A stretch of DNA of 57,958 nt from an uncultured Christensenella sp. (GTDB lineage Bacteria > Bacillota > Clostridia > Christensenellales > UBA1242). Shown here in pieces: positions 1 to 57,958 of the stretch; the first letter of the stretch is position 1, and each line of letters starts with the position of its first letter. The stretch spans positions 1 through 57,958 of the forward strand of contig CASFMG010000012.1 in assembly GCA_949295755.1 (NCBI GenBank). Reading direction: 5' to 3'. The notes below the pieces were generated by a model. That model saw only the letters and a program-made list of their open reading frames with translations. It did not search any database and was not told where the DNA came from. Position numbers and translations under genes: made by a program.

Positions 1-3000
1 AAATATTATTAAAGAAATAAATACACAATATAAATTTTTATTTATTAAATTATTTGTAAAATTATTATTATTGTTTATTGTGCCACTTATTGTGCCAGAG
101 ACTTCAATACTTCCTTGGTTTACATTTTCTTGTGTTTTTGTTTTTTCATAAACTGCTGAAAGTATTACATCACCATCAAGATTTGGAATTATATCTTTAT
201 AAATAACCCCACCTTCAACCCCTAGTTTCATCCAGCCGACAAATTTCATATCATTTGGAACAACAGTTTTTGAGAATGCTGTTCCACATTGTGCATTTGT
301 ATAAACAAAATCTCCATCAACAAGTGTTATGCCGTTTGCGTTAACATTATTTTGAACTTTTTTATATAGTGCAAACACTTGCAAATTTTCCACATTTGGA
401 ACAGAAGAAATACGATATGTATAAAGAATATTTCTATTGCCGTTATTCCACATAAATCCAACAAGTTCAAAGCCTTGCTTTGAGAATAAATTTGTGTCAA
501 AATCTATTGTTTCTTCTGGTTTTGATTGAACATTATGAACAAAATCGCCGTCAATAAATTCTATATTTACCATACTATAATGATAAACTGCTGTTAAATT
601 TATATCTTGATTTTGAGTTGGAGTTATTGTTTTTGTGTATTCTTTGTCAAGTGTTTCATATGTCCAGCCTTTAAAATCGTAACCGTCTTTTAATTTTCCG
701 TCTTTTAATTGACTTTCATATCCAACAAAAGCAGTTTGAGTTGTGTTATCTTCATAATTCAATATTACTGCTTCAACAGGATTATTGATGTTAATACTAA
801 AACTCAGTTTGTTTGCAAGGCGATCAACAATTTCTATGTTATAGTTGCCCAATTTATCTATTTTGTAATTTTTTAATTCCGCAATAGACATTATAACTGC
901 ACTATTCCCATAAGAGATTTTTATTATTGAGTACGGGTCTAAAGTGTTTGTTATGTTTTCTAGCACAGCAGAATTTGCATTTAACACTATATTATTTTTG
1001 GATTTATCTATTGTTGTTGAAATTATTTGATCATTATAAAGATAAGTAATTACAGCATTTGATGTGTTTTCCTGTGCAATATAATTTGCATAATAAATTG
1101 ATGTATCGCTTGTTTTGTCGCCATACACATTTGTTTCCACAATTTTATAACTTCCACTTGGAGCATTGTATGATATGAGTTGAGTTTCTACATTTTTATC
1201 GTATTCAAGAATGTATTCTTTCTCTGTTTCAATGTTGACTGCCTTTATTGAATTACTTTCGTATTTTGACACAGAAACAAATTGCAAATCAGTTTTTTGT
1301 TGTGAAATTGTTCCGTCAGTATTTAAAATTGCAATGTTACCATCATTTAAAAATGGCATTGCTGTTTTATTATTTTCTAGTGCTGTATTTGATTCAAATA
1401 CCACAATATTTTGATTTATATATCCAAGGTTTAAAATATTTTCGCCAAGTTGTTCTTTGTCATTTTGCGATGCATCGTTATATGATTGTTCTTTAATTGT
1501 TAGATATGTTAAATAATCGCTTGCATCAAAATATTTCTCTTTAATTAAACTTAGAGCATTATTATTTAAATCTTTTCCTAATATTATTGAACTTGTATAA
1601 GTTTTATTATTATAGTAATATTCACCATTGTTATATGTTACTTTATCACTTTCAATTTTATACGCAAAGTTATATGCACTTTCTTGTGAAGAGAATGCAA
1701 AGGTTACTATTTTATTGTTTATATTTTTTTGCTCAACACCATAGTATTTTGAATTAAATCTTGAAATATTTGTAAATGAATTTAAAATTGTTTGATTTAC
1801 AACTGGTCCCGTTACGCTGTCTTTGTCTATAACTTTAAACATATAACTAATTGTATAATAATCGCCTGTAATTCCATCTAAGTAGTTTGTTGTCGTGTAA
1901 AAAGTTGCATAATAAAATCCTGGTTCTAAGTCTAATAAGCCTGTATTATTTGCATTTTTATTTAAAATAATGTTTTTTGTTTTCTCGTCTTCTTCAACTG
2001 AAACATTTTCATACAAAAATGTGTAGACATCTTGCGTTGTTTCATCATCAATATATTTTGTGATTTTACCTGAAATTGGAACATTGTTTTTACTGTTTTT
2101 TATTTGATAAAATATACTTCCCTGCACAAAAACAGGAATAGTTGATTCCATATCGTAAATTCTTTTACTTTGATTTGATATAAAACTGTTATCAAAATAA
2201 TCAGCAAGTGTTGAAGAATTTGAACGGTCATTAACATATATTGTGTAATGCATTTTGTCTTGTTCCCAAGGTGTGGACACATATATATCATATTTGCCAT
2301 TTTTTAAGAACAATTCGCCGTTTTGCATTTGCCCCATATCTATGCCGTTTAATTTATAGCGTACAATATAGTTGTCATTTCCTAAATTATCAAGTGAAAA
2401 CCCCGAAAATGTCATATCACCGCTATTTAGTGTTTCGCCTTGATAATATTGGTTTGCAATAATTGTTAGTTTTTTATTATCTAATTTATTTTCTTCGCTG
2501 ACATTATCGTTATAATAATTTAGTTTATCATAACGAAAAAATGTTATTTCATTATTATTTTCATCTAATTGTCCTGCAAGATATTTTTCATATTTAATTT
2601 CAAATGCATTTTTCTCATAATTGTCTTGATTTATATTGGAAAAATAAACTTGTGAAACCATTCTATCTAATATATCATCTTTTATTATTTCAATATTATT
2701 TGTTAGGTTATGGAACCCAACTGCACCTGTATTATTTGCAATATAAAAGTTTGCTGTTTCTAAAATATTGTAATATGTAATTGTCTTTTTTAGAGATTTA
2801 TATTCTATACCTTCATCTTTTGGATTTATTAACGAATTTTCAACCCATATTTTTTGTTCTTTATCATAATATTTATATGTTGTTCTATATATTTCATAGG
2901 CAAACCTAATTCTTATATAAACTCCATTATTGATATCGTTACCACTTGGAACATAAACTTGTTTGTATTTTCCATTTTCTACATTGTATAAAGAAGGGCT

Positions 3001-3564
3001 AAACGCTCGCGTTACATTTACTGTTTTTAAAGTTGAATTGTCTTGATTATAATTTTGACCATCAAAACTTTTTTCAACAACGAATGCTCCCTCTCCAACT
3101 TCGCCCAAATTGTTAAATCCTAAAATGTCTTGTGCAGTGTCAAAACTTAAATTCCAACCATTGTTTGCAATATTTTCTGTTGAATTGAAATTGTAATTAC
3201 CTTCAATAACAATATTATCCATTGATGCTTTTGTGTCGCCTTTTGACATATCTATAACATAGTTGTTATTTCCCATATCAAAAAGTGCGATTGCATTTGA
3301 ATTTGTGTTTATTCTTAAATTTAAGTAAGATTTATTAAATGCTACATTTTTATTATCTATAACATTAATTTCATAACCTTTGTTGTCTTCGTAAGTTACT
3401 GCTTTAACAGGAATAGTTAAAATTGTTTCTATATTTTCTTGTTCTGCAAAAACAAAGTTTGATTTTGTATTGTCGCTAAAAGAAATATTGCATAAAAAAG
3501 CAATACTCATAATTAAGGATAAAGAGATTATTAAAATATATATTATGTTAAAAATTTTTTTCAT
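1..3564 (-). CDS. Large secreted/surface repeat protein, partial: N-terminus in window, C-terminus beyond the left edge (at least 1188 codons); Listeria-Bacteroides-type repeats
   Basis: Not in the supplied ORF track because no stop lies inside the window. ATG at 3562-3564 (minus) with GGAG at 3573-3576, just after the stop of the upstream gene (3578-3580). I read plus-strand triplets starting at 1,4,7... on about a dozen 60-nt lines across 1-3564 and saw no TTA/CTA/TCA. N-terminus MKKIFNIIYILIISLSLIMSIAF looks like a signal or anchor. Repeats DGYDFKGWTYE..LTAVY, KQGFELVGFMW..FALY and MKFVGWMK..LSAVYE are translated from about 150-720. Confidence 0.85.
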   Translation of the reverse strand, partial: MKKIFNIIYILIISLSLIMSIAFLCNISFSDNTKSNFVFAEQENIETILTIPVKAVTYEDNKGYEINVIDNKNVAFNKSYLNLRINTNSNAIALFDMGNNNYVIDMSKGDTKASMDNIVIEGNYNFNSTENIANNGWNLSFDTAQDILGFNNLGEVGEGAFVVEKSFDGQNYNQDNSTLKTVNVTRAFSPSLYNVENGKYKQVYVPSGNDINNGVYIRIRFAYEIYRTTYKYYDKEQKIWVENSLINPKDEGIEYKSLKKTITYYNILETANFYIANNTGAVGFHNLTNNIEIIKDDILDRMVSQVYFSNINQDNYEKNAFEIKYEKYLAGQLDENNNEITFFRYDKLNYYNDNVSEENKLDNKKLTIIANQYYQGETLNSGDMTFSGFSLDNLGNDNYIVRYKLNGIDMGQMQNGELFLKNGKYDIYVSTPWEQDKMHYTIYVNDRSNSSTLADYFDNSFISNQSKRIYDMESTIPVFVQGSIFYQIKNSKNNVPISGKITKYIDDETTQDVYTFLYENVSVEEDEKTKNIILNKNANNTGLLDLEPGFYYATFYTTTNYLDGITGDYYTISYMFKVIDKDSVTGPVVNQTILNSFTNISRFNSKYYGVEQKNINNKIVTFAFSSQESAYNFAYKIESDKVTYNNGEYYYNNKTYTSSIILGKDLNNNALSLIKEKYFDASDYLTYLTIKEQSYNDASQNDKEQLGENILNLGYINQNIVVFESNTALENNKTAMPFLNDGNIAILNTDGTISQQKTDLQFVSVSKYESNSIKAVNIETEKEYILEYDKNVETQLISYNAPSGSYKIVETNVYGDKTSDTSIYYANYIAQENTSNAVITYLYNDQIISTTIDKSKNNIVLNANSAVLENITNTLDPYSIIKISYGNSAVIMSIAELKNYKIDKLGNYNIEIVDRLANKLSFSININNPVEAVILNYEDNTTQTAFVGYESQLKDGKLKDGYDFKGWTYETLDKEYTKTITPTQNQDINLTAVYHYSMVNIEFIDGDFVHNVQSKPEETIDFDTNLFSKQGFELVGFMWNNGNRNILYTYRISSVPNVENLQVFALYKKVQNNVNANGITLVDGDFVYTNAQCGTAFSKTVVPNDMKFVGWMKLGVEGGVIYKDIIPNLDGDVILSAVYEKTKTQENVNQGSIEVSGTISGTINNNNNFTNNLINKNLYCVFISLIIF

Positions 3565-3577
3565 TCAATATTCTCCT

Positions 3578-6535
3578 TTATGCTATGGCTTCAAAATTTA
3601 ACCTAGTCCAACCCCATCGCCATGTATCATTACCTTTACCATGAGCACCACAAGCGATAGCAATATATCTATTATTTATCAAGGTGTCTATTGAAACTTC
3701 AAAAGTGAATGTGTGTGTCCACCATGAAGTATCAACACCAGACGCAGTGTGTTCAACATAACCATTTCTATATGCTTCTATGTACCCATTGTTAACATCA
3801 CAATCATTGTCAAAAAGTACATAAATTTCTTGATAGCCATCTTGAATTTCAGCAATATCTAATTCTAATGTTATTTGTACTTTACTAAAACCTGCCTCTT
3901 TTAATTTCTCATATTCCATTGTAGTTACAAGAAATCCCCTGCTGACCCTACCACCAGAAAGATCCATAGAATCGGAGCCGTGATATGTTGTTCCAAAAAA
4001 CCATCCTGTTCCGTCATCAACACCTGTAACTTCTACATTGTTACCAAATTCGCTATACTCTTGATATACCTTTTTATCAAAACCTAAACTTGCTTTAATT
4101 TTGGTTTGCCCCACTTCTCGTTCTATGCCGTTGTATGTTTGAGTATAATGAATTATAATATCAAACCCGTCCCAAGGAGTTGTATTTATAATTGATATGG
4201 TGTTTTCGTTTGCATAAGCACCTTGTGATGTTATCCATTTTGATGTAATTGGAGAATCGTTTGAATCATTGTATCTATAATAAGGAAGTAAATCAAGTGT
4301 CGGTCCATAGAATGTTATGGCATTATTTTTTATGTGATTTATATCTTCTATATAAATAGCATCGGTTGTATCTGCTGGATTAAAAACAGAAATATTATTT
4401 GCACCAATGTTATAAAGTTTTGTCGTGTTTCCATCTTTTAATGTAACAAAATATAATATTGCACTTCCACCTGCAACATCATTTGCAGTTAGTTTTAATA
4501 TATCATCTTCACTTTCTATGTTTGAATTGGTTGAAGATTTCTTTTCTATTGTTAAACCATATTCCAAAATTGAATTATTCTTATATGTTATTTGGCTATA
4601 TAAACTACGACCTACATATAATTCTGGATTTTTTTTATTTATTATATGACCTTCGCTATCTTGTTTATCTAACAACAAACCAAAATTGTCTAAACTTAAC
4701 CCATTTATAATCAATGTAATTGTACAATTTATTTCTGAATTTTGTGCATATACATCAATGTTTATATTTGTGTTATACTCCAAATTGGTTGGTAAACTAA
4801 TTTTAATTTGTCCACGAATATTGGTTTTTTCTATGGTTACAATTTCATTTTTAACCATCACATTTGAAATTTCTTTTAATGATTTATCTGTTGCTAAATT
4901 GTTAGAATTAAACAACATATCAACATATACTTCCGTTCCACGATCTACATACAAAACTTGATTTTGCATACTTTCAACAGGCAAAAATACATCAAATTGT
5001 TGTTCTTTACTATATGTACCTGTTGAAGATTTTAATTTTATACTAAATTGAAGTTGATTTTTTCCTAATTTTTCAAGTTCGTTCAATGGCTTAACTATAA
5101 TGTAATTGCCATAATTATAAAATACACCATCATCGCCAAATGCATATAAAACATTAAAATGATTTTGTGTTTTATATAAATTATCAAATACTGCTACAAA
5201 ATCAACTCTTTGATTTGGATATAAAACTTTTGGCAAATTATTATTCTCAATTAAAATACTACTTGATTTGTATTCTTCTATTTCCAAAATTATTGTTTTG
5301 ACTAAATCATCATGTTTTAATTGTAATTTTAACTGACTTGAATTTGGTGCTTCGTCTTTAATATACAACTGTCCATTTTCGTTGATTTCTGCATAATCCA
5401 CTTCAACATCATTTAAGTCGATTATTTTATAAGTAATATTTTTAGAGTTTGCATAACTTGGATAAACTTTTGCCGAAAAATCATAAGTTAAAAATTGAGA
5501 TACTTTTATTGTGTTAATGTTATCATTTAAAATAATATCTTCTGCTAATATGTATATTTGTATATAAACAGTATTTGATTCAGCACCATCTTGTTGAGCC
5601 CAAACAGGAATAATAACACTTTCTTTAATGTTTTTATTTATAAATAAAATATTGTTTTCAATGTATGCAAAATTATTATACAATGGGTCAATCATATATG
5701 TTGGATTAAATACTGATACAACATCATCTGTTGTTGCAGTCAATTCAACCTTATCGCCATTTGTTGATGAAATTTTTACAAGACTTTTACTTGCAGAAAG
5801 TTTCATATTTTTTAGTGGAACATAAATGGAAAAAGTTATTTCATTGCTTTGTTTATCATAATTTTCACAAGTGTATGCGCATACAGTAACAATGGCATCT
5901 TTTACATTTACTACATCATTTACTTTTATTTCGCCGGTTTGAGAGTTTATCATTGCGTATTGACTCCCATCTATTATTTCGTATTTTACTTTTTGAAAAC
6001 TTGCATTTTGTGGCAATAATTTATTAACATATACTATACTTGTTCCGCCTTCTCTTATAGTTTGTGTATTAGAACTTATTTCAAAATCTTCAACTTTTGT
6101 TTTGTCAATAGAAATTTTTACAGTATTGCTTCCAATACCATTAACCCAAACTTTAACAGAAATATCTTCATATGCTTTTGCATAATCAAAAATAGACAAA
6201 ATGCCATCGTTGTTAACGCTGGCATAATTTTTCCCGCTTATAATTTTATATTCAATTTTCTTTATCGTTTCATATGAATAATATGGTTCAACATCAAAAT
6301 TAAGTTTAACATTTTCACCGGCTTTCGCACTTATAACATCGGAGTACAAATTAACATTGTCAATTTTTATTTCTTCTCTATCAAATTGAATTTCGTTGTT
6401 TGTTAGATCATTTGTTGCAAACAAAACTTTATTTTTAACATTATTTTGGACAAAAAAGGAACAAAATACAATAAACATAACAACCAATGTTATATAAACT
6501 ATTTTTGTATTAAATTTTGCTTTAAGAGATTGCAT
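3578..6535 (-). CDS. Large surface protein, N-terminal membrane anchor/signal, repeated bacterial Ig-like (Big_2-like) modules, Trp-rich C-terminal domain
   Basis: 985-aa ORF. AGGAGG at 6541-6546 lies 5 nt from the ATG at 6533-6535. Hydrophobic N-terminus IVYITLVVMFIVFCSFFV. Recurring signature IEYKIISGKNYASVNNDGILSI / VKYEIIDGSQYAMINSQTGEIKV / ITYKIIDLNDVEVDYAEINENGQLYI. Confidence 0.88.
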   Translation of the reverse strand: MQSLKAKFNTKIVYITLVVMFIVFCSFFVQNNVKNKVLFATNDLTNNEIQFDREEIKIDNVNLYSDVISAKAGENVKLNFDVEPYYSYETIKKIEYKIISGKNYASVNNDGILSIFDYAKAYEDISVKVWVNGIGSNTVKISIDKTKVEDFEISSNTQTIREGGTSIVYVNKLLPQNASFQKVKYEIIDGSQYAMINSQTGEIKVNDVVNVKDAIVTVCAYTCENYDKQSNEITFSIYVPLKNMKLSASKSLVKISSTNGDKVELTATTDDVVSVFNPTYMIDPLYNNFAYIENNILFINKNIKESVIIPVWAQQDGAESNTVYIQIYILAEDIILNDNINTIKVSQFLTYDFSAKVYPSYANSKNITYKIIDLNDVEVDYAEINENGQLYIKDEAPNSSQLKLQLKHDDLVKTIILEIEEYKSSSILIENNNLPKVLYPNQRVDFVAVFDNLYKTQNHFNVLYAFGDDGVFYNYGNYIIVKPLNELEKLGKNQLQFSIKLKSSTGTYSKEQQFDVFLPVESMQNQVLYVDRGTEVYVDMLFNSNNLATDKSLKEISNVMVKNEIVTIEKTNIRGQIKISLPTNLEYNTNINIDVYAQNSEINCTITLIINGLSLDNFGLLLDKQDSEGHIINKKNPELYVGRSLYSQITYKNNSILEYGLTIEKKSSTNSNIESEDDILKLTANDVAGGSAILYFVTLKDGNTTKLYNIGANNISVFNPADTTDAIYIEDINHIKNNAITFYGPTLDLLPYYRYNDSNDSPITSKWITSQGAYANENTISIINTTPWDGFDIIIHYTQTYNGIEREVGQTKIKASLGFDKKVYQEYSEFGNNVEVTGVDDGTGWFFGTTYHGSDSMDLSGGRVSRGFLVTTMEYEKLKEAGFSKVQITLELDIAEIQDGYQEIYVLFDNDCDVNNGYIEAYRNGYVEHTASGVDTSWWTHTFTFEVSIDTLINNRYIAIACGAHGKGNDTWRWGWTRLNFEAIA

Positions 6536-6544
6536 ACAAACCTC

Positions 6545-9211
6545 CTATATTCTGTTAGATTCCAAAATATAATCAGTTATATCTTCAACGCCTATAAATC
6601 CATTGGAAAGTAATATAACTTTATCGTTAAGTATTCGGTAATATGCGTACTCTGTTACTCCATTAAAAGTAATGATTGCACTACCATTATTAACTAGTTC
6701 TATAATATATGAATCAAGGGTATTTGTCAATATGTCTAATACTTCTATTTTGTAAGTTCCTGTCAGTTTATTTCCGTAATAATTTTCAAATTTAATGTTG
6801 TCTTTATTTAAAACAACTTCAAATGACTCAATGTTTACAACTGTATCATTCTTTAAAACCAAAAAACAGTTAACAACAAGTATGTTATCTTCAACGAAAG
6901 TTAAATCAATATCTAAATCTTTTTTTTCTAGGTAATTGTAATCATCACTGCTTTGTATGTTATAGAAGACAATTTCATTATTTTCATATCTATAATCTCC
7001 AAATACACTAATAGTCTCTATTCCATTATTTGAAATTTTATAAGTATAAACTCCATTTTTTTCCAAAATCAAACTTGCATTTACAATAACTCCACAGCGC
7101 TCAAATTCTGCTGTCCATTCGCTCACAAAATTTTGATTATATTCTACCATAGTATCAGGTTTTTTATAGTTAGGGTCATGTTCCCATATTGCATATAAAT
7201 TTGTGTTCGTATTGCAATTTTGAGTTATAATATTTAAAAATTCGCTATCTAATATTTGACCATCGACTTCATTTACCCAGCCCATAAATACAAATCCTAA
7301 TTTTTTAGGTTTTGGTAAATAATTTGTTAATTTAAAATCTTGTTGTGAAAAATTTGGGACATCTATGGTACTAATTTCTTCATCTATATGAAGATTGATT
7401 TCAAAGTCAGTTCTTTCTTTAAAGTTAAAATCTATGTTTTTATATAATGTTTGTTCAAAATTAAATCGTTGTGATAATTCATTAACTAAATTTATAGTTT
7501 GATTATCTTCATTCGCAAACTGTTTTAAAGCATCAATAATTTTTTGACGACCAATTAAACCATAAAATATTTTTTGTCCACCACTATAATTTATTGTTAA
7601 ATTAAATTTATTTTCATTTTGGGTAACTACAACAATATTACTTTTTTCTTGACCAAAATTTATATTCAAAAGGTCATCATAAGTCTTAACATTTCCACTT
7701 ACAAAATAATAATTTATATAATTGTAATTTTGTTCGTTAAATAAATAATAAATATCGCTCAAATCATTTTCCGTTAAAAATCCATCGCTTAAAATAAATT
7801 CATTAACACTGTTTCCTTTTACAAAAATAACACTATTATTTTGTGGCATAACAATATTATCTTCAACAATGTCTTGTGGTGATTGAGCAACAACTTCGAT
7901 TGATATTTCTCTATTATTTTTTGTATCAATTTCAGTTAATTCAATATTGTTGACTATATATTTTGTAGGGATTTTTGCTATTTTTTCAAATATGAAGTTA
8001 CTGATTTCGTTATTAGACAAACTATATTTATAATTCACTCCATTATATCTATTTACACTGATTACTCCTATCTCTTCACTATTATACAAAAATTTTAAAT
8101 TTATTTTTTGAGATAATTGATAAACCGCATAAAAAGTTGTATCTTTACTTATATTTTCAATTTTTGTTATATTTTTACCGTCTTCATTACGCCATTCAAT
8201 AAAGTCATAACCATAGTTATACAATTCTTTAGATATAGGTTCGTTAAGTCGAATACTTCCATCAATATTTTTGTATTTTGTTATATTATTAAAATCAATT
8301 TCTGCTTCAATATCCACCAATTTATACGAAATATTGTATTCTTTATTTTGTATTATTTCTTGTTCTTTTTTTAGTTGCTTAATTTTTTCATTTAGTTTTT
8401 CTAATTTTGTTATGTCAATTTGTGTTTTTTGTTCTTCAGTTAAATTGTCTACAATGCTTTGTACATAATTTACTAAATTTTCATCATTTAAATTTAAATC
8501 ATCAACATTTGGCAAAAACTCAATTAAATTTGTTACTTGCAAAACTAATTCATCGTTTTTTGTTTTCTCTTTGACAATAATGTCTACAACGGCAAAAACA
8601 GTTTTGTTATTTTCGCTATAATAAATTTTTATTTGTTTATCATTGACACTTAACGGAATATTTTGCTTATCAAAAGTAATATTATTTGGTTCAAAAGATT
8701 TTACATCCCCCACACAATTTACTTGTAATTTTATACCACTAAAATCAAAATAATCGCCTTCATAATAAGTTGTTTTTGTAGGGTTTTGTATAATTTGCAT
8801 ATTAACTATTTTTCTAGGTTCTACAAAAATATTTAACGATGTTTCAAATTGTTTACCACTGTTTTCATAAATAATTTTTACTGTTTGAGAAGAAACCAAC
8901 AATGGATTATCAACAATAATTTTATAATTTTCTATATTTTTTTCTATGCCAAAATATTGATATTTTGAACATACTAATAAACCATTATTATCAAACTCTT
9001 CACTTTCATAATAGTATAATTTTTTAGGTAAATTTTTAATATAAATTTCAGTAACTGGATTTAAAAAAAATGCAACCGAAAACAAAACTATTGCAGTTAT
9101 AATAAAAATAAATGCAATTAAGAAAATAAGAAATTTTTTATTATTAAAATTTACTTTCTGTATTTTCATCTCCGTTTTTAGTAATATAACTAAAAAGACC
9201 GTATTTGTCAA
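6545..9211 (-). CDS. Large surface protein with N-terminal TM segment, Big_3-like Ig domain and Listeria-Bacteroides repeats
   Basis: 888-aa ORF. The track start at 9211 is a TTG; an alternative ATG at 9167-9169 (MKIQKV) exists and neither has a well-spaced SD, so the start is uncertain. TM segment FLIFLIAFIFIITAIVLFSVAFF. Motifs YEGDYFDFSGIKLQV..ITFDKQ..IKIYY (Big_3-like), and GYDFIEWRNEDG..FYAVY and LGFVFMGWVNE..LYAIW. Its stop (6545-6547) overlaps the SD of the next gene, so it forms an operon with 3578-6535 and 1-3564. Confidence 0.85.
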   Translation of the reverse strand: MTNTVFLVILLKTEMKIQKVNFNNKKFLIFLIAFIFIITAIVLFSVAFFLNPVTEIYIKNLPKKLYYYESEEFDNNGLLVCSKYQYFGIEKNIENYKIIVDNPLLVSSQTVKIIYENSGKQFETSLNIFVEPRKIVNMQIIQNPTKTTYYEGDYFDFSGIKLQVNCVGDVKSFEPNNITFDKQNIPLSVNDKQIKIYYSENNKTVFAVVDIIVKEKTKNDELVLQVTNLIEFLPNVDDLNLNDENLVNYVQSIVDNLTEEQKTQIDITKLEKLNEKIKQLKKEQEIIQNKEYNISYKLVDIEAEIDFNNITKYKNIDGSIRLNEPISKELYNYGYDFIEWRNEDGKNITKIENISKDTTFYAVYQLSQKINLKFLYNSEEIGVISVNRYNGVNYKYSLSNNEISNFIFEKIAKIPTKYIVNNIELTEIDTKNNREISIEVVAQSPQDIVEDNIVMPQNNSVIFVKGNSVNEFILSDGFLTENDLSDIYYLFNEQNYNYINYYFVSGNVKTYDDLLNINFGQEKSNIVVVTQNENKFNLTINYSGGQKIFYGLIGRQKIIDALKQFANEDNQTINLVNELSQRFNFEQTLYKNIDFNFKERTDFEINLHIDEEISTIDVPNFSQQDFKLTNYLPKPKKLGFVFMGWVNEVDGQILDSEFLNIITQNCNTNTNLYAIWEHDPNYKKPDTMVEYNQNFVSEWTAEFERCGVIVNASLILEKNGVYTYKISNNGIETISVFGDYRYENNEIVFYNIQSSDDYNYLEKKDLDIDLTFVEDNILVVNCFLVLKNDTVVNIESFEVVLNKDNIKFENYYGNKLTGTYKIEVLDILTNTLDSYIIELVNNGSAIITFNGVTEYAYYRILNDKVILLSNGFIGVEDITDYILESNRI

Positions 9212-9287
9212 TATTTAATCTTTTAATAAATTTTGCAATAATACAATAAAAAAAATTAAAATTGAAATGTAAAAAACAAGTATTTTT

Positions 9288-9953
9288 TCACATCACAACA
9301 AAAAACAAAATTGAAACAAATTGTAATATACTTCCTAAAAGCACAAACAAATGCCAAACACTGTGTATATATTTCACTTTTGAACCAAAAGCAAAGAATA
9401 TTGCACCAACAGTGTAAGCAATGCCACCAGCAAGTAACCACCACATTCCTGCAAGTTCTAAATTTCTTAACAACGGAACAATTGCAATCAAAATACTCCA
9501 ACCTATTGCAATGTATAAAACCATACTCAACGCTTTCCATTTATACATATTTACTGCGTTCAAAACAATGCCCAAAATTGACAAACACCAAACAACAGCA
9601 AAAAGGCCATAACCCCAAATTGGTTCTGGTGATAATGTTATTAGACAATATGGTGTATATGAACCAGCAATAAGTAAAAAAATAGATAAATGGTCAAAAA
9701 TTCTAAAAACTTTCTTAGCCTTGTTTTTATGCAAAAAATGGTATATTGCCGACATAGTATAAGTAATAATCATACAAAAACCATATATATACATACTAAA
9801 AACACCAACCCAATTACAATATATATGAGCAAATACAACACCAATAATTAAAAATATAACGCCAAATGCACCACCCACAAGATGAGTAACTGCATTAAAA
9901 ATTTCTTCTCCTTTTGTAAAATTGGGAAGTGATTTATCATAATTTTTTTTCAT
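9288..9953 (-). CDS. hlyIII: Hemolysin III / PAQR family membrane protein
   Basis: 221 aa with about 7 hydrophobic segments. N-terminal EEIFNAVTHLVGGAFG and C-terminal IHSVWHLFVLLGS motifs are typical of the HlyIII/YplQ family. Confidence 0.85.
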   Translation of the reverse strand: MKKNYDKSLPNFTKGEEIFNAVTHLVGGAFGVIFLIIGVVFAHIYCNWVGVFSMYIYGFCMIITYTMSAIYHFLHKNKAKKVFRIFDHLSIFLLIAGSYTPYCLITLSPEPIWGYGLFAVVWCLSILGIVLNAVNMYKWKALSMVLYIAIGWSILIAIVPLLRNLELAGMWWLLAGGIAYTVGAIFFAFGSKVKYIHSVWHLFVLLGSILQFVSILFFVVM

Positions 9954-10050
9954 TTTTCACCTTGTTATATTATAGACCTATTTAACTAATCTGTAAACAA
10001 CAATTATATTTAAAAAAAATAAAAAAAATACTCTTATTTTTAGGTTTATA

Positions 10051-11085
10051 TTATCTTTGGTCGCTAATAGTTGCATTACTGTTATTATTTTGCAAATCAG
10101 CAACAGAATTATAAGGCACACCTGATGTTGTGCCATTTAATAGAGCAATATCAACAGCATTTGTTGGTTCTCCCCACGAATTGCCCGAAAACTGAAATAG
10201 TGCACCATCCACAACCCAGCCACGAGTATTAAATACAACATTGTGTGTAATAAATCCCGTTGAATTTGGGTTTAAATAGCCACTTTGTCGTAATGAATAA
10301 AAAATATTACCATCTATCCAATTATTTTGTGTTCCGCTTTGAGTAACGATTCCCCTATTGACCACCCAAGTATCTGAACTTCCCGACTGAGTTGGTCCAT
10401 AGATTATGTTATTTCTGACAACATTGTTATTCCCACCAATTTGTATAAATTCCACAGGATATGGATTATCGCTTGTAAATGTAAAACCTTGAATTTTATT
10501 ACCACTGCCTGTTATCAAAAAAGGAACAACATTATTTGTTAATAAAATTGTAGCATTTGGCTTAGCATCAATGGTTATATTGTTCTTTGATATAGTGGTA
10601 GTTGTATCCATTGGATAAGTCCCATCATACACGTGGATTGTGCCATTATTTGCTACTAAATTTAAAGCATCTTCAATTGTTGGTAAGGGTTTTGATTGTG
10701 TTCCTGTCCCTCCAATAGTATTACTTCTAACATATAAATCGTATGGATTTACAACATTGTTTCCCGCTGGACCGGTTGCTCCTGTTGGACCGGTTGCCCC
10801 TGTCGGACCGGTTGTCCCTGTTGCTCCTGTTGGACCGGTTGCCCCGTTTAAACCTTGTGGACCAGTTGGACCGGTTGCTCCTGTTGGACCGGTTGCTCCA
10901 TTTAAACCTTGAGGACCAGTTGCCCCTGTCGATCCTGTCGCTCCAGTTGCCCCTGTTGGTCCTGTTGGACCGGTTGCCCCAGAACCTCCTCCGTTTTGAT
11001 GAATATGTTTTATATAATAATTACAACATTTACTTTTTTTATTATAACATTTTTCATTGCATATTTGAGGATAAAAAAATTTCAA
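10051..11085 (-). CDS. Collagen-like triple-helix repeat protein with Cys-rich N-terminus and C-terminal right-handed beta-helix (pectin-lyase-fold-like) domain
   Basis: The ORF has no internal ATG before the repeat. The best start is the in-frame TTG at 11083-11085, preceded by a perfect AAGGAGG (11091-11097) with a 5-nt spacer; the track start (TTG at 11109) has no SD. About 25 uninterrupted G-X-Y triplets ([13 protein letters not shown]...GPAG). C-terminal part: [25 protein letters not shown] followed by N/G/T-rich beta-helix-like turns. No signal peptide is visible. Confidence 0.8.
10759..10989 (-). repeat. GC-rich in-frame tandem triplet (G-X-Y) coding repeats
   Basis: Reiterated ggaccggttgc(t/c)cctgtt units plus a longer duplicated unit encoding [16 protein letters not shown]. 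This is a local G+C spike in otherwise AT-rich DNA. Confidence 0.9.
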
Positions 11086-11221
11086 AAAAGCCTCCTTTTT
11101 ACATAACAATATATGTAGTTAAATATGCATATGACAATAAAAGGCATTTTCCATAGAAATATTTTTTAAAAAATATTTGTATGAAAAATCGATATATGTT
11201 AACTTAATCGTAGGAGGGAAT

Positions 11222-12100
11222 ATGAAAAAAATATTATTAATAGTATCTTTAGTTTTAGTTTTCAGTGTTTTTGGCTCAATGTTATATGCTTGTGGTAATT
11301 CTGCAAAAATGTATTCATTTGCAAATACAAAAGAATTATATGCGTTTTCTGTTGTGTCTGGAATGGAACTTGCACTAAACAATAATTCAAATAGTCAATT
11401 AAAACAAACACAAGAAGAATTTAACCGAGTTGTTGACTATGTTCATTCGTACTTGCCTACATTTGAAAGTTTTTTAGGAAACACGACTATTATTGCTCCA
11501 CAAGAACAGACTTCTGACAATAATTTATATTCTAAAATGCTAATTTTTTCTTATAAAGATATGCAAAATCAAGAACACAACTACAAACTATATTACAACG
11601 AAAGCGTACCATCACAAAATAATCGTCCCAGCAGAGATGACGATGACTATGAAGTTTCAACAAATTTAATTGGTGAAGTTGTATATAACAATAACTCATA
11701 TGAACTAAACGGGATTAAAGAAGTTGAAAAAGATGAAATTGAAATAAAATTTACAATTACTCTTGGAAATAATAAAAAAGTTGTAATTGAACAAGAAACA
11801 GAAAACGGTGAACAAGAATTTTCATACACAATTTACAACAACAATGTAGAAATATATAATACATCTATTGCAGTTGAAATAGAAAATGGAATGATAAAAT
11901 TTGAAAGTGAATACGAAAAAAATGGGCAAGAACTTGAACTAGAAATTAAGCAAGCAGAAAAAAACAACAATAACAAATTTTATATTGAATATGAATACAA
12001 TAATCAAAAAACAAGAATTGTAGTTGAAAAAATAAACGAAAATAATTCAGTTAAGTATGTATATTCAAACAATGATTACACAGTTACTAAAATGGCATAA
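11222..12100 (+). CDS. Lipoprotein of unknown function
   Basis: ATG at 11222 preceded by GGAGGG (taggagggaatATG). Signal peptide MKKILLIVSLVLVFSVFGSMLYAC with a lipobox-like LYAC followed by G. The longer track ORF (11177) lacks an SD. Confidence 0.8.
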   Translation: MKKILLIVSLVLVFSVFGSMLYACGNSAKMYSFANTKELYAFSVVSGMELALNNNSNSQLKQTQEEFNRVVDYVHSYLPTFESFLGNTTIIAPQEQTSDNNLYSKMLIFSYKDMQNQEHNYKLYYNESVPSQNNRPSRDDDDYEVSTNLIGEVVYNNNSYELNGIKEVEKDEIEIKFTITLGNNKKVVIEQETENGEQEFSYTIYNNNVEIYNTSIAVEIENGMIKFESEYEKNGQELELEIKQAEKNNNNKFYIEYEYNNQKTRIVVEKINENNSVKYVYSNNDYTVTKMA

Positions 12101-12105
12101 AATAT

Positions 12106-12133
12106 AAAAAATCACGAGGTTTCGTGATTTTTT
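12106..12133. terminator. Bidirectional rho-independent terminator between convergent genes
   Basis: Stem atcacga (12111-12117) / tcgtgat (12122-12128), loop ggtt, flanked by an A-run and a T-run. Confidence 0.75.
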
Positions 12134-12842
12134 ATTCTAAACTTTTTGATAATTCCTTTATTTTTTCTTCACTCATATCCTTAGTCCCGTTTAATCTATA
12201 AGGTATGTTTAACTCTTTATATTTATGAACTCCTAGTGTTTTATATGGTAAAAGTTCAATTTTTTCAACATTTTTTATGTTTTTTGCGTAATTTTTTAAA
12301 TTTATAACATTTTCTATTGTATCATTTATATTAGGAACAATAACCTGCCTTAGCCATACTTTATTGTTATTCTTTTGAACAGCACTTAAAAATTTATTAA
12401 ATTGTTCCATACTTTTGCCAGTTATATTTTTATAATTATATTCATCTGTTGCCTTAATATCCAAAATGACAAGGTCGGTATACTTTAATATTTCTTCGTA
12501 ATCGCCAAACCCCACCCCTGCTGTATCAACAGCAGTGTGAATATTATTTTGTTTACACAATTTTAAACATTCAATCAAAAATTTAGGTTGCAATAATGGT
12601 TCTCCACCAGAAAATGTAACTCCACCATCTTCTCCAAAATAATTTTTAAACCTTAATATTTTTTTTACTAAATTACTAGGTGTAATTTTTATGACTTTTA
12701 AATTTTTATTCCAGGTTTCTGGATTATGACAATATATACATCTTAGTTCACAACCTTGCATAAAAACAACAAACCTTATTCCTGGTCCATCAACAAGTCC
12801 CATTGTTTCTATGCTGTTAATATTTCCATATATTTTTTCCAT
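12132..12842 (-). CDS. pflA: Pyruvate formate-lyase activating enzyme (radical SAM)
   Basis: 236 aa. CxxxCxxC cluster motif GCELRCIYCHNPETW and the GGVTFSGGEPLLQ motif. Lies immediately downstream of pflB. Confidence 0.92.
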   Translation of the reverse strand: MEKIYGNINSIETMGLVDGPGIRFVVFMQGCELRCIYCHNPETWNKNLKVIKITPSNLVKKILRFKNYFGEDGGVTFSGGEPLLQPKFLIECLKLCKQNNIHTAVDTAGVGFGDYEEILKYTDLVILDIKATDEYNYKNITGKSMEQFNKFLSAVQKNNNKVWLRQVIVPNINDTIENVINLKNYAKNIKNVEKIELLPYKTLGVHKYKELNIPYRLNGTKDMSEEKIKELSKSLE

Positions 12843-12848
12843 ATCTAC

Positions 12849-15104
12849 CTATATTTTTTCGTGAAAAGTTCTTGCAATAACTTCTTCTTGGTGTGCCCTA
12901 GAAAGTTTATTAAAATTTACTGCATAACCTGACACTCTAACCGTGAGTGTTGGATACTTATTAGGGTTATTCATTGCATCAATAAGTTTTTCTCTATCCA
13001 AAACATTTACATTAAGATGATGTGCACCCTGCTTAAAATAACCATCAAGTATAGACACTAAATTTTTTATTTTACAATTATCATTGTTACCTAATGCATT
13101 TGGAATGATAGAAAAAGTATTTGAAACTCCATCTTGACAACAAGAACAATACGGGATTTTTGCAACAGAATTAAGTGAAGCAAGTGCACCATTACAATCT
13201 CTTCCGTGCATTGGATTTGCTCCTGGAGCAAATGGTTCTCCTGCTTTCCTGCCATCAGGAGTTGTTCCTGTTTTTTTACCATACATAACATTTGATGTAA
13301 TAGTCAAAACCGAAAGTGTGTGAATTGCTTTTCTGTATAGTTTATGCTTTTTAAGTGCAGAAATAAATTTCTTAACAATTTCCACTGCAATTTTATCAAC
13401 TTTGTCGTTATCATTGCCATACTTTGGATAATCACCTTCAACTTTAAAATCAGTTGCAATACCTTGTTCGTTGCGTATTGGTGTAACTTTTGCATATTTT
13501 ATTGCAGAAAGCGAATCGGTTGCAACACTAAGTCCCGCAACACCAAAAGCCATAAGTCTTTCAACAAAAGTATCGTGAAGTGCCATTTGACCTGCTTCAT
13601 ATGCATATTTATCGTGCATATAATGAATTATATTTAAAGCATCAACATATGTTTTTGCCACTTTGTCCAAAACATCAAAATAAACATTTTTTACTTCATC
13701 ATAATTTAAAACACCATCATTAACTTTTGCAACATTTTCAACAACTAATTTCCCTGATTTTTCATCAACGCCCTGATTTATACTATATAACAATGCTTTT
13801 GCTAAATTGCATCTTGCTCCAAAAAATTGCATTTGTTTTCCAACTTTCATTGCAGAAACACAACAAGCGATTGCATAATCATGCCCATAAATTGGACGCA
13901 TAATGTCGTCATTTTCATATTGTATACTATCAGTTAAAATTGAAATTTTTGCACAATATTTTTTAAAGTTTTCAGGAAGACTATTTGACCAAAGAATTGT
14001 TAAATTTGGCTCTGGACTAGGGTCAAGATTTATCAAGCAATGCAAAAACCTGAAAGAATTTTTTGTAACTAAACTTTTTTTGCCGTCGAGCATACCACCT
14101 ATACTTTCGGTTACCCAAGTTGGATCTCCGCCAAAAACTTCATCATATTCAGGTGTTCTTAAATGTCTTACAAGTCTTAATTTAATTGTAAATTGGTCAA
14201 CTAATTCTTGTGCTTGTTGTTCATTTAACACACCTTTTTTCATATCTCGTTCAATATAAATATCTAAAAAGGTTGAAACTCTGCCTAAACTCATGGCAGC
14301 ACCGTTATTTTCTTTAACCGATGCAAGATATGCAAAATATGTCCACTGAAATGCTTCTTTTGCATTTTCTGCTGGATTTGAAATATCAAAACCATATTTT
14401 TTAGCCATGTCTTTAATATTTTTAAGTGCCCTTATTTGCTCGCTAACTTCTTCTCTTAGTCTTATTTTTTCTTCGCTATCTATATTAAGCATAACATCAC
14501 AAACTAAATCTTTTTGTTTTTCTTCAATAAGTCTATCTATTCCATATAGGGCAACTCTTCTGTAATCTCCAATAATTCTACCCCTTCCATATGCGTCAGG
14601 AAGTCCTGTAATAAGCCCCGCACTTCTTGCTTTTCTAATATCAGGAGTGTATGCATCGAATACGCCATCATTGTGCGTTTTTCTTATCATGTTATCAAAA
14701 ATGGACGACATCTCTGTAGACATTATTTTGTGATAAGCATTAAGAGCGTTTTTCGCCATTCTAATACCACCAAAAGGGTTAACTATTCTTTTTAGTGGTT
14801 TGTCTGTTTGAAGTCCAACTATAACTTCATTATTTTTGCTAATATATCCCGCTGGAAAATTATTGATGCCCGATATATGTTTTAAATCGACGTCCAAAAG
14901 ATGCAATTTTCTTTCTTTCGCAAGCAATTTTTCACAAATAGACCATACTTTTGATGTTTTTTGGGTCCTTTGTGTTAAAAATTTGTCATCACCTTTGTAT
15001 TCTTTAAAATTATTGTCAATAAAATCTGAAACATTTATTTCTTGCTTCCATATTTCACCTTTAAAACCTTTCCAAATTTTTTTACTATTTTCCATTTTGT
15101 CCAT
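12849..15104 (-). CDS. pflB: Formate C-acetyltransferase (pyruvate formate-lyase)
   Basis: 751 aa. Glycyl-radical motif [11 protein letters not shown] near the C-terminus and the active-site Cys pair in [18 protein letters not shown] lies upstream of the ATG at 15104. Confidence 0.95.
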
Positions 15105-15236
15105 ACCATCACCTCAATATATGAATATTATTTAGTCTATCACAAATAATTTTTTTTTAACAACCATTTGATTGTTTTTTTTAATATTGCAAAATATATA
15201 TGAATGTGTTATCATATCTGCAAGGAAGGAAATAAA

Positions 15237-16064
15237 ATGCCAATAAAAAAATTTTTAACAAAATTAACAATTATAACAACGGTTGTCGGAGCTCCTATTG
15301 CAGGAGGACTTTTAGGAAAATATCTTTCAGATGCAACATTTAATAATCAGCAAAAAGAAATTCAGAACCAAGAAAGATTTGATGGTGTTTCCGACTTAAT
15401 GTTACACAATGATTATAACACGCCAATTACAATGGATGTAGATAAAAATACTCCACTAAATGTTTCTTTGTTCAATTTTACCGATGAAGAAAGAAACGAT
15501 GCAATAAATGCAATTCAAGATTTAGACGAAATTAGTGAAAATATAAATTATAATATTTTACAAAACGACCATTCTAGTGTTTCACAAAATATAACTATTT
15601 CAAAAGTTTCTGAAGATGAATTAAAAGATATGTCTAGTTCTCCAGCACCCTTAGGGTACACAAGTTTTAGTTATGGTGTAAAAGACGCAACAATTATGTT
15701 CCCTGTCAATATTTATATAAATGAAAGCGTTGAAAATATTTACGATACCAATGGCGTAAGTTTATTATCTTATGTTTTAAAACACGAAATGATGCACTCA
15801 CTTGGATTTAAAGATATGTATACAGATGATTATTTAAATAAAACAATAATGTATTATCAAGTCTCTCCTGCTGTTGATATAAATGATTATACAGATTTTG
15901 ATAAGAAAAATATAAAACAAGTTTATGATTACTCAACCACAACACTAAATGAACAATATAAAAATGGAAATATAAAAGTTGAGTACCCTAAATTTTTACA
16001 GTCATTTTACAATAACGAAAAAAAATATAAAAAAAATATACTTGATGACGAATTTTCATTGTAA
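15237..16064 (+). CDS. Membrane-anchored/secreted zinc metalloprotease-like protein (HExxHxxGxxD motif)
   Basis: ATG at 15237 after AAGGAAGG. N-terminal hydrophobic LTKLTIITTVVGAPIAGGLLG. Motif VLKHEMMHSLGFKDMY. Confidence 0.75.
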   Translation: MPIKKFLTKLTIITTVVGAPIAGGLLGKYLSDATFNNQQKEIQNQERFDGVSDLMLHNDYNTPITMDVDKNTPLNVSLFNFTDEERNDAINAIQDLDEISENINYNILQNDHSSVSQNITISKVSEDELKDMSSSPAPLGYTSFSYGVKDATIMFPVNIYINESVENIYDTNGVSLLSYVLKHEMMHSLGFKDMYTDDYLNKTIMYYQVSPAVDINDYTDFDKKNIKQVYDYSTTTLNEQYKNGNIKVEYPKFLQSFYNNEKKYKKNILDDEFSL

Positions 16065-16087
16065 AAAAATGCCGTACGGCATTTTTT
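16065..16087. terminator. Bidirectional terminator
   Basis: Perfect palindrome aatgccgtacggcatt flanked by an A-run and a T-run, between convergent genes. Confidence 0.75.
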
Positions 16088-16088
16088 G

Positions 16089-16631
16089 TCACATATTTGA
16101 TATTCTCTTATCTAAATCTGCTATAACATTTTTATAAATTTCAAAAATTTCATTTGGCTTTTTATTCCCATCTTTTCTAAGCCATTCACAAAAAATTCTA
16201 TATATACCACCTGCTACAAAAGAGACATAGTAATCAGTATATTCTCTGCTCCATCCTTTTGTGTCTTGGTGCCTATATAATAATATTTCTCTCACTATAT
16301 CAACTATGGCAGAAGAAATATTGACAAGTAATTTATTTTTGTATGCAACTATAAAAAAATCGGAATTGTCAAATATAAATTCAAAACTTGACAAAATAAC
16401 ATTTTTACCCTCGTCCATATTTTTTTGCAATTTTTTTTTATATATAAATATTAAATTATCAAAATAATCACTTAAAATCATGCTTTTATTATTAAAATAT
16501 CTATAAATAGTTCGTCTTGACACTCCTGCTTTGTCGGCAATCATACTCATTGTTATTTTTTCATATGATGTGTTTTTCATCAATAAAAATAAAGATTGCG
16601 TTATGTATCCTCTAACTTCGTCTTTCTCCAT
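16089..16631 (-). CDS. TetR/AcrR family transcriptional regulator
   Basis: Start chosen at MEKDEV (ATG 16629-16631) after GGGAGAA. N-terminal HTH YEKITMSMIADKAGVSRRTIYRYFNNK. Confidence 0.85.
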   Translation of the reverse strand: MEKDEVRGYITQSLFLLMKNTSYEKITMSMIADKAGVSRRTIYRYFNNKSMILSDYFDNLIFIYKKKLQKNMDEGKNVILSSFEFIFDNSDFFIVAYKNKLLVNISSAIVDIVREILLYRHQDTKGWSREYTDYYVSFVAGGIYRIFCEWLRKDGNKKPNEIFEIYKNVIADLDKRISNM

Positions 16632-16760
16632 TATTTTCTCCCTTTTTAGTATGACACATATGTGCAAAAAAAACAAACTATTTTCGGTTATAGAATTTGA
16701 CACAAAAATTTTATATTTGATACAAATTTATTTTTTGACAAAAATATACTCATTTTATAT

Positions 16761-16788
16761 TTGCTAAATTTATATAATAATGTATAAT
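16761..16788 (+). promoter_or_regulatory. Candidate sigma-A promoter for degV-like gene
   Basis: TTGCTA (16761-16766), 16-nt spacer, TATAAT (16783-16788), 40 nt upstream of the ATG. Confidence 0.45.
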
Positions 16789-16828
16789 TGCTATAAGTAC
16801 ATACATAGTTGTATTTAAGGAGATTATA

Positions 16829-17662
16829 ATGATAAGATTGATAGTTGACTCAACATTTGGAGTTTCAAAAAAATATGCAAATGAAAATAAAATTGAAGTT
16901 GTCAATTTAAAAATGATATTAGATGGACAAATATACGAAGAAGGATTTGAAGATACATGGGACGAATTTTATGAAAAAATGAAAAAGTCAAAAAGTTTTC
17001 CAACAACATCTCAACCTTCTCCTCAAGATTTTATGGACGCAATAGATAAAATATATAAAGAAGATGAAAATGCCGAAATTTTAATTTTAACAATAGCAAA
17101 TTCTTTAAGTGGAACAATAAATTCTGCAACAATAGCAGCAAACAGTTATCCAAATAAAAGAATAGTTGCACACGACACACAAAATGCTACAACTTGTTGT
17201 CGACTTTTAACGGAAGAAGTTGTTGAACACATAAAAAACGGAATTAGTTTTGACGAACTTTTAGAAAAATTGCCAACAATAGAGAATGCACTTAAAATTC
17301 AATTTGTTCCAGATAATATGGATGCACTCAAACGCGGAGGCAGAATCGGAACATTAAGTGCAGCACTTGCAAGCATTTTAAAAATAAAACCACTTTTTAA
17401 ATTTGCAAATGGAAAAATAACAATAACCAAAAAAGTTTTAGGATTGTCAAAAGCGATTACCGACGCAATTTATGAATTGCCAAAAAAAATAAAGAAACTT
17501 TGTATATGTTATATTTATGATAGGATAAATGTTCCAATGATTGCCGAAAAACTAAAAATAATGTTGGGATTAACAAACGTTGAAGAAGTAAAATTGGAAC
17601 CAGTTTTTGGTGTCCATGTTGGAATAGGTGCAGTAGGACTCGCATCATTAGAAGAATATTAA
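16829..17662 (+). CDS. DegV family fatty-acid-binding protein
   Basis: 277 aa. SD AAGGAG. N-terminal IRLIVDSTFG, SQPSPQDF and LSGT motifs typical of DegV. Divergent from the TetR gene. Confidence 0.88.
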   Translation: MIRLIVDSTFGVSKKYANENKIEVVNLKMILDGQIYEEGFEDTWDEFYEKMKKSKSFPTTSQPSPQDFMDAIDKIYKEDENAEILILTIANSLSGTINSATIAANSYPNKRIVAHDTQNATTCCRLLTEEVVEHIKNGISFDELLEKLPTIENALKIQFVPDNMDALKRGGRIGTLSAALASILKIKPLFKFANGKITITKKVLGLSKAITDAIYELPKKIKKLCICYIYDRINVPMIAEKLKIMLGLTNVEEVKLEPVFGVHVGIGAVGLASLEEY

Positions 17663-17664
17663 AA

Positions 17665-17694
17665 AAAGAGGTTAGAAATAGCCTCTTTTGTTTA
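17665..17694 (+). terminator. Rho-independent terminator after degV-like gene
   Basis: Stem aaagagg / cctcttt with a 10-nt loop, followed by a T-rich tract. Confidence 0.6.
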
Positions 17695-17716
17695 TAATAA
17701 ATTTATAAAAAAACAC

Positions 17717-17745
17717 TTGATTTTAATTAAAAAATCGTATATATT
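17717..17745 (+). promoter_or_regulatory. Candidate promoter for tRNA-Ser
   Basis: TTGATT (17717-17722), 17-nt spacer, TATATT (17740-17745), about 15 nt before the tRNA 5' end. Confidence 0.5.
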
Positions 17746-17760
17746 AGAAGAGTTAGTTAT

Positions 17761-17848
17761 GGAAAGTTGGCTGAGTGGTCGAAAGCGGCGGTCTTGAAAA
17801 CCGTTGACCTGAAAGGGTCCTGGGGTTCGAATCCCTAACTTTCCGCCA
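17761..17848 (+). tRNA. tRNA-Ser (anticodon UGA), CCA encoded
   Basis: Cloverleaf folded by hand. Acceptor GGAAAGT/ACTTTCC; anticodon stem GCGGT/ACCGT with loop CT-TGA-AA; long variable arm GACC..GGTC; T arm TGGGG-TTCGAAT-CCCTA; discriminator G then CCA. Confidence 0.95.
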
Positions 17849-17857
17849 TGAACTTGT

Positions 17858-17890
17858 CCATCCGTACCAATATGGTATGGGTGGTTTTTT
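17858..17890 (+). terminator. Rho-independent terminator after tRNA-Ser
   Basis: 12-bp stem ccatccgtacca / tggtatgggtgg (two G-U pairs), loop ata, then T6. Confidence 0.8.
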
Positions 17891-17891
17891 A

Positions 17892-17918
17892 TATAAAAAA
17901 GTGGTATAAAACCACTTT
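17892..17918 (-). terminator. Terminator of the HEPN-like gene (minus strand)
   Basis: Stem aaagtggt / accacttt with loop ataaa, followed on the minus strand by a U-run. It lies 2 nt after the stop at 17920-17922. Confidence 0.7.
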
Positions 17919-17919
17919 A

Positions 17920-18951
17920 TTACTTTAATTCTTTAATTAAAAAGTTTGCAAGTTTTAAATCATTTGTCATTTCTTCAAATAGCAAATTAATATTATTCAA
18001 TACATATCTTAAATACTTCATATTTATAAACAACAAAATTAGTTTTATACAATCTTCTTTTGTTGCTATTTTATTGTATACACCATGAGCAAGATCATGT
18101 CTATTTATATTTTCTTTGTTTTGAATATTAGTATTAATATTGCATAATTCATAAAATGCCTTAATTTTGTCCCACCACTCATCATAATATTGCATATTTA
18201 ATTTTTCAATAAATTTGTTAATTTGATTTGTTCGAGTATTTCTTTTCGTTTTTTCATTTGTTTCACTCATTTTCATATATTCATTATCAATCAAAGCGAA
18301 TAGCGTTCTAGCGCATGAATTATAAGAATAATTTTCCAAACAAGAAATTGCCTCTTTTAAATCTCCAATTTTATCTTTTTGCAATTCACTATCAAAAATT
18401 TTTGCATCTAAAATCTCTGAAAAATTTAATTTTAAAGTTTGAAAGTTGTTTTGAGAATAAATCTCAGTAACATACTTTTCAAGATTCTCATCTAAAGTAT
18501 TTTTTAGAACTTCATCTGGCATCGTATAAAAGTATAAAATATATCCTAAACCTGCCAACTTTCTTATTTTTGACATATATTTTTCACTAAACAATGTTTT
18601 TCTATCTTGATTAATTAATAATATGTATGAACTTAGTTGTTTAAAATATTTATATTTTATTTCATCTCTCTTTTTTAATATATCATTTATTTTTGCAAAT
18701 TTTGGATATTTATTAAAATCTTGAATTACCTTAGCAAATTTAGTGGGTGCAGTTTCTTTAATTTTAAGCGTTTCTTCGAAATTTTTATTAATATCATCAT
18801 AAAATGGAATGTTGTTGTTTTGTAAAATTTGTTCCAAAGGAATTGCTTTTACTAATTGTTTATACTCATCCGTTATATTTGATAATTCATCATCTAATTT
18901 ATTTAATTTTTTTTCTTCCTCTAATTGTCTTTTTAATATAATGTCTTCCAT
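17920..18951 (-). CDS. Hypothetical protein with C-terminal HEPN-like domain (Rx4H motif NRHDLAHG); putative RNase/toxin-like effector
   Basis: 343 aa. SD GGGAGAG lies 4-5 nt from the ATG. The N-terminal half is charged and coiled-coil-like. The C-terminal helical region LKEAISCLENYSYNSCARTLFALIDNEY ... NINRHDLAHGVYNKI has R284 and H289 (codons 18085-18102). The domain call rests on motif recall only. Confidence 0.45.
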   Translation of the reverse strand: MEDIILKRQLEEEKKLNKLDDELSNITDEYKQLVKAIPLEQILQNNNIPFYDDINKNFEETLKIKETAPTKFAKVIQDFNKYPKFAKINDILKKRDEIKYKYFKQLSSYILLINQDRKTLFSEKYMSKIRKLAGLGYILYFYTMPDEVLKNTLDENLEKYVTEIYSQNNFQTLKLNFSEILDAKIFDSELQKDKIGDLKEAISCLENYSYNSCARTLFALIDNEYMKMSETNEKTKRNTRTNQINKFIEKLNMQYYDEWWDKIKAFYELCNINTNIQNKENINRHDLAHGVYNKIATKEDCIKLILLFINMKYLRYVLNNINLLFEEMTNDLKLANFLIKELK

Positions 18952-19106
18952 TTATCTCTCCCAATTACAATAATAATTTCTTTTATATTTTATCACATAA
19001 TTTAACATTTTGTTTAATTTTATTGAAAATAGTTTTTAAATATATTAATCAAATTTTATTATTTATTAAACAACAAATATAAAAACGATACAAACTGTAA
19101 ATTGTA

Positions 19107-19115
19107 TGCTATAAT
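19107..19115 (+). promoter_or_regulatory. Extended -10 promoter (TGcTATAAT) for the 19140 gene
   Basis: tgctataat at 19107-19115, followed by AAAGGAG (19128-19134) and the ATG at 19140. Confidence 0.55.
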
Positions 19116-19139
19116 AGGTAAATAAGAAAGGAGAATATT

Positions 19140-20138
19140 ATGGAACAAAAATGTCCTATATGCAACAAAAAACATGAAATTATTGACGATGTAAATGAAT
19201 TTAACACAAAGGTTTATAAATGTCAAAAAACAAAATGTAAAATTCATGAAAGTGTTTTCTATGGAATAGATGATGCAGAAAAAGAAAAAAGATTAAATGC
19301 CATTTATAATTTTTTATATGAACATCCATTTGCAGATAAACATAAAACATATTGGAGATTTTTTTTTGAAGAAACAAATAATGCACCTTATGAACACTAT
19401 AATATTAATGTTTTTCATTTGATGCATAACTATCCTTACAATATTGAGAAAAGAATTAACGCTATTTTATTAGCTTTAAACAAATTATATCCAACAATAG
19501 CAGATTCTTTTACTATAAAAGATTTATATACAAATCATCCAAGATTATTTTATCCCGAAAGTTTATCAATGGGAGAAGAAAAAGTTATTAAAGAATTTGT
19601 TAGTATTTATTCTATATTAAGCAAATTAGACTTCATAGAACTAAGAGCAAAAGTTCAGGGTGAACCAGAAAAAACAGAATACGCTTTAACATATGAAGGA
19701 TTAAAGAAAATTAATGAACTTATGCAAGACAATCAAAACTCTAATAAAATTTTTATAGCGATGTCATTTGATCAAGATGTTGAATATATAGAATTAGCAT
19801 TTAAAGAGTCTATTGCCGATGCGGGATTTCAACCTGTAATAATAAAAGATAAAGAACATAATAATTATATTATGCCAGAAATTTTTTATGAAATCGAAAA
19901 TTGTGCAGCAATTGTTATGGATTTAACTAAACCAAATTTTGGAGCGTATTATGAGGCTGGTTATGCTTTAGGTTTAAAAAAACAGGTAATAGCGTGCTGT
20001 AAGGAAACTACTTTTAATAATTCCAAAATAAAGCCACATTTTGATATTTCTCAAAAATCTATGATTATTTGGAAAGATGAAGCTGACTTAAAGGAAAAAT
20101 TAACAAAAAGAATAAAATATACTATCAATGTAAAATAA
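19140..20138 (+). CDS. Zn-ribbon / wHTH-like / C-terminal nucleoside 2-deoxyribosyltransferase-like (TIR-like Rossmannoid) domain protein
   Basis: 332 aa with a strong SD. Zinc ribbon C5-x2-C8 ... C28-x4-C33. Central SILSKLDFIELRAKVQGEPEKTEYALTYEGLKKI resembles a winged helix. C-terminal KIFIAMSFDQD..AAIVMDLTKPNFGAYYEAGYALGLKKQVIACC fits the NDT-like pattern, retaining D261 and E272. The domain calls rest on motif recall only. Confidence 0.5.
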   Translation: MEQKCPICNKKHEIIDDVNEFNTKVYKCQKTKCKIHESVFYGIDDAEKEKRLNAIYNFLYEHPFADKHKTYWRFFFEETNNAPYEHYNINVFHLMHNYPYNIEKRINAILLALNKLYPTIADSFTIKDLYTNHPRLFYPESLSMGEEKVIKEFVSIYSILSKLDFIELRAKVQGEPEKTEYALTYEGLKKINELMQDNQNSNKIFIAMSFDQDVEYIELAFKESIADAGFQPVIIKDKEHNNYIMPEIFYEIENCAAIVMDLTKPNFGAYYEAGYALGLKKQVIACCKETTFNNSKIKPHFDISQKSMIIWKDEADLKEKLTKRIKYTINVK

Positions 20139-20168
20139 AATCGTGCTTTTTAGGGCACGATTTTTTTA
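20139..20168. terminator. Bidirectional terminator between convergent genes
   Basis: Stem aatcgtgc (20139-20146) / gcacgatt (20155-20162), then T7. Confidence 0.7.
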
Positions 20169-21737
20169 TTGTTCTCTTTTTTGAAGTACTGCAAAATATT
20201 CTTTTGAGTAGAATATTGATAGGTCTATGTTTTTATTTATTTCTTGTTCGGTTAATAATTTATGTTTTTCTTTTTCTAAATCAAAGTTGTCTATAATATT
20301 TGTTATTGCACTTTGTGTATAGTTTAAATCGGTAAAGTTATAAAATATAACTATTGCATCGTTATAAAGAATAATTTGTTTAATAAAAGTTTTTACAATA
20401 TGCTTTCTAACTTCATAATTTTCAATATCGCCACAAATAATCTTTTTGAAATATTCCATAACCATATCTTCTGTTAAAAATGATAGATTCTTTTGTTTCT
20501 CTTGTTCAATAGCAATATCGTATTCTGCTATTTGCATTTCAAGTTCTTTTAATCTTACTTTTGTTTGTTCGGTTATAATTCCTAATTCAACAGCACTTAT
20601 AAGATTTTGTGATGCTTTTAATAATTTATCTCGACTTAATTCAAGTGCTTTAATTCTTGCTTCTTCTTCGTTATCACTTTGACATTCTATAATCTTTTTT
20701 GCAATCTTTTTTAAGTTATTATTGTTAGATAGCACTTTCCAAGTTATATCCACAACTTCTTTTTCAAGTTCATCTTTCTTATTAGATTGCATCAGACAAT
20801 TTAAATGCTTTCTTCTTCGTTTTGTTAAGCAAGAATAATATCTATATTTAATTACTTTTTTAATTTCTTTACCAGATTCTCCAACCATTTTATGTTTGCA
20901 ATAACCACAAAATAATTTGCCAGACAAGATATAATCATAAGAATCTTGTTTTCGTATTTGTGCGTGTTTATATGCTTTCCTTAAATCTTGAACTTTTTGC
21001 CAAGTTATTTCATCAATGATCGGTGGATAAATATTTGTGTAAACAGTATCACCATGTTGGACTTTTCCAATATACTTTGTATTTGCAATTATTTTATATA
21101 TTTTCTTATCATCTATTAAAACACCTTTTTTAGTTCTAACATCTCTTGCTTTTAAGTCTTTGGCTATATCTACACCCGTATAACCCTGTGAAAATTTTGT
21201 AAATATTTCTTTTACAATCTTTGCTTCACTTTCATTAATAACATTTCGTTTTTCAACGACATCATATCCATATATTTGATTTCCACCTGTAAAGTATCCT
21301 TTTAAGTAACTTTCATTTAAACCACGAAGCACTTTTTGAGATAGTTCTGCTGAATAGTATTGATTCATACCTTCAAGTAAACTCTCAAGTATTATTCCTT
21401 CTGGTGTGTCTGGTATGTTTTCCATAGCAGATAATAGTTTTACTCCATTACTACTTAAGGTGTGTTTATGTATTGTTGTTTCATATTTGTTTCTACTAAA
21501 TCTATCTAGTTTATATACAATTACATAATCCCATTGTTTCTTATTGCTATCTTTTATCATTCTTTGAAAATCTGGTCTATTATCGTTAGTACCTGTCATT
21601 GCTCTGTCAATGTAAGTATCTAAAATAACAATATTATTTCTTTGAGCAAAATCTTTACAAACTCTTAATTGTCCTTCAATAGATTGTTCTGTTTGACTAT
21701 CACTTGAATATCTTGCATATATAACTGCTGTTTTCAT
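20166..21737 (-). CDS. Large serine recombinase (resolvase/invertase N-terminal domain + recombinase domain + zinc ribbon + coiled coil)
   Basis: 523 aa. SD GGAGG. N-terminal AVIYARYSSDSQ with the catalytic Ser, then DRPDFQRMI and VIVYKLDRFSRN. Zinc ribbon LFCGYCKHKM..YYSC. Long helical C-terminus. Confidence 0.92.
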   Translation of the reverse strand: MKTAVIYARYSSDSQTEQSIEGQLRVCKDFAQRNNIVILDTYIDRAMTGTNDNRPDFQRMIKDSNKKQWDYVIVYKLDRFSRNKYETTIHKHTLSSNGVKLLSAMENIPDTPEGIILESLLEGMNQYYSAELSQKVLRGLNESYLKGYFTGGNQIYGYDVVEKRNVINESEAKIVKEIFTKFSQGYTGVDIAKDLKARDVRTKKGVLIDDKKIYKIIANTKYIGKVQHGDTVYTNIYPPIIDEITWQKVQDLRKAYKHAQIRKQDSYDYILSGKLFCGYCKHKMVGESGKEIKKVIKYRYYSCLTKRRRKHLNCLMQSNKKDELEKEVVDITWKVLSNNNNLKKIAKKIIECQSDNEEEARIKALELSRDKLLKASQNLISAVELGIITEQTKVRLKELEMQIAEYDIAIEQEKQKNLSFLTEDMVMEYFKKIICGDIENYEVRKHIVKTFIKQIILYNDAIVIFYNFTDLNYTQSAITNIIDNFDLEKEKHKLLTEQEINKNIDLSIFYSKEYFAVLQKREQ

Positions 21738-21903
21738 TTTTAACCTCCATACATCTTTTATTAGAGGTTACAATGTTGTTTTTTACATTAGTATCAAGTC
21801 TATGTTTACTTTGTAAATACGGTATGTATATAAAATGTTTCAACAATATTTCTTTAACATATCTTTTTTGTAAACTTGTTTTAACAAATTGTTCTAAAAA
21901 CAT
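21700..21903 (-). CDS. Small basic hypothetical protein upstream of, and overlapping, the recombinase start (candidate regulator/directionality factor)
   Basis: ATG at 21901-21903 is preceded by a perfect AAGGAGG (21913-21919) with an 8-nt spacer. 67 codons, ending 38 nt inside the recombinase gene in another frame. No recognisable motif. Confidence 0.3.
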   Translation of the reverse strand: MFLEQFVKTSLQKRYVKEILLKHFIYIPYLQSKHRLDTNVKNNIVTSNKRCMEVKNENSSYICKIFK

Positions 21904-22040
21904 ATAGTTAACCTCCTTATCGAAAATTTTTTTCGACAAGAAAAAATCATCAGAGAATGGGCGCAGATGTCAAAGAAAAAGAAAAAAAATATTGTCTTTA
22001 AAATTTTGAAATTAAAAGTTTTAAGCAATAATTTTTTCCT

Positions 22041-22069
22041 TTGACAGCCAGAACATTCTATGATAAATT
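22041..22069 (+). promoter_or_regulatory. Strong candidate promoter reading rightward into the long leader of the DUF2075 gene
   Basis: TTGACA (22041-22046), 17-nt spacer ending in TG-a, and -10 TAAATT (22064-22069). No protein gene lies within the next 500 nt. Confidence 0.5.
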
Positions 22070-22271
22070 TCCCAAACGAAAAAGGATGATAACTTAAACC
22101 CAACAAATAGAACAATTTGTTTATATTATTAAGAAATATATAAAATCAATATTTTTATATCCACAATTAATAAAAATCTTATATAATGATTTTTAATATT
22201 GGGATGAAGGTTGTTATATGGGAAAACACAGTCCCGAAGTAATTGAGCAAATGAGAAAATCGAATTAAAAG

Positions 22272-22352
22272 ACAAACGGCAACTAAAAAAATGTGAGGCA
22301 GAAACGGAAAGCCTGCGCGTTGATGCCCACATTAGTTACCGTTTGTTTTTAT
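22272..22352 (+). terminator. Long imperfect hairpin followed by a U-tract (terminator/attenuator-like or structured RNA)
   Basis: Outer arms acaaacggcaactaa (22272-22286) and ttagttaccgtttgt (22332-22346) pair at 14 of 15 positions. An inner helix atgtg(a)ggca / tgcccacat is also present. The G+C-rich interior is followed by tttttatt. Confidence 0.45.
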
Positions 22353-22397
22353 TCACCAAGATTTTAATTGTGAAATTTCTTGCTTTGTTTGTGTTTT

Positions 22398-22455
22398 GGC
22401 GTGTGCTTGTCTGGTGGCGCAAAGCGACACCACTTGTTCAAGACAAGCACACGCC
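22398..22455. repeat. Perfect 15-bp GC-rich inverted repeat enclosing a second small hairpin
   Basis: ggcgtgtgcttgtct (22398-22412) and agacaagcacacgcc (22441-22455). The interior ggtg-g-cgc-aaa-gcg-a-cacc can itself fold. It stands out against the AT-rich background. Confidence 0.7.
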
Positions 22456-22518
22456 AGGATCTCATTTGTTAATTTTTCAATAAAAATATAAAAGTTCAAA
22501 TTCCCCTTGCCCTACCAT

Positions 22519-22547
22519 TTGCTTTTTTTATAATTTTATGATATATC
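22519..22547 (+). promoter_or_regulatory. Candidate proximal promoter of the DUF2075 gene
   Basis: TTGCTT (22519-22524), 17-nt spacer with TG at 22539-22540, -10 TATATC (22542-22547). Confidence 0.4.
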
Positions 22548-22571
22548 TTCAACTGTTAAGGAGAATATATT

Positions 22572-24416
22572 ATGAACGGTTTTATTTCGACAATAGGAGA
22601 TTTTAATACATTATCAACTACTGAAATTCTATCTATTTTAAAAAGTAAGTATTCTAATGCAGAAAAATCACAAATTTTATCATGGGAAACTTTGATAAAT
22701 GATATTAAAAATTCTAAAAAATTTAATGAAATTAATAAAAAATGTTTAATTGGATTGGAAATATCTCTTCCAACGGATGGCATGGCTATTGATTTGTTGA
22801 TTTGTGGTAAAAATTCAATAAAAGAAAAAGAGTGTTTTATTATCGAAGCAAAACAATGGAATGATGATTATATCAACAATAGTCATTTTTCTCAATATAG
22901 AGAACCAGGATTTGAACTACATCCTCAAATTCAAGTATATAGACACTCGTTAAGTTTTAAAGACTATCTTGATATCGGTATTGATTATAATGTTCATAAA
23001 CTCGTTTTTGTTAGAAATTGTTCTAAAAATGGTATTGTAAATTTAATAAATAAAAACACTTTGCTTTCAACTAAAAATATACAAGTTGATAATGATATAG
23101 ATGAAATTATGTCAATTATAGCATCAAATTTAATTTGTGGCGAAATAACAACAGATGAAATAATTAATGCTGAGTATAAGCCATCAAAAAGTATTATTAA
23201 AGCAATGGAGTCTATAGTTTCTCACAACGAACCTTTTATTTTAACAATAGAACAGCAAAATGTGATAAATAAAATTAATGAAGCAATTAATAATGGGAAA
23301 AAAATTATTCGTATTACTGGAGCAGCTGGGTCAGGTAAAACAGCAATTTTATTAAATATGTATGTTAATCTTTTAAATAGACAAGCCAATGGCGAAGATG
23401 TCCGTCCTGTATTTGTTTCTGGAGCACAAAATACGGCTTTTTATAGAAGCACATATCCTGAAGTTGAACGCTCATTTTCATATTCATATTCTTTAGATAA
23501 AATGGTAGCAAAAACAAAAGGCAATTTATATTATGTGTTAATGGATGAAGCACAACATAATCAAGAAGGTATTATACAAACAATGATAGATAGAAATGTA
23601 ACACTTGTACTTTGTTATGATATTTCGCAGGTTATTAATGCTAACAATTCAATTGCTGAACTAACAAATTTAGAAAAAAGAGAAGACTTTTTGTGTATTA
23701 ATTTAGAAAAAAGTGTAAGATTTAACGGCTCTCAATTAGCAGAAAAAAATATAAGAAATTATTTGAAAGGTTCTTTAGATATAAAAGAAGATAATATTTT
23801 TGAATTTAAAGTATTTAATGATTTAAAAACTTTTCAAGAAAAAATTGTTTCTACTATTAATAACCATCCCGATGATACGGTTGCAGTTGTTGGTCTTCTT
23901 TCAAATGATGCTTCAAAATATACAAATTCTGAAAATCCTGACTCAATATTTTTTACTCAATGGGGAAATAAGGCTGAATGTGATTGGCTTCCATATATTA
24001 ATGATAAAAATTATCTTTCAAAAAATAATGGAAACTTATGGGTCGGAACTTGGTGGATGCCTGGCTTAGATGTTGATTACATTGCTGTTATTGTAGGAGG
24101 CGATGCAAATCATTCATCAAATGGTATTAAAGCAATACCTGATCAAGCAAAACATTATTTAATGATGGTAAGTATAGGAAGAAAACTTAACCTTCCAGAT
24201 GAATTATTTGTTACAAAAAAAAGTTTTGGCAAAATTGTTCAAGATAATAGAAAAACTGCAGATAATATCATGAATTATTTAAAAGATAAACCTGACTTAT
24301 ATGAAAATTTTATTAATATGTTTTCTCAATTGTTAAGAAATAATTATTACATAATGATGACCAGAGGAAGAAAAGGCTGTTTTGTCTACTTTACTGACCA
24401 AACAGGAAAGAATTAA
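22572..24416 (+). CDS. DUF2075-type protein: N-terminal PD-(D/E)xK nuclease-like domain fused to a P-loop SF1-like ATPase/helicase
   Basis: 614 aa. SD AAGGAG. Nuclease-like motif LEISLPTDGMAIDLLICG ... CFIIEAKQW (D74, E92, K94). Walker A ITGAAGSGKTA and Walker B YYVLMDEAQH. Later motifs VLCYDISQVI, SVRFNGS, GLDVDYIAVIVGGD and YYIMMTRGRKGCFVY. Confidence 0.8.
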   Translation: MNGFISTIGDFNTLSTTEILSILKSKYSNAEKSQILSWETLINDIKNSKKFNEINKKCLIGLEISLPTDGMAIDLLICGKNSIKEKECFIIEAKQWNDDYINNSHFSQYREPGFELHPQIQVYRHSLSFKDYLDIGIDYNVHKLVFVRNCSKNGIVNLINKNTLLSTKNIQVDNDIDEIMSIIASNLICGEITTDEIINAEYKPSKSIIKAMESIVSHNEPFILTIEQQNVINKINEAINNGKKIIRITGAAGSGKTAILLNMYVNLLNRQANGEDVRPVFVSGAQNTAFYRSTYPEVERSFSYSYSLDKMVAKTKGNLYYVLMDEAQHNQEGIIQTMIDRNVTLVLCYDISQVINANNSIAELTNLEKREDFLCINLEKSVRFNGSQLAEKNIRNYLKGSLDIKEDNIFEFKVFNDLKTFQEKIVSTINNHPDDTVAVVGLLSNDASKYTNSENPDSIFFTQWGNKAECDWLPYINDKNYLSKNNGNLWVGTWWMPGLDVDYIAVIVGGDANHSSNGIKAIPDQAKHYLMMVSIGRKLNLPDELFVTKKSFGKIVQDNRKTADNIMNYLKDKPDLYENFINMFSQLLRNNYYIMMTRGRKGCFVYFTDQTGKN

Positions 24417-24418
24417 TT

Positions 24419-24574
24419 ATGAATATAGATGAAATTATTAATAATATTGCTAATAAATTAAAAGAAAAATTGCCTAAAATATGGATTGGTAAAGAAGCAA
24501 TATTATTTATGAAAAATAATAATTGTAATCATTTGAAAAATCCTAAAATAAGAATAATTAGAATTCCTTTTTAA
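24419..24574 (+). CDS. Small hypothetical ORF (51 aa) coupled to the DUF2075 gene
   Basis: Below the ORF-track length cut-off. The ATG lies 2 nt after the DUF2075 stop, and AGGAAAG lies about 10 nt upstream. Sequence MNIDEIINNIANKLKEKLPKIWIGKEAILFMKNNNCNHLKNPKIRIIRIPF. It could instead be a remnant of a lost gene. Confidence 0.3.
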   Translation: MNIDEIINNIANKLKEKLPKIWIGKEAILFMKNNNCNHLKNPKIRIIRIPF

Positions 24575-24578
24575 ATTA

Positions 24579-24606
24579 TTGTATTTCAGCATTTTTATGA
24601 TATACT
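24579..24606 (+). promoter_or_regulatory. Candidate promoter of the methyltransferase gene
   Basis: TTGTAT (24579-24584), TG at 24598-24599, -10 TATACT (24601-24606). It contains the same 12-mer TTTTATGATATA as the DUF2075 proximal promoter. Confidence 0.4.
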
Positions 24607-24633
24607 TACCCTGTTGCGTAAGGAGTATAATTT

Positions 24634-25818
24634 ATGTATAATTTCAAATTTATTGATTTGTTTTCTGGGATAGGTGGTTTTCATCAAGCACTTCAAAACT
24701 TAGGTGGAGAATGCGTATTTGCTTCTGATATTGATAAATATGCTATAGAAACTTATAAAGGAAATTATGGCATAAATTCAGACTGCAATATTAGGAACGT
24801 AAAAGAAGAGGATATTCCACAACATGATATTTTGTGTGCAGGTTTTCCTTGTCAAGCATTTTCTAAGGCTGGACATCAAAAAGGTTTTGCTGATGAAACA
24901 AGAGGAACTTTGTTTTTTGAAATTATAAGAATATTGAAATATCATAAAACACCTTGTTTTATTTTAGAAAATGTTAGGAATTTAGCTTCTCACGATCATG
25001 GTAATACATGGAAAGTTATTAAAAATTCTCTAAAAGAATTAGGGTATGTAATAACTGAAGATCCTATCATAATAAGTCCACATCAATTAGGCGTTCCGCA
25101 AATAAGAGAAAGAGTTGTTATATTAGGAATACATAAATCTTTAGGTATAGAAAAAATAAATGTAGAATTGCCTGCATTAACTAAAAATGATGTAAATTTT
25201 TTTGATTCTGATATTTTAGAAAAAGGTAAAGTTGATAAAAAATATTATATATCAAAGCATGAAGAAATTGTTTTAAATTGCTGGGACGAATTTATTAAAG
25301 GTGTTAAAGAAAAAGTTATTGGTTTTCCAATTTTAGCTGAAGAATTTGGACAAACTTATGATTATACAATACTAGGTTATCCAAATTGGAGGATGAATTT
25401 TATAAAAAGAACAAGAGACCTTTATGAGAATAATAAAGAGTTTATAGACAATTGGTTAAAAAAATGGAATAATTTGGATACTTTTACAAATACAGAAAAG
25501 AAGTTAGAATGGCAATGTGGAAAAGATTGTTCTTCTATATGGGATGGATTTATTCAGTTTAGACCTTCTGGAATAAGAGTAAAAAGACCTACTGTTTTCC
25601 CATCACTTGTTGCTATGGTGCAAATTCCAATTATTGGTGTAGTTAAAAGAAGACTTACCCCTAGAGAAGCTGCTAGATTACAAAGTTTTCCTGATACATT
25701 TGTATGTAATAAAAATGACCATCAAGCATATAAACAATTTGGAAATGCTGTTAATGTAAAGGTTATTGAATATATGGCTAAACAAATGTTTAAAAATATT
25801 AAGAAAAATAACAATTAA
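24634..25818 (+). CDS. dcm: DNA (cytosine-5)-methyltransferase
   Basis: 394 aa. Motif I FIDLFSGIGGF, motif IV GFPCQAFS, motif VI ENV, motif VIII QIRERV, motif IX RRLTPREAARLQSFPD, motif X QFGNAVNV. All motifs are intact. Confidence 0.93.
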   Translation: MYNFKFIDLFSGIGGFHQALQNLGGECVFASDIDKYAIETYKGNYGINSDCNIRNVKEEDIPQHDILCAGFPCQAFSKAGHQKGFADETRGTLFFEIIRILKYHKTPCFILENVRNLASHDHGNTWKVIKNSLKELGYVITEDPIIISPHQLGVPQIRERVVILGIHKSLGIEKINVELPALTKNDVNFFDSDILEKGKVDKKYYISKHEEIVLNCWDEFIKGVKEKVIGFPILAEEFGQTYDYTILGYPNWRMNFIKRTRDLYENNKEFIDNWLKKWNNLDTFTNTEKKLEWQCGKDCSSIWDGFIQFRPSGIRVKRPTVFPSLVAMVQIPIIGVVKRRLTPREAARLQSFPDTFVCNKNDHQAYKQFGNAVNVKVIEYMAKQMFKNIKKNNN

Positions 25819-25840
25819 ACAAATATACTATTAATTATGT

Positions 25841-26350
25841 TCAAATAAAGTATGTATTTGGATTGATAATTTTTACTTTGCAATTTTTTTGTTTTGCATA
25901 TAAAAGTGTATTTTTCGTTCCACTTGGTTTTCCGTTCCAACAAGCAATACAAATATTAGAGTTGTTAACCATAAATTTATTTCTTTCATTCATGCAGGTT
26001 CGCGTATATTTGGGTGATAAAACAATTTTATTATCACATTGATTTAAAATATTATTATACCTTTCTTGTTGACTAAGTTTCCATTTTGATTCTTGACCTA
26101 AGCAAGGCACTACAGCAATTATTTGTATGTTGTGCTTTTTCTTTAAGTTTAATAAAATTTCAGTTCCTATCATATCAAAACCTTCCGCCATTCCACTTAA
26201 AAAAGTTTTATAACCACATTTGATAGCATTCTCAAATATAGTTTCTAAATCTTTTTTGAATTTAATACAAGATTCTTTTGTTTCATCATAACCCCATGGC
26301 AAAGATTTAGGTCTATGACCTGTAAGGCAAATTGTTTGTTCTTTTATCAT
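25841..26350 (-). CDS. DUF1273 / YpsA-like SLOG family protein
   Basis: 169 aa. N-terminal CLTGHRPKSL, then SGMAEGFDMIGTE, and C-terminal WNGKPSGTKNTL, matching the YpsA-type SLOG pattern as I recall it. Confidence 0.7.
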   Translation of the reverse strand: MIKEQTICLTGHRPKSLPWGYDETKESCIKFKKDLETIFENAIKCGYKTFLSGMAEGFDMIGTEILLNLKKKHNIQIIAVVPCLGQESKWKLSQQERYNNILNQCDNKIVLSPKYTRTCMNERNKFMVNNSNICIACWNGKPSGTKNTLLYAKQKNCKVKIINPNTYFI

Positions 26351-26460
26351 AATATATCCTTTCTTTTATTATTATATGTCATCATATTAGGCAGTTGCAA
26401 GCATTTTGTCATCAAAATAGGCAATAATATCTGTAAAGTATAAAACTTTACGGAGAAACT

Positions 26461-26877
26461 ATGATTGATTTTATAAAATTAGTTGAAAACATTTTGGAAG
26501 AGCAAGACAAAACTAAGCAAGATTTATTTGAAAATAAAGTTATATCGGAAAATACCTTTTTCAAATATAGACAACGCTATCCAAGTCTTAAAACTTTAAT
26601 AAATATTGCGAACTATTTAAAAGTTTCATTAGATTATTTATTTGAGTTTACTAATGAAAATCATTTTGAAGAGTATAAAGAAGAAAATTTAAAGTTTTAT
26701 GAAAATTTAATTTCTTTTATTAATGCTAAGAAAATTTCTTCTAGACAATTTTGTAAAGATTTAGGTTATGCAAAAGACAATATTCTTCGTTGGAAAAATG
26801 GAATACAACCAACTTTTCAAAGATTGCTAGAGATAGCAAAATATTTTAGATGTTCTATTGATGATTTAATTAAATAG
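26461..26877 (+). CDS. Transcriptional regulator with two XRE-type helix-turn-helix units
   Basis: 138 aa. Unit 1 TKQDLFENKVISENTFFKY..LKTLINIANYLKVSLDYLF. Unit 2 SSRQFCKDLGYAKDNILRWKNG..FQRLLEIAKYFRCSIDDLI. Divergent from the SLOG gene. Confidence 0.75.
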   Translation: MIDFIKLVENILEEQDKTKQDLFENKVISENTFFKYRQRYPSLKTLINIANYLKVSLDYLFEFTNENHFEEYKEENLKFYENLISFINAKKISSRQFCKDLGYAKDNILRWKNGIQPTFQRLLEIAKYFRCSIDDLIK

Positions 26878-26955
26878 TAAAAAAACATTAACTTGGTTAA
26901 ATAACTGAATTATATATTTTTAAATTCATTTAAATTTTTTAGTATGGAGGAAACT

Positions 26956-27243
26956 ATGTTAAAAGAACAGTTTCAATATTGGTTAAAAATAAAAGGATAT
27001 AGTGAATATACTCCTAAAGGTTTACCAAGTACTGTGTATGATTATCCAAAAAGAATTGAATATATTATTTGGTATGAAAAACTAAAATCTTGGCAAGATG
27101 TTGTAATAAATATTAATAGATTATTGAAAGAATATGATGAAAATGGTATAAAATCTGAAATTGGAAAAAAATCTCATTCTGCAGTAATTAATGCTTTAAG
27201 AAGATTTAATGAATTTTGTATAGAAACAAATCAACTTATTTAG
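26956..27243 (+). CDS. Hypothetical protein
   Basis: ORF 26944-27243. The ATG at 26956 is preferred because GGAGG sits 5 nt upstream. No confident motif. Confidence 0.6.
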   Translation: MLKEQFQYWLKIKGYSEYTPKGLPSTVYDYPKRIEYIIWYEKLKSWQDVVININRLLKEYDENGIKSEIGKKSHSAVINALRRFNEFCIETNQLI

Positions 27244-27253
27244 TTAATTTGTT

Positions 27254-27490
27254 TTATTTTAAAACATAAATTTTATTACCAACTTTTATTGCCTTATGAA
27301 TTACACCATTTATTGTTTGGTCTATGTATTCAGGTTTGCCATCAGAAGTTGCTCGTAAGAAAATATGGTTATTATCTTCTTCTGCTGATTCTATGTTTAT
27401 ATCTATAATGTTTTCTAATTTATTTACTTCTAGCACTTTTAGTCCTTTTTGTATTAGGTATGAACTAAATTGCCATAGTTTTTCAAACAT
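27254..27490 (-). CDS. Hypothetical small protein; appears to be the distal part of a gene interrupted by an in-frame TAA (see findings)
   Basis: 78-aa ORF. Upstream in the same frame, ATG at 27560-27562 with GGAGG (27571-27575) opens MTNYFRITGYYPEQNFCFIID, then TAA, then NG, then this ORF's Met. Confidence 0.6.
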   Translation of the reverse strand: MFEKLWQFSSYLIQKGLKVLEVNKLENIIDINIESAEEDNNHIFLRATSDGKPEYIDQTINGVIHKAIKVGNKIYVLK

Positions 27491-27574
27491 TCCGTTTTAG
27501 TCTATGATAAAGCAAAAGTTTTGTTCAGGATAGTAACCTGTAATTCTAAAATAATTTGTCATAATATTTTCCTC

Positions 27575-28399
27575 CTATATGGCAAGTTGCCTTAATTGTT
27601 TATTTGCGTATGGTAACCATACTTTGTTTATAAAGTTCATAACTTTGCTATCTGGTTTTGAATTGTGGTCAGCATAACATTGTAATATTTTGTGATTTTT
27701 AAGTGAATATTCAAGCGTAACAAATGGTTTGTTAGGCTTGTTTTTGTTTCTTATGAAGAATATCAAACTTTCTTCTCTAACAAACTTTTGGTCATAGTTC
27801 ATACTACCAACGCAGTGATGAAGTTTTTTGCCTTCATACACTAAATCTTCTGAACTTGTCGGAATTATTGAAATATACACATCTTTTAAATTGTGTTGTA
27901 AAGACAAATATTTGTTTGCAATGTTTAAAAACTTTAAGTTAAATGCTTTTCTTTCTTCTTCATCTGTTTTTTGTTTTGCAGTTGTGTATTCATCAATTCG
28001 TATGTCGTGCCAACGCTTAAAGTCGTGTGGTATTTTGTTTTTGTTTTCTTGCATATTAAGTTTTAAATATTTGCAAGCATTTAAGTAATCTATATACAAA
28101 CTATCATCAATTTGTTGAGAAGTGATATAATTAAAAAATTGCTCAATGTTGCCATTAAACAATTCTTTTATTTCTCTATAATGTTCATTTTTTGAAAAGG
28201 ATTTAATAAATGTTTCTAGTTGTTGTGTTTTATCTAAATCTTTATTTTGTTTATATGCAGTAATAATGGTTGAAACATAGTAACTTTTAAGATATATTTC
28301 AAGTTTGTTTTTAATAAGCCACTTTCTAAACTGTTTATCTTTTTCAATTAGTTTTAGTATTGTTTTACTTGTAGCGTAATATTTTAAATTTAGCTTCAT
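27575..28399 (-). CDS. PcfJ-like protein (C-terminal part; gene probably 5'-disrupted)
   Basis: 274 aa from the first ATG. GKKLHHCVGSMNYDQKFVREESLIFFIR resembles the PcfJ-domain HCVG signature. The frame stays open for 151 more codons upstream (28400-28852) with no ATG, GTG or TTG. Confidence 0.7.
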   Translation of the reverse strand: MKLNLKYYATSKTILKLIEKDKQFRKWLIKNKLEIYLKSYYVSTIITAYKQNKDLDKTQQLETFIKSFSKNEHYREIKELFNGNIEQFFNYITSQQIDDSLYIDYLNACKYLKLNMQENKNKIPHDFKRWHDIRIDEYTTAKQKTDEEERKAFNLKFLNIANKYLSLQHNLKDVYISIIPTSSEDLVYEGKKLHHCVGSMNYDQKFVREESLIFFIRNKNKPNKPFVTLEYSLKNHKILQCYADHNSKPDSKVMNFINKVWLPYANKQLRQLAI

Positions 28400-28796
28400 T
28401 AAATATTCTGCTTGTGGATATTGTTCATAAATTCGTAAATATTTTATAAAGTCTTGATAAGCGTATTCATTTGCTAAACTATATTTATATTTTTCAAATT
28501 TTAAAGCATACTCACGATTAACGATAGGTGCAAATGGATCAAAGTATGTATCATCTGCACAACCCCAATTTCCATATTCATAATATTTTGGTTCTTTTTG
28601 CAGTCCTTGTTCATACCAACCAACACTATATCCAGCAATCCAAGTGTATTCTATGTCTTTAATAAAGCAATCTTTCGAATTTACTCCGTGAATTGCAACT
28701 TGTTTACAATACCAATTTTTGCCTTTGTTTTTAACTGCAACGGTTACTTTAACAAGTTCTTTATCGTTGGTTGTAAGGTAAGCGCTCCGCCAAATG

Positions 28797-28835
28797 AAAC
28801 TGATAAGAGCAAGCAGTCTTATCAGTTTATTTTTT
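28797..28835 (+). terminator. Perfect 12-bp hairpin plus T-run (plus-strand terminator-like) inside the start-less upstream extension of the PcfJ-like ORF
   Basis: aaactgataaga (28797-28808), loop gcaagcag, tcttatcagttt (28817-28828), then atttttt. Confidence 0.45.
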
Positions 28836-29320
28836 ACTTTATTATTAATCCTTTATTAATACATCGCAATTAAGTCCTTCATATTTTTTCTTTATCATTA
28901 TTTTAATTAATATATTTTCTAAATAAAATTAAATTTAAAATATACTAAAAAATTTATTTCCACCATTTATATGTTATAAACTTTTTATTTGTTCTGCAAA
29001 ATATTATGATCACTTTTTTGTATTTACAATTAAAATTTTGTTAAATAAAAAATAAATAATAGATATTAAACAAAAAAAATTGTTAAATAAATAAATTTAC
29101 ATAAATTTATATTTGTAAAGTTTTTATTTATTAAATTGTATTATATACGGACTATTAAATTTTATGAAAGTATTTACTTTTAAATTGAATAATTATATAA
29201 TTAATTTGAAATTTGATTTTATAAAAATTTGTATTACAATCAAAAAATATAAATCATAAAACTATGTAAACATTACATAATTAACCTCTGTAATTAAATA
29301 ATACATTAAAAGGAAATCTT

Positions 29321-30634
29321 ATGAATAATTTTTATATTTCGCAAATTATAAGTATTTTTACAATAATCTTGACAATTTTAGGATTATGTCAAAAAGAAAA
29401 ATTTAAAACATTGTTATGCTTTACTTTATGTAATATAACAATGATGACAACATACTTCTTGCTCAACAGATTACTTTCTGTTATATTAGTTGTTGTTGCA
29501 ACTATAAGAACGTTAATATACTTTATTTTTGCTTTGAAAAATATAAAACCTAATGCTTTTATTTTTATTTTTTTTGAAATTATTTATGTAGCCATCTCAG
29601 TGTTTTTGTGGCACGATTATATTGACCTTCTTATGTTGACAAATTTTTGTATTGTTACATATACAACGTGGCAAGATGATATGAAAATATTAAGAATAGG
29701 ATATATCATTTCGGCAATTTTGTTAACTATTTATGACGTGTTGGTTTTTGCATATGTTAATGCTATAAGTGAAATTATTTTGCTTATTAGTTCTGTTGTT
29801 ACTTATATACATTATAATATAAAAAATAAAATTGATAATATAGTTTTGGCTTTTTATCAAGCCATTGCACCAATGTTTGATATAAATATATGTAATGAAG
29901 AAAATTGTTTTTGTATTTTTTCTAAAACCATTGTTGATTCATATAATAATTTTATTTTAATTGATAATGTTAAAAAATTAAAAATCAATAAACAAAAGCT
30001 CAACAGATATTTTAAAAAATATGGAATGTCACAAATTATATATTTACCTACTCAAAATAATGATAATATTGAATATATAATGGATTTATCTAGAAAAAAT
30101 GAACTTTTGTTTCACGATGTATGGATGAAATTAAGAACGGGATATAACCCATATATAAAAAAATGTTTATTAAAAAATGTGGAATTTAAGCAATGTAATG
30201 ATAAAAATAAAAAAGATATAATAAAAGTTTTTGATAAAGGTTTTGTACACCAAGTTGGAGATAGTATTTATAAATTCTCTAATCAATACATCGAAATTTA
30301 TGAAAAAAATATATTTTATAACTTTACAGAACATTTTAATGTACGTCCTTATATGGCCTTTTATAAAGAAAAACCTATTGCTTTAGCATTTGTTTATAGG
30401 AAAGGAACAAATGCATTTATTTGTGAAGTTACCACATTACAAAAATATAGGAATAAAGGTGTAGCCTCAAGATTAATAAAATTTATTATCTCTTCGGAAA
30501 GAAAACTAGGAATAGAAGAATTTTATTTGGTTACAGAAAAATATACTTGGCTTGAAACTTTTTATATGAAAAACGGATTTGAACCATTTTATGAAGGTTA
30601 TTGTATTAAGTTAAATAAAAAATCCAAAAAATAA
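29321..30634 (+). CDS. Fusion protein: N-terminal YgjV-like multi-pass membrane domain + C-terminal GNAT acetyltransferase domain
   Basis: 437 aa. SD AAAGGA. The first 165 aa or so contain about 5-6 hydrophobic helices. The C-terminal part ICEVTTLQKYRNKGVASRLIKFII carries GNAT motif A. Confidence 0.75.
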   Translation: MNNFYISQIISIFTIILTILGLCQKEKFKTLLCFTLCNITMMTTYFLLNRLLSVILVVVATIRTLIYFIFALKNIKPNAFIFIFFEIIYVAISVFLWHDYIDLLMLTNFCIVTYTTWQDDMKILRIGYIISAILLTIYDVLVFAYVNAISEIILLISSVVTYIHYNIKNKIDNIVLAFYQAIAPMFDINICNEENCFCIFSKTIVDSYNNFILIDNVKKLKINKQKLNRYFKKYGMSQIIYLPTQNNDNIEYIMDLSRKNELLFHDVWMKLRTGYNPYIKKCLLKNVEFKQCNDKNKKDIIKVFDKGFVHQVGDSIYKFSNQYIEIYEKNIFYNFTEHFNVRPYMAFYKEKPIALAFVYRKGTNAFICEVTTLQKYRNKGVASRLIKFIISSERKLGIEEFYLVTEKYTWLETFYMKNGFEPFYEGYCIKLNKKSKK

Positions 30635-30720
30635 GGTTTATTATTTTGTTGTCTTGATAAATTTTTAACCAAATCACTAGTTATAAAAATTCTATTTGAT
30701 TAATTTAATTGCAAAGTAAA

Positions 30721-31680
30721 ATGCAAATGGTTATAATACACAATATGTGGATATATTATACAATCATTTATTCCATATTAATTGGATTCTTTGGAATATT
30801 TAAGAAAAAAGCAGTAGAAAAATCTAATGTGTTTTTTGTTGTATCACTATACAGTACAGTTGTTTTTTTATTAATAGCTATAACTAGAAGACAAAGCATA
30901 ATATTAGAAAACAATGAATTATTATTAATAATTTTAAAATCGTTTATAGTTACACTTTCTTGGACACTTGAAATAATAGCATTAAAAAATTATATGATTT
31001 CTTCCCTTCAACCTATTAGTTCAATTAAAGTTGTTATCGGGTATTTGGCAGGAATATATATTTTTCACGACTCAAATATTTGGTGGAAATATTTAGGTGT
31101 AATTATAATATTTTTTGCTTTAATTATGCTTAACAGTTTCGATACAAACAATGGCACAAAAATTTTAAAAATGAATAAGTATAAAAGTTACACAAATGCC
31201 AAAACAACAAACAATAATTATACAGCAGAATATAAAATAAAAAATAAAAGAATTCTTTCTATTGTTTGTTTTTTTGTGGCCTGCATATTATCAGAAATGT
31301 CTGCTATCTTAGATGTTTTTATAATGAAAAAAATTTCATCATCTCAAATGCAATTTTGGTTTATGCTTTTTGTTTCTATAATGTCTTGGATGATTTTATT
31401 GTTTTACAGTATAAAAAACAAATGTATTTTAATAAAAAAATCGGATTGGAAAAATCTTTACATATATATTACTGCAATAATATTAATGGTAGGAGATAGA
31501 TTTTTGTTTACGGCACTTGAAGATCCGAATGTTATGGCATCTAGAGTAACAATATTAAAACAACTTAGTATTGTAATATCAGTTATAGTAGGTTCGTTTG
31601 TATTTAATGAACCAAATTTGCAAAAAAAACTTATATGTTTAATTGTTATTATTTTAGGTATTATTATTATTTTAATCTAA
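30721..31680 (+). CDS. EamA/DMT-family transporter
   Basis: About 10 hydrophobic segments in two halves separated by a polar N/K-rich linker. Start uncertain (TTG 30709, ATG 30721 or ATG 30727). Confidence 0.7.
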   Translation: MQMVIIHNMWIYYTIIYSILIGFFGIFKKKAVEKSNVFFVVSLYSTVVFLLIAITRRQSIILENNELLLIILKSFIVTLSWTLEIIALKNYMISSLQPISSIKVVIGYLAGIYIFHDSNIWWKYLGVIIIFFALIMLNSFDTNNGTKILKMNKYKSYTNAKTTNNNYTAEYKIKNKRILSIVCFFVACILSEMSAILDVFIMKKISSSQMQFWFMLFVSIMSWMILLFYSIKNKCILIKKSDWKNLYIYITAIILMVGDRFLFTALEDPNVMASRVTILKQLSIVISVIVGSFVFNEPNLQKKLICLIVIILGIIIILI

Positions 31681-31781
31681 AATATTATAAAATTTACAGT
31701 AAAAAATTATATTTTTTATAATAAAGTTTATAAAATTAATAAGTTGACAAACCCATTATGGCAAAACGTAAATATAAAAAA

Positions 31782-34211
31782 TTATTGTACAGTGCTAACA
31801 TATTTTATTTGATGATTTTGATTGTTTTGATTATATCTTTCTACAAATTTTTTTACGGTTTCATTACCATATAAGGTTATATTTGTTGCTTGATTAGAAA
31901 AAATATCACTTATATTTGCAGTTTCACTAATATCGCCTTTTATAATTACACATTTTAAATTAACATCACTGAAAAACAAGTTATTTTCTAATGAATGTAT
32001 GTTTTTGCCTATCACAACACTTTCTAAATTGTAATTACCTGCAAAACACCACGCTGATAATGTTGTGAGCGAATTAGGTAAAACAATAGATTTTAATGTT
32101 GATGAATTACTAACTGCAAGTACTCCTAAAACTTTCACGCCTTCTGGAATGTTAATTTCAAAGCAACTGATTCCAGAAAACGCGTGATTACCTATTTCAA
32201 CAATATTATTTCCATCGTATTCAATTTTAGTTATGTATGGTGCTTCACTGCTTGTGCCAGTTGGCCAAAACAAAAAGTTTGGAATTTTTAATACATTTTT
32301 TCCAAATTTAACACTTATTCCATACCACTGCTTGCCTGTTTTATAAAATGTGTAATTATTCCCATTATTAAAATTTTCTTTATCATTACTTAAATTTTTA
32401 AGATTTTGACTATTTATTTGTAAATTTTCTACATATTGCAAATCATAAAACGCATAAGAACCTAATTTAGTAACATTTTCTCCTATTATTATTTCATTGA
32501 CAAAATTTGCATATTGGTGCCACTCTGGTAAATTTTCTAGTGAATAATCTTCCATCTCTCCACTACCATCAATATTTAAAATTCCCGTTTTTAAGTCAAA
32601 ACTCCAACTAACTTCATTACTTACTCCCGATAATGTTTGTTCAACAAAACTAGTTGTATAATTAAACTCATTGTTGGGGAGAACAGTTAACATTTTAGAT
32701 TTTACATATGGAATAATTTTTTTAGATAAATTTTTATTATAAATATAGCCGAGTGGTATTTTTTCATCATTATAAAATTTGTTGTTTGTTATTTTTGGCA
32801 TAGATTCTTCATCGCAAGCATACATAGACAACATCTGTTCAAAAGATTCATAAAAAATATTACCTGACACTTCAAAACTATCTGTTACTTTATTTTCGTA
32901 AATTGCATCGTGCACCCACGTTTTTATATGTGCGGATTGTGTTTTATCAGGACGAGTTTGTGAAACTCCATAACCAGAATATCTAAATATGTTATTTTGT
33001 ATTTTAAAAGTTTTGATATATGAATTTTCTTTATCTTGTGTTGATGATTTTGACACATTCCAATATTCCACACTATAATTACATTTTTCAACTACATTAT
33101 TTAAAAACTCTGCATTTTCTACTATTGTATTTGAAATGTTTGCAGTGTTTTGAAATGTTATTCCTGCATCATATACTTCATATATATAATTATTTTTAAC
33201 AATAAAACCTTTTTTTACATTATAACCATTTGTCTCGGTTACTTGTCCATATATTTCAATAGCATTACCAAATCTAACATTGTTTTGATTTTGTCTAGAA
33301 CCACCAATATATCCAAATTCACAATTTGTAACTGTTAAATTTGCAACATTACCAGTACCTATTCCGTGATTACCTGCAAAAATTATTTTTATATTATCCA
33401 CAACTAAATTCGTTCTGCTATATATACCATTTACACCAACTGCAAACTCTATACTGTCAAACCTAACTTGTGGATTTTTTTGTGAATATAAATAAATATA
33501 TTCACCCGTATTACTTCCACTGCTCGCTTTTCCAGAATGATAAAACTCTAAATCACTATCAAGTATATCAACCAAATTTATATTACTTTCATCAACACTT
33601 TCATCAAATGAAATTTTTTGACCAACTTCATAAGAAAAATCACTCCAATCGTGTTTATTTGAAAGTGTTAAATCGTTATTAAAAAACCATACAGCACCAA
33701 CATCAGCGTCTATTTTTTCACTATATTTCCATATATTAGTTTCTACCTGAATCCAAGTTCCATATGTTACTGCATTATAAGGCGATACATTGATTATTGG
33801 TTTTGATTTTGTTTCATTTCCATATGAACCAAGCATAATATCATCTTCTGTTATTCTTATATTACCCCTAAAAACATCTCCCCTGTTAAATAAAATACAA
33901 TCTCCACTTTTAATTGTATTAGAAAATTCAGTTTGCAATTTTGAAAGAGTTTGCCAAGCAGTTTGTGGGGTTGTTCCATCTAAACGATCATCTCCATCGT
34001 TAGACAAATAGTATATAGTTCCATTAATATTATCAATATTAGTGTTTGCTGTTTTTCGTATTTCGGTTATTTTAGATAAAGTTTCATCTTTCACAAACAA
34101 TGATGGATTTTGTTGCTTATTTACACAAAAATAATAGCATAACACACCGGCAAAAATAGTTATAATGATAACAATTAAAAATACTAATAATTTTTTTGTT
34201 GATTTTTTCAT
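31782..34211 (-). CDS. Surface protein: N-terminal anchor, right-handed beta-helix domain, C-terminal BspA-type leucine-rich repeats
   Basis: 809 aa. SD AAGAAGG. TM segment LLVFLIVIIITIFAGVLCYYF. Beta-helix-like NNYIYEVYDAGITFQN / NNVVEKCNYSVEY. LRR units IGNHAFSG..IPEGVKVLGVLAVSNSSTLKSIVLPNSLTTLSAWCFAGNYNLESVVIGKNI. Confidence 0.8.
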   Translation of the reverse strand: MKKSTKKLLVFLIVIIITIFAGVLCYYFCVNKQQNPSLFVKDETLSKITEIRKTANTNIDNINGTIYYLSNDGDDRLDGTTPQTAWQTLSKLQTEFSNTIKSGDCILFNRGDVFRGNIRITEDDIMLGSYGNETKSKPIINVSPYNAVTYGTWIQVETNIWKYSEKIDADVGAVWFFNNDLTLSNKHDWSDFSYEVGQKISFDESVDESNINLVDILDSDLEFYHSGKASSGSNTGEYIYLYSQKNPQVRFDSIEFAVGVNGIYSRTNLVVDNIKIIFAGNHGIGTGNVANLTVTNCEFGYIGGSRQNQNNVRFGNAIEIYGQVTETNGYNVKKGFIVKNNYIYEVYDAGITFQNTANISNTIVENAEFLNNVVEKCNYSVEYWNVSKSSTQDKENSYIKTFKIQNNIFRYSGYGVSQTRPDKTQSAHIKTWVHDAIYENKVTDSFEVSGNIFYESFEQMLSMYACDEESMPKITNNKFYNDEKIPLGYIYNKNLSKKIIPYVKSKMLTVLPNNEFNYTTSFVEQTLSGVSNEVSWSFDLKTGILNIDGSGEMEDYSLENLPEWHQYANFVNEIIIGENVTKLGSYAFYDLQYVENLQINSQNLKNLSNDKENFNNGNNYTFYKTGKQWYGISVKFGKNVLKIPNFLFWPTGTSSEAPYITKIEYDGNNIVEIGNHAFSGISCFEINIPEGVKVLGVLAVSNSSTLKSIVLPNSLTTLSAWCFAGNYNLESVVIGKNIHSLENNLFFSDVNLKCVIIKGDISETANISDIFSNQATNITLYGNETVKKFVERYNQNNQNHQIKYVSTVQ

Positions 34212-34307
34212 TTTTGCCTTCTTATACTTTATATTTTATCATAAATTTAAAATTATGAAAACATTTAAGATAATTTTAAAAATGTTTAATAAAATTAAAA
34301 TTTTATA

Positions 34308-34336
34308 TTGACATAATAAAATTTATATGATACTCT
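34308..34336 (+). promoter_or_regulatory. Candidate promoter of the ABC transporter operon
   Basis: TTGACA (34308-34313), 17-nt spacer with TG at 34328-34329, -10 TACTCT (34331-34336). Confidence 0.5.
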
Positions 34337-34404
34337 CTAAAAAGCGTTTACTTTTTTATTAAATACTTTTATATGCTAAATTTGTTTTAAAATGGAGATT
34401 GGAT

Positions 34405-35397
34405 ATGTCAAACATTATTACATTTGAACATATTTGCAAGGATTTTAAAATACCAGAACGACAAAAAGGTCGATTTAGCACATTAAAAAATTTTTTCTTT
34501 CGAAAACATAAAATAATTAGTGCATTAAAAGATGTCTCTTTTTCTATTAAAGAAGGAGATATTGTTGGCTATATCGGACCAAATGGTGCGGGAAAAAGTA
34601 CCACAATAAAAATAATGAGTGGAATACTTACACCAACATCAGGAAATTGTTTGATTGACGGACTTGTACCGTGGCAAGACAGAAAAAAATTTGTTAAAAA
34701 TATAGGGGTTGTTTTTGGTCAACGAAGTCAATTATGGTGGGATGTTCCAGTTATTGATAGTTTTGAACTTTTAAAAGATATCTATAAAATACCAAATGAA
34801 ACATACAATGAAACTCTTGATATTTTAAACAAATCCCTAAATTTAGAAGACTTGTTAAAAAGACCATTGCGACAACTGTCGTTGGGACAAAAAATGAAAT
34901 GTGAACTGGCTGCATCACTTTTGCATCGTCCAAAAATTTTGTTTTTAGACGAACCAACAATAGGTCTTGACGCAGTAACAAAATTATCTGTAAGAGATTT
35001 TATTAAATACATAAACAAAAAATGGCACACCACTGTAATTTTAACCACACACGATATGAACGACATTGAAGCACTGACAAATAAAATCATACTTATTGGA
35101 AAAGGTCAAATTTTGTATCAGGGAAATTTTGACAACATTAAAAACAAATACGCATCAATAAAGACTATTGAAGTTGAATTTGCAAAAGATTATGACAAAA
35201 TTGAATTAGAAGGCTATGAAGTAATTGAACATATAAAAAAATTTGCAACTTTAAAAAATTTACCATCAACAGAATTCCACACTAAAAATTTTGTAAACCA
35301 AATAACAGATAAATATGAAATTGTGGATTTTCAAGTATACTCACTTAGCGTTGATGAAATACTAGCAAAATTATATAAAGAATATAAATTATCTTAG
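34405..35397 (+). CDS. ABC transporter ATP-binding protein
   Basis: ATG at 34405 after GGAGA (the track start at 34399 is TTG). Walker A GPNGAGKST, signature LSLGQKMK, Walker B ILFLDEPT. Confidence 0.9.
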   Translation: MSNIITFEHICKDFKIPERQKGRFSTLKNFFFRKHKIISALKDVSFSIKEGDIVGYIGPNGAGKSTTIKIMSGILTPTSGNCLIDGLVPWQDRKKFVKNIGVVFGQRSQLWWDVPVIDSFELLKDIYKIPNETYNETLDILNKSLNLEDLLKRPLRQLSLGQKMKCELAASLLHRPKILFLDEPTIGLDAVTKLSVRDFIKYINKKWHTTVILTTHDMNDIEALTNKIILIGKGQILYQGNFDNIKNKYASIKTIEVEFAKDYDKIELEGYEVIEHIKKFATLKNLPSTEFHTKNFVNQITDKYEIVDFQVYSLSVDEILAKLYKEYKLS

Positions 35398-35405
35398 GAG
35401 TTTAT

Positions 35406-36206
35406 ATGTTAAAATCATATTTTGGCATTTTTAAAATGGAATTCAAGGGCGAATTACAATATCGTGCCAAAGCCATTTCAGGTATAGCCACTCAATTTTT
35501 TTGGGGACTTTTACAAATATATTTATATATGGCATTTATGACATCAGACACTATAAATGGATTAACTCTTGCGCAATTATCTTCATATGTGTGGCTTGGT
35601 CAAGCGTTTTTTGCAATGCGTTTTATAACAATGAATAAAAAAATTGGCAAAGATATAACAAATGGAAATGTATGCTATAAGTTTATAAGGCCAATCAATA
35701 TTTATAACCAATGGTATGCCGAAGGTATAGGTCAAAAACTTGCTTCAACATTATTAAGATTTGTACCGATAATTATAATTGCCATTTTTTTGCCACCAAG
35801 TTTACGCCTTTATGCTCCTAAAAATTTTACTGCATTTGTTTTGTTTGTTTTAAGTTTAATACTTGGATTGTTAATGAGTCATACAATTTCTATGTTTGCT
35901 ATATTTTTAACATTTAAAACACTTTCTGATAAAGGTTCTGTTGGAATTGTTTCTTCAATATCTAATCTACTTAGTGGAGTTGTTATTCCTCTTCCACTGC
36001 TCCCTTTGGGCCTTCAAAATATTTTAAATTATTTGCCATTTCGATTTATATCAGACTTACCATTTAGAATTTATATTGGCAACATTAGTACATACGATGG
36101 AATGATATACCTTGGTATTGGCTTTGTTTGGCTTATCGTTTTAATAATTTTAGGAAAATTTTTAATTAAATTTGCTTTAAAGAAAACAATTATTCAAGGG
36201 GGTTAA
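35406..36206 (+). CDS. ABC-2 family transporter permease
   Basis: 266 aa, about 6 TM segments, SD AGGAG, located 8 nt after the ATPase gene. Confidence 0.8.
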   Translation: MLKSYFGIFKMEFKGELQYRAKAISGIATQFFWGLLQIYLYMAFMTSDTINGLTLAQLSSYVWLGQAFFAMRFITMNKKIGKDITNGNVCYKFIRPINIYNQWYAEGIGQKLASTLLRFVPIIIIAIFLPPSLRLYAPKNFTAFVLFVLSLILGLLMSHTISMFAIFLTFKTLSDKGSVGIVSSISNLLSGVVIPLPLLPLGLQNILNYLPFRFISDLPFRIYIGNISTYDGMIYLGIGFVWLIVLIILGKFLIKFALKKTIIQGG

Positions 36207-36207
36207 A

Positions 36208-36987
36208 ATGCTTTATAAAAACTATTTAAAAATGCACATCAAATCTTCTTTTCAATATAGATACAATATGATGTTTATTGCATTTAATCAAGTTTTAATA
36301 AATATAGGCGAAATTTTAGCAGTATATTTACTTTTTCAGCAATTTACACTTGTAGCAGGTTGGACATTTTATCAATCTCTGCTTATGATGGGAATTGTAT
36401 ACACTGTTTTCCCATTAAACGAATGTTTTGCCAGAGGATATGACGAATTTCCACAACTTATACAATCAGGAGATTTGGATAGATTTTTAATTAGACCAGT
36501 TAGCATACACTATCAAATTTTTGGTTTTAAAATAGAATTTACAAAAATTCCAAGAATATTATTAGGAATAGTTATTAGCATAATTGCTATTATAAATATA
36601 AATGTTGACTGGAATATTTTAAAAATTCTTGTACTCATTGCGACCTACATATGCGGAACCCTTGTTATTTTTGGTATTTTTATATTTAGTGCAGGAATAA
36701 GCATTTACACAGTGGAAAATTTGGAATTTATAAATATACTGACAAATGGTAGTAAGGAACTCGCATATTATCCTATAAACATATATGCTAAATGGTTGAC
36801 TAAAATATTTACTTACATTATTCCAATCGCTTGTTTTAATTATCTTCCTTTATCATATATTCTAGATATGAGTACAATTCCACCTTGGTTATGTGCAATA
36901 TCGCCTTTACTTGGAATGTTGTTCTTAATCCCTTGCGTTTTATTTTTTAATTATAGTTTACATAAATATAAAAGTACTGGAACATAA
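36208..36987 (+). CDS. ABC-2 family transporter permease (second subunit)
   Basis: 259 aa, multi-pass. SD GGGGG. Starts 1 nt after the previous stop. Confidence 0.8.
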   Translation: MLYKNYLKMHIKSSFQYRYNMMFIAFNQVLINIGEILAVYLLFQQFTLVAGWTFYQSLLMMGIVYTVFPLNECFARGYDEFPQLIQSGDLDRFLIRPVSIHYQIFGFKIEFTKIPRILLGIVISIIAIININVDWNILKILVLIATYICGTLVIFGIFIFSAGISIYTVENLEFINILTNGSKELAYYPINIYAKWLTKIFTYIIPIACFNYLPLSYILDMSTIPPWLCAISPLLGMLFLIPCVLFFNYSLHKYKSTGT

Positions 36988-37161
36988 ACATTGTTTATTT
37001 TTATATTTAATAAATTTTATATTGATTTAAATATTGCATTAAATTTTTTATAAAAAAATAATAAATTCTGTAAATAAACAAATAATTATAGTATCCATAT
37101 AAATATAATTGTATGCTTGACAAATTTTTATATTTTATATATTTATAAATTAGGGGGAATT

Positions 37162-37617
37162 ATGAAAAACATTAAACAAAAAATTATATTATCTATTATT
37201 TTTGCCTTTGTTCTTTTTTCAACTTCTGTTTTAGTTGGTTGCAACGAACCATATAATGTAACATTTGGCAATTATAACTACTATGGTGTGAGAGTGGTTA
37301 ACAACAACACAGGCGACATAAAAGAAGAAAGCGATGAAGAAACGACCGAAACAGTAACTGCAAAAATAAATTTCGTTTTTAATTCAGATTATACAATGAG
37401 TGCAATAACAAGTAAAGAAACCTATAATCTAACATACAAAGTAGATAGTAAAGGTTATGTAACTTTTATAGGCGATGATGCATATATGTTGTCTTTAATG
37501 GTTGGAAAAGATTTTGGCAATAACGGATATTTTGATGGAAACAAATTTTATTATAGATATGGATATAACGATAATACAAAAATCGAAAGATTTTCCATAT
37601 GTATTTTAGAGTCGTAA
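37162..37617 (+). CDS. Lipoprotein of unknown function
   Basis: ATG at 37162 after AGGGGGAA. Signal peptide with lipobox LVGC (SVLVGCNEP). Confidence 0.8.
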   Translation: MKNIKQKIILSIIFAFVLFSTSVLVGCNEPYNVTFGNYNYYGVRVVNNNTGDIKEESDEETTETVTAKINFVFNSDYTMSAITSKETYNLTYKVDSKGYVTFIGDDAYMLSLMVGKDFGNNGYFDGNKFYYRYGYNDNTKIERFSICILES

Positions 37618-37633
37618 TTTGATAATATTGCAT

Positions 37634-37664
37634 AAAAAATTCACTTAAAAAGTGAATTTTTTTT
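37634..37664. terminator. Bidirectional terminator
   Basis: aaaaaattcactt / aagtgaatttttt hairpin between convergent genes. Confidence 0.7.
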
Positions 37665-37693
37665 ATATATTATATTGAATATTTAATTATATT

Positions 37694-38164
37694 CTAGTTT
37701 AAAATCCAAAGTGCACAATTAAACGAAGTAGCAATAAACAACCATAAAATATAAATCCATAAAATATTTACATAAATTTTATTTGTTTTATTTAATGATA
37801 TTAAAAGTAATACACCGAAAAATGCATTTAGAATTATTATTATATTGCCGAGCAAGAGTTGGTTTAAGGTAAAGAAAACTAAGCACCATAAAACATTAAG
37901 TACACCATTTACTGCACATAAATATATACTTTTTATTGTTAATAAATTGTTTTTTGATAATAAAGATAAAATAATAGCAAAAAGAATATAAACAATTGTC
38001 CAAACTAGTGGAATCACAAAATTAGGTATCCATTGGTTTGGAACTAATAGATTATTATACCAGTTTATTCCCAAGTTTACAAAAATACTACCTAAAATAG
38101 CAACTACTAAAATAGAAAAACATATTATCAAAATTTTATAATATTTTTCAAAAAACTTTCTCAT
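37694..38164 (-). CDS. tspO: TspO/MBR family (tryptophan-rich sensory) membrane protein
   Basis: 156 aa, 5 TM segments. WYNNLLVPNQWIPNFVIPLVWTIVYILFAI is typical of the family. Confidence 0.8.
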   Translation of the reverse strand: MRKFFEKYYKILIICFSILVVAILGSIFVNLGINWYNNLLVPNQWIPNFVIPLVWTIVYILFAIILSLLSKNNLLTIKSIYLCAVNGVLNVLWCLVFFTLNQLLLGNIIIILNAFFGVLLLISLNKTNKIYVNILWIYILWLFIATSFNCALWILN

Positions 38165-38285
38165 AATATTATTATACTAATACATACAATATAATATTCA
38201 AATGAGTTAACTTTTAAATTTGATATATAACAAAATATTTGACAACACAATAATTTTTTGTTACACTCGCTATAAGGAGATTATT

Positions 38286-39032
38286 ATGGAACTTATTATT
38301 TGTTTAGTAATATTAGGTATACTTTTAGTTATTGCTTGCGTTGTTGGAATAATTAGATGGAATGCAAGAAGAATAACAACTTGGTTTGCACTAAAAAAAC
38401 TTGACATAAACAAACCTATTGAAGAGTACACAAATTTATTATTAGAAGAACACGGTTTAATTGATGTACAAGTAAAAAAAGTTGGATTTTTTGCATCAAT
38501 GTTTGTTGGAAACACATATAGTGTAAAAAAGAAAACAATTAAACTGAGTTGGTATGCATCAAAAAGAGCAACGGCAACAACTCTTGCACAAGCGTGCAGA
38601 CTTGTTGGCTTGGCTAAAATGCACAACGATGGTGTAAAAGGTCTTAAAACAATAGAGATGTATAGATGGTTATCTTGGTTACCTGTACTTTTATTGCCAC
38701 TTGCAATAATTGGACTTATTGTTGACCTTATTTTGCAACCACAAATTGGTTTATATACACTTATATTTAGTGGAGTAGGTTTAGTTTTAACTTTATTTAC
38801 TTTTATATTAGCGTGTATTGCTTCTAGCAAAGATATTAAGGCTTGCAATGAAGGAGAAAAAATAATTCTTGAAATTGGAATACTGAACGAGCAAGAAGAA
38901 ACAAAAATCAAAAAACTGTTTAAAGCGTGGAAACAACTAACAGTTGTCAATGTTCTATACAATACATTTATAATGTTGTTCTTCTTAATAAGGGCAATAT
39001 TCTCATCGTTTAAATTATTTGGGAGAAAATAA
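38286..39032 (+). CDS. YugP-like membrane protein lacking the HExxH zinc-peptidase motif (likely pseudo-peptidase)
   Basis: ATG at 38286 after AAGGAG. By my alignment to B. subtilis YugP as I recall it, HGLIDVQVKKV matches NGIYDVTVEHV and YSVKKKTIKLS matches YDPRKKVVRLS. The AAHEVGHAIQH position reads AQACRLVGLAKMH. Confidence 0.65.
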   Translation: MELIICLVILGILLVIACVVGIIRWNARRITTWFALKKLDINKPIEEYTNLLLEEHGLIDVQVKKVGFFASMFVGNTYSVKKKTIKLSWYASKRATATTLAQACRLVGLAKMHNDGVKGLKTIEMYRWLSWLPVLLLPLAIIGLIVDLILQPQIGLYTLIFSGVGLVLTLFTFILACIASSKDIKACNEGEKIILEIGILNEQEETKIKKLFKAWKQLTVVNVLYNTFIMLFFLIRAIFSSFKLFGRK

Positions 39033-39034
39033 AT

Positions 39035-39859
39035 ATGAATGATTTAAAGTTTTTAAACAAGGATACAAAAGTCTTTTCCGTAGTAACAAGCGTTTTGCTT
39101 GGTATTGCGCTTTTGGTTTTAGTTATTGTAGGTCTTATCAGTGGCAACTTTTTAGGAATATCAGTTGTTGGTTCTTGCGTAGTTGTTTTTGTTTCAGCAA
39201 TTTTTATGGGTTCAATGCAAATAAGAGTATTTAATAACTATAAAAGTCAAAAAAAATATTTATGTGCTGATGGAATATTTTATATATGTTTAACAGTTTT
39301 AGTGGCAATAGCAGGACTTGTTTTTGTTCTTGTACCAAATGCCAAAGTTGATATAAGATACTTTATTTTCGTTTTTGCTCTCGCCTTCGCTATATGGAAA
39401 ATGTTAATTGCAGTGCTAGGTTTTAAAAACAAATATTATAATGCTTTTTTGGAATTAGTAATCGCAATGCTATGGCTTTTAAGCGGTTTGGCAGTTTTGT
39501 TTAGTTTATTTAACAATTTAAGTGTAATTGGTCAATATTTACTTTGCGTATCTAATTATATACTTGGTGCAGTAACTATATTTTATATTTTGTTTTCTTA
39601 TGTATTTAAAGAACCAGACTTTTTAGTTACAGAAAAAGCAAAAGAAATTCTTTTAAGAGAACAAGAAGAAAGACAACAAAGAATAAATAGATTTAATAAT
39701 AGATTTGGCGTTAGCGAACCACAAAATAGTACAAAACCTGTTTCAAAAGAAGGTGTCGAAGATAAACTCCAAAAATTACAAAATTTAAAAGACAAAAACT
39801 TTATTACCGAAGAAGAATTTAAAAAACGAAAGCAACAAATATTGGACGAAGAATTTTAA
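39035..39859 (+). CDS. Multi-pass membrane protein with C-terminal SHOCT domain
   Basis: 274 aa with about 6 TM segments. C-terminal KLQKLQNLKDKNFITEEEFKKRKQQILDE fits the SHOCT pattern. Starts 2 nt after the previous gene. Confidence 0.75.
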   Translation: MNDLKFLNKDTKVFSVVTSVLLGIALLVLVIVGLISGNFLGISVVGSCVVVFVSAIFMGSMQIRVFNNYKSQKKYLCADGIFYICLTVLVAIAGLVFVLVPNAKVDIRYFIFVFALAFAIWKMLIAVLGFKNKYYNAFLELVIAMLWLLSGLAVLFSLFNNLSVIGQYLLCVSNYILGAVTIFYILFSYVFKEPDFLVTEKAKEILLREQEERQQRINRFNNRFGVSEPQNSTKPVSKEGVEDKLQKLQNLKDKNFITEEEFKKRKQQILDEEF

Positions 39860-39860
39860 T

Positions 39861-39887
39861 AAAAAATCACCTATTGGTGATTTTTTA
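39861..39887 (+). terminator. Rho-independent terminator
   Basis: aaaaaatcacc-tatt-ggtgatttttt. Confidence 0.8.
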
Positions 39888-39946
39888 TTTTATTTTTAAA
39901 AAAGTTTTAACCATAATATAGATTACTTCATTTTTAAAAAATCTTT

Positions 39947-40405
39947 TTAATACTTTGTTTTATTTTTCATTGATTTATATGTTTCAAACAACTTTAAACA
40001 CTCTTCCCTATCTAGTTCCTGCATAAAATTTTTTGGAGCAACAAAATTGAAACTTTTATAAAGTTCATCATCTCTAAAACCAATGCTATCTATATCTTTT
40101 TGATCGCAACCATAATAAACTTTGTCTATGTTTGCCCACATACAAGCACAAGCACACATCGGGCAAGGTTGACCTGTTGTATAAATTTCACAACCCTTTA
40201 AATTAAATGTTCCTAATTTGTTTCCTGCCTTTCTTATAGCATCAATTTCGCCATGACAAGTTGGGTCATTATTTGAAACAACGTGATTGTGTCCAACACT
40301 TATGACCTTACCATCTTTAACAATACACGAACCGAAAGGACCACCGTGGTTGTTTTTTATTCCTTCTTTTGCTTCTTCTATTGCAATTTTCATAAATTTG
40401 TTCAT
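39947..40405 (-). CDS. guaD: Guanine deaminase-like CDA-fold nucleotide/nucleoside deaminase
   Basis: Start at MNKFMK (ATG 40403-40405) after GAGGG. Zinc motifs CHGE and PCPMC. Length and layout resemble B. subtilis GuaD as I recall it. Confidence 0.75.
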   Translation of the reverse strand: MNKFMKIAIEEAKEGIKNNHGGPFGSCIVKDGKVISVGHNHVVSNNDPTCHGEIDAIRKAGNKLGTFNLKGCEIYTTGQPCPMCACACMWANIDKVYYGCDQKDIDSIGFRDDELYKSFNFVAPKNFMQELDREECLKLFETYKSMKNKTKY

Positions 40406-40556
40406 TTTGCCCTCGCAAAATAAGTGTAGCACATTTTTAGTTTTTTAAAAAGTTTTATTAAACATTTTTGTTGATTATTAGTCAAAAAAATCTCTTTTAT
40501 TACAACATAATTTTAAAAATTTTCCACAAAGTAATTTTGTAAAAAAGGAGATTTAA

Positions 40557-41438
40557 ATGAAAAAGAAAATTTTTGTTATTGGTTTAATTTTTGCTTTATT
40601 TATAACAGGTATAATTTTTAAAGGTGTTTTAAGTACAAATGAAAAAGTATTTGCGTTAGAAGCCAATAAACAATTTGTAGTTGTTATTGGAAATGGAACG
40701 GTGGAAACCGTACCCGATTGTGTTAAAATAAATTTTGGAATCAAACTAAGGGCGGACTCTATTAAAGAAGGACAAGAAAAAATTTCACAAATATATGATA
40801 ATATTTCAACAAAAATAAAAGAAATTGATGCAAATAACACAATTTTTGTTAATTTTTCATCGTCATATCCTGTTTGTGAACACGGTATACAAAGTTATGA
40901 AATAAATTATGATATTTCAGTAAAAAGCAATAATTTAGAAAATGCCAACCAAATAATAGAAGTAGCAACGGAAAACGGAGCAACAAGTTTTTATAACACA
41001 ATATATTCACTTGAAAATCAACAAAATTTATATAATGACGCTTTAATTAAAGCAAAAGAAAATGCAATAGAAAAAGCAAATGCTTTATATTCTAATACAA
41101 ATTTAAAAGAACTTATTGAAATAAGTGTATACAGTTTTAGTCAAGGAAACAAAGACGGCAAAATTATAGTTGAAGCAAGAGTTAAGGCAAGATTTGAACT
41201 AAATAATGAAGTGGAAAACACAACCAACGATAATACAATTCAAGAAGATACTACTATCAATGACGCAAACAACGACATATTACCAAGTGAAAACGATAAT
41301 AACTTTACGGAAGATTATAATAACAATGATAATATAATTGATGACAATTATAATAATATAAACAATGAAGATAGTAATGAAATAATAGAAGAACAAACAT
41401 CGCAAGAAAAAGATAAACCTTTCGGTTTATCTTTCTAA
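40557..41438 (+). CDS. SIMPL (DUF541) domain protein with N/D-rich low-complexity tail
   Basis: SD AAGGAG. N-terminal anchor IFVIGLIFALFITGIIF. VVIGNGTVETVPDCVKINFGI is typical of SIMPL. The C-terminal 80 aa or so are N/D-rich. Confidence 0.7.
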   Translation: MKKKIFVIGLIFALFITGIIFKGVLSTNEKVFALEANKQFVVVIGNGTVETVPDCVKINFGIKLRADSIKEGQEKISQIYDNISTKIKEIDANNTIFVNFSSSYPVCEHGIQSYEINYDISVKSNNLENANQIIEVATENGATSFYNTIYSLENQQNLYNDALIKAKENAIEKANALYSNTNLKELIEISVYSFSQGNKDGKIIVEARVKARFELNNEVENTTNDNTIQEDTTINDANNDILPSENDNNFTEDYNNNDNIIDDNYNNINNEDSNEIIEEQTSQEKDKPFGLSF

Positions 41439-41445
41439 TACATAT

Positions 41446-42438
41446 TTAATTTTCTACACCAATGGCTATTCTTACATTTTTTAAATATTCTTTGGCAAGT
41501 TTTTGTGCTTTTTCTGCCCCTTGTTTTAAGATTTCATCAACAATATTTTTATTTTTCATATAGTACAAAAATTTTTCACGCATTGGTTTAATATAATCAT
41601 TTGCGACTTCAAAAAGCATATTTTTTGCTTCTCCCCAAGCAAGTCCTTCTTTTAATTTTTGTTCAAAATCTTTTGCCTTGTTTTCATCAACAAAAAGTTT
41701 ATACAATTTATTGATTGTACAATCAACATCTTTTGGTTCACCAGGAAGTTTACTATCGGTTACAATCTTATTTATTTTTTTCTTTAATTCTTTTTCGTCG
41801 GTAAATAGTTGGATTGTATTATTGTAACTCTTACTCATTTTTCTACCATCAAGACCAACTAATGTACTGACATTTTCTTGTATATAACAATCAGGACTAT
41901 TAAAAACATTATCATATTTTTTATTAAAAGCAATGGCAATGTCTCTTGCAATTTCAATATGTTGTTTTTGGTCTAGCCCCACAGGTACTAAATCAGCACC
42001 AAAAGTTAAGATATCACTAGCCATAAGTATTGGATAGTTATATAACCCCATATTCACATTAGCATCTTTATCTAAATCGTTTTGCTCATTGAATTCTACG
42101 CACGCTTTATATGCGTGAGCCCTATTCATTAAACCTTTTGGTGTTACATTGCACAAAATCCAATTTATTTCAAAAACTTCTTTAATATCACTTTGTCTAT
42201 AAAAAACAACCTTATTGGGATCAAGTCCACAAGCAAGCCAAGTGCAAGCAATATTATAAAAATACTCTTTCATTTCATCTTTTGTTTTAAGTGTTGTAAG
42301 TGCGTGGTAATCAGCAATAAAATAAAAACATTCATAGTTTTCATCTTTACTCAATTCTATGGCAGGTTTAATTGCACCAAAATAATTTCCAAGATGTGCA
42401 TAACCTGTTGGTTTAATTCCAGTTAATACTCTTTTCAT
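41446..42438 (-). CDS. trpS: Tryptophan--tRNA ligase
   Basis: 330 aa. N-terminal TGIKPTGYAHLGNYFG (HIGH-type) and KMSKS. Confidence 0.93.
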   Translation of the reverse strand: MKRVLTGIKPTGYAHLGNYFGAIKPAIELSKDENYECFYFIADYHALTTLKTKDEMKEYFYNIACTWLACGLDPNKVVFYRQSDIKEVFEINWILCNVTPKGLMNRAHAYKACVEFNEQNDLDKDANVNMGLYNYPILMASDILTFGADLVPVGLDQKQHIEIARDIAIAFNKKYDNVFNSPDCYIQENVSTLVGLDGRKMSKSYNNTIQLFTDEKELKKKINKIVTDSKLPGEPKDVDCTINKLYKLFVDENKAKDFEQKLKEGLAWGEAKNMLFEVANDYIKPMREKFLYYMKNKNIVDEILKQGAEKAQKLAKEYLKNVRIAIGVEN

Positions 42439-42496
42439 TGTGTATCCTTTTAATTAAATAATATCTCTTCTAGTTTAAGTTTAAAAATATATTTTG

Positions 42497-43024
42497 TCAA
42501 ACATAAGGTTTGTTTTGATAATCACAAAAACTAAGTTCATAAAAATCAAATTGTACATTTTTATTAGTTTTATGACTTTTTCTATCATTGTTGGAATAAA
42601 CAAAACCAAAACCAAATTTATGTAAAATTTTTTTGGAATTTAAATTATCAAACTGACAATCTGCTTTAATTTTTACAAAACTCCAATTTAAAAACGCATT
42701 TTTTAGAATTTCGTTAACACTTTCACTAGCGTATCCGTTACCCCAATATTTTTCGTTAAAAACATATGATAATTCTCCAATATGGGCAGTTTTTTCTTTA
42801 ATACCAATAGTTCCTATCATTTTGTTATTACTTTTTAAAACAACACCAAACGAATATGGATTTGGACTATATTGTTTTCTTTTTTCAAAATAAGTTTTTA
42901 CTTGTTCATACGACATTTTTTTTACAAAAACATCAACTTTATCGCCACTAAAAATTTCATAAAAATCATTTATATCGCCATTCGTTAATGGTCGTAATAA
43001 AAGTCTTTTTGTTTGTAAAATCAT
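42497..43024 (-). CDS. GNAT family N-acetyltransferase (RimJ/RimL-like)
   Basis: 175 aa. LLLRPLTNGD N-terminus and YWGNGYASESV motif A region. Confidence 0.85.
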   Translation of the reverse strand: MILQTKRLLLRPLTNGDINDFYEIFSGDKVDVFVKKMSYEQVKTYFEKRKQYSPNPYSFGVVLKSNNKMIGTIGIKEKTAHIGELSYVFNEKYWGNGYASESVNEILKNAFLNWSFVKIKADCQFDNLNSKKILHKFGFGFVYSNNDRKSHKTNKNVQFDFYELSFCDYQNKPYV

Positions 43025-43119
43025 AATTAATCCTTATATATTAACACTATTGTATATAATATTTTTACAAAATAAAATAATTTTTAAATATATTAATGTT
43101 AAAAATTTTATACTTTTTT

Positions 43120-43209
43120 TGGCGGAAGGAATGGGATTTGAACCCATGATGCCCTTTCGGGCATACCGGTTTTCGAGACCAGCACATTCAACCACTCTGA
43201 CATCCTTCC
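43120..43209 (-). tRNA. tRNA-Ser (anticodon CGA), CCA encoded
   Basis: Folded by hand. Acceptor GGAAGGA/TCCTTCC; anticodon stem CTGGT/ACCGG with loop CT-CGA-AA; long variable arm ATGCCC..GGGCAT; T arm ATGGG-TTCAAAT-CCCAT. The track ORF 43034-43216 is an artefact over this gene. Confidence 0.95.
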
Positions 43210-43219
43210 ATGCCAAAGT

Positions 43220-43248
43220 ATAATATCACAAAATTTATTTTTTTTCAA
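43220..43248 (-). promoter_or_regulatory. Candidate promoter of tRNA-Ser(CGA)
   Basis: On the minus strand: TTGAAA (43243-43248), 17-nt spacer ending TGtgA, -10 TATTAT (43220-43225), about 10 nt before the tRNA 5' end. Confidence 0.5.
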
Positions 43249-43315
43249 TTATTTTATTAGTACTATTGAACTTTTGTAAAAAGTATGTTATCTTTTTAAT
43301 ATAAGGGGAAATTTT

Positions 43316-43639
43316 ATGAAATTAACTAAAAATCAAATAATAGACTTTGTTGAAAATTATGGTAATGACCATGTGTTTTTTGATTATTGTGTAAATGAAA
43401 AAGGAAATTACATCGTTAGATATATTCCAATTTTAGCCAAACTTGTAAGTCAAGAGACTTTACCTATAGCAATTAAAGAAATAAAACAAAATCCAACTAA
43501 ATACAACGATTCAATTGTAACCATTGTTTTAACTGAAAACAAGGCATATATATTAAATGCAAACCAATACACAGATATGTCACTTGTTGAAAATTATCAA
43601 AGATTTTTAAGAGACCAAGAAAAAGGACTATCGTTTTAA
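43316..43639 (+). CDS. Hypothetical protein
   Basis: 107 aa. SD AAGGGG. No motif recognised. Confidence 0.7.
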   Translation: MKLTKNQIIDFVENYGNDHVFFDYCVNEKGNYIVRYIPILAKLVSQETLPIAIKEIKQNPTKYNDSIVTIVLTENKAYILNANQYTDMSLVENYQRFLRDQEKGLSF

Positions 43640-43648
43640 AAATTTTTA

Positions 43649-43679
43649 AAAAAACTCTACCATATAGTAGAGTTTTTTT
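43649..43679. terminator. Bidirectional terminator
   Basis: aaaaaactctac-catata-gtagagtttttt between convergent genes. Confidence 0.75.
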
Positions 43680-43680
43680 A

Positions 43681-45075
43681 TTAAATCTTTACAAATTTTA
43701 ACACATTTGAAATTTTGTCTGTTGTTCCTGTTGTTACAATTATTAAATCATTTTTTTGTGCAATCTTGTTTTTTAAACATATTGATTTTGCCTGACTGAA
43801 TATATCATCTTCTTTTTTTGATAATACAGGTACACAATTTGAAATCATGGACAAAGCGTTAAATGTTTTTTTTGTGTCTGCAATAGCCACGATAGGAACC
43901 TTTGCATATTTTGTTGAAAATTTTAATGCATTTGTACCTTTACTTGTGTATGTTACTATTGCCTTAACACCTAAAAAGAAACTTGCATTTACTGCACTTT
44001 GTATAATTAGGTCGTTGCTTGTCTTTGGATTTTTCGGCATATTGTTAAACTTAGTATAATAGTCAAACTCACTTTCTGCTTCTTTTAATATTTTTACCAT
44101 TGTTTTTACGCAAGACACTGGGTCATGTCCCATTGCACTTTCGCCAGATAACATAACAACACCCGCACCATCAAATACTGCTTTTGCAACATCACTAATT
44201 TCGGCACGAGTTGGACGAATTGATGTTATCATGCTTTCTAGCATTTCAGTTGCAACGATGCTTGTTTTTGAATATTTCTTGGCAAAACTAATTATTTTTC
44301 TTTGATAAATTGGTAGTTTTTCAAAACTTGCTTCAACACCCAAATCTCCACGAGCAACCATAACGCCATCACAGTTTGCAACTATTTCATCAAGATTATT
44401 TATTCCTGTTCTATTTTCAATTTTTGCAATAATCTTTATATTTTTATCGAATTGGTAAACATAATTTTTTAGTTCTTCCAAATCTTTTTTAGTGTTAACA
44501 AAACTTGCACTAATATATTCAACACCAAGCACAAGTGCTTGTTTTAAGTCTTGTTTGTCTTTTTCGTTTAAGTATTCAAAATCAAAATGTTGATTTACAA
44601 ACGACAAACTTTTATTGTCTCTAAGTTCTCCACCTGCACACACTTTGCAAACCAATTCATTAGGTTTTTTATTTATTATTTTTAGTTTTAATTTTCCATC
44701 ATTTGCAAGCACTATGCCACCAATCTTGGCATTATCCACACAAATTTTTTGAGTTATTTGCACTTTTGTGTTGTCTCCAATAACATTATTTGAAACAAAA
44801 GAGAATTGTTGTCCCCTTTTTAACATTATCTTTTTGTCTTTAAACGAACAAACTCTAACCTCTGGACCACGAGTATCAACCATAATAGATATTGACATAT
44901 TTAATTTTTCTCGTACTTTTTGAACTCTTTTTATATACATTTCTATATTCTCAAAAGTTCCATGACTGAAATTTATTCTAAAAACATTAACTCCTGCCTT
45001 TATTAACTTTTCTATCATTTTTTCACTATCACTGCTTGGTCCAAGTGTTGCTATTATTTTTGTTTTTCTTAACAT
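43681..45075 (-). CDS. pyk: Pyruvate kinase
   Basis: 464 aa. N-terminal KTKIIATLGPSS, then MVARGDLGVE and MLSGESA motifs. Confidence 0.93.
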   Translation of the reverse strand: MLRKTKIIATLGPSSDSEKMIEKLIKAGVNVFRINFSHGTFENIEMYIKRVQKVREKLNMSISIMVDTRGPEVRVCSFKDKKIMLKRGQQFSFVSNNVIGDNTKVQITQKICVDNAKIGGIVLANDGKLKLKIINKKPNELVCKVCAGGELRDNKSLSFVNQHFDFEYLNEKDKQDLKQALVLGVEYISASFVNTKKDLEELKNYVYQFDKNIKIIAKIENRTGINNLDEIVANCDGVMVARGDLGVEASFEKLPIYQRKIISFAKKYSKTSIVATEMLESMITSIRPTRAEISDVAKAVFDGAGVVMLSGESAMGHDPVSCVKTMVKILKEAESEFDYYTKFNNMPKNPKTSNDLIIQSAVNASFFLGVKAIVTYTSKGTNALKFSTKYAKVPIVAIADTKKTFNALSMISNCVPVLSKKEDDIFSQAKSICLKNKIAQKNDLIIVTTGTTDKISNVLKFVKI

Positions 45076-45097
45076 TTTTTCTCCTTATACCTTTAAA

Positions 45098-45126
45098 AAA
45101 TAAAGCAAATTGAATTGCTTTATTTT
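45098..45126 (-). terminator. Terminator after serS
   Basis: Hairpin aaataaagcaa / ttgctttattt a few nt beyond the serS stop. Confidence 0.6.
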
Positions 45127-45130
45127 AGTA

Positions 45131-46414
45131 TTATTTTTTTATTGGATAAATTTTTTCAATTCCACCCATATACTTTCTTAAAACTTCTGGAATTGTTACA
45201 CTACCATCTTCATTTTGGCACTGTTCAACAAGTGCTGGAAGAACTCTTGACGTTGCAAGTCCAGATGCATTTAGTGTATGACAATATTTTATCTTTCCTG
45301 TTTCTTTATCTTTGTATCTTATGTTTCCCCGTCTTGCCTGATAATCATTTGCGTTGCTTGCAGAGGATACTTCTTTATATATACCCATACTTGGAATCCA
45401 AACTTCAACATCGTATGTTCTTGCCATACTATGTGAACAATCTCCTGCTGCAAGTTTGCTTAATCTAAAATGAAGACCCAACCCTTCAACTAACTTGCAC
45501 GCCTTATCAACAAGTTCTTCAAAACTATGTTTACTGTTTTTCTCTGTTGCATATTGGAACATTTCAACTTTATTGAATTGATAACCTCTTATCATTCCCC
45601 TTTCTTCAGTTCTGTATGATCCTGCTTCACATCTATAACAAGGAGTGTATGCAAACAATTTTTCTGGCAAATCTTCTTCTTTTAATATCTCATTTCTGTG
45701 AATATTTACAAGTGCAGTTTCTGCTGTTGGAAGAATAAATTTTTTCGGTTCAGTTCCTTCAAGCCAAAAAACATCTTGTTTGAATTTTGGAAATTGACCG
45801 GCTGTGTATCCACTTTCTTCATTTAAAATATGTGGCGGCAAAATAAATTTATATCCGTCATTTATGTGAGTATCAATAAAATAATTAAGTAGCGCCCATT
45901 CTAACCTAGCACCAATACCAGTATAAAGCCAAGTACCCCTTCCACTTATTTTTGCAGCACTCTCATAATCTATAAGTCCCAAACTTTCACAAAGTTCAAC
46001 GTGGTCTTTGGCTTTAAAATTAAACTCTGGCTTTGCACCAAATTCTTTTACAACCTTGTTATTTTCTTTTTCGCCCGGCAGTAAATCATCATCTGGCATA
46101 TTTGGAAGTGGAGATAAAAAGTTTTTTATATCTTCTTCTACTTGTTTTAAGTTTGCATCATACTCGTCGATTTTTTTATTTAACTCCTTAACTTTTTCAA
46201 AAATTTCTTGTATGTTTCCACCTTGTTTTTTCACAACAGGCACAGATGCTGAAAGTTTGTTTTTTTCTGTTTTTAATTCGTCATTTTTAACAATCAAATC
46301 TTTTCTTTGATTATAAAGGTCTATAACATTTTTAAAATCAACATCAAATCCCTTTTTTAATAATGCATCGTGCACATATTTTGTGTTATTTACAATTAAA
46401 TTTATGTCTAACAT
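45131..46414 (-). CDS. serS: Serine--tRNA ligase
   Basis: 427 aa. N-terminal coiled-coil arm (MLDINLI..). Class II motifs FRCEAGS-like (CYRCEAGSYRTEERG) and GLATSR. Confidence 0.93.
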   Translation of the reverse strand: MLDINLIVNNTKYVHDALLKKGFDVDFKNVIDLYNQRKDLIVKNDELKTEKNKLSASVPVVKKQGGNIQEIFEKVKELNKKIDEYDANLKQVEEDIKNFLSPLPNMPDDDLLPGEKENNKVVKEFGAKPEFNFKAKDHVELCESLGLIDYESAAKISGRGTWLYTGIGARLEWALLNYFIDTHINDGYKFILPPHILNEESGYTAGQFPKFKQDVFWLEGTEPKKFILPTAETALVNIHRNEILKEEDLPEKLFAYTPCYRCEAGSYRTEERGMIRGYQFNKVEMFQYATEKNSKHSFEELVDKACKLVEGLGLHFRLSKLAAGDCSHSMARTYDVEVWIPSMGIYKEVSSASNANDYQARRGNIRYKDKETGKIKYCHTLNASGLATSRVLPALVEQCQNEDGSVTIPEVLRKYMGGIEKIYPIKK

Positions 46415-46601
46415 AATTCTCTCCTATGCTTTGTTATTATATATCAACCAAAATTCTTTTGCAACTAATAACAATAATTTTAACCACTGCAAAGTAAAAT
46501 ACACATATTTAGTTTTTAATTATTGACAATTATAGTATAATATTTAATATACCTATAAATATAATTTTTAAAATTTTAATACACTAAATAAAGGGATTTC
46601 T

Positions 46602-48203
46602 ATGGTTGTAAATTTTTTGTCAGGAATTGCACTTATATTGTTTGGTACAAGTATTATGAGTGGTGCTTTTGAAAAAATTTGTGGAACAAAAATTAGAAAA
46701 AATATTGCAAAATACAAATACAGTAATTTTAAAAATGTTGGTTTTGGCAGTATTATAACAATTTTGTTTCAATCTAGCACTGCTTCTGTTTCGCTTATTA
46801 TAGGTCTTTGTGGTGCTGGTATTCTAGGATTAACACAATCTATTTGTTTAATTATTGGTTCAAATATTGGAAGTGCTTTAAATATGCTACTTTTAATTTT
46901 TCAAGGCGTAAATATTATGGGCTATTTTGGACTTTTATTGCTTGTTGGTGTTTTTTTTACTTTATTTATAAAAAATAACACTGTAAAAAACTGGGGGCTA
47001 TGTCTTTGTGGATTAGGATTGCTGTTTATTGGATTATCTTTAATGTCAATGGCAACAAACGAATTATCAAAAACACAAGGTTTTGTTGATTTTTTCTTTA
47101 ATATAAACAATCCTTTTATCTTGTTTTGTTTGGGACTTATTATGTCTGCCCTAATAAACAGTCCCATTGGTACGATGGCGATACTCGCTTCAATTTTGTC
47201 AATGACGCCAATGCTTATATCATTAAACAACGCAGTTTATGTTATTTATGCAATGAATATTGGAACTTGTATAACATTACTATTTATCGGATTATCTCAA
47301 AACAGAAAAGCATTTAAAGCAAGTTTGAGTTATTTGGCATTTAATATTGTTGGAACAATAATTTTTTGTTTGTTTAGTTTTTTTGATTGGGTAACTTTAT
47401 TAACTTCATTTTTAAATAATACAACTTGGCAACTAATTTTTATAAATATTATATTTAATGTTATAACGGCAATAATAACTCTTCCTTTTGCAAAAATGTT
47501 TAAAAACTTTTTGGATAGAATTTTGCCTGATAAAAAAGAAAAGTCGCTAGAACAAATATCTTTAATGCCAACACTCGGTCTAATACAATTAAACGCAAAT
47601 GCACTTAGTTTCTTTAATAATACTTGTGATTATTTGCAAGATAGTATGAAATATGTTTCCACATTTGAAGATGAAAATGATGAATCTTTAAAACAAAAAT
47701 TAAATGACATTATTATATCAACACAAAATATGAATAAAAACTTATTACAACTTGGCGGTGGATTATCTGATAGTGATATTGATAATAAACGAGATTTAAA
47801 CAATACATACATTGGCATTGAAAAAACAAATGTTAATATAATAAAACTGATTGACTCTTGCAAATATAACAACAAAAAAGTAAATTTCACACAAAAACAA
47901 TTAAAAATTATACTTGCAATAAAACAACTTATGGAAGAAAATTTAAAAGATATGCGACAAATAATGGATGAAACAATAAATCAAGGTGGATTAACAAATT
48001 CAATTTTGTTGGAGCAAATAATAAAAAGACTTGAAAAAATTGTTAAATTAAAAATACGAGCAAAAAAGAACATTATTCAAGACACTGTTTCAATGGAACA
48101 GAAAATAAGAAAATACACTTGTTTTTTAAATGTTATAAATTATTTTGAACAAATAAACACAAATTTAACTGATGTTATATTGGGTATTTGTAATATTAAA
48201 TAA
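46602..48203 (+). CDS. Na/Pi cotransporter family protein with PhoU-like C-terminal region
   Basis: 533 aa. Multi-pass N-terminal half (GIALILFGTSIMSGAFEK, QSSTASVSLIIGL) and a helical soluble C-terminal half. Confidence 0.8.
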   Translation: MVVNFLSGIALILFGTSIMSGAFEKICGTKIRKNIAKYKYSNFKNVGFGSIITILFQSSTASVSLIIGLCGAGILGLTQSICLIIGSNIGSALNMLLLIFQGVNIMGYFGLLLLVGVFFTLFIKNNTVKNWGLCLCGLGLLFIGLSLMSMATNELSKTQGFVDFFFNINNPFILFCLGLIMSALINSPIGTMAILASILSMTPMLISLNNAVYVIYAMNIGTCITLLFIGLSQNRKAFKASLSYLAFNIVGTIIFCLFSFFDWVTLLTSFLNNTTWQLIFINIIFNVITAIITLPFAKMFKNFLDRILPDKKEKSLEQISLMPTLGLIQLNANALSFFNNTCDYLQDSMKYVSTFEDENDESLKQKLNDIIISTQNMNKNLLQLGGGLSDSDIDNKRDLNNTYIGIEKTNVNIIKLIDSCKYNNKKVNFTQKQLKIILAIKQLMEENLKDMRQIMDETINQGGLTNSILLEQIIKRLEKIVKLKIRAKKNIIQDTVSMEQKIRKYTCFLNVINYFEQINTNLTDVILGICNIK

Positions 48204-48233
48204 AAAAACTTTATAGCAATATAAAGTTTTTTT
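48204..48233. terminator. Bidirectional terminator
   Basis: aaaaactttat-agca-ataaagttttttt between convergent genes. Confidence 0.75.
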
Positions 48234-48239
48234 ATGCAT

Positions 48240-49826
48240 TTAATTTTTATTTTTGTTTACTAAGTTATTATATATTGCCTGTGCAACTTTTATACCGTCC
48301 TGTGCACTTGAAACAATACCACCAGCATATCCTGCTCCTTCTCCACAAGGATATATTCCTTTAATGTTGGACTCTAAGTTTTCATCACGAAGAATTGTTA
48401 TTGGCGAACTACTCCTGGTTTCAACACCAATTAAGACATCATCATCTAAAGCAAAGTATTTGTATTTTTTTCTAAAAATATTTAATCCTTCTTTTAAACT
48501 TGAATAAACAAAATTTGGCAAACAATTTTTTAAATTAACAAATTTATAATTTGGCAAATATGAACATTGTCCCTTATTTGCTTTGTTATCTAAAAATGAG
48601 CCCACACTTTCAACAGGAGCACTAAAATTTCCACCACCAAGATTATATGCAAGTTTTTCATATTTTTCTTGAAAATATATTCCAGCAAGAACATCATTAC
48701 TTTTATAGTCGCTTGGCATAACATTAACTAAAATTGCACTATTTGAATATTTGTTATCTCGTTTAAAATTGCTCATTCCATTGGTTACAATTTCTCCATT
48801 GTTTGATGAAGATGCAACAACCATTCCACCCGGACACATACAAAAAGTAAAAACACTTCTTTTATTATTTAGATGTGTTACAAGTTTGTAATCAGCATTT
48901 GGAAGAAGTTTTGAATAATTTTCTCCGTATTGCATTTTGTTGATATTATCTGCTTTTTGTTCTATTCTAACTCCCATTGCAAAAGGTTTTTGATTTATAT
49001 TTAAATTTAATTTTTTTAATAATTTAAAAGTTTCTCTTGCACTATGACCTAAACAAAGACACAAAACATCGCATATAATTACACTTTTTTCATTGGTCAG
49101 TGTGTTCAATATTTCTACACTTTTCACATTGTTATCATTTATAAAAATATTTACAAGCTTTGTATTAAATTTTATTTCGCCACCAAGTGAAATAATATCT
49201 TTTCTTAAATTTTTAACAACATCGCAAAGTTTGTCGCTTCCAATATGTGGTTTGCTTTCATATAAAATTTCTTTTGGTGCTCCGTGAATGTAAAATTCGT
49301 TTATAACTTTATTGCATAAATCTGACTTTAAATTTGTGTTTAACTTGCCATCGCTAAAAGTTCCTGCACCACCTTCTCCAAATTGAACATTTGAAAGAGT
49401 ATCAAGTTTACCTTGTTCCCAAAAGTCTTTTACTTTTTTTATTCTATCTTCAACACAATCTCCTTGCTCGATAACTATTGGATTTAATCCCATTTTGGCA
49501 AGAGCAAGTGAACAAAACATTCCACTTGGACCAAACCCAACAACCACAATTTTTTTGTTGCTTTTTATTTTATTATATAATAATCCACTATAATCTAATT
49601 TGATTTTTTCATAACTAAATTTTTTTTCTAATAAGTTATCTAAAAATTCAACTGCAACAGATAAATAATAAAAAATATTTGGTTTTTTTCTTGCGTCTAG
49701 CGACTTTTTTATTATTTTAATATTTTTTATTTGATTTTTATTTATATTTAATTTTTTTGATATATTATTTATTAAATAATTATCATCGTAATTTAACGGA
49801 ATATTATTTAGGTTTATTTTTATCAT
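48240..49826 (-). CDS. FAD-dependent oxidoreductase (COG2509-like)
   Basis: Start at MIKINL (ATG 49824-49826) with GGAGAA upstream. The ATGA overlaps the stop of the preceding gene. Dinucleotide-binding VVVGFGPSGMF. Confidence 0.8.
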   Translation of the reverse strand: MIKINLNNIPLNYDDNYLINNISKKLNINKNQIKNIKIIKKSLDARKKPNIFYYLSVAVEFLDNLLEKKFSYEKIKLDYSGLLYNKIKSNKKIVVVGFGPSGMFCSLALAKMGLNPIVIEQGDCVEDRIKKVKDFWEQGKLDTLSNVQFGEGGAGTFSDGKLNTNLKSDLCNKVINEFYIHGAPKEILYESKPHIGSDKLCDVVKNLRKDIISLGGEIKFNTKLVNIFINDNNVKSVEILNTLTNEKSVIICDVLCLCLGHSARETFKLLKKLNLNINQKPFAMGVRIEQKADNINKMQYGENYSKLLPNADYKLVTHLNNKRSVFTFCMCPGGMVVASSSNNGEIVTNGMSNFKRDNKYSNSAILVNVMPSDYKSNDVLAGIYFQEKYEKLAYNLGGGNFSAPVESVGSFLDNKANKGQCSYLPNYKFVNLKNCLPNFVYSSLKEGLNIFRKKYKYFALDDDVLIGVETRSSSPITILRDENLESNIKGIYPCGEGAGYAGGIVSSAQDGIKVAQAIYNNLVNKNKN

Positions 49827-50959
49827 ATATTTTCTCCAACAATTTTTCCACTTGTCCAAGCCCATTGTAAATTATATCCACCACAAAGACCATCTACATC
49901 TATTATCTCGCCGGTAAAATACAAGTTTTTTAAACTTTTATATTGTAAAAAGTCTGTTAAATTGTTAAGAGACACTCCACCACTTTTAACTTGATTATTT
50001 TCATAATAGCCTAAAACATTAAACGATAATGATTTAATAGCATTTGTTAAAATATCAATGTGTTTTTTTGTTATTTTTTCTTCATTTTTTATTTTGCACA
50101 TTTTTAACACATAATTATTTATTTTTTCATTAAATATACCCTGCATAAATTCTTTTGCGTTTAAAAAATTGTAATCTAATCTTTCATTTAATAATTTTGT
50201 TAAATCTTCTTTATTTAGATTTGGAATTAAATCTATACAAATTTTAGTATTATAATTTTTTTGCCTTGCAAGGTATGCCGACAAATTAAAAATGCAAATT
50301 CCACTAAGCCCTTTATCTTTAAAAAGTACTTCTCCTTTTTCTATAATTTTTTTATTATCTATCACAAGTGATACTTCAACATTTGAGAGCCTTAACCCAG
50401 CCAAATTATGCGTGTCTTCTTTTGTCTTTAATGAAACTAAACTTGGTGAAAAATTATTATACTTTATGTTTAATTGTTCCAAAAATGTAGTATTACTACC
50501 AACCGAGATAACAATTTTATCATAAATATAATTTTTTTCACGAGTTGTAATCTCATATTTGTCGTTCACTTGCTTTATTGATAAAACTTCTTCGTTTTTT
50601 TTGATTATAACTTTATTTTTATTTAATTTAGTAACAAGAACATCTATAACACTTTTGGCACTATTAGACAATGGATAAACTCTGTCCTCTTGGTCAGCAT
50701 ATGTTAATAGTCCTAGATTTTTAAAAAATTTTAATGTTTGTTTTTGATTGAATTTATTTAAATAATTTAAAATATTTGTGTTGTATGAATTTTCAAAATT
50801 TTTTAAATTTGTTAAGTTACATCTGCCATTTCCTGTAACTAATAATTTTTTACCAACTTTATCATCATTACAAAACAAAGTTACGCTATTATTTTTTGAC
50901 GCAAAAATAGAACAAATCATTCCACTTGCACCACCACCGATAACTGCAATATTACTCAT
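49823..50959 (-). CDS. HI0933/BaiN-like NAD(P)/FAD-dependent flavoprotein
   Basis: 378 aa. IAVIGGGASGM at the N-terminus and CGGYNLQWAWTSG at the C-terminus. Confidence 0.85.
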   Translation of the reverse strand: MSNIAVIGGGASGMICSIFASKNNSVTLFCNDDKVGKKLLVTGNGRCNLTNLKNFENSYNTNILNYLNKFNQKQTLKFFKNLGLLTYADQEDRVYPLSNSAKSVIDVLVTKLNKNKVIIKKNEEVLSIKQVNDKYEITTREKNYIYDKIVISVGSNTTFLEQLNIKYNNFSPSLVSLKTKEDTHNLAGLRLSNVEVSLVIDNKKIIEKGEVLFKDKGLSGICIFNLSAYLARQKNYNTKICIDLIPNLNKEDLTKLLNERLDYNFLNAKEFMQGIFNEKINNYVLKMCKIKNEEKITKKHIDILTNAIKSLSFNVLGYYENNQVKSGGVSLNNLTDFLQYKSLKNLYFTGEIIDVDGLCGGYNLQWAWTSGKIVGENI

Positions 50960-51005
50960 TTTTTTCTCCTACAAAATATTATCACATCGAAATCTATTAA
51001 ACAAT

Positions 51006-51033
51006 AAAAATTCACCTATGCAGGTGAATTTTT
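51006..51033 (-). terminator. Terminator after the giant surface-protein gene
   Basis: aaaaattcacct-atgc-aggtgaattttt, 3 nt beyond the stop at 51037-51039. Confidence 0.75.
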
Positions 51034-51036
51034 ATG

Positions 51037-54000
51037 TTATTTTTTTTTGTCATCGTTACTTTCTTCTTCACTATCATCATCTTCAATGCTTTGTTTGTTT
51101 ATAGGTTGAATACTCATTGCGGTTGATAATTTTCTCATTTTCTTTCGTTTTGATATTATAATCAAAATTATAATCAAAATTATTAAAAGAATTAGTCCCA
51201 ATACACTACCCATAATTATCATTGCAACTGTGAAGTCACTTGGACTGGTTAAAAATTTAGCATTTTCTGTTATGTAGCCAAACAAACCTCCAAGATGAGT
51301 AACGGCATATTCTTTATCAAGTAGAAGTTCTGTAACTCTATAATTTTTTAAATCAAATGTTCCATTGAATGGATTTTGTTCTGTTCCTATAGGTTGCCAG
51401 AATCTTTCTAAAAGATTAAAGTTTGCTCTAACAACATAGTAACCATCAGCATATGGAATTGTGCCCTTTGCTTCAACATTATTGTTTATTAGGTATGCCA
51501 TTGCAGCGAGTTGTTTTTCGTTTGTAATAATGTAAGGGTCGTTTTCTGTTCCCATTCCTCCAAACATTTCCCAAACATCAATCCATAAAAGTTGTTTATA
51601 TGTTGCCTTGATTACATTTGTAGAATTTGTAATAAATCCATTTGCTTGATTTATTAGCATTGTTATTGTATTGAATTCTATTGGATTACCATTTAATGTA
51701 AGTGCAATTAGTTCGTATCTAATTGTTGTGTTTAACTTAAATGTCAAATTTGTGTCGTATGTATATGATTTAACAGTATTTATAGTTTCGCTTCCATCTA
51801 TTTCAAATACACCACCAATTCCATTTTCGACAACAAATTGAACATTTATTGTGTATGGTGCAATGTCTAATTTGAATTTGACATAACCACGCGACAAATC
51901 TTTTGCACTAATTTTATATGTGTTATTTGTTATTACTTCACTATATTCGCCTAACCAAGATTTGTGGAAATAGCCATAATCTAAATCATATATTTCAAGT
52001 CTTATTGTATCTCCAACTCTATAAATGTTATCATTATGCGCTGTATCACTTGAAATTCTTAATTTTGCGTGCTCTGTTTGTTCAATAATAACATTAACTT
52101 GCTTACCAATAAACTCTGCATAATATGTTGTTGGAGTTAATATTGTTTGTTCTATTGAACTTGTTGAATTTTCAATTTCTTGTGAACCTTTTAACCATCT
52201 CAAAAAGTCATAACCTTCATCACAAATTGCACTTAATTGAACAACCTGATTATAAAGTGGTTCACTATCTGAAATTTGTGCACTACCACCAACATAAGCC
52301 ACCACATCAATATGTATTGTGTAGTATAGATAAACAACAATATTTTCTTCGCCCATAACTTCGTTATATTGGGTTGTATTAAGTTGTGATTTATCTGTTA
52401 TATCAGGACTATATGACCAACCATAATATGTGTAGTTCAAAAGTCCAAGTGGAGCAACAATTCTCACTTGTGCACCAGGTACATAACTAATGCCTGTAAT
52501 TTGATTGTTTTCATTGTAATTTGTAAATCTGTCAAGTGTATTTGGGAAAATGTCTTGATATGACAACCCTAAATCTGAAACAGCAAAATTTGGTACAAAT
52601 ACTAAATCTATTTTATATCTTTCTTTTTCCCAAATGCCATACAAAGTACATTCATAATCATAGTTGACATCGCTAGAAAGATTTGCATCACTAGAACCTT
52701 TAAATCCATAAATTTTTTCATTTATGCCATTTACTGTTTCTATTGAATAAATATTTGCACCTTCAAAATAGTAGTTAATTCCTGTTCCATCAATTTTTGT
52801 ATTCCAACCTGCAAATACATAACGATATCTTTGTGGAGATGTTACATCGCTAGAAAGAAGTGGTTCAAATGTTGCTTCACCAAAGTTTACACTGCTAGTT
52901 ACACTTGTTGGACCGTCTAAATAATTATAATCAAAGGTTATTAAATATTTATAAGGTGAAATTGAAATTGTAATCACTTCATCTTTTGTAACATTTTCTA
53001 TTTTTCCATATGAATAAGCGTTATAAATAGACGATTCTACAACAGGAATAGGAGTTATAAAGTAATCGTTTTCATTTAATTTATAACCGTTTAGTATATA
53101 AAGGACAGTCGAAACACTTCCACCCGTTTTTACATATGCTGTAAATACTTTGTTGTCTTTTGATGACTCTATTTGGGTAACGCCCAAAGAGTTGTTAGAA
53201 TACTCAAATATGTTTGCACCTATTCCATCAACAATAAATTTAACAGTATTTATTTTTGCTTTTATATTTATGTTTATATTTGTTTGTATAAACAAGTTTT
53301 TAATTGTGAAATCAGTGCCGACTTTGTTGTAATCAAGTCTTGGATCAATTATTAAATCACTAAACTCATAACCTGATTTTTCTTCAATATTAAAGTTTAT
53401 TTGTTCGCCACTATATGTTGAAATTGTATAAGTTATAACATTGTTGTTTTTAACTGTGTCAACAAGTTGTGTGTTAGAATTTTCTGTAATATTTAAACTT
53501 GCAAAATCTATTTCATCAGTTGTAAATATTTCACTATTTGGCAAAGTGACATTTATTGTAAGTGTTATTGGTTTTCCAACAAACACTGCAATAAATTCAT
53601 AGTTCTGCGTAACTCTAGTTACTAAAATGCTTAATTGTGTTGAATAATCTTCAAAAGTTCCATCATCATTTACTTTTACCCATTTGGAGAACTGATAGTA
53701 ATGATTTTCATCTTCAACTGCTGTAACACTTTTTGCATCGTATCCATATTTTATAGTTTGGTCATATGAATATATATCTTTAACTCCATCTATTGATAAT
53801 GAACCTCTCTCGTTAAAGTTTACAGAATATTTAACACTATACTTATTTATGTTATACACAAGATATATCGTAAAATCATCTTTAATTTGGAATACAATTT
53901 CATTGTTTTCTCCAATACTTATAAGACCATCAGTTGATGTTAAACTATATTCCATATCATTTTTTGATGACCAAGAGCCAAACGAATAACCAATATAAAC

Positions 54001-57000
54001 ATCATTGTTTGGAGTTAAAATTATCTCTTTGTTGTAATTTGCACTAAATGATGAATTAGAATTTAGTTTGGTTATACTTCCATCAATATCAAGTTCGACA
54101 ATATTTATTGCATCAATGTCAACATCAAATTCCACATCGTGTTTTACTGCAACAACTTTTATTGTAAATGAATCATATACATACGGAATAACAATACTTC
54201 CATTTGATGTTATTCCGCTAATTGTAACTGAAACACTGTCTATATTATCTACGATAACAAACGAACCTTTGTTTGGTGAAATTGTTTCAAAAATCCAAGA
54301 ACTTAAATTTGTGTCAACTTTATATCCGTGTGACGGTGTAATTGTAAATGTTAATGTTTGTTCTGTGTAAACATTTGCTTGGTAATACATCACATCGTTT
54401 ACAATTCCATCTATTGTAAATGTACCTTTGTTGTCTAATGAAGAAATTGATACAGTGTTTAAACTTGGTTTTATATTTACAGTTATTGTTATATCTGAAA
54501 CAAAATTTTGTAATGTTCGAGTTAAACTCAAATTGTTTCCAGATAATGTGTAGTCATATTCACTCTCTACTTCCCACGATTCTATTTCGTAACCTTCGTT
54601 GCATTCAACATTTATTTCAACAACACTTTCAGTTTTTGCAACTAAAGAAATTTCTCCTGTTTGTTGTGTTGTTTGACTTTCAGCACTAACAATTCCACGA
54701 TTTTTGTCATTTACTTTAATTGTAATCGTGTTGTCGTTTTGCACAAAATTTGCAGTTAAAGTGTAATTATCCAAAAATTGATTTATAGAAATTTCTTTTT
54801 CTGTGCTGTTGTTTAAATCAATTAAAGTTGATGTCCATTTTTCAAATGTATAACCTATATTTTCTGTTAAAGTAATATTTACACTATAAGAAGTTTTAAC
54901 ATCTAATATAATTTGACTATTATTTTTGCCGTCTATTATTTGAGATGTTATTGTGTTTCCTTCACTATCAATTACATCAATCAAAACATTTGCGTGAGTG
55001 CTATTTATTTCTAATTGATAATCATTTTCTTTCCATATAGCATCAAAAGAAGTTGTTTCTGCATAATCCCAAACATAATCTTCGTTTAATTGCTCATTTG
55101 ACCACGAACTAAATGTATAGCCATCTCGTTTTGGCTCAATAAGTTCGCCAACTGGACTATTAAATGTTGCAGTTTTTGAAATTTGTATTGGTCTGTCTTG
55201 GTCGTCTACATCTACTATGTTCCAAACCAACTCATCAACATTTTCAAAATATCCACCATTTGCATTTAATATTATTTGATATCCATTTGCAATATAAACC
55301 ACTTTTAAAGTTCTGTTTGGATAGAAAGAATCATCAAGTACTGTGTTTTCATTAAATTCAATTATTTGTCCTTCTTCTGTTTGCCATTTTGTTATATCTT
55401 GACTAAATCCTGTTTTAAATGCTTCAACAAGTTGAGCACTATTTGATGACAAGGTCGAATTAAATTCAACTGTAATTGTTGCCTTGGTGTCATTTTCACT
55501 AAATGTCCATTTTGTATTAGATTTAAAAGTTCCACCATTTGCATCTAATGTGAGTGTTAATGTTTTTGGTGCAAATTTTGCATAAATAACATTGTTTTTT
55601 GCTTCTATTGTTACATTTTCTATTTCTAATGATGGTTCCCAATCTATATCAAAACTGTAACCCAAAAATTCATAACCGGAATTTGCTGATGCTATATCAA
55701 TGAGTGAAACATCTTGATAATAGTTGTATAACCCATTTATATTTGTTATTGTTCCACCTTGTTTATCACTATCAGTTAAAAACTCGCCGTTTACTTTTGT
55801 TGCTAAAACAACATTTAAATTAAATTTTTTAATTGTCCATTTTGCATATGCAGTTTTTTCTGTTTGGTCAACTGGCCAATTATTTTCATCTATTATTGTA
55901 TTTTCATTTATTAAGTTTCCATCTAAATACCAACCAGCAAAATCATACCCTTCGTGTTGTGGTATTGGCATAACTGATATTTTTTGTCCATAAATCAAGT
56001 TAGAAGACAATAACTCATTGTTTTCCATACGCTCTGGATTGATTATTTCAAAGTCGTCTTCAATATACTGATAAATTATTGAAACACTCTTATCTGTAAT
56101 CGCTCCAAGTATGTCGTTAGCAAAATAGTTATTTGAATCAGTTCCACTTAATGTAAATGTTATTGTTTTATTGGTTCCAACATTTGCATTGTCATAATTT
56201 GCAACTACGCTTACATCATCGCCGTCAACTAAATTGTTTATTGTTAAATTGCCAATAATATTTGCATTTCCATCAAACACTTTGTTAAATCCCATATCGC
56301 AAACAATGTTTAATTCTCTTTGTTGAATTGTGAAAATAACTCCTGTTTGCAAAACTAAATCTAGGTTGTTTGAATCAAGTTTTGATTTAATTTCATAATT
56401 GCCTGCAATAAATTTTGTTTCATTTAAAAGATATTCAATAATTAAATTGCCCGATATTTCGCTTGCATAATCTTGTAATTTATCTACATTCAAATCACTT
56501 ATCGTATAAGTTATATTAAAGTCTTCTGTTCCATAAATAATGGATTGGTTTGCATCTGGAATAATATTTACAGTTCTTTTTGTAATATTTCCAAAAAGAT
56601 TATTTGTTACATTGTAGTTATTTATGTCATCGCCTTGGAATGTAACATTTATTGCAATATTATTTTTAACATCTTTTTGACTATAAGTGCCTGTTGCAGT
56701 TAAAGAAAATTTAGTATCAAGTTTTTGACTATTTTTATCTAATATTGATATATCGCCCTTAAATATGTTTGTTGCATCGTAAACTTTATCTAAATTATTA
56801 GCACTAAGCGATATAACTTTTTTGTTTATAACAAATTCGACTTGGCTTGTTACAACGCAAGTTTCATAATTATCGCAACTAACATCATAACCTGACAAAG
56901 CATATGTTCCAACATCAATTCCATCAAAATTTATTGTTCCATAAACAATTTCTTCGTTTGCTGTGTAATCGAGTGTAGTTATATCTATATATTGTATGTA

Positions 57001-57958
57001 ATTATTATCATACTCTTTTTGCAACAATCCAATATTTTTTTCTGTTGCAGTTATAACAACATTTAAAGTACTTGCTTTTAAAATTTCAAACAATTCTTTT
57101 AATGCGTCAACACCTATAGTAATATTATAATTTTCATTGTCCCAATTTTCAATTATTAAATCATATTTTCCAACATTTTCTCCGATTATTCTTGAAAAAT
57201 GTATTGTTATTTTTTCATTTAATGGAGTATTTATTGCGTACGCTAAAATTGGGTCATCTTCTCCATATATTTTATTAAAGTAATTGTTTGGAATATCACC
57301 ACTATTTAGTGTTAATTGATATTCTAAAATTGCAAAATTGAATGTGTTTATGCCTTGTATTTCGTAATTTTGTGATGCAATACTAAATTCTACTTGATAC
57401 GCACCAACATTTGTTGGTGGATTATTAGAGTTATAACCAGCAGAAGTATAAAAAGCATCAATAGATACATCTGTTTTTTCACTTGAATTTACAAATGTAA
57501 TAATTGGCGAAATTTGTACAGGATTTGCTGAATATGTATACTCTGTTACAATATCATCAAATGATAAATTGATTTTAACTTTTACAACTTCAATATTGCC
57601 TATTAAACTAATAGAATAATTTGATGTTACATCATTAGTTTCATTAACAATTCTTAAATTTGTTAAATCAACACTTTTTATATCAACATTTCCTACTTCA
57701 TTTTTTGTAAATTCTGCAAAGCCACTTAACGTATTTGTTGAAAGAAGTTTATCTCCTACATCTTGTGATACTACAAAATCACTTGCCACAATTTGATATA
57801 TGTTAGTTGTTGAATATACTAATTTTTTGTTTATTTGCAAAACAATTTCTCTTTTTAGTATTGTTCCTGTTGCCGAAACATTTAACACATAATTTGATTG
57901 TGGTAAACTTTCTGCATTTTCTATAACAAATTTTATGTTGTGTGTTCCAACTTCACTT
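51037..57958 (-). CDS. Giant surface adhesin-like protein, partial (N-terminus beyond right edge, more than 2300 codons); MBG/YDG-type and Listeria-Bacteroides repeats, GLUG-like region, C-terminal TM anchor and acidic/lysine tail
   Basis: The track start at 57888 is an internal GTG. I read the frame open to the window end (..SEVGTHNIKFVIENAESLPQSNYVLNVSA..). Motifs KVYDATNIF and KVFDGNANI..NVGTNKTITFTLSGTDSNNYF; GYDFAGWYLDG..AYAKW and DGYTFSSWS..FDAIW; GTENDPYIITNEKQLAAMAYL..LGGLFGYI. C-terminus MIIMGSVLGLILLIILIIILIIISKRKK then DDDSEEESNDDKKK. Confidence 0.88.
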   Translation of the reverse strand, partial: SEVGTHNIKFVIENAESLPQSNYVLNVSATGTILKREIVLQINKKLVYSTTNIYQIVASDFVVSQDVGDKLLSTNTLSGFAEFTKNEVGNVDIKSVDLTNLRIVNETNDVTSNYSISLIGNIEVVKVKINLSFDDIVTEYTYSANPVQISPIITFVNSSEKTDVSIDAFYTSAGYNSNNPPTNVGAYQVEFSIASQNYEIQGINTFNFAILEYQLTLNSGDIPNNYFNKIYGEDDPILAYAINTPLNEKITIHFSRIIGENVGKYDLIIENWDNENYNITIGVDALKELFEILKASTLNVVITATEKNIGLLQKEYDNNYIQYIDITTLDYTANEEIVYGTINFDGIDVGTYALSGYDVSCDNYETCVVTSQVEFVINKKVISLSANNLDKVYDATNIFKGDISILDKNSQKLDTKFSLTATGTYSQKDVKNNIAINVTFQGDDINNYNVTNNLFGNITKRTVNIIPDANQSIIYGTEDFNITYTISDLNVDKLQDYASEISGNLIIEYLLNETKFIAGNYEIKSKLDSNNLDLVLQTGVIFTIQQRELNIVCDMGFNKVFDGNANIIGNLTINNLVDGDDVSVVANYDNANVGTNKTITFTLSGTDSNNYFANDILGAITDKSVSIIYQYIEDDFEIINPERMENNELLSSNLIYGQKISVMPIPQHEGYDFAGWYLDGNLINENTIIDENNWPVDQTEKTAYAKWTIKKFNLNVVLATKVNGEFLTDSDKQGGTITNINGLYNYYQDVSLIDIASANSGYEFLGYSFDIDWEPSLEIENVTIEAKNNVIYAKFAPKTLTLTLDANGGTFKSNTKWTFSENDTKATITVEFNSTLSSNSAQLVEAFKTGFSQDITKWQTEEGQIIEFNENTVLDDSFYPNRTLKVVYIANGYQIILNANGGYFENVDELVWNIVDVDDQDRPIQISKTATFNSPVGELIEPKRDGYTFSSWSNEQLNEDYVWDYAETTSFDAIWKENDYQLEINSTHANVLIDVIDSEGNTITSQIIDGKNNSQIILDVKTSYSVNITLTENIGYTFEKWTSTLIDLNNSTEKEISINQFLDNYTLTANFVQNDNTITIKVNDKNRGIVSAESQTTQQTGEISLVAKTESVVEINVECNEGYEIESWEVESEYDYTLSGNNLSLTRTLQNFVSDITITVNIKPSLNTVSISSLDNKGTFTIDGIVNDVMYYQANVYTEQTLTFTITPSHGYKVDTNLSSWIFETISPNKGSFVIVDNIDSVSVTISGITSNGSIVIPYVYDSFTIKVVAVKHDVEFDVDIDAINIVELDIDGSITKLNSNSSFSANYNKEIILTPNNDVYIGYSFGSWSSKNDMEYSLTSTDGLISIGENNEIVFQIKDDFTIYLVYNINKYSVKYSVNFNERGSLSIDGVKDIYSYDQTIKYGYDAKSVTAVEDENHYYQFSKWVKVNDDGTFEDYSTQLSILVTRVTQNYEFIAVFVGKPITLTINVTLPNSEIFTTDEIDFASLNITENSNTQLVDTVKNNNVITYTISTYSGEQINFNIEEKSGYEFSDLIIDPRLDYNKVGTDFTIKNLFIQTNININIKAKINTVKFIVDGIGANIFEYSNNSLGVTQIESSKDNKVFTAYVKTGGSVSTVLYILNGYKLNENDYFITPIPVVESSIYNAYSYGKIENVTKDEVITISISPYKYLITFDYNYLDGPTSVTSSVNFGEATFEPLLSSDVTSPQRYRYVFAGWNTKIDGTGINYYFEGANIYSIETVNGINEKIYGFKGSSDANLSSDVNYDYECTLYGIWEKERYKIDLVFVPNFAVSDLGLSYQDIFPNTLDRFTNYNENNQITGISYVPGAQVRIVAPLGLLNYTYYGWSYSPDITDKSQLNTTQYNEVMGEENIVVYLYYTIHIDVVAYVGGSAQISDSEPLYNQVVQLSAICDEGYDFLRWLKGSQEIENSTSSIEQTILTPTTYYAEFIGKQVNVIIEQTEHAKLRISSDTAHNDNIYRVGDTIRLEIYDLDYGYFHKSWLGEYSEVITNNTYKISAKDLSRGYVKFKLDIAPYTINVQFVVENGIGGVFEIDGSETINTVKSYTYDTNLTFKLNTTIRYELIALTLNGNPIEFNTITMLINQANGFITNSTNVIKATYKQLLWIDVWEMFGGMGTENDPYIITNEKQLAAMAYLINNNVEAKGTIPYADGYYVVRANFNLLERFWQPIGTEQNPFNGTFDLKNYRVTELLLDKEYAVTHLGGLFGYITENAKFLTSPSDFTVAMIIMGSVLGLILLIILIIILIIISKRKKMRKLSTAMSIQPINKQSIEDDDSEEESNDDKKK

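Follow-up and report, generated by a model that had tools for sequence, protein, structure and literature searches.

The window analysed here, a stretch of 57,958 nucleotides from an uncultured Christensenella sp., carries two divergently oriented genes, hereafter the left and the right gene, between a tRNA-Ser gene and the gene of a large serine recombinase (Table 1). The open reading frames, the intergenic spacer, the extended -10 box, the terminators and the protein motifs named in the original prediction are all present in the sequence, and its placement of the pair as cargo of a mobile element, beside the recombinase and the tRNA gene, is supported. A scan for terminator-like hairpins found six sites, as compared with 1.1 in shuffled sequences.

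Table 1. Features of the locus, with positions in the window.
Feature	Position	Strand	Basis or comment
tRNA-Ser (anticodon tga)	17761..17848	+	ARAGORN; Rfam tRNA, 58 bits; 3' end is the island junction
tRNA terminator, separate from the left-gene hairpin	17858-17884		sequence
Bidirectional hairpin terminator, abuts the left-gene stop codon	17898..17918	.	terminator scan, sequence
Left gene, 343 aa	17920..18951	-	ORF; all-alpha, N-terminal long-helix region and C-terminal HEPN-like domain
Candidate HEPN domain, left protein C-terminal aa 186-343	17923..18396	-	only part in common with distant relatives
R284-H-D-L-A-H289 (R-x4-H), then G290	18085..18102	-	translation; conservation in relatives
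Spacer between left and right genes	18952-19139		188 bp, divergent
Left-gene leader/promoter region	18952..19013	-	blastn and alignment; conserved in sister elements L005 and L013
Promoter-like site with TG, left gene	19016-18987	-	promoter-like match in sequence
Exchangeable cargo cassette (right gene and its own promoter)	19014..20138	+	homology loss relative to L005/L013
Extended -10 box TGcTATAAT (TGCTATAAT), right gene	19107..19115	+	sequence
RBS GGAG, right gene	19130-19133	+	6 nt before ATG
Right gene, 332 aa	19140..20138	+	ORF
Zinc-ribbon-like module, four-stranded, right protein aa 1-37	19140..19250	+	AF2 strands 2-4, 11-16, 23-27, 32-36
Helical middle, helix-helix-helix-beta-hairpin, right protein aa 38-198	19251..19733	+	AF2 H102-116, H126-132, H146-162, E166-170, E180-183, pLDDT >90
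NDT/DNPH1/TIR-like N-glycosidase domain, right protein aa 199-332	19734..20138	+	Pfam, PADLOC, PDB profile, Foldseek
Bidirectional terminator common to cargo gene and recombinase gene	20137..20164	.	scan; conserved in sister elements (alignment)
Large serine recombinase	20166..21737	-	Pfam Resolvase, Recombinase and Zn_ribbon_recom; phrog_95 integrase, E 7e-106

The same element is found in related strains at 91-95% identity, with the slot of the right gene occupied by a 542-aa ORF that bears no relation to the right protein (BLASTP E 0.29). The recombinase DNA is 95% identical to the copies in the sister elements L005 and L013, and blastn and alignment show that homology to these two elements drops out from about 18965/19013 to about 20089-20138. 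On the tRNA side, homology to L013 ends at 17842 and homology to L005 runs on through the tRNA gene to 17757. In the alignment the terminator at 20139-20164 falls on the conserved recombinase side, outside the exchanged unit, and the 542-aa cassette of L005 has an analogous -10 box, TGaTATAAT. Since an unrelated ORF sits in the slot of the same element, we conclude that the unit of exchange is a cassette of about 1.1 kb and not the 2.2-kb pair. Terminators do flank the pair, as had been noted, but the autonomous two-gene module that they were taken to delimit does not hold: only the right gene with its promoter, about 19014-20138, is exchanged.

The right protein and its family

The AF2 model of the right protein has a pLDDT of 89.9, and three parts can be distinguished in it. 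The N-terminal module of the window protein contains all four cysteines of the zinc ribbon that had been described (C5-x2-C8...C28-x4-C33). Among 109 relatives C8 and C28 are present in every one, C5 in 106 and C33 in only 20, with any Cys or His one to six residues after C28 in 60. The four-ligand ribbon therefore stands for the window copy but not, as regards C33, for the family, whose zinc ribbon is predicted from the sequences to be a three-cysteine one. Residues 38-198 are presumed to be winged-helix-like solely from the order of secondary structure elements in the AF2 model, an independent fold match not having been obtained for this region, and they presumably form the sensor or nucleic-acid-binding part of the protein.

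The C-terminal domain belongs to the NDT/DNPH1/TIR-like N-glycosidase superfamily and has a Glu at the catalytic position, as had been predicted. The PF05014 match (E 8.5e-5) covers profile positions 44-100 only and scores 23.1 bits, below the Pfam gathering threshold of 28.8, and a precomputed PF05014 match is found in one of 120 relatives among those listed. The PADLOC TIR effector profile matches at E 6.6e-6, and a profile of the domain matches Rcl/DNPH1 (E 7.5e-4), BcmB (0.019) and NDT (0.13) in the PDB. Foldseek retrieves DNPH1, SARM1-TIR, SPARTA-TIR, NDT and the CMP N-glycosidase BcmB at modest E-values of 1e-4 to 1e-3, which do not separate NDT-like from TIR-like chemistry; the target-normalised TM score against DNPH1 is 0.64-0.72. 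The model shows the flavodoxin-like three-layer fold of NDT and DNPH1, about 130 aa long, with beta-alpha repeats over residues 203-328. The codon of Glu272 lies at 19953-19955 within the stretch 19920-19976, which translates to DLTKPNFGAYYEAGYALGL and bears out the predicted position; this residue is invariant in 109 of 109 relatives and in alignments falls on the Glu of GVGYELG in Rcl/DNPH1, the catalytic Glu of the NDT/DNPH1/CMP N-glycosidase superfamily.

With DNPH1/Rcl, MilB/BcmB and the NDTs the right protein has in common the fold, the T-x-P-x-x-G-x-x-Y-E-x-G strand-loop and the aligned Glu nucleophile. Those proteins, however, are small metabolic enzymes that stand alone at about 150 aa, whereas the right protein has a 200-aa N-terminal extension as well as the motifs KEHNN, PHFD and QKS, which are invariant in its family. 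The beta1 motif of the right protein reads F205-I-A-M-S-F, and F205, also invariant in the family, would stand in place of the Tyr of the Y-F-x-G motif, a residue that in DNPH1 and NDT forms a hydrogen bond with the Glu and restricts the enzyme to 2'-deoxy substrates; the two residues are matched by position only, because the local alignments stop short of beta1. In NADase TIRs this Tyr position is taken by Phe or Ala (PMC11204291).

The closest analogues of the right protein are Swarozyc and the effectors of type II retrons, but it was assigned to neither. Swarozyc is one protein, with a DUF4062 TIR-like NADase and an HTH/winged sensor, and its NAD+ hydrolysis is activated by phage portal (10.64898/2026.05.01.722283). 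Like the right protein, it is a single polypeptide found in defence islands, with a TIR/NDT-superfamily N-glycosidase domain that has a catalytic Glu and with an added HTH/winged domain, which is the phage sensor in Swarozyc and is predicted to be winged-helix-like here. Relatives of the right protein with other N-termini show weak matches to both DUF4062 and PF05014, and divergent relatives score 17-23 bits against PF13271, below its cut-off of 24.7. However, the right protein has an extra zinc ribbon, and in sequence as in structure its closest matches are to DNPH1/Rcl and not to TIR. With no DUF4062 (PF13271) match at E<=1 and with a reversed domain order (catalytic N-terminal and HTH/winged C-terminal in Swarozyc, residues 1-198 followed by the catalytic 199-332 here), it was not assigned to Swarozyc.

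The effectors of type II retrons (Retron-Eco1/Ec86, Sen2) have an N-terminal NDT-like domain and a C-terminal wHTH (PMC7736814, 10.1101/2023.08.16.553469, PMC13276650), and the NDT-like effector of retron Ec86 causes NAD+ depletion (PMC13276650). These effectors are toxic, depleting NAD+ or adenine nucleotides during infection, and resemble the right protein in their bilobed build from an NDT-like and a winged-helix domain, the latter DNA-binding in retrons and modelled as winged-helix-like here. They need an adjacent RT and msr/msd RNA, however, and the window has neither: no RT ORF lies at positions 15-24 kb, only tRNA reached its family gathering score in an Rfam scan of 17000-22600, and an RT is nearby in one of 77 right-family loci. 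Lacking RT and ncRNA and having the opposite domain order, the right protein was rejected as a retron type II effector. Additionally, we considered ThsI, the CMP-hydrolase effector of Thoeris type VIII, which is composed of TPR and a CMP-hydrolase domain (10.64898/2025.12.03.692087). An NDT-superfamily nucleotide N-glycosidase domain is common to both proteins and serves as anti-phage effector in ThsI, but ThsI has TPR repeats and is switched on by cADPR from a neighbouring TIR protein. A scan of four ORFs in 17.9-24.4 kb found no TIR gene (Thoeris ThsB) and no TPR is seen in the AF2 model, and the right gene was accordingly not assigned to Thoeris, type VIII included.

The right family comprises more than 330 clusters at 90% identity, ranges over Bacillota, Spirochaetota, Fibrobacterota and Chloroflexota with one methanogen MAG, and has no name in PADLOC, Pfam or PHROGs. 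The survey of its genomic neighborhoods places it as a resident of defence islands, in agreement with the expectation of defence cargo, and ties it to restriction-modification (R-M). Immediate neighbours are mainly parts of type I, II and III R-M systems, Mrr, Schlafen and Abi_C; others are an AbiL-like AAA_21 and RloB pair, RT, PDC-S53, Hachiman HamB, SEFIR and KilA-N/HTH. In nine genomes the right gene lies between type III mod and res, with overlaps or very short gaps. The mod and res genes of those operons are homologous to one another, and the association may reflect one operon type that has spread, as opposed to many independent associations. Proteins in which an NDT domain is fused to an Abi N-terminal domain are on record (PMC3710099).

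We infer that the right protein is a single-protein defence enzyme which combines a sensor with an N-glycosidase. Encoded as one polypeptide in a self-promoted exchangeable cassette, it would recognise a phage-derived protein or nucleic acid through its N-terminal zinc-ribbon and winged-helix-like domain, and its C-terminal NDT/DNPH1/TIR-like domain would then use Glu272 to cut the N-glycosidic bond of a nucleotide. Its likeliest target would be a ribo-substrate, NAD+ for example, or else a nucleotide of adenine or cytosine, the cleavage of which would deplete an essential pool and abort the infection.

An unlikely alternative is that the right protein is an accessory third component of a neighbouring restriction or helicase system, either as a latent PrrC-like second-line effector that is set free once a phage blocks restriction or as an enzyme acting on phage DNA bases. 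Translational coupling between type III mod and res in the nine genomes would fit such a role, as would the position of the right gene in other loci, where it follows RloB (L001) or a PDC-S53 helicase (L017) at 15-17 bp and a Hachiman HamB helicase (L111) at 253 bp. The same embedding is documented for PrrC, RloC and similar HEPN nucleases (PMC3710099), which one branch of the right family resembles in lying between type III mod and res and others in lying in type I loci. PrrC and RloC, however, are ABC-ATPases fused to HEPN, in contrast to the N-glycosidase fold found here, and the window copy lies outside any R-M operon, is served by a promoter and a terminator of its own and lacks a partner gene in the same orientation. 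Moreover, the partners are mixed (type I/II/III R-M, AbiL-like, helicases, KilA-N/HTH), a mix that is also expected when independent genes cluster in defence islands. It is unlikely, too, that the 332-aa family represents a new restriction-linked class of immune enzyme, in which the zinc ribbon and winged helix would guide an NDT-fold N-glycosidase onto phage nucleic acid for excision of bases, for example modified bases that escape restriction, or in which the enzyme would be a latent PrrC-like back-up upon inhibition of the adjacent type III or type I enzyme; such a class would account for the branch that is translationally coupled between mod and res.

The left protein and its link to the recombinase

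The AF2 model of the left protein (pLDDT 92.5) consists of helices only. Its family numbers 324 representatives at E<=1e-3, of which 37 reach E<=1e-30, and distant relatives match profile positions ~190-315 only. Translation of 18082-18108 on the minus strand gives INRHDLAHG, which bears out the positions stated earlier for R284 and H289. Across 41 full-length relatives neither R284 nor G290 varies, in a set of 134 relatives R284, H289 and G290 are each retained by 90% or more, and the relatives read INRNxxxHG. This R-x4-H-G or R-[NH]-x3-H-G motif is the most conserved feature of the family and has the polar residue after R and the family-wide conservation of a HEPN R-x4-6-H motif.

Weak Pfam matches among the 134 relatives (best E 3.7e-4) fall to HEPN_Apea (5), Csx1_HEPN (4), DUF4209 (2) and RiboL-PSP (2), the commonest all being HEPN families. 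The window protein itself has no match in Pfam, PADLOC or PHROG, HEPN models included; the left-family profile does not match solved HEPN proteins; and whole-protein Foldseek against the PDB gives nothing below E 1.8, the only other hits being unannotated viral proteins. The claim that this protein is a HEPN RNase thus finds backing in the motif and in the weak HEPN matches of relatives, but not in fold searches or in models for the window protein, and we regard a HEPN assignment as plausible. The left protein resembles stand-alone HEPN Abi proteins (AbiD/F, AbiJ, AbiU2, AbiV) as well as ApeA, Csx1, DUF4209 and RiboL-PSP in being all-alpha, in its R-[NH]-x3-H near the C-terminus, and in its variable helical N-terminal region and mobile-element context. 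It differs from them in lacking a significant HEPN Pfam or PADLOC match and a structural match to solved HEPN proteins, and the link of its family to serine recombinases is unusual.

A large serine recombinase is the commonest neighbour of the left family, adjoining the left gene in the window, L005, L013, L008 and L101-L106. Other partners vary by locus, and besides the recombinase include the 542-aa ORF, XRE HTH, DUF7662 and a PDC-S39-like protein. This linkage might mean that the left protein assists the recombinase, perhaps as a directionality or regulatory factor of the element, and is not an RNase toxin, a view that would suit the lack of a HEPN fold match by Foldseek and the arrangement in L101-L106, where 2-4 bp separate the end of the left homologue from the start of the recombinase and a divergent XRE-type HTH gene is present. 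We consider it quite unlikely: no recombinase is nearby in L100, L107, L109 and L110, the gene order relative to the recombinase varies among lineages, and the best-conserved feature of the family is typical of HEPN active sites (PMC3710099). The left gene would instead be a separate accessory gene of elements with such a recombinase, and its product most likely an Abi-like, stand-alone RNase of the HEPN type.

Two families that do not co-occur

In order to relate the two families, each was searched for in the loci of the other. The left-family HMM gave no convincing match across 91 right-family loci (80 different species genomes), the sole signal being one hit in L071 (17 bits, E 4.6e-4) to a separate ORF that lies upstream of the right homologue at a distance of ~2 kb, and the right-family HMM gave no match across 19 left-family loci. 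In the same database the right family has 334 hits and the left family eight, a difference of ~40-fold. The closest right homologues (~70% identity) have other neighbours and no left gene, and the closest left homologues (87-88% identity) keep the recombinase, the position and the leader with the 542-aa ORF as the opposite gene. Co-occurrence outside this genome, on which the original prediction had staked its proposal of one system or toxin-antitoxin-like pair, is essentially absent, and the proposal is not supported. Neither gene is assigned to a named system by any PADLOC model, in line with what had been suspected; for HEPN-MNT or type II toxin-antitoxin membership, a nucleotidyltransferase neighbour and a conserved adjacent partner are both lacking.

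The two genes are found together only in near-identical copies of the element, on contigs of 57958, 31236 and 4994 bp. Since the pair persists in several near-identical assemblies, there may, from genomics alone, be a functional interaction specific to this lineage, in which a HEPN toxin is checked by or signals to the NDT-like protein, or the genes form a toxin-antitoxin-like pair with a shared divergent control region. The divergent arrangement with a common spacer and the conflict-type domains on both proteins agree with this idea, as does the presence of Abi_C, a different HEPN family, next to right-family genes in L067 and L072. Set against the distribution and size of the two families and the interchange of the gene opposite the left homologues, however, such a system is highly improbable. 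Hardly credible is the idea that the right gene encodes a 2'-deoxyribosyltransferase of ordinary nucleoside salvage with no conflict role, as the PGAP name of its plasmid homologues ('nucleoside 2-deoxyribosyltransferase') and the weak PF05014 match might suggest, given that this match is below threshold, that an N-terminal extension of ~200 residues, zinc ribbon included, is kept throughout the family, that the gene is sporadic, mobile and exchangeable among neighbours that are overwhelmingly R-M and defence genes, and that an invariant Phe is found, by motif position only, at the beta1 Tyr position.

We therefore consider it probable that the locus is the cargo end of a serine-recombinase integrative element at the 3' end of tRNA-Ser and holds two independent single-gene conflict modules. 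It illustrates how such an element exchanges one cassette, made up of a promoter and its gene, while the flanks stay the same. The HEPN-plus-NDT two-gene system is not upheld, and effort can be spared on two genes that the shuffling of cargo has brought together by chance. The interest of the locus lies not in the pair but in the uncharacterised right family, in which an N-terminus of nucleic-acid-binding type is joined to an NDT/TIR-like N-glycosidase and which occurs repeatedly in R-M operons and defence islands. If its members are defence enzymes, they would represent a third architecture of NAD+- or nucleotide-cleaving NDT/TIR-like effectors, after the retron type II effectors and Swarozyc, and would provide a simple one-gene test case.

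The tRNA-Ser-linked locus and its island

The two genes under study, here called left and right, are transcribed divergently from a spacer of 188 bp. The ORF coordinates, the spacer, the -10 box and the terminators of the original prediction were all found at the positions it gave, and translation places the left-protein motif INRHDLAHG (R284..H289) and the right-protein segment DLTKPNFGAYYEAGYALGL (carrying E272) exactly where they had been put. The descriptive part of that prediction is correct and the observation is real. A terminator scan returned 6 hairpin sites in 4 kb, compared with 1.1 in shuffled sequences. Convincing operator repeats were not found in the spacer between the genes. 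Between 17.0 and 22.6 kb, a search for RNA families, including retron ncRNA, yielded nothing besides the tRNA that reached the gathering score, and a search for tandem repeats, such as a type III antitoxin repeat array, gave nothing meaningful.

Downstream of the recombinase we observed a series of genes running from a helicase to a PcfJ-like protein, and the first of these, in which NERD is fused to the helicase, probably represents a further defence function of this island. At ~29 kb the GC content drops from ~0.26 to ~0.19-0.22, the whole window having a GC content of ~25%. An imperfect direct repeat has one copy at the 3' end of the recombinase gene and the other near this drop; the repeat and the GC drop may mark the distal boundary of the island, or may be due to chance. 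At the opposite end, homology to one sister element (L013) ends at 17842, within the tRNA-Ser 3' end, which identifies that 3' end as a junction, while homology to the other (L005) runs through the tRNA. No further copy of the tRNA 3' end, which would mark the far island end, was found, as is expected for a serine recombinase.

Features of the locus, of the right protein and of comparison loci. Locations are window positions unless a comparison locus (L-number) or residues are named.
Feature	Location	Strand	Remarks
tRNA-Ser(tga)	17761-17848		
Hairpin terminators	17898-17918 and 20137-20164		terminator scan
Left gene, 343 aa	17920-18951	-	ORF
Extended -10 of right gene, TGCTATAAT	19107-19115		followed by GGAG 6 nt 5' of ATG
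Right gene, 332 aa	19140-20138	+	ORF
Large serine recombinase, 523 aa	20166-21737	-	Resolvase, Recombinase and Zn_ribbon_recom domains; phrog_95 integrase match
Imperfect direct repeat, ending CTGCAAAATATT	20156-20200 and 28961-29005		45 nt, 71% identity
NERD fused to Schlafen-group-3-type helicase	22572-24416	+	PADLOC candidate system PDC-S41, E 9e-12
Orphan C5 cytosine DNA methylase	24634-25818		
YpsA-family SLOG protein	25841-26350	-	
XRE/Cro-type regulator	26461-26877		
PcfJ-like protein	27575-28399	-	
Second tRNA-Ser (cga)	43120-43209	-	
2283-aa ORF	51037-57888	-	at window edge
542-aa ORF of sister elements	L005 4208-5836; L013 4209-5837	-	fills cargo slot
Type II R-M island	L013 7172-12832		
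Left homologues with recombinase	L101 5986-8592; L102 184-2801; L103; L104; L106		left homologues 47-51% identical; recombinase 498-527 aa
Mod-res branch loci	L060, L065, L067, L071, L072, L082, L083, L087, L098		right homologue at ~6001-7000 in most
Right homologue near AAA_21 and RloB	L001-L004 4064-8954		
Tandem KilA-N cassettes	L009-L012 4975-12990		
SEFIR string	L115 5288-10100		Leptospira interrogans plasmid p4
Right protein, four-stranded ribbon	residues 1-36		AlphaFold2
Right protein, helical region, last part	residues 102-183		AlphaFold2; helix-helix-helix-beta-hairpin
Right protein, beta-alpha domain	residues 203-328		AlphaFold2

Fold, genomic context and relatives of the right protein

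The AlphaFold2 model of the right protein was built with 109 relatives and has a pLDDT of 89.9. In a Foldseek search of the PDB its best match was DNPH1 (E 1.9e-4, target-normalised TM ~0.7), followed by the TIR domains of SARM1 and SPARTA, a nucleoside 2'-deoxyribosyltransferase (NDT) and the CMP N-glycosidase BcmB. The PADLOC 'TIR effector' model (E 6.6e-6), Pfam PF05014 (E 8.5e-5, under threshold) and a profile of the C-terminal domain (Rcl/DNPH1 at E 7.5e-4, BcmB at 0.019, NDTs at 0.13-0.7) agree with the structural matches, and the NDT-like domain call made for this gene is right. E272 aligns with the Glu of GVGYELG in Rcl/DNPH1 and is invariant in the 109 relatives, as are N266, Y270, F205, A207, F210, N241, P246, F301, D302 and W311. 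The predicted zinc ribbon holds for C5, C8 and C28, which are essentially universal, but it is less clean than described, since C33 is present in only 20 of the 109 relatives. In a few relatives the catalytic domain follows other N-termini; these proteins match both PF05014 and DUF4062 weakly. The family also matches phrog_16139 (function unknown; E 3e-29), and tblastn of the right protein against GenBank phages gave no match.

The beta1 motif of the right protein is F-I-A-M-S-F, compared with Y-F-x-G in DNPH1 and NDT, the two being equated by motif position only. A Tyr in beta1 goes with 2'-deoxy specificity, and NADase TIRs carry Phe or Ala there (PMC11204291). Because the right protein has Phe in place of the Tyr of 2'-deoxy enzymes, we tentatively favour a ribo-substrate, for instance NAD+ or an NMP, as judged from this motif. 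Work on MilB F17Y reportedly makes the same point for CMP versus dCMP.

In nine species genomes, from Treponemataceae, Sphaerochaetaceae, Ruminococcaceae and several Clostridia, the right-family gene is encoded between type III mod (N6_N4_Mtase) and res (ResIII and RE_endonuc) genes. Where it directly abuts them the gaps range from -53 to +81 nt, mostly from overlap to less than 30 nt; in two of these loci (L072 and L098) one additional gene separates mod from it. The mod-res strings sometimes also hold an Abi_C, DUF4238, Mrr or Schlafen gene. Among the 109 immediate same-strand neighbours in 77 non-redundant right-family loci, the commonest Pfam families were ResIII (12), DEAD (9), N6_N4_Mtase (8), RE_endonuc (7), HSDR_N (4), Methylase_S (4) and Mrr_cat (3), and MmeI, Eco57I, BsuBI/PstI, Schlafen, Abi_C and KilA-N were found as well. 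These neighbours constitute strong guilt-by-association for a role of the right family in conflict. The same neighbourhood of R-M and defence genes argues against the right gene being a salvage enzyme, a reading in line with the name 'nucleoside 2-deoxyribosyltransferase' that PGAP gives to right homologues. A more novel but improbable reading would make the family a genuine third part of restriction systems, or an enzyme that acts on DNA bases.

Several other arrangements were observed. In L001-L004 the right homologue lies 15 bp 3' of an AAA_21 and RloB (AbiL-like) pair and ~330 bp ahead of a gene that joins an RT to a trypsin-like protease; DUF2971 is also close by. L009-L012 carry, twice in tandem, a cassette of KilA-N, HTH_3 and a variable gene; the latter encodes a right-family protein in one of the copies, and its counterpart in the second copy is a 1531-aa AAA_11/AAA_12 helicase. 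On the Leptospira plasmid a SEFIR protein, the right homologue (after a 13-bp gap) and a large SAM-dependent methyltransferase form a string that adjoins phage baseplate genes.

The closest working analogue of the right gene is Swarozyc, a single protein in which a TIR-like NADase is combined with an HTH/winged sensor and is switched on by phage portal (10.64898/2026.05.01.722283). Next come the NDT-like effectors of type II retrons, proteins with an NDT and a winged-helix domain that act by depleting NAD+ or adenine nucleotides (PMC7736814, PMC13276650), and a further analogue is ThsI, the CMP-hydrolase effector of type VIII Thoeris (10.64898/2025.12.03.692087). In 2013, NDT domains had already been described in fusion with N-terminal domains of the Abi type (PMC3710099). 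However, the right protein has no DUF4062 match, unlike Swarozyc; its domain order is reversed relative to both Swarozyc and the retron effectors; and the gene has neither the RT or ncRNA partner of a type II retron nor the TIR partner of Thoeris. It thus fails each membership test, and by analogy the right protein would work like the effectors of these three systems, yet it belongs to none of them.

The left protein as a possible HEPN protein

The original prediction assigned the left protein to the HEPN RNases on the basis of its C-terminal motif. The HEPN signature is R-x4-6-H with a polar residue after the R (PMC3710099), and the left motif fits it. R284 and G290 are invariant in 41 full-length relatives; across 134 relatives only R284, H289, G290 and G136 are kept in at least 90%, and distant relatives read INRNxxxHG. 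When every relative was scanned with Pfam, the commonest weak matches were HEPN_Apea (5), Csx1_HEPN (4), Phasin_2 (3), DUF4209 (2) and RiboL-PSP-HEPN (2), all of which except Phasin_2 are HEPN families (DUF4209 according to PMC3710099).

Against this stand substantial negative results. Pfam, PADLOC and PHROG models give no match to the left protein itself, and its one NCBIfam match is far below threshold (14.3 bits, with a cut-off of 400 bits). The AlphaFold2 model, built with the 41 relatives, is all helical with a pLDDT of 92.5; at full length it retrieved no solved HEPN structure from the PDB by Foldseek, and from BFVD it retrieved only three phage proteins, all unannotated. In these comparisons the signal of the ~130-aa domain is probably overwhelmed by the long helices. 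Profiles of the full-length protein and of its C-terminal domain returned only coiled-coil noise from PDB sequences, and a protein search with the C-terminal-domain alignment gave four relatives, all already known and none annotated in Pfam. By tblastn the left protein matched nothing in GenBank phages or in plasmids. Weighing motif conservation and weak HEPN matches against these negatives, we rate the HEPN assignment as plausible, and the chances that the protein is an active RNase as roughly even.

Separate distribution of the two families and cassette exchange

The two genes had been proposed to form a novel two-gene defence or toxin-antitoxin-like system. A 90%-clustered database contains at least 334 relatives of the right protein, nearly all full length (313-340 aa), and just 8 of the left protein; an exhaustive profile search extended the left family to 324 representatives (37 at E<=1e-30), of which the distant ones match over the last ~130 residues only. 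We scanned 91 right-family loci, comprising 80 from different species genomes (fetched with the right-family alignment) and metagenome loci of close and distant relatives, together with 19 left-family loci, for which the alignment-based fetch used a 9-sequence alignment. No convincing left-family member was found by HMM across the 91 right-family loci, the sole signal being 17 bits in a separate ORF of L071, and the right-family HMM matched nothing in the 19 left-family loci. Right homologues at ~70% identity lie instead 3' of a PDC-S53-type helicase, a Hachiman HamB helicase or a DUF4379 protein. The genes occur together in a few near-identical assemblies, as is expected from shared descent of one element. 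Membership in HEPN-MNT, AbiD/F, Thoeris, CBASS or retron systems was also considered and rejected by membership tests.

The left family is found most regularly next to a large serine recombinase. A gap of 2-4 bp separates the end of the left homologue from the start of the recombinase gene in L101-L106, and the cargo slot lies between the left gene and the recombinase in the window, L005 and L013; members without a nearby recombinase are found in L100, L107, L109 and L110. A divergent 68-70-aa XRE-type HTH gene was observed upstream of the left homologue in L101, L105 and L107, and a second recombinase-like segment in L101 and L102.

In the sister elements L005 and L013 the left homologues are 87-88% identical to the left protein and lie beside the same recombinase, facing a 542-aa ORF in place of the right gene. 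This ORF has no similarity to, or common domain with, the 332-aa right protein and has no match in Pfam, PADLOC or PHROG; it is a candidate orphan cargo or defence gene, and its cassette carries its own promoter, TGaTATAAT, analogous to the extended -10 of the right gene. Aligned by blastn, the window and the sister elements are 95% identical over 20089-22126 (the terminator, the recombinase and its upstream region) and 91% identical over 17757/17842-18965/19013 (the tRNA end, the left gene and its leader), with no similarity between these blocks. The break points fall ~60 bp 5' of the left start codon and just ahead of the common terminator. Therefore, the exchanged unit corresponds to ~19014-20138 and comprises the right gene together with its extended -10 promoter.

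In L013 an island of type II R-M genes additionally separates the left gene from the tRNA-junction position. Its genes comprise a PADLOC REase_II, two methylases (one N6 of the Eco57I type, one C5) and an HTH gene, and islands appear to build up at this site.

Since the families show no convincing co-occurrence across the 91 right-family and 19 left-family loci, and sister elements swap the cargo, the proposed pair is not supported, and two independent one-gene modules are the best-supported reading of the locus. Its interest lies in an R-M-linked, uncharacterised NDT/TIR-like family and in the clean exchange of a single cassette within a serine-recombinase element.

Follow-up and report, generated by a model that had tools for sequence, protein, structure and literature searches.

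A deletion scar in an inovirus-like prophage of an uncultured Christensenella sp., with a probable relic of a filamentous-phage-type origin region

Genes and features of the locus

Positions 21738-22571 of the window (the whole stretch of 57,958 nucleotides that was analysed) lie between a leftward gene for a large serine recombinase and a rightward gene for a NERD-DUF2075 helicase. The earlier note described this segment as an 834-bp gene-free stretch and as the longest non-coding gap. The first description has to be shortened to 668 nt, given that a 67-aa ORF with a ribosome-binding site intrudes on the minus strand (21700-21903), and the second fails because 28400-29320 (921 nt) is also without a called gene. 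The features of the locus are the following:

20166..21737, minus strand: large serine recombinase of the element, 523 aa (Pfam Resolvase, Recombinase and Zn_ribbon_recom)
21700..21903, minus strand: 67-aa ORF overlapping the start of the recombinase, with an AAGGAGG ribosome-binding site at about 21909-21915
21904..22145: divergent control region of the parent element, kept intact to the left edge of the deletion
21973-21946, leftward: promoter-like site in the control region, from a sequence scan
22041..22069, plus strand: promoter-like TTGACA-17-TGnTAAATT (10/12 matches, TG present), kept in the sister element L090
22146..22184: AT-rich filler at the deletion junction, with L090-like DNA on its left and DNA shared with the relative L073 on its right, from pairwise alignments
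22185..22268, plus strand: 3' fragment of a rolling-circle Rep pseudogene (NDF, stop, YWDEGCYMGKHSPEVIEQMRKSN, stop), including the mini-ORF 22218-22268
22269..22350, plus strand: hairpin 1 (type B), three-tier and imperfect, with an A-rich 5' bulge, a T-rich 3' side and the conserved apical loop GAAAGCCTGCGCG
22397..22456, plus strand: conserved palindrome, outer arms 22398-22412/22441-22455 plus the T-A pair 22397/22456
22413-22431, plus strand: inner hairpin of the palindrome, GGTG-GCGCAAAGCGA-CACC, read from the sequence
22432-22440, plus strand: unpaired segment of the palindrome, ACTTGTTCA, read from the sequence
22457..22477: short tail still common to the relatives L073 and L037; the homology ends and the cargo starts here (blastn)
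22507..22571, plus strand: promoter-like site of the cargo gene, TTGCCC-16-TATAAT (22507-22534), and ribosome-binding site AAGGAG, in a segment unshared with relatives
22572..24416, plus strand: NERD + SLFN-g3/DUF2075 helicase, first gene of a variable defence-type cargo slot (Pfam)

The left part of the locus is shared with the intact sister element L090, which encodes an identical 523-aa recombinase and is 99.5 % identical to the window over 17823-22145. The 67-aa ORF is called by gene callers in every other copy of the locus (L087, L089, L090, and L091). In L090 the control region is followed by a 49-aa ORF, an S24/LexA-like repressor and then structural genes. In the window, clear similarity to L090 is gradually lost over 22122-22145, and from about 22185 onward the sequence is homologous to the Rep gene; positions 22186-22477 are 93 % identical (blastn) to 6998-7293 of L073, a relative with a full-length Rep (6046-7080). 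Given that L090, otherwise 99.5 % identical, has repressor and structural genes where the window jumps to the tail of Rep, the comparison identifies the window as a deletion derivative of an integrated, predicted inovirus-like element. About 10 kb has been lost: the genes for structural proteins and for Zot-like assembly, the repressor operon, and Rep except for its last 28 codons. The deletion has joined the divergent control region, with its rightward promoter at 22041-22069, to the Rep tail, and both non-coding structures 3' of Rep have survived it. A search of the rest of the window gave no other similarity to Rep or to structural genes, and the PcfJ-like gene of the window is also broken. 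The region marks a decayed prophage in which the surviving intact genes are defence-type cargo.

The rightward promoter had been proposed from its near-consensus sequence. It is indeed present, with an extended -10 element, but is not statistically special, with 14 promoter-like sites found in the AT-rich DNA of the window against 8.9 +/- 2.8 expected. This promoter-like site belongs to the divergent control region of the parent and, in the intact element, faces the repressor operon.

The 16-codon ORF at 22218-22268 does encode MGKHSPEVIEQMRKSN; nonetheless, it is not free-standing and constitutes the tail of the Rep pseudogene. Residues 315-343 of the L073 Rep match window positions 22176-22262 with 69 % identity (tblastn, E = 3e-8), and the tail fits the C-terminal consensus of the family, CWDEGCYxGKVSxEVIAQLRKVN. 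The GAAGG that had been taken for a ribosome-binding site consists of codons for D-E-G, in frame with the upstream WDEGCY. The HUH and Y-x3-Y motifs of the approximately 340-aa PF23343 protein are absent. Because only residues 315-343, approximately, are kept and they contain an in-frame stop, the Rep of the window is a pseudogene fragment.

The Rep family and the two structures behind its gene

The Rep of the relatives belongs to Pfam PF23343 (REP_ORF2-G2P), a rolling-circle family of the HUH/Y-x3-Y type with about 3,958 homologs, and intact members have an invariant H-F-H-G, H221/H223, and Y282-x3-Y286. NCBIfam holds no names for Rep or its neighbours, and a sequence search of the PDB with Rep gave no match. 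By their genes, the intact relatives appear to be inovirus-like prophages of gut Clostridia, because a Zot-like ATPase and membrane proteins are encoded upstream of Rep. The upstream P-loop protein matches PHROG 197 "Zot-like" (E = 2e-8) and is 29 % identical (E = 3e-18) to the annotated Zot of Inoviridae PQ006185.1, with Pfam Zot reaching only E = 0.015; its gene is present in intact relatives and absent from the window. The other upstream clusters (c2-c4 and c5/c13/c14) show hydrophobic segments at the N-terminus together with Ig or Listeria-Bacteroides repeats, and no match to a coat-protein family was found for them. With lengths over 20 kb and PcfJ/PcfK/MutS_I genes, the related elements are larger and odder than classical inoviruses.

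The same order, namely the Rep stop, a three-tier hairpin of about 75 nt, a spacer, and a palindrome of 58 nt, was found in 67 of 82 sequences (81 Rep-carrying loci and the window), with the conserved core about 140-185 nt past the Rep stop in nearly all of the 67. The gene sets beyond the palindrome differ widely among these 67 sequences, and the content of the cargo slot varies between relatives. In the window, both structures had been recognized from the sequence and both stand up to closer analysis. The imperfect hairpin at 22272-22346 is followed by a T-rich tract and its outer arms (22268-22286/22332-22350) are 89 % complementary, while the GC-rich perfect inverted repeat that encloses a small hairpin actually has 16 bp (22397-22412/22441-22456) and not 15. 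They form local spikes of G+C (0.37-0.41 versus 0.13-0.27 nearby), and a stretch of 281 nt folds far better than its shuffles (z = -6.95 on the plus and -8.34 on the minus strand). The stems of both structures covary in homologous loci, and no known RNA family is recognized. Rfam covariance models at the gathering threshold found two tRNAs only in the whole window, and at E <= 10 the segment 21600-22700 gave only chance miRNA and snoRNA matches of 10-21 bits against thresholds of 40-100. Transcription of the structures in the window is possible; with no Rfam match at E <= 10, the independent structured small RNA suggested by the earlier note is unsupported.

Hairpin 1 occurs in two types, with compensatory changes in 10 of 13 predicted pairs for type B (RNAalifold, 15 homologs) and in 11 of 14 for type A. 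The type of its loop agrees with the type of the morphogenesis module in all 65 of 65 cases (48/48 and 17/17, none mixed). Folded with DNA parameters, the plus strand is better in 41 loci and the minus strand in 17. The 3' side is T-rich by eye in nearly all homologs; a scan of the region for intrinsic terminators found none, hairpin 1 exceeding the loop and stem limits of the scanner. Compared with L073, hairpin 1 of the window has one C.A mismatch and one G.T wobble, and its folding energy is -20.1 versus -28.4 kcal/mol.

The palindrome is complete in 67 of the 82 sequences, in 45 distinct variants, and is common to both types of morphogenesis module. Its arms are 96-97 % identical across loci, versus 71 % for the last 300 nt of Rep and 44 % for the next 60 nt. 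Over its 23 pairs, 91 % of the cells are paired and 9 pairs have changed on both sides, a level of covariation that none of 500 shuffles reached. The inner stem covaries around a DNA mini-hairpin of the GCGAAGC type, a motif known at single-strand initiation sites (PMC13037366). In most variants the cap is GCGAAGC flanked by tandem G.A, whereas the window, whose palindrome is intact, has GCAAAGC, a loop that is also found in L077. The bias toward the plus strand is more marked than for hairpin 1, with 52 loci against 2 (DNA parameters). The conserved unpaired segment reads CTTGTTCA, CTTGTATCA, or CTCGTATCA, which is similar but not identical to the nick consensus CTTGATA.

The arm sequence does not occur a second time in the window, and a search within +/-6 kb gave no second copy of the palindrome of the kind that tandem-origin excision would need. 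In IMG/VR, a 20-mer of the palindrome gave five chance matches in the coding region of one unrelated phage, and neither a gapped palindrome pattern nor a 22-mer gave matches. Searched by blastn, the region had no match among plasmid records and one match of 62 nt among phage records, which is the key lead.

A candidate origin region and its counterparts in known replicons

The reading to which a probability of about 0.65 is given is that 21738-22571 is a deletion scar in an inovirus-like prophage, with what would be a relic of a filamentous-phage-type origin region, and not a regulator of the downstream gene. The roles of the hairpins in this reading are assigned by position, conservation, and analogy. 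Both structures may form the cis-acting "intergenic region" of the element, acting as hairpins in the single-stranded plus strand. By analogy with known origins, the palindrome would be the recognition site of Rep, i.e., the plus-strand origin (dso), with the invariant arms as the putative binding site and the inner stem, with its GCGAAGC-type cap, presenting the unpaired ACTTGT(A)TCA for nicking. Being immediately upstream of the palindrome, hairpin 1 would be displaced last; it may terminate the transcription of Rep, and its module-specific conserved apical loop may be a signal for packaging, for minus-strand priming, or for both. The suggestion of the earlier note that an att-type or origin-type hairpin had been inherited from a conjugative element comes closest to this evidence as regards a mobile-element origin hairpin, though the parent is inovirus-like and not conjugative.

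A close counterpart is the f1 origin of Ff phages. Its hairpins govern replication and packaging, are sufficient in cis when a helper is present, and also terminate transcription of gene IV (PMC10334589). The Ff intergenic region combines a packaging hairpin, minus-strand origin hairpins, and a plus-strand origin nicked by gpII. Both Ff phages and the elements described here have a plus-strand hairpin cluster beside the gene of a rolling-circle initiator and encode a Zot/pI-like ATPase; in both, a long imperfect hairpin stands ahead of the putative origin proper and hairpins may double as a transcription stop. The cis-acting region likewise persists in gene-less derivatives such as phagemids and miniphages (PMC10334589). 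Nonetheless, there is no sequence similarity, and the region lies downstream of rep and not upstream. Here, Rep is a PF23343 protein and the elements, which exceed 20 kb and carry integrases and defence cargo, reside in Gram-positive-type gut Clostridia and relatives.

Rolling-circle plasmids have an orientation-specific sso on the upstream side of the dso (PMC5703833, PMC10378824). As in pC194/pUB110, a long orientation-specific hairpin stands just upstream of a palindrome with an unpaired CTTG-containing motif, and the variable cargo beside the origin recalls the qacC cassettes between dso and sso (PMC5703833). Many type A loops of hairpin 1 contain TAGCG(G), others TCAGCG, and those with TAGCG resemble CS-6 of ssoA (PMC4598088, PMC10378824, PMC5703833). 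However, the Rep falls outside the Rep_1, Rep_2, and Rep_trans families, and the unpaired motif only resembles the CTTGATA nick consensus of the Rep_1 dso. The RS_B consensus (PMC4598088), TTATGCCGAGAAAATTT, had no match by inspection in 58 hairpin-1 sequences, and CS-6 (TAGCGA/T) is absent from the type B loop of the window. Hairpin 1 was thus rejected as an ssoA.

The mini-hairpins GCGAAGC/GCGAAAGC are found in the complementary-strand origins of G4, St-1, and alpha3, in ssiA of RSF1010, and in N4 promoters (PMC13037366), and there, as in the palindrome with its putative origin role, the motif is embedded in a larger origin hairpin (PMC13037366). Those sites serve primase or RNA polymerase for priming or as promoters, whereas the motif of the palindrome might mark a plus origin. 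Since GCGAAGC is best known from minus-strand priming sites, the plus and minus roles of the two hairpins would, on that precedent, swap. The elements also resemble the cryptic inoviruses of Roux et al. 2019 (PMC6813254), which are integrated, encode a pI/Zot-like ATPase and a rolling-circle Rep, and have serine or tyrosine recombinases, tRNA integration, and accessory cargo; origin hairpins were not described in that work, which covered 5,964 genomes.

What emerges from the comparison is that a Rep family with thousands of unnamed members in gut Firmicutes is accompanied by a well-defined pair of cis elements, namely hairpin 1 and the 58-nt palindrome, which is nearly invariant and contains a GCGAAGC mini-hairpin. 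If the palindrome is an origin, it would provide a handle for finding cryptic filamentous-type elements missed by IMG/VR-style pipelines, and phagemid-like vectors for hard-to-manipulate gut Clostridia would become possible. It could also help explain why a defence-gene hotspot and a second mobile element converge on the same few bases. A far-reaching version is doubtful. In it, gut Clostridia would harbour a very large, undescribed family of inovirus-like prophages that share the palindrome as their single-strand origin; the palindrome would also form the constant left edge of a slot in which defence genes are exchanged, and a preferred landing site for a second, recombinase-borne element family. 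Rep-less islands that retain the palindrome, including that of the window, would be helper-dependent satellites and spread restriction and defence cargo as ssDNA. None of the labels small RNA, attenuator, and 16-codon gene is appropriate for annotating the region.

Other roles for the structures and the fate of the orphan pair

The covariation and the strand bias fit RNA structure equally well. The structures could act only as RNA, with hairpin 1 as terminator or 3'-end stabiliser of the Rep mRNA and the palindrome as a second 3'-UTR structure or insulator, which is considered unlikely. Both come straight after a stop codon, in coding-strand orientation; in hairpin 1 the 5' base is rich in A and the 3' side in T, the palindrome tolerates G-U pairs, and RNA parameters strengthen the preference for the plus strand (50 loci against 9). 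In f1, too, the origin hairpins terminate transcription (PMC10334589). However, a 30-bp stem in three tiers, topped by an invariant loop that agrees with the assembly-module type in 65 of 65 cases, is more than a terminator requires, and the palindrome lies beyond the T-tract of hairpin 1 and has no T-tract of its own. The arm identity of 96-97 % points to sequence-specific recognition, beyond pairing, and GCGAAGC is an ultra-stable motif specific to DNA (PMC13037366). Neither the terminator scan of the region, whose loop and stem limits hairpin 1 exceeds, nor Rfam gave a match.

Under the origin-type reading, the pair in the window would be an orphan, without Rep or assembly genes in cis, and it could act only with Rep supplied in trans by a helper. 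Most likely, it is an inert relic in which decay has begun. That the orphan is still used, with the Rep-less island behaving like a phagemid or satellite that is copied and packaged by way of an intact relative and so spreads its defence cargo, is quite improbable. The palindrome is intact, and its GCAAAGC loop, shared with L077, keeps it inside the functional range of variants; the cargo ORFs are likewise unbroken, and a sister sample contains an intact element with the same recombinase. The precedent is that the f1 origin alone suffices with a helper and that miniphages retain little else (PMC10334589). Against continued use, the stem of hairpin 1 is weakened by two changes with respect to L073, the window's PcfJ-like gene is disrupted, and a single integrated origin gives no circle by rolling-circle replication without prior excision. 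The Rep-less orphan was seen once only, in a sampling that could not detect others.

It is very unlikely that the palindrome is primarily an att-type site, either of the element's own serine recombinase or as a dedicated landing pad for other integrating elements. In contigs of gut metagenomes, both halves of the right arm are indeed found fused, at TCAAG-AC-AAGCACACGCC, to a mobile DNA whose 22-nt ends are conserved. This DNA carries a serine recombinase, AC is found at both of its junctions, and the right arm is the target of 42 of 120 sampled ends. Four Rep loci (L008, L021, L039, and L043) share the right-arm junction. Their precise break after ...TCAAGAC was considered as the nick site of Rep and rejected by the metagenome scan, as the sequence past the break is the conserved 22-nt end of the other mobile DNA, always after AC. 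Nonetheless, the 22-nt-ended DNA also inserts into the coding sequences of Rep and of recombinases, so that being a target is a secondary property of the palindrome, and the 22-mer is absent from the window. The palindrome is intact and internal in integrated elements, including that of the window, and is found equally in elements with tyrosine integrases and with serine recombinases. An action of the window's own recombinase on it, as the earlier note had envisaged, is unsupported: the ends of the element lie elsewhere, at 17823 in a tRNA-Ser and near 28.8-29.3 kb, and it is at the tRNA-Ser that this recombinase integrates the element.

A leader-peptide/terminator attenuator, or another cis-regulator, of the NERD-DUF2075 gene driven from the 22041 promoter is hardly credible. 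On one strand of the present window, the promoter of near-consensus sequence is indeed followed by a short ORF, a hairpin resembling a terminator, and then DUF2075. However, this order was created by the deletion, and the leader ORF is the Rep tail. The mini-ORF, hairpin, and palindrome accompany the upstream Rep and not the downstream gene (relatives have unrelated genes after the hairpins). No alternative antiterminator pairing is conserved, and the DUF2075 gene is preceded, within cargo-specific DNA, by a promoter-like site and a ribosome-binding site of its own. The DUF2075 helicase itself is a PADLOC candidate (PDC-S41, E = 9e-12).

Tail of a Rep pseudogene upstream of the NERD-DUF2075 gene

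The stretch 21738-22571, upstream of the NERD-DUF2075 gene (22572..24416, plus strand), is a pseudogene tail followed by the orphaned hairpins of a candidate origin region, both belonging to a degraded inovirus-like prophage. The finding is real and ordinary in kind, and its moderate interest comes chiefly from the family-wide picture and less from the copy in the window. The features of the stretch are the following.

21700-21903, minus strand: 67-aa ORF preceded by the ribosome-binding site AAGGAGG; all other copies of the locus have it as a called gene
22041-22069, pointing right: promoter-like TTGACA-17-TGnTAAATT
Roughly 22123/22146 to 22184: AT-rich junction filler of about 40-60 nt, where a divergent control region is joined to the last 28 Rep codons
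22218-22268, plus strand: 16-codon ORF
22272-22346: imperfect hairpin of about 75 nt (hairpin 1), then T-rich sequence
22397-22412/22441-22456: perfect 16-bp inverted repeat around a small hairpin (the palindrome)
22507-22534: promoter-like site of the DUF2075 gene, which also has its own ribosome-binding site

The promoter-like match, the 16-codon ORF, the hairpin, the inverted repeat and the local rise in G+C (to about 0.4, in surrounding DNA of about 0.25) are each present as first noticed, the repeat being perfect but 16 bp long and not 15 bp as the earlier note had stated. The 834 bp had been described as gene-free and as the longest gap in the window; the 67-aa ORF falls inside them, and the 921 very AT-rich nucleotides at 28400-29320 form a longer stretch with no called gene. 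The promoter had been called strong; promoter-like matches are common in such AT-rich DNA, with 14 observed and 8.9 +/- 2.8 expected. The 281-nt block folds much more stably than its dinucleotide shuffles, with z = -6.95 for the plus strand and -8.34 for the minus strand. The proposed Rfam comparison was run and matched no family for the region, the palindrome or hairpin 1, even at E <= 10, and no paper describing either structure was found, albeit without a search aimed at them.

When the region was compared with phage records by blastn, the palindrome alone matched (62 nt, 93.5 % identity, MT835493.1), and in that record it lies about 145 nt past the stop codon of a 354-aa ORF. Its family is Pfam PF23343 (REP_ORF2-G2P), made up of rolling-circle initiators (Rep); the protein has invariant HFHG and Y282-x3-Y286 motifs and about 3,958 unnamed homologs, for which gut metagenomes are the main source. 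It ends in ...CWDEGCYIGQVSPEVIAQMRKVN, and the corresponding frame of the window in ...YWDEGCYMGKHSPEVIEQMRKSN, with stop codons before. The sole similarity to Rep in the whole window covers residues 315-343, at 22176-22262 (E = 3e-8). Given this shared C-terminal frame, the 16-codon ORF is the tail of a Rep pseudogene.

MT835493.1 (locus L001) is an unverified 57-kb "Bacteriophage sp." contig and the only virus-labelled record with the palindrome; three scans of IMG/VR gave no exact palindrome copy. The element family seems to have been missed by viral pipelines.

The element family and the island in the window

A genome scan with the Rep alignment gave 80 loci, for the most part in Clostridia, Christensenellales and Onthoplasma MAGs. 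Clustering of their ORFs revealed two modules upstream of Rep, with every gene on the Rep strand. Type A consists of three membrane-anchored proteins followed by a 705-aa P-loop protein whose N-terminus has membrane segments, while type B, found in the relatives of the window, consists of a 118-aa protein, membrane proteins, a 700-1000-aa coiled-coil/Listeria-Bacteroides-repeat protein, a 274-aa P-loop protein and a 109-aa basic protein. The 274-aa protein matches the PHROG "Zot-like" (E = 2e-8). With the annotated Zot of bajarodino virus 12, whose circular Inoviridae genome measures 9.8 kb, it shares 29 % identity (E = 3e-18). In having a rolling-circle Rep, serine/tyrosine integrases and tRNA integration, these elements resemble the cryptic inoviruses (PMC6813254), but they are unusually large and have a leftward PcfJ / PcfK-MutS_I operon.

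Contig L090, from another sample, encodes a serine recombinase identical to that of the window and is 99.5 % identical to window 17823-22145. Past the shared part, the next ORFs on L090 are one of 49 aa, one for an S24/LexA-like repressor and several small ones, followed by those for a 404-aa protein, a 171-aa protein and a protein of over 695 aa with a coiled coil, the same gene string that precedes Rep in L073, the closest Rep-bearing relative of the window. L073 in turn matches window 22186-22477 at 93 % identity and, again, the HTH and PcfJ-like genes at 85-93 %. By these alignments the window is a deletion derivative of an intact element. In the intact element the repressor operon stands in front of the 22041-22069 promoter, and it is only because of the deletion that this promoter has no gene behind it in the window.

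The island spans from about 17823 to about 28.8-29.3 kb. Its left end lies within the 3' part of tRNA-Ser(tga) (17761-17845), and the 99.5 %-identical element of L090 sits in a different tRNA, tRNA-Ser(gct) (L090 9890-9982), even though its integrase is a large serine recombinase. The right end is probably within 28400-29320. The PcfJ-like gene (27575-28783, minus strand) is broken, given that tblastn with a 437-aa homolog covers 28783-27581 and the open frame just 27575-28399, which is another sign of decay of the island. Two genes at 17920-20138 are kept with the recombinase at both insertion sites. The first (343 aa) gave no family match; the second (332 aa) matches PHROG 16139, and a nucleoside 2-deoxyribosyltransferase-like domain is weakly recognised in it. 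Both may be additional defence cargo.

A variable slot separates the palindrome from the conserved leftward operon (HTH/c9/PcfJ genes); it occupies 22478-26460 in the window and has equivalents in loci L012, L014, L017, L028, L048, L051, L062, L064 and L081. All ten slot proteins sampled match PADLOC models (type I, IIG and III restriction-modification, BrxP-like, mad3, HKD+Snf2, Ppl-like), and the NERD-DUF2075 protein of the window matches the PADLOC candidate PDC-S41. These matches mark the DUF2075 and C5-methylase genes as predicted defence-type cargo. Between these two genes lies a 51-aa ORF (24419-24574) without family match, which gene callers annotate in the other copies of the locus.

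Conservation of the palindrome and hairpin 1

The palindrome is complete in 67 of 82 sequences (81 Rep-carrying loci and the window), in 45 distinct variants. From left to right, the arm GGCGTGTGCTTGTCT is followed by an inner hairpin, then by unpaired (A)CTTGT(A)TCA and finally by the arm AGACAAGCACACGCC. Across the alignment the 23 pairs are paired in 91 % of cells, with changes on both sides in 9 pairs; none of 500 shuffles equalled this, and slid controls were just 22-51 % paired. Variation is compensated in 6 of 8 pairs of the inner helix, and the near-invariant outer helix has compensatory changes in just 3 of 15. In most variants the inner hairpin has a 4-7-bp stem with tandem G.A and GCGAAGC, a DNA "mini-hairpin" of extreme stability found at single-strand initiation sites (PMC13037366).

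Mean pairwise identity by segment over 53 distinct loci
Palindrome arms: 96-97 %
Palindrome inner part and loop: 83 %
Last 300 nt of Rep: 71 %
Interval with hairpin 1: 58 %
Next 60 nt downstream of the palindrome: 44 %

That a non-coding site is better conserved than the adjoining gene, and is common to both module types, points to a sequence-specific protein-DNA site tied to Rep, the sole protein common to all loci.

At least eight contigs (L009, L042, L044, L066, L069, L079, L085, L086) stop no more than about 20 nt from the palindrome, probably as assembly breaks where coexisting strains differ in cargo. In many type A loci an operator-like ATGACA-N6-TGTCAT/TGGCAT palindrome precedes an XRE-family gene, about 100 nt past the Rep-linked one (L001 ~4125-4150, L012, L014, L018, L023, L027, L028, L065).

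In four loci (L008 7239, L021 ~7249, L039 7239, L043 7268) homology ends exactly past ...TCAAGAC in the right arm, as a Rep nick might leave it. A metagenome scan with the 22 nt beyond the break returned at least 120 contigs (L092-L211 sampled). There the 22-mer, TG(Y)(R)ACA(Y)A(W)TTTTATGGA(Y)(R)(Y), follows AC in every case and forms the conserved terminus of another mobile DNA. The right arm of a Rep-linked palindrome holds 42 of the 120 sampled ends: 18 abut ...TCAAGAC and 24 the reverse complement of ACAAGCACACGCC plus the right flank of the palindrome, so that AC stands at both junctions. Other copies interrupt either Rep genes (at FNYFCT) or serine-recombinase genes (codons ~4 and ~71). 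This mobile DNA exceeds 9 kb, and in several contigs a distant serine recombinase is encoded about 1.7 kb from its end. Such behaviour identifies the break as an insertion and not a nick. The 22-mer is absent from the window.

Hairpin 1 is present in every homolog as a 65-100-nt, three-tiered structure with an A/T-rich base, an A-rich 5' bulge of 3-6 nt and an apical loop that is conserved. The stems differ wholly in sequence between loci and keep their pairing, with compensatory changes affecting 10 of the 13 pairs predicted for type B and 11 of the 14 for type A. In the window, one C.A mismatch and one G.T wobble relative to L073 weaken it (dG -20.1 vs -28.4 kcal/mol). The loop is C-AAGCGG-N-T-N-AGCG in type A and GAAAGC(C/T)TGCG(C/T)G in type B, including the window, and agrees with the type of the morphogenesis module in 48/48 and 17/17 loci, with no mixed case. 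This agreement could come from shared ancestry; it would also be the look expected of a packaging signal read by assembly proteins.

Candidate roles of the two structures

Both structures can be traced to their source, are conserved, covary and are linked to Rep. By analogy with the f1 intergenic region and rolling-circle plasmids, together they would form the cis-acting origin region of the element. The palindrome would be assigned to Rep as plus origin, because its unpaired ACTTGT(A)TCA resembles CTTGATA, the nick site of Rep_1/phiX-type initiators, and because the Y-x3-Y spacing of PF23343 Rep equals that of the phiX174 A protein. Hairpin 1 would serve termination plus packaging and/or minus-strand priming. 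In f1, hairpins direct pII nicking, minus-strand priming and packaging, suffice in cis with helper and also stop gene IV transcription (PMC10334589), and in rolling-circle plasmids the sso, active in one orientation, is located immediately upstream of the dso (PMC5703833, PMC10378824). The roles of the palindrome and hairpin 1 could be swapped. In the window neither Rep nor assembly genes are in cis with the hairpin pair, which is there most simply a relic.

An RNA-only role, with hairpin 1 as terminator or 3'-UTR structure, is possible. The plus strand folds better than the minus strand in 52 vs 2 loci for the palindrome and 41 vs 17 for hairpin 1 with DNA parameters, and in 47 vs 9 and 50 vs 9 with RNA parameters; these predictions identify the coding (plus) strand as the one that folds, a bias with which mRNA and plus-strand ssDNA are equally compatible. 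Nonetheless, an RNA-only role leaves the module-matched loop and the invariant palindrome arms unexplained, and the mini-hairpin motif, these arms and the position past the T-rich tail of hairpin 1 favour a palindrome that works as DNA. The att-type site once proposed does not hold for the element's own recombinase, since the palindrome is intact and internal and the element ends elsewhere. The deletion history rules against the attenuator suggested for the nuclease-ATPase gene, as do the variety of genes found downstream and the fact that the cargo gene has a promoter-like site and ribosome-binding site of its own.

Follow-up and report, generated by a model that had tools for sequence, protein, structure and literature searches.

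A probable decayed defense cassette joining an Nhi-like nuclease-helicase to a Type II restriction-modification pair in an uncultured Christensenella sp.

The DNA analyzed here (hereafter the window) is a stretch of 57,958 nt from an uncultured Christensenella sp. (GCA_949295755.1 CASFMG010000012.1:1-57958). Three co-oriented ORFs on its + strand, confirmed at positions 22572-25818, probably represent a decayed mobile defense cassette that consisted of an Nhi-like nuclease-helicase, a Type II restriction endonuclease (REase), and the cognate m5C methylase, which would now be orphaned. The middle ORF, of 51 codons, is an in-frame deletion derivative of a 221-aa Type II REase gene. In related loci, that gene is paired with orthologs of the methylase gene, and the three genes are repeatedly found together.

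The 614-aa nuclease-helicase

The first gene (22572..24416, + strand) is intact and encodes a 614-aa protein with Pfam matches to NERD at residues 71-146 (E 6.2e-5; score 23.9 bits, cut-off 22.1) and to SLFN-g3_helicase/DUF2075 (PF09848) at residues 243-609 (E 1.4e-29). The residues D74 and E92-A-K94, the Walker A motif GAAGSGKT (250-257), and the motif DEAQH (325-329) can be read in the sequence, and D74, E92, K94, G253, G255, K256, T257, D325, E326, and Q328 were invariant in a 44-sequence alignment of the DUF2075 family. In the AlphaFold model (pLDDT 91.1), the N-terminal domain has the order alpha-beta-beta-beta-alpha-beta, with D74 on strand 2 and E92 and K94 on strand 3; a Foldseek search with the whole model matched SLFN11/SLFN14 and the SF1B helicases Dda, RecD2, Pif1, Upf1, and Dna2. 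An earlier sequence-only reading of this DNA had called the protein a PD-(D/E)xK nuclease with a DUF2075 ATPase, and the NERD and PF09848 matches, the invariant motifs, and the model with its Foldseek matches agree with that call. The protein is a predicted single-chain NERD/PD-(D/E)xK nuclease and DUF2075 SF1B motor, an architecture shared with Nhi, which is SERP2475 of S. epidermidis (Bari et al., bioRxiv 10.1101/776245), and with the 'Nhi-like' protein of Millman et al. (bioRxiv 10.1101/2022.05.11.491447).

The DUF2075 proteins of the window and of the related locus L018 are 95% identical, and a dN/dS of 0.17 between the two genes places the nuclease-helicase under purifying selection. The DUF2075 family profile had no match among PDB sequences, a scan of viral_contigs gave no relative of the family, and a plasmid search returned only DUF2075 proteins at about 21% identity.

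The 51-codon ORF and the 221-aa endonuclease family

The second ORF (24419..24574, + strand) begins 2 nt past the stop codon of the 614-aa gene and had no family match in Pfam, NCBIfam, PADLOC, or PDB sequences. Its identification came through synteny, structure, and profile-profile comparison. In an alignment that took in seven full-length homologs, its 51 residues matched the first ~40 and last ~10 residues of 223-251-aa proteins adjoining DUF2075 homologs. In L018, an intact 221-aa gene occupies the same slot, and exact mapping against it gave a left match of 113 nt and a right match of 44 nt with a 1-nt overlap and a length difference of 510. The deletion is in-frame (510 bp, or 170 codons) and retains codons 1 to ~37 and the last ~14. 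Its junction lies at 24531..24532 on the + strand (…AATTGTAATCA / (A)TTTGAAAAATCC…), with a microhomology of 1 nt, and the catalytic core of E43, D76, D84, and K86 (numbering of the intact protein) is absent from the stump.

The small ORF had been offered either as a third component or as 'the stump of a lost endonuclease gene'. The exact 510-bp deletion relative to the intact gene bears out the second of these, and derivation from the 221-aa gene likewise rules out a chance ORF or a new component. The claim that the genes of this module are intact holds for two of the three, the nuclease-helicase and methylase genes; the middle gene has decayed. An assembly artifact was ruled out as the cause of the deletion, since the identical 51-aa allele is found in three other assemblies (ERZ16268265, ERR10610641, and ERZ17292905).

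The intact 221-aa protein, like the stump, had no direct match in Pfam, NCBIfam, PADLOC, or PDB sequences. The four catalytic residues are invariant in its family, and among the 50 Foldseek matches listed for its model (pLDDT 94.7), all were Type II REases (DpnI, BglI, HincII, EcoRV, and NhoI), with weak E-values (best 5.9e-3; TM 0.26-0.39). The family was aligned by hhalign with the C-terminal half of an MTaX1-containing protein from L008 (probability 96.6%, E 5e-10), which shares the motifs EWxGFY, D(F/L)KAHS, and RNSNG and itself matches the PADLOC model REase_II PDLC03409 at 2.7e-60. The alignment and the model point to a family of predicted PD-(D/E)xK Type II restriction endonucleases. 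The homologous nuclease domain refutes the idea that the 221-aa enzymes and the MTaX1-containing enzymes (~394-403 aa) are unrelated proteins swapped into these loci. A Dcm-Vsr pair was also rejected, as a Pfam search with the 51-codon ORF and the intact 221-aa homologs gave no match at E <= 0.01, either to Vsr or to another family. The REase family comprises 542 database clusters, every one labelled 'hypothetical', and ranges over Firmicutes, Tenericutes, Gastranaerophilales, Elusimicrobia, Omnitrophica MAGs, and a Methanobacteriales virus.

The methylase and its partner

The third gene (24634..25818, + strand), located 59 nt beyond the 51-aa ORF, encodes a full-length C5-cytosine DNA methyltransferase of the Dcm type (394 aa). 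It matches PF00145 end to end (positions 1-324 of 324; E 1.6e-83, Pfam) and TIGR00675 dcm at 1e-83; the motifs FSGIGG, GFPCQ, ENV, QxRxR, TPRE, and GNAV are readable; and its catalytic domain (residues 4-209) resembles M.HhaI (E 5e-62). These full matches and motifs support the earlier description of an intact m5C methyltransferase, which now appears to be an orphan.

Orthologs of the methylase with 61-85% identity adjoin the REase family in L001, L002, L004, L006, L007, L008, L011, L014, L016, L019, L020, L021, and L023-L025. The REase beside the methylase is intact in L001, L002, L014, L018, L019, L020, and L031; the window itself has only the 51-codon stump in this place. Several of these pairs occur with no DUF2075 gene. 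The restriction-modification (R-M)-only loci of the family are L019, in which the REase gene is convergent with the orthologous Dcm gene, L020, in which a 69-aa HTH_3 C-protein-like gene accompanies the REase gene and a convergent methylase gene, and L030; in the archaeal (Methanobacteriales) virus vir323, the REase is paired with an orthologous Dcm without a DUF2075 gene. Because the 221-aa family pairs with orthologous Dcm enzymes elsewhere, the natural partner of the window methylase would be the 221-aa REase, not the DUF2075 protein.

Palindrome avoidance was examined as a clue to the target sequence. In loci that carry R-M genes, no 4-mer was avoided more strongly than AGCT (O/E 0.35; in L019, 0 observed against 21.8 expected). 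The DUF-only controls showed strong AGCT avoidance too (O/E 0.54), and in the window CATG, AGCT, GATC, and ACGT are avoided alike. Since the controls and the window show avoidance alike, we claim no specificity for the methylase or the REase.

Linkage of the three genes in related loci

In the following, D denotes the DUF2075 gene, R the 221-aa REase gene, R' the MTaX1-containing REase gene, and M the Dcm-type methylase gene. The close DUF2075 homologs adjoin orthologous Dcm genes elsewhere, a check raised by the sequence-only reading, and of ~28 distinct loci with a DUF2075-family gene, about 20 still have R and/or M, or remnants of them, next to it. The genes occur in five or more arrangements (D-R-M, R-D-M, D R><M, D-R'-M, and <R'<M D>). 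We found no description in the literature of a DUF2075 nuclease-helicase linked to a Type II R-M pair. Many other DUF2075 homologs have no methylase within 6-8 kb; those with none nearby include the homologs of L009, L010, L012, L013, L015, L026, L032 (a prophage), and L035, in which R is missing as well, and the deeper-branching relatives stand alone.

We favor the interpretation that the window holds a decayed three-gene defense cassette with an orphaned methylase. An in-frame deletion of 510 bp would have taken REase residues ~38-207, including the catalytic ones, and left the 51-codon ORF. R would thus have been lost first, with M staying behind as an orphan methylase that still marks host DNA; loss of R before M, with M persisting, is a 'safe' way for an R-M system to die and the usual route to an orphan methylase. 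The nuclease-helicase would act alone, judging from Nhi: its ATP-driven SF1B motor may load on phage DNA or replication intermediates, and its NERD nuclease may degrade the DNA bound by the motor regardless of the Dcm mark. On this reading the DUF2075 protein would have an anti-phage role independent of methylation, and its linkage to the R-M pair would reflect co-mobilization and/or cooperation, not an obligate complex.

The persistent adjacency in at least five arrangements exceeds simple co-location and hints at functional coupling, an observation that runs against this interpretation. If such coupling is real, the DUF2075 protein of the window may be impaired by the loss of R.

A possible but rather doubtful alternative is that the three genes form an integrated system in which the Type II R-M pair has the nuclease-helicase as one of its working subunits or as a dedicated helper. 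It might load where the REase has made double-strand breaks and unwind and degrade the invader processively, as RecBCD does after restriction in E. coli, or it might stop phages that evade the R-M pair, as a second line of defense; in either form the window copy would be without its trigger and functionally crippled. The frequent adjacency speaks for such a system, as does the placement of D between R and M in L007, L016, L021, L024, and L025 (L029 reads R-D up to the contig end). The junctions are often overlapping or 2-3 nt long (2 nt in the window and an overlapping ATGA in L007), and in L031 and L003 the D-R-M genes are preceded, at a distance of 3 nt, by a 68-aa HTH_26 gene. The trees of D, R, and M are largely congruent (r = 0.68), with the exception of L004, in which the D of one clade is joined to an R-M pair from an R-M-only clade, a combination that implies re-association. 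However, the congruence is also compatible with simple co-inheritance on a mobile element, R-M pairs of the same family stand alone in L019, L020, and vir323, and DUF2075 homologs stand alone in at least eight loci. The R-deleted allele also persists in several samples with its DUF2075 gene under purifying selection, and L005 repeats this pattern, with an intact DUF2075 gene beside another, independent REase stub and no methylase. The HTH_26 regulator of L031 and the C-protein-like product of L020 were compared as candidates for the same protein and are not similar.

Genomic context of the cassette

The cassette lies in a genomic island that spans from tRNA-Ser (17761-17848) to a YgjV/GNAT gene at 29321. 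Upstream and outside the cassette, a large serine recombinase with Resolvase, Recombinase, and Zn_ribbon_recom domains is encoded on the - strand (20166..21737). The conserved leader of the cassette (22186..22571, + strand), which was aligned with L018 and L001, holds the last ~28 codons of a lost upstream gene, the L018 counterpart of which encodes a REP_ORF2-G2P rolling-circle Rep. It also contains two strong hairpins (22271-22347 and 22394-22462; fold z-score -4.8), which matched no Rfam family at either the gathering or the E-value threshold, and an extended -10-like motif, TTTTATGATATA, which recurs upstream of the methylase gene. In this AT-rich DNA, a search for sigma-70 promoters over 21700-26500 was not informative (38 sites; 33.9 expected), and a terminator scan of the same region found none. 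Convergent with the methylase gene is a gene for a YpsA-family SLOG protein (25841..26350, - strand; PF06908, 4.1e-22). The SLOG gene travels with the cassette in the closest relatives: it is 73% identical and in the same position in L001, and it is found in L038-L040.

This context bears on a further, improbable reading, according to which the NERD-SF1B protein is a replication or mobilization helicase of the mobile element and the R-M pair a hitch-hiking addiction module. The REP_ORF2-G2P gene lies immediately upstream of D in L018, the window and L001 have a 3' stump of it together with the conserved hairpins, and Pfam matches place both PcfJ and the serine recombinase in the island. Other loci, however, lack a Rep context: L031 is an integrase-linked defense island with ThsB_TIR, SIR2-STALD, and T5orf172, the DUF2075 gene of L035 is near AbiH and a reverse transcriptase, and that of L014 is next to AbiJ. 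An invariant nuclease triad would also be unexpected in a pure replication helicase.

Least probable of all is a two-gene ATP-dependent system, still functional in the window, in which the DUF2075 protein is a methylation-sensitive restriction nuclease and Dcm protects the host: the two genes are intact and co-oriented with the gene between them lost, their linkage holds with or without the MTaX1 domain in the REase, and the deletion allele persists, but D and M are never linked without R, R', or a remnant (no clean D-M pair was found among the ~28 loci), many D homologs lack a methylase within 6-8 kb, the Dcm enzyme has an obvious conserved cognate REase, and Nhi and Nhi-like proteins work as single genes with no methylase (bioRxiv 10.1101/776245; bioRxiv 10.1101/2022.05.11.491447). 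The earlier suggestion of a DUF2075 nuclease acting as partner to the methylase is not supported, on three of the same grounds: the conserved 221-aa partner, the lack of a clean D-M pair, and the eight or more D loci without a methylase. The last two also count against an ATP-dependent R-M system (Type I/III/ISP-like) with the DUF2075 protein as its restriction subunit.

Implications

If confirmed, these results identify a widespread, unannotated family of small Type II REases, tie it to the nuclease domain of MTaX1-containing REases, and describe an Nhi-type family that has repeatedly become part of an R-M operon, in some loci with D placed between R and M. Such operons would allow a concrete test of whether a classical R-M system and a nuclease-helicase cooperate. 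More tentatively, the D-R-M and R-D-M cassettes might constitute an undescribed class of R-M system in which a dedicated Nhi-like nuclease-helicase is coupled in function to a Type II REase/methylase pair. If so, the REase would recognize the invader by sequence and methylation, and the SF1B-NERD enzyme would load on the cut DNA and destroy it processively or take over upon evasion of restriction; the window would in that case carry a natural 'R-minus' variant that shows the parts able to persist on their own. For annotation, a 'small coupled ORF' beside an orphan methylase can be an in-frame remnant of a lost restriction gene, and an intact nuclease neighbor should not be presumed to be the partner of the methylase.

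Comparison with known systems

The cassette resembles the CglI/NgoAVII systems in having three genes, for an m5C methylase, a small nuclease, and a large helicase-like ATPase. Those ATP-dependent systems are said to consist of R, an H/N ATPase, and an m5C methylase, in which R is reportedly a PLD-family nuclease with a B3-like domain that cannot cut without H/N, and H/N reportedly an SF2 DEAD-Z1 motor without its own nuclease. By this account, the R of the cassette differs in being PD-(D/E)xK-like and in occurring without the ATPase, and the ATPase differs in being of the SF1B type with its own nuclease domain; on these differences, we reject membership.

The likeness to classical Type II (IIP-like) R-M systems is closer. 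In the relatives, a small predicted PD-(D/E)xK REase is paired with a Dcm-type methyltransferase in convergent or tandem orientation, with a C-protein-like HTH gene in L020, and in the window R has been lost and M retained, as in the decay that gives rise to orphan Dcm-type methylases. The cassette differs from the classical systems in the extra nuclease-helicase gene built into the operon and in an REase family recognizable only through homology to the C-terminal domain of MTaX1-containing REases (PDLC03409).

The DUF2075 protein itself is most readily compared with Nhi. Both combine an N-terminal PD-(D/E)xK nuclease and a DUF2075 SF1B helicase in one polypeptide, with the same layout of nuclease motifs (IDLL…IE.K), and both are found in mobile elements and defense islands. 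In hhalign, the DUF2075 family profile aligned with SERP2475 over 310 colinear columns (probability 86%, E 4.8e-6, ~23% identity), which suggests a distant relationship. Searches for PF09848 and for Nhi models had been suggested from the sequence; the former succeeded, and PADLOC gave no match named Nhi for the 614-aa protein at E <= 0.01, in a library that may itself lack an Nhi model. The best PADLOC match was the candidate PDC-S41, which is partial and weak (E 9.4e-12; residues 5-285 aligned to positions 7-274 of the 657-position model) and suggests that the N-terminal half of the protein resembles this single-gene defense candidate. The DUF2075 proteins described here differ from Nhi in forming a family of their own, of ~600-620 aa; the 614-aa protein is without the C-terminal glyoxalase/bleomycin-resistance-like domain of Nhi; and the family, unlike Nhi, is regularly found inside a Type II R-M operon.

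The three genes and the deletion in the middle one

This locus is most aptly regarded as an Nhi-like nuclease-helicase gene beside a gutted Type II restriction-modification (R-M) system, descended from a recurrent three-gene cassette. Its three co-oriented ORFs are present exactly as the sequence-only reading had described them: D, encoding a 614-aa DUF2075 nuclease-helicase (22572-24416); orf51, a 51-codon ORF that starts 2 nt past the D stop codon (24419-24574); and M, encoding a 394-aa Dcm-type methylase 59 nt beyond orf51 (24634-25818). The window copy is a decayed example, and the interest lies in the cassette and in its unannotated restriction endonuclease (REase) family, R.

When one genome per species was scanned, 17 loci encoding relatives of D were obtained (loci in other genomes, metagenomes and viruses are designated by L numbers), nine of which were matched by orf51 in tblastn. 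In L001, L002, L004, L006, L007, L014 and L016, orf51 matches the N-terminal part of a conserved, complete ORF of 223-251 aa, and the C-terminus of these proteins aligns with the last ten residues of orf51; the matching gene runs off the contig end in L003 and is a short remnant alone in L005. In the metagenomic locus L018, whose D is 95% identical to that of the window, an intact 221-aa gene occupies the orf51 slot. Base-by-base comparison revealed that the window copy is shorter by exactly 510 bp (170 codons) and that the window matches L018 for 113 nt to the left and 44 nt to the right of the deletion, with a 1-base overlap. The ORF orf51 is therefore an allele of the 221-aa gene with an in-frame internal deletion. 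It lacks residues ~38-207, including every invariant acidic or lysine residue (E43, E54, D76, D84 and K86). Of the two proposals made for the small ORF, a third component or what is left of an endonuclease gene, the latter is correct. The deletion allele is real and persistent, because the identical 51-aa allele with identical flanking genes was found in three other assemblies (ERZ16268265 scaffold_608, ERR10610641 and ERZ17292905).

R as a predicted Type II restriction endonuclease and partner of M

The protein collection contains 542 clusters of the R family, every one of them unnamed or annotated as 'hypothetical'; no Pfam domain was found in any of them, and comparison of the family with NCBIfam, PADLOC and PDB sequences returned nothing. 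Genomic context, motif, structure model and homology identify R as a predicted Type II REase. R and an orthologous Dcm gene form a plain pair without a DUF2075 gene in L019, L020 and a Methanobacteriales virus; the genes are convergent in L019, M precedes R in the virus, and in L020 a 69-aa HTH_3 gene stands before the pair, at the place where a C protein would be encoded. The motif …FDG…D-F-K-A-H… and an upstream glutamate are invariant in R. The R model was very confident (pLDDT 94.7), and 50 of the 50 PDB matches listed were Type II REases (DpnI, BglI, HincII, EcoRV and NhoI among them), at weak scores (best E 5.9e-3, probability 0.96). In L008 and L011, moreover, the partner of the orthologous Dcm is R', a protein of ~394-403 aa with an MTaX1 domain at its N-terminus. 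Over its full length, the L008 protein matches PDLC03409, a Type II REase model of PADLOC (2.7e-60); homology to R resides in its C-terminal half (hhalign probability 96.6%, E 5e-10), and the motifs EWxGFY, D(F/L)KAHS and RNSNG…R..K(V/I)M are common to both.

M is a full-length C5-cytosine methyltransferase (PF00145, E 1.6e-83; TIGR00675, 1e-83), and M.HhaI is nearest to its catalytic domain among solved structures. Given these four lines of evidence for R, the natural partner of M is thus an R-family REase and not D. The main proposal of the sequence-only reading, that D serves the Dcm enzyme as its restriction nuclease, is not supported; in L019, L020 and the virus, R accompanies Dcm without D. 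R-M addiction predicts that during decay R is lost first and M is retained, and the window copy fits this order. L018 (5125-6240) presents the reverse situation: the REase is intact, and the methylase ORF shows identity over only its first 39 codons before running on as a Peptidase_M16 protein. Unless the contig is a chimera or the host has another protecting methylase, this R-positive, M-negative state would be lethal. The 4-bp palindromes CATG (36 observed vs 146 expected under a Markov model), AGCT (11 vs 72), GATC (22 vs 87) and ACGT (14 vs 72) are strongly under-represented across the whole window, which suggests past exposure to several R-M systems.

Linkage and decay of the cassette

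When the neighbours of the relatives were inspected, tblastn located an M orthologue (61-83% identity) within a few kb of D in 9 of the 17 loci. Among ~28 distinct loci assembled from the genome scan, a metagenome scan and exact-protein look-ups, R and/or M, or their remnants, adjoin D in ~20. The genes occur in at least five arrangements: D-R-M (the window, L001, L002, L014, L018, L023 and L031, with D-R to the contig end in L003); R-D-M, with D between R and M (L007, L016, L021, L024 and L025, with R-D to the contig end in L029); D followed by a convergent R-M pair (L004 and L006); D-R'-M (L008); and a divergent layout in which R' and M read away from D (L011). The three gene trees (D, R and M, built by neighbour joining) were largely congruent (pairwise-distance r = 0.68), and the D-R-M and R-D-M classes were each monophyletic in all of them; the DUF-only loci were mostly basal. 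The exception was L004, whose D belongs to the D-R-M clade and whose R-M genes group with those of the R-M-only loci L019 and L020. An archaeal virus carrying an R-family gene and a DNA methyltransferase gene (L030, BK063679.1, Caudoviricetes sp. vir323, host Methanobacteriales; 3287-5648), together with the Methanobrevibacter MAG locus L005, shows that parts of the cassette are spread across domains.

Decayed cassettes are found in L028 (6001-7158), where the D match ends at residue 339 and is followed directly by the last 54 Dcm residues, and in L002 (8001-9851), where D has an in-frame stop just before Walker A and R and M are apparently intact. In L005, D is intact, a 35-codon REase stub (2530-2640, ending '…IMYMKNNV*') follows it and a methylase is absent; here the R-M part has decayed a second time, independently of the window copy. 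The stub is cut at almost the same point as orf51, and the retention of the first ~35 codons in both independent losses may be a coincidence, or the segment may matter. Members of the D family in L009, L010, L012/L035, L013, L015, L026 and L032-34 are solitary and have no DNA methylase within 6-8 kb, and the L032-34 copy lies inside a prophage. L031 has a tyrosine integrase upstream of an intact HTH-D-R-M cassette and T5orf172/MUG113, ThsB_TIR and SIR2-STALD genes 3' of it (9010-11860); this region is a compact defence island.

In the simplest reading, an autonomous Nhi-like gene would have become attached to the R/M family, and the D-R-M trio would then have spread as a unit across phyla, even into an archaeal MAG, undergone several rearrangements without ever being separated, and repeatedly lost parts. 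The adjacency of the three genes may have been kept by co-mobilisation or by functional cooperation, the latter being less likely than not.

The island and leader surrounding the window copy

The island that contains the cassette is situated between tRNA-Ser (17761-17848) and a YgjV/GNAT gene (29321). It also encodes a large serine recombinase (20166-21737), an HTH protein, PcfJ and two further proteins. One of these, a 332-aa protein (19140-20138) adjoining the recombinase, is Cys-rich and zinc-ribbon-like in its N-terminal region, and its C-terminus weakly resembles nucleoside 2-deoxyribosyltransferase (Pfam, 8.5e-5, below the cut-off) and a PADLOC TIR effector model (6.6e-6); its gene is possibly a further defence gene. 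The other, a YpsA-family SLOG protein (25841-26350), is encoded convergently with M, and it travels with the cassette in its closest relatives, since a 73% identical copy occupies the same position in L001. The 385 bp 5' of D are conserved in L018 and L001. The first part of this leader, 22186-22268, is the 3' stump (~28 codons) of a gene that is otherwise gone; its complete form in L018 encodes a REP_ORF2-G2P rolling-circle replication protein, in agreement with the earlier view that the neighbouring mobility genes are decayed.

The conserved leader contains two strong hairpins (22271-22347 and 22394-22462), with an RNA fold z-score of -4.8 and no Rfam match. At the second (GGCGTGTGCTTGTCTGGTGG…), ~75 nt are near-identical in the window, L018 and L001, the flanking proteins of L001 being only ~61% identical. 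This element may either act as the replication origin used by the upstream rolling-circle Rep or be a small RNA. The segment at 22488-22514 (GTTCAAATTCCCCTTGCCCTACCA), conserved in L001 and L018, resembles a tRNA T-loop and acceptor 3' end; ARAGORN called no tRNA there, and the segment may be the remnant of an old attachment site. An imperfect 45-nt direct repeat (20156-20200 and 28961-29005; 71% identity, shared end CTGCAAAATATT) encloses an 8.8-kb segment that reaches from the 3' end of the recombinase gene past PcfJ. The two copies may represent attachment sites, or their similarity may be due to chance in AT-rich DNA.

Features of D and comparison with known defence systems

Pfam searches of D matched NERD at residues 71-146 (E 6.2e-5, exceeding the gathering cut-off) and SLFN-g3_helicase/DUF2075 at residues 243-609 (E 1.4e-29), which confirms the DUF2075 assignment of the sequence-only reading. 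In an alignment of 44 family members, D74, E92 and K94 were invariant, as were G253, G255, K256 and T257 of Walker A and D325, E326 and Q328 of Walker B. The PD-(D/E)xK fold that had been proposed for the N-terminus was recovered in an AlphaFold model made from this alignment (pLDDT 91.1, confident), in which the N-terminal domain follows the alpha-beta-beta-beta-alpha-beta order of such nucleases and places D74 on strand 2 and E92/K94 on strand 3. Structural matches of the whole model were human SLFN11/SLFN14 and the SF1B helicases Dda, RecD2, Pif1, Upf1 and Dna2. Between the window and L018, the D gene has a dN/dS of 0.17 at a dS of 0.12.

Nhi of S. epidermidis (SERP2475) and the 'Nhi-like' defence protein have an N-terminal nuclease plus DUF2075 architecture and are each reported to act as a single gene (bioRxiv 10.1101/776245; 10.1101/2022.05.11.491447). 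Nuclease-NTPase systems as a class are likewise described as being without methyltransferases. D and Nhi have this architecture in common. The D family profile aligned with the Nhi sequence from the preprint's supplement (hhalign probability 86%, E 4.8e-6, 310 columns), and the alignment was colinear from the nuclease motif to motif III, Walker A and Walker B included; on this match, D is probably a distant relative of Nhi that belongs to another family. PADLOC gave solely a partial match for D, to the candidate PDC-S41. No description of a D-R-M cassette was found in the accessible parts of the literature on DUF2075, Nhi/Nhi-like proteins, Schlafen proteins and restriction-modification. The kinds of component, an Nhi-like protein, a REase and a Dcm enzyme, are already known, the components here being new members of them, and their built-in combination would be the new element.
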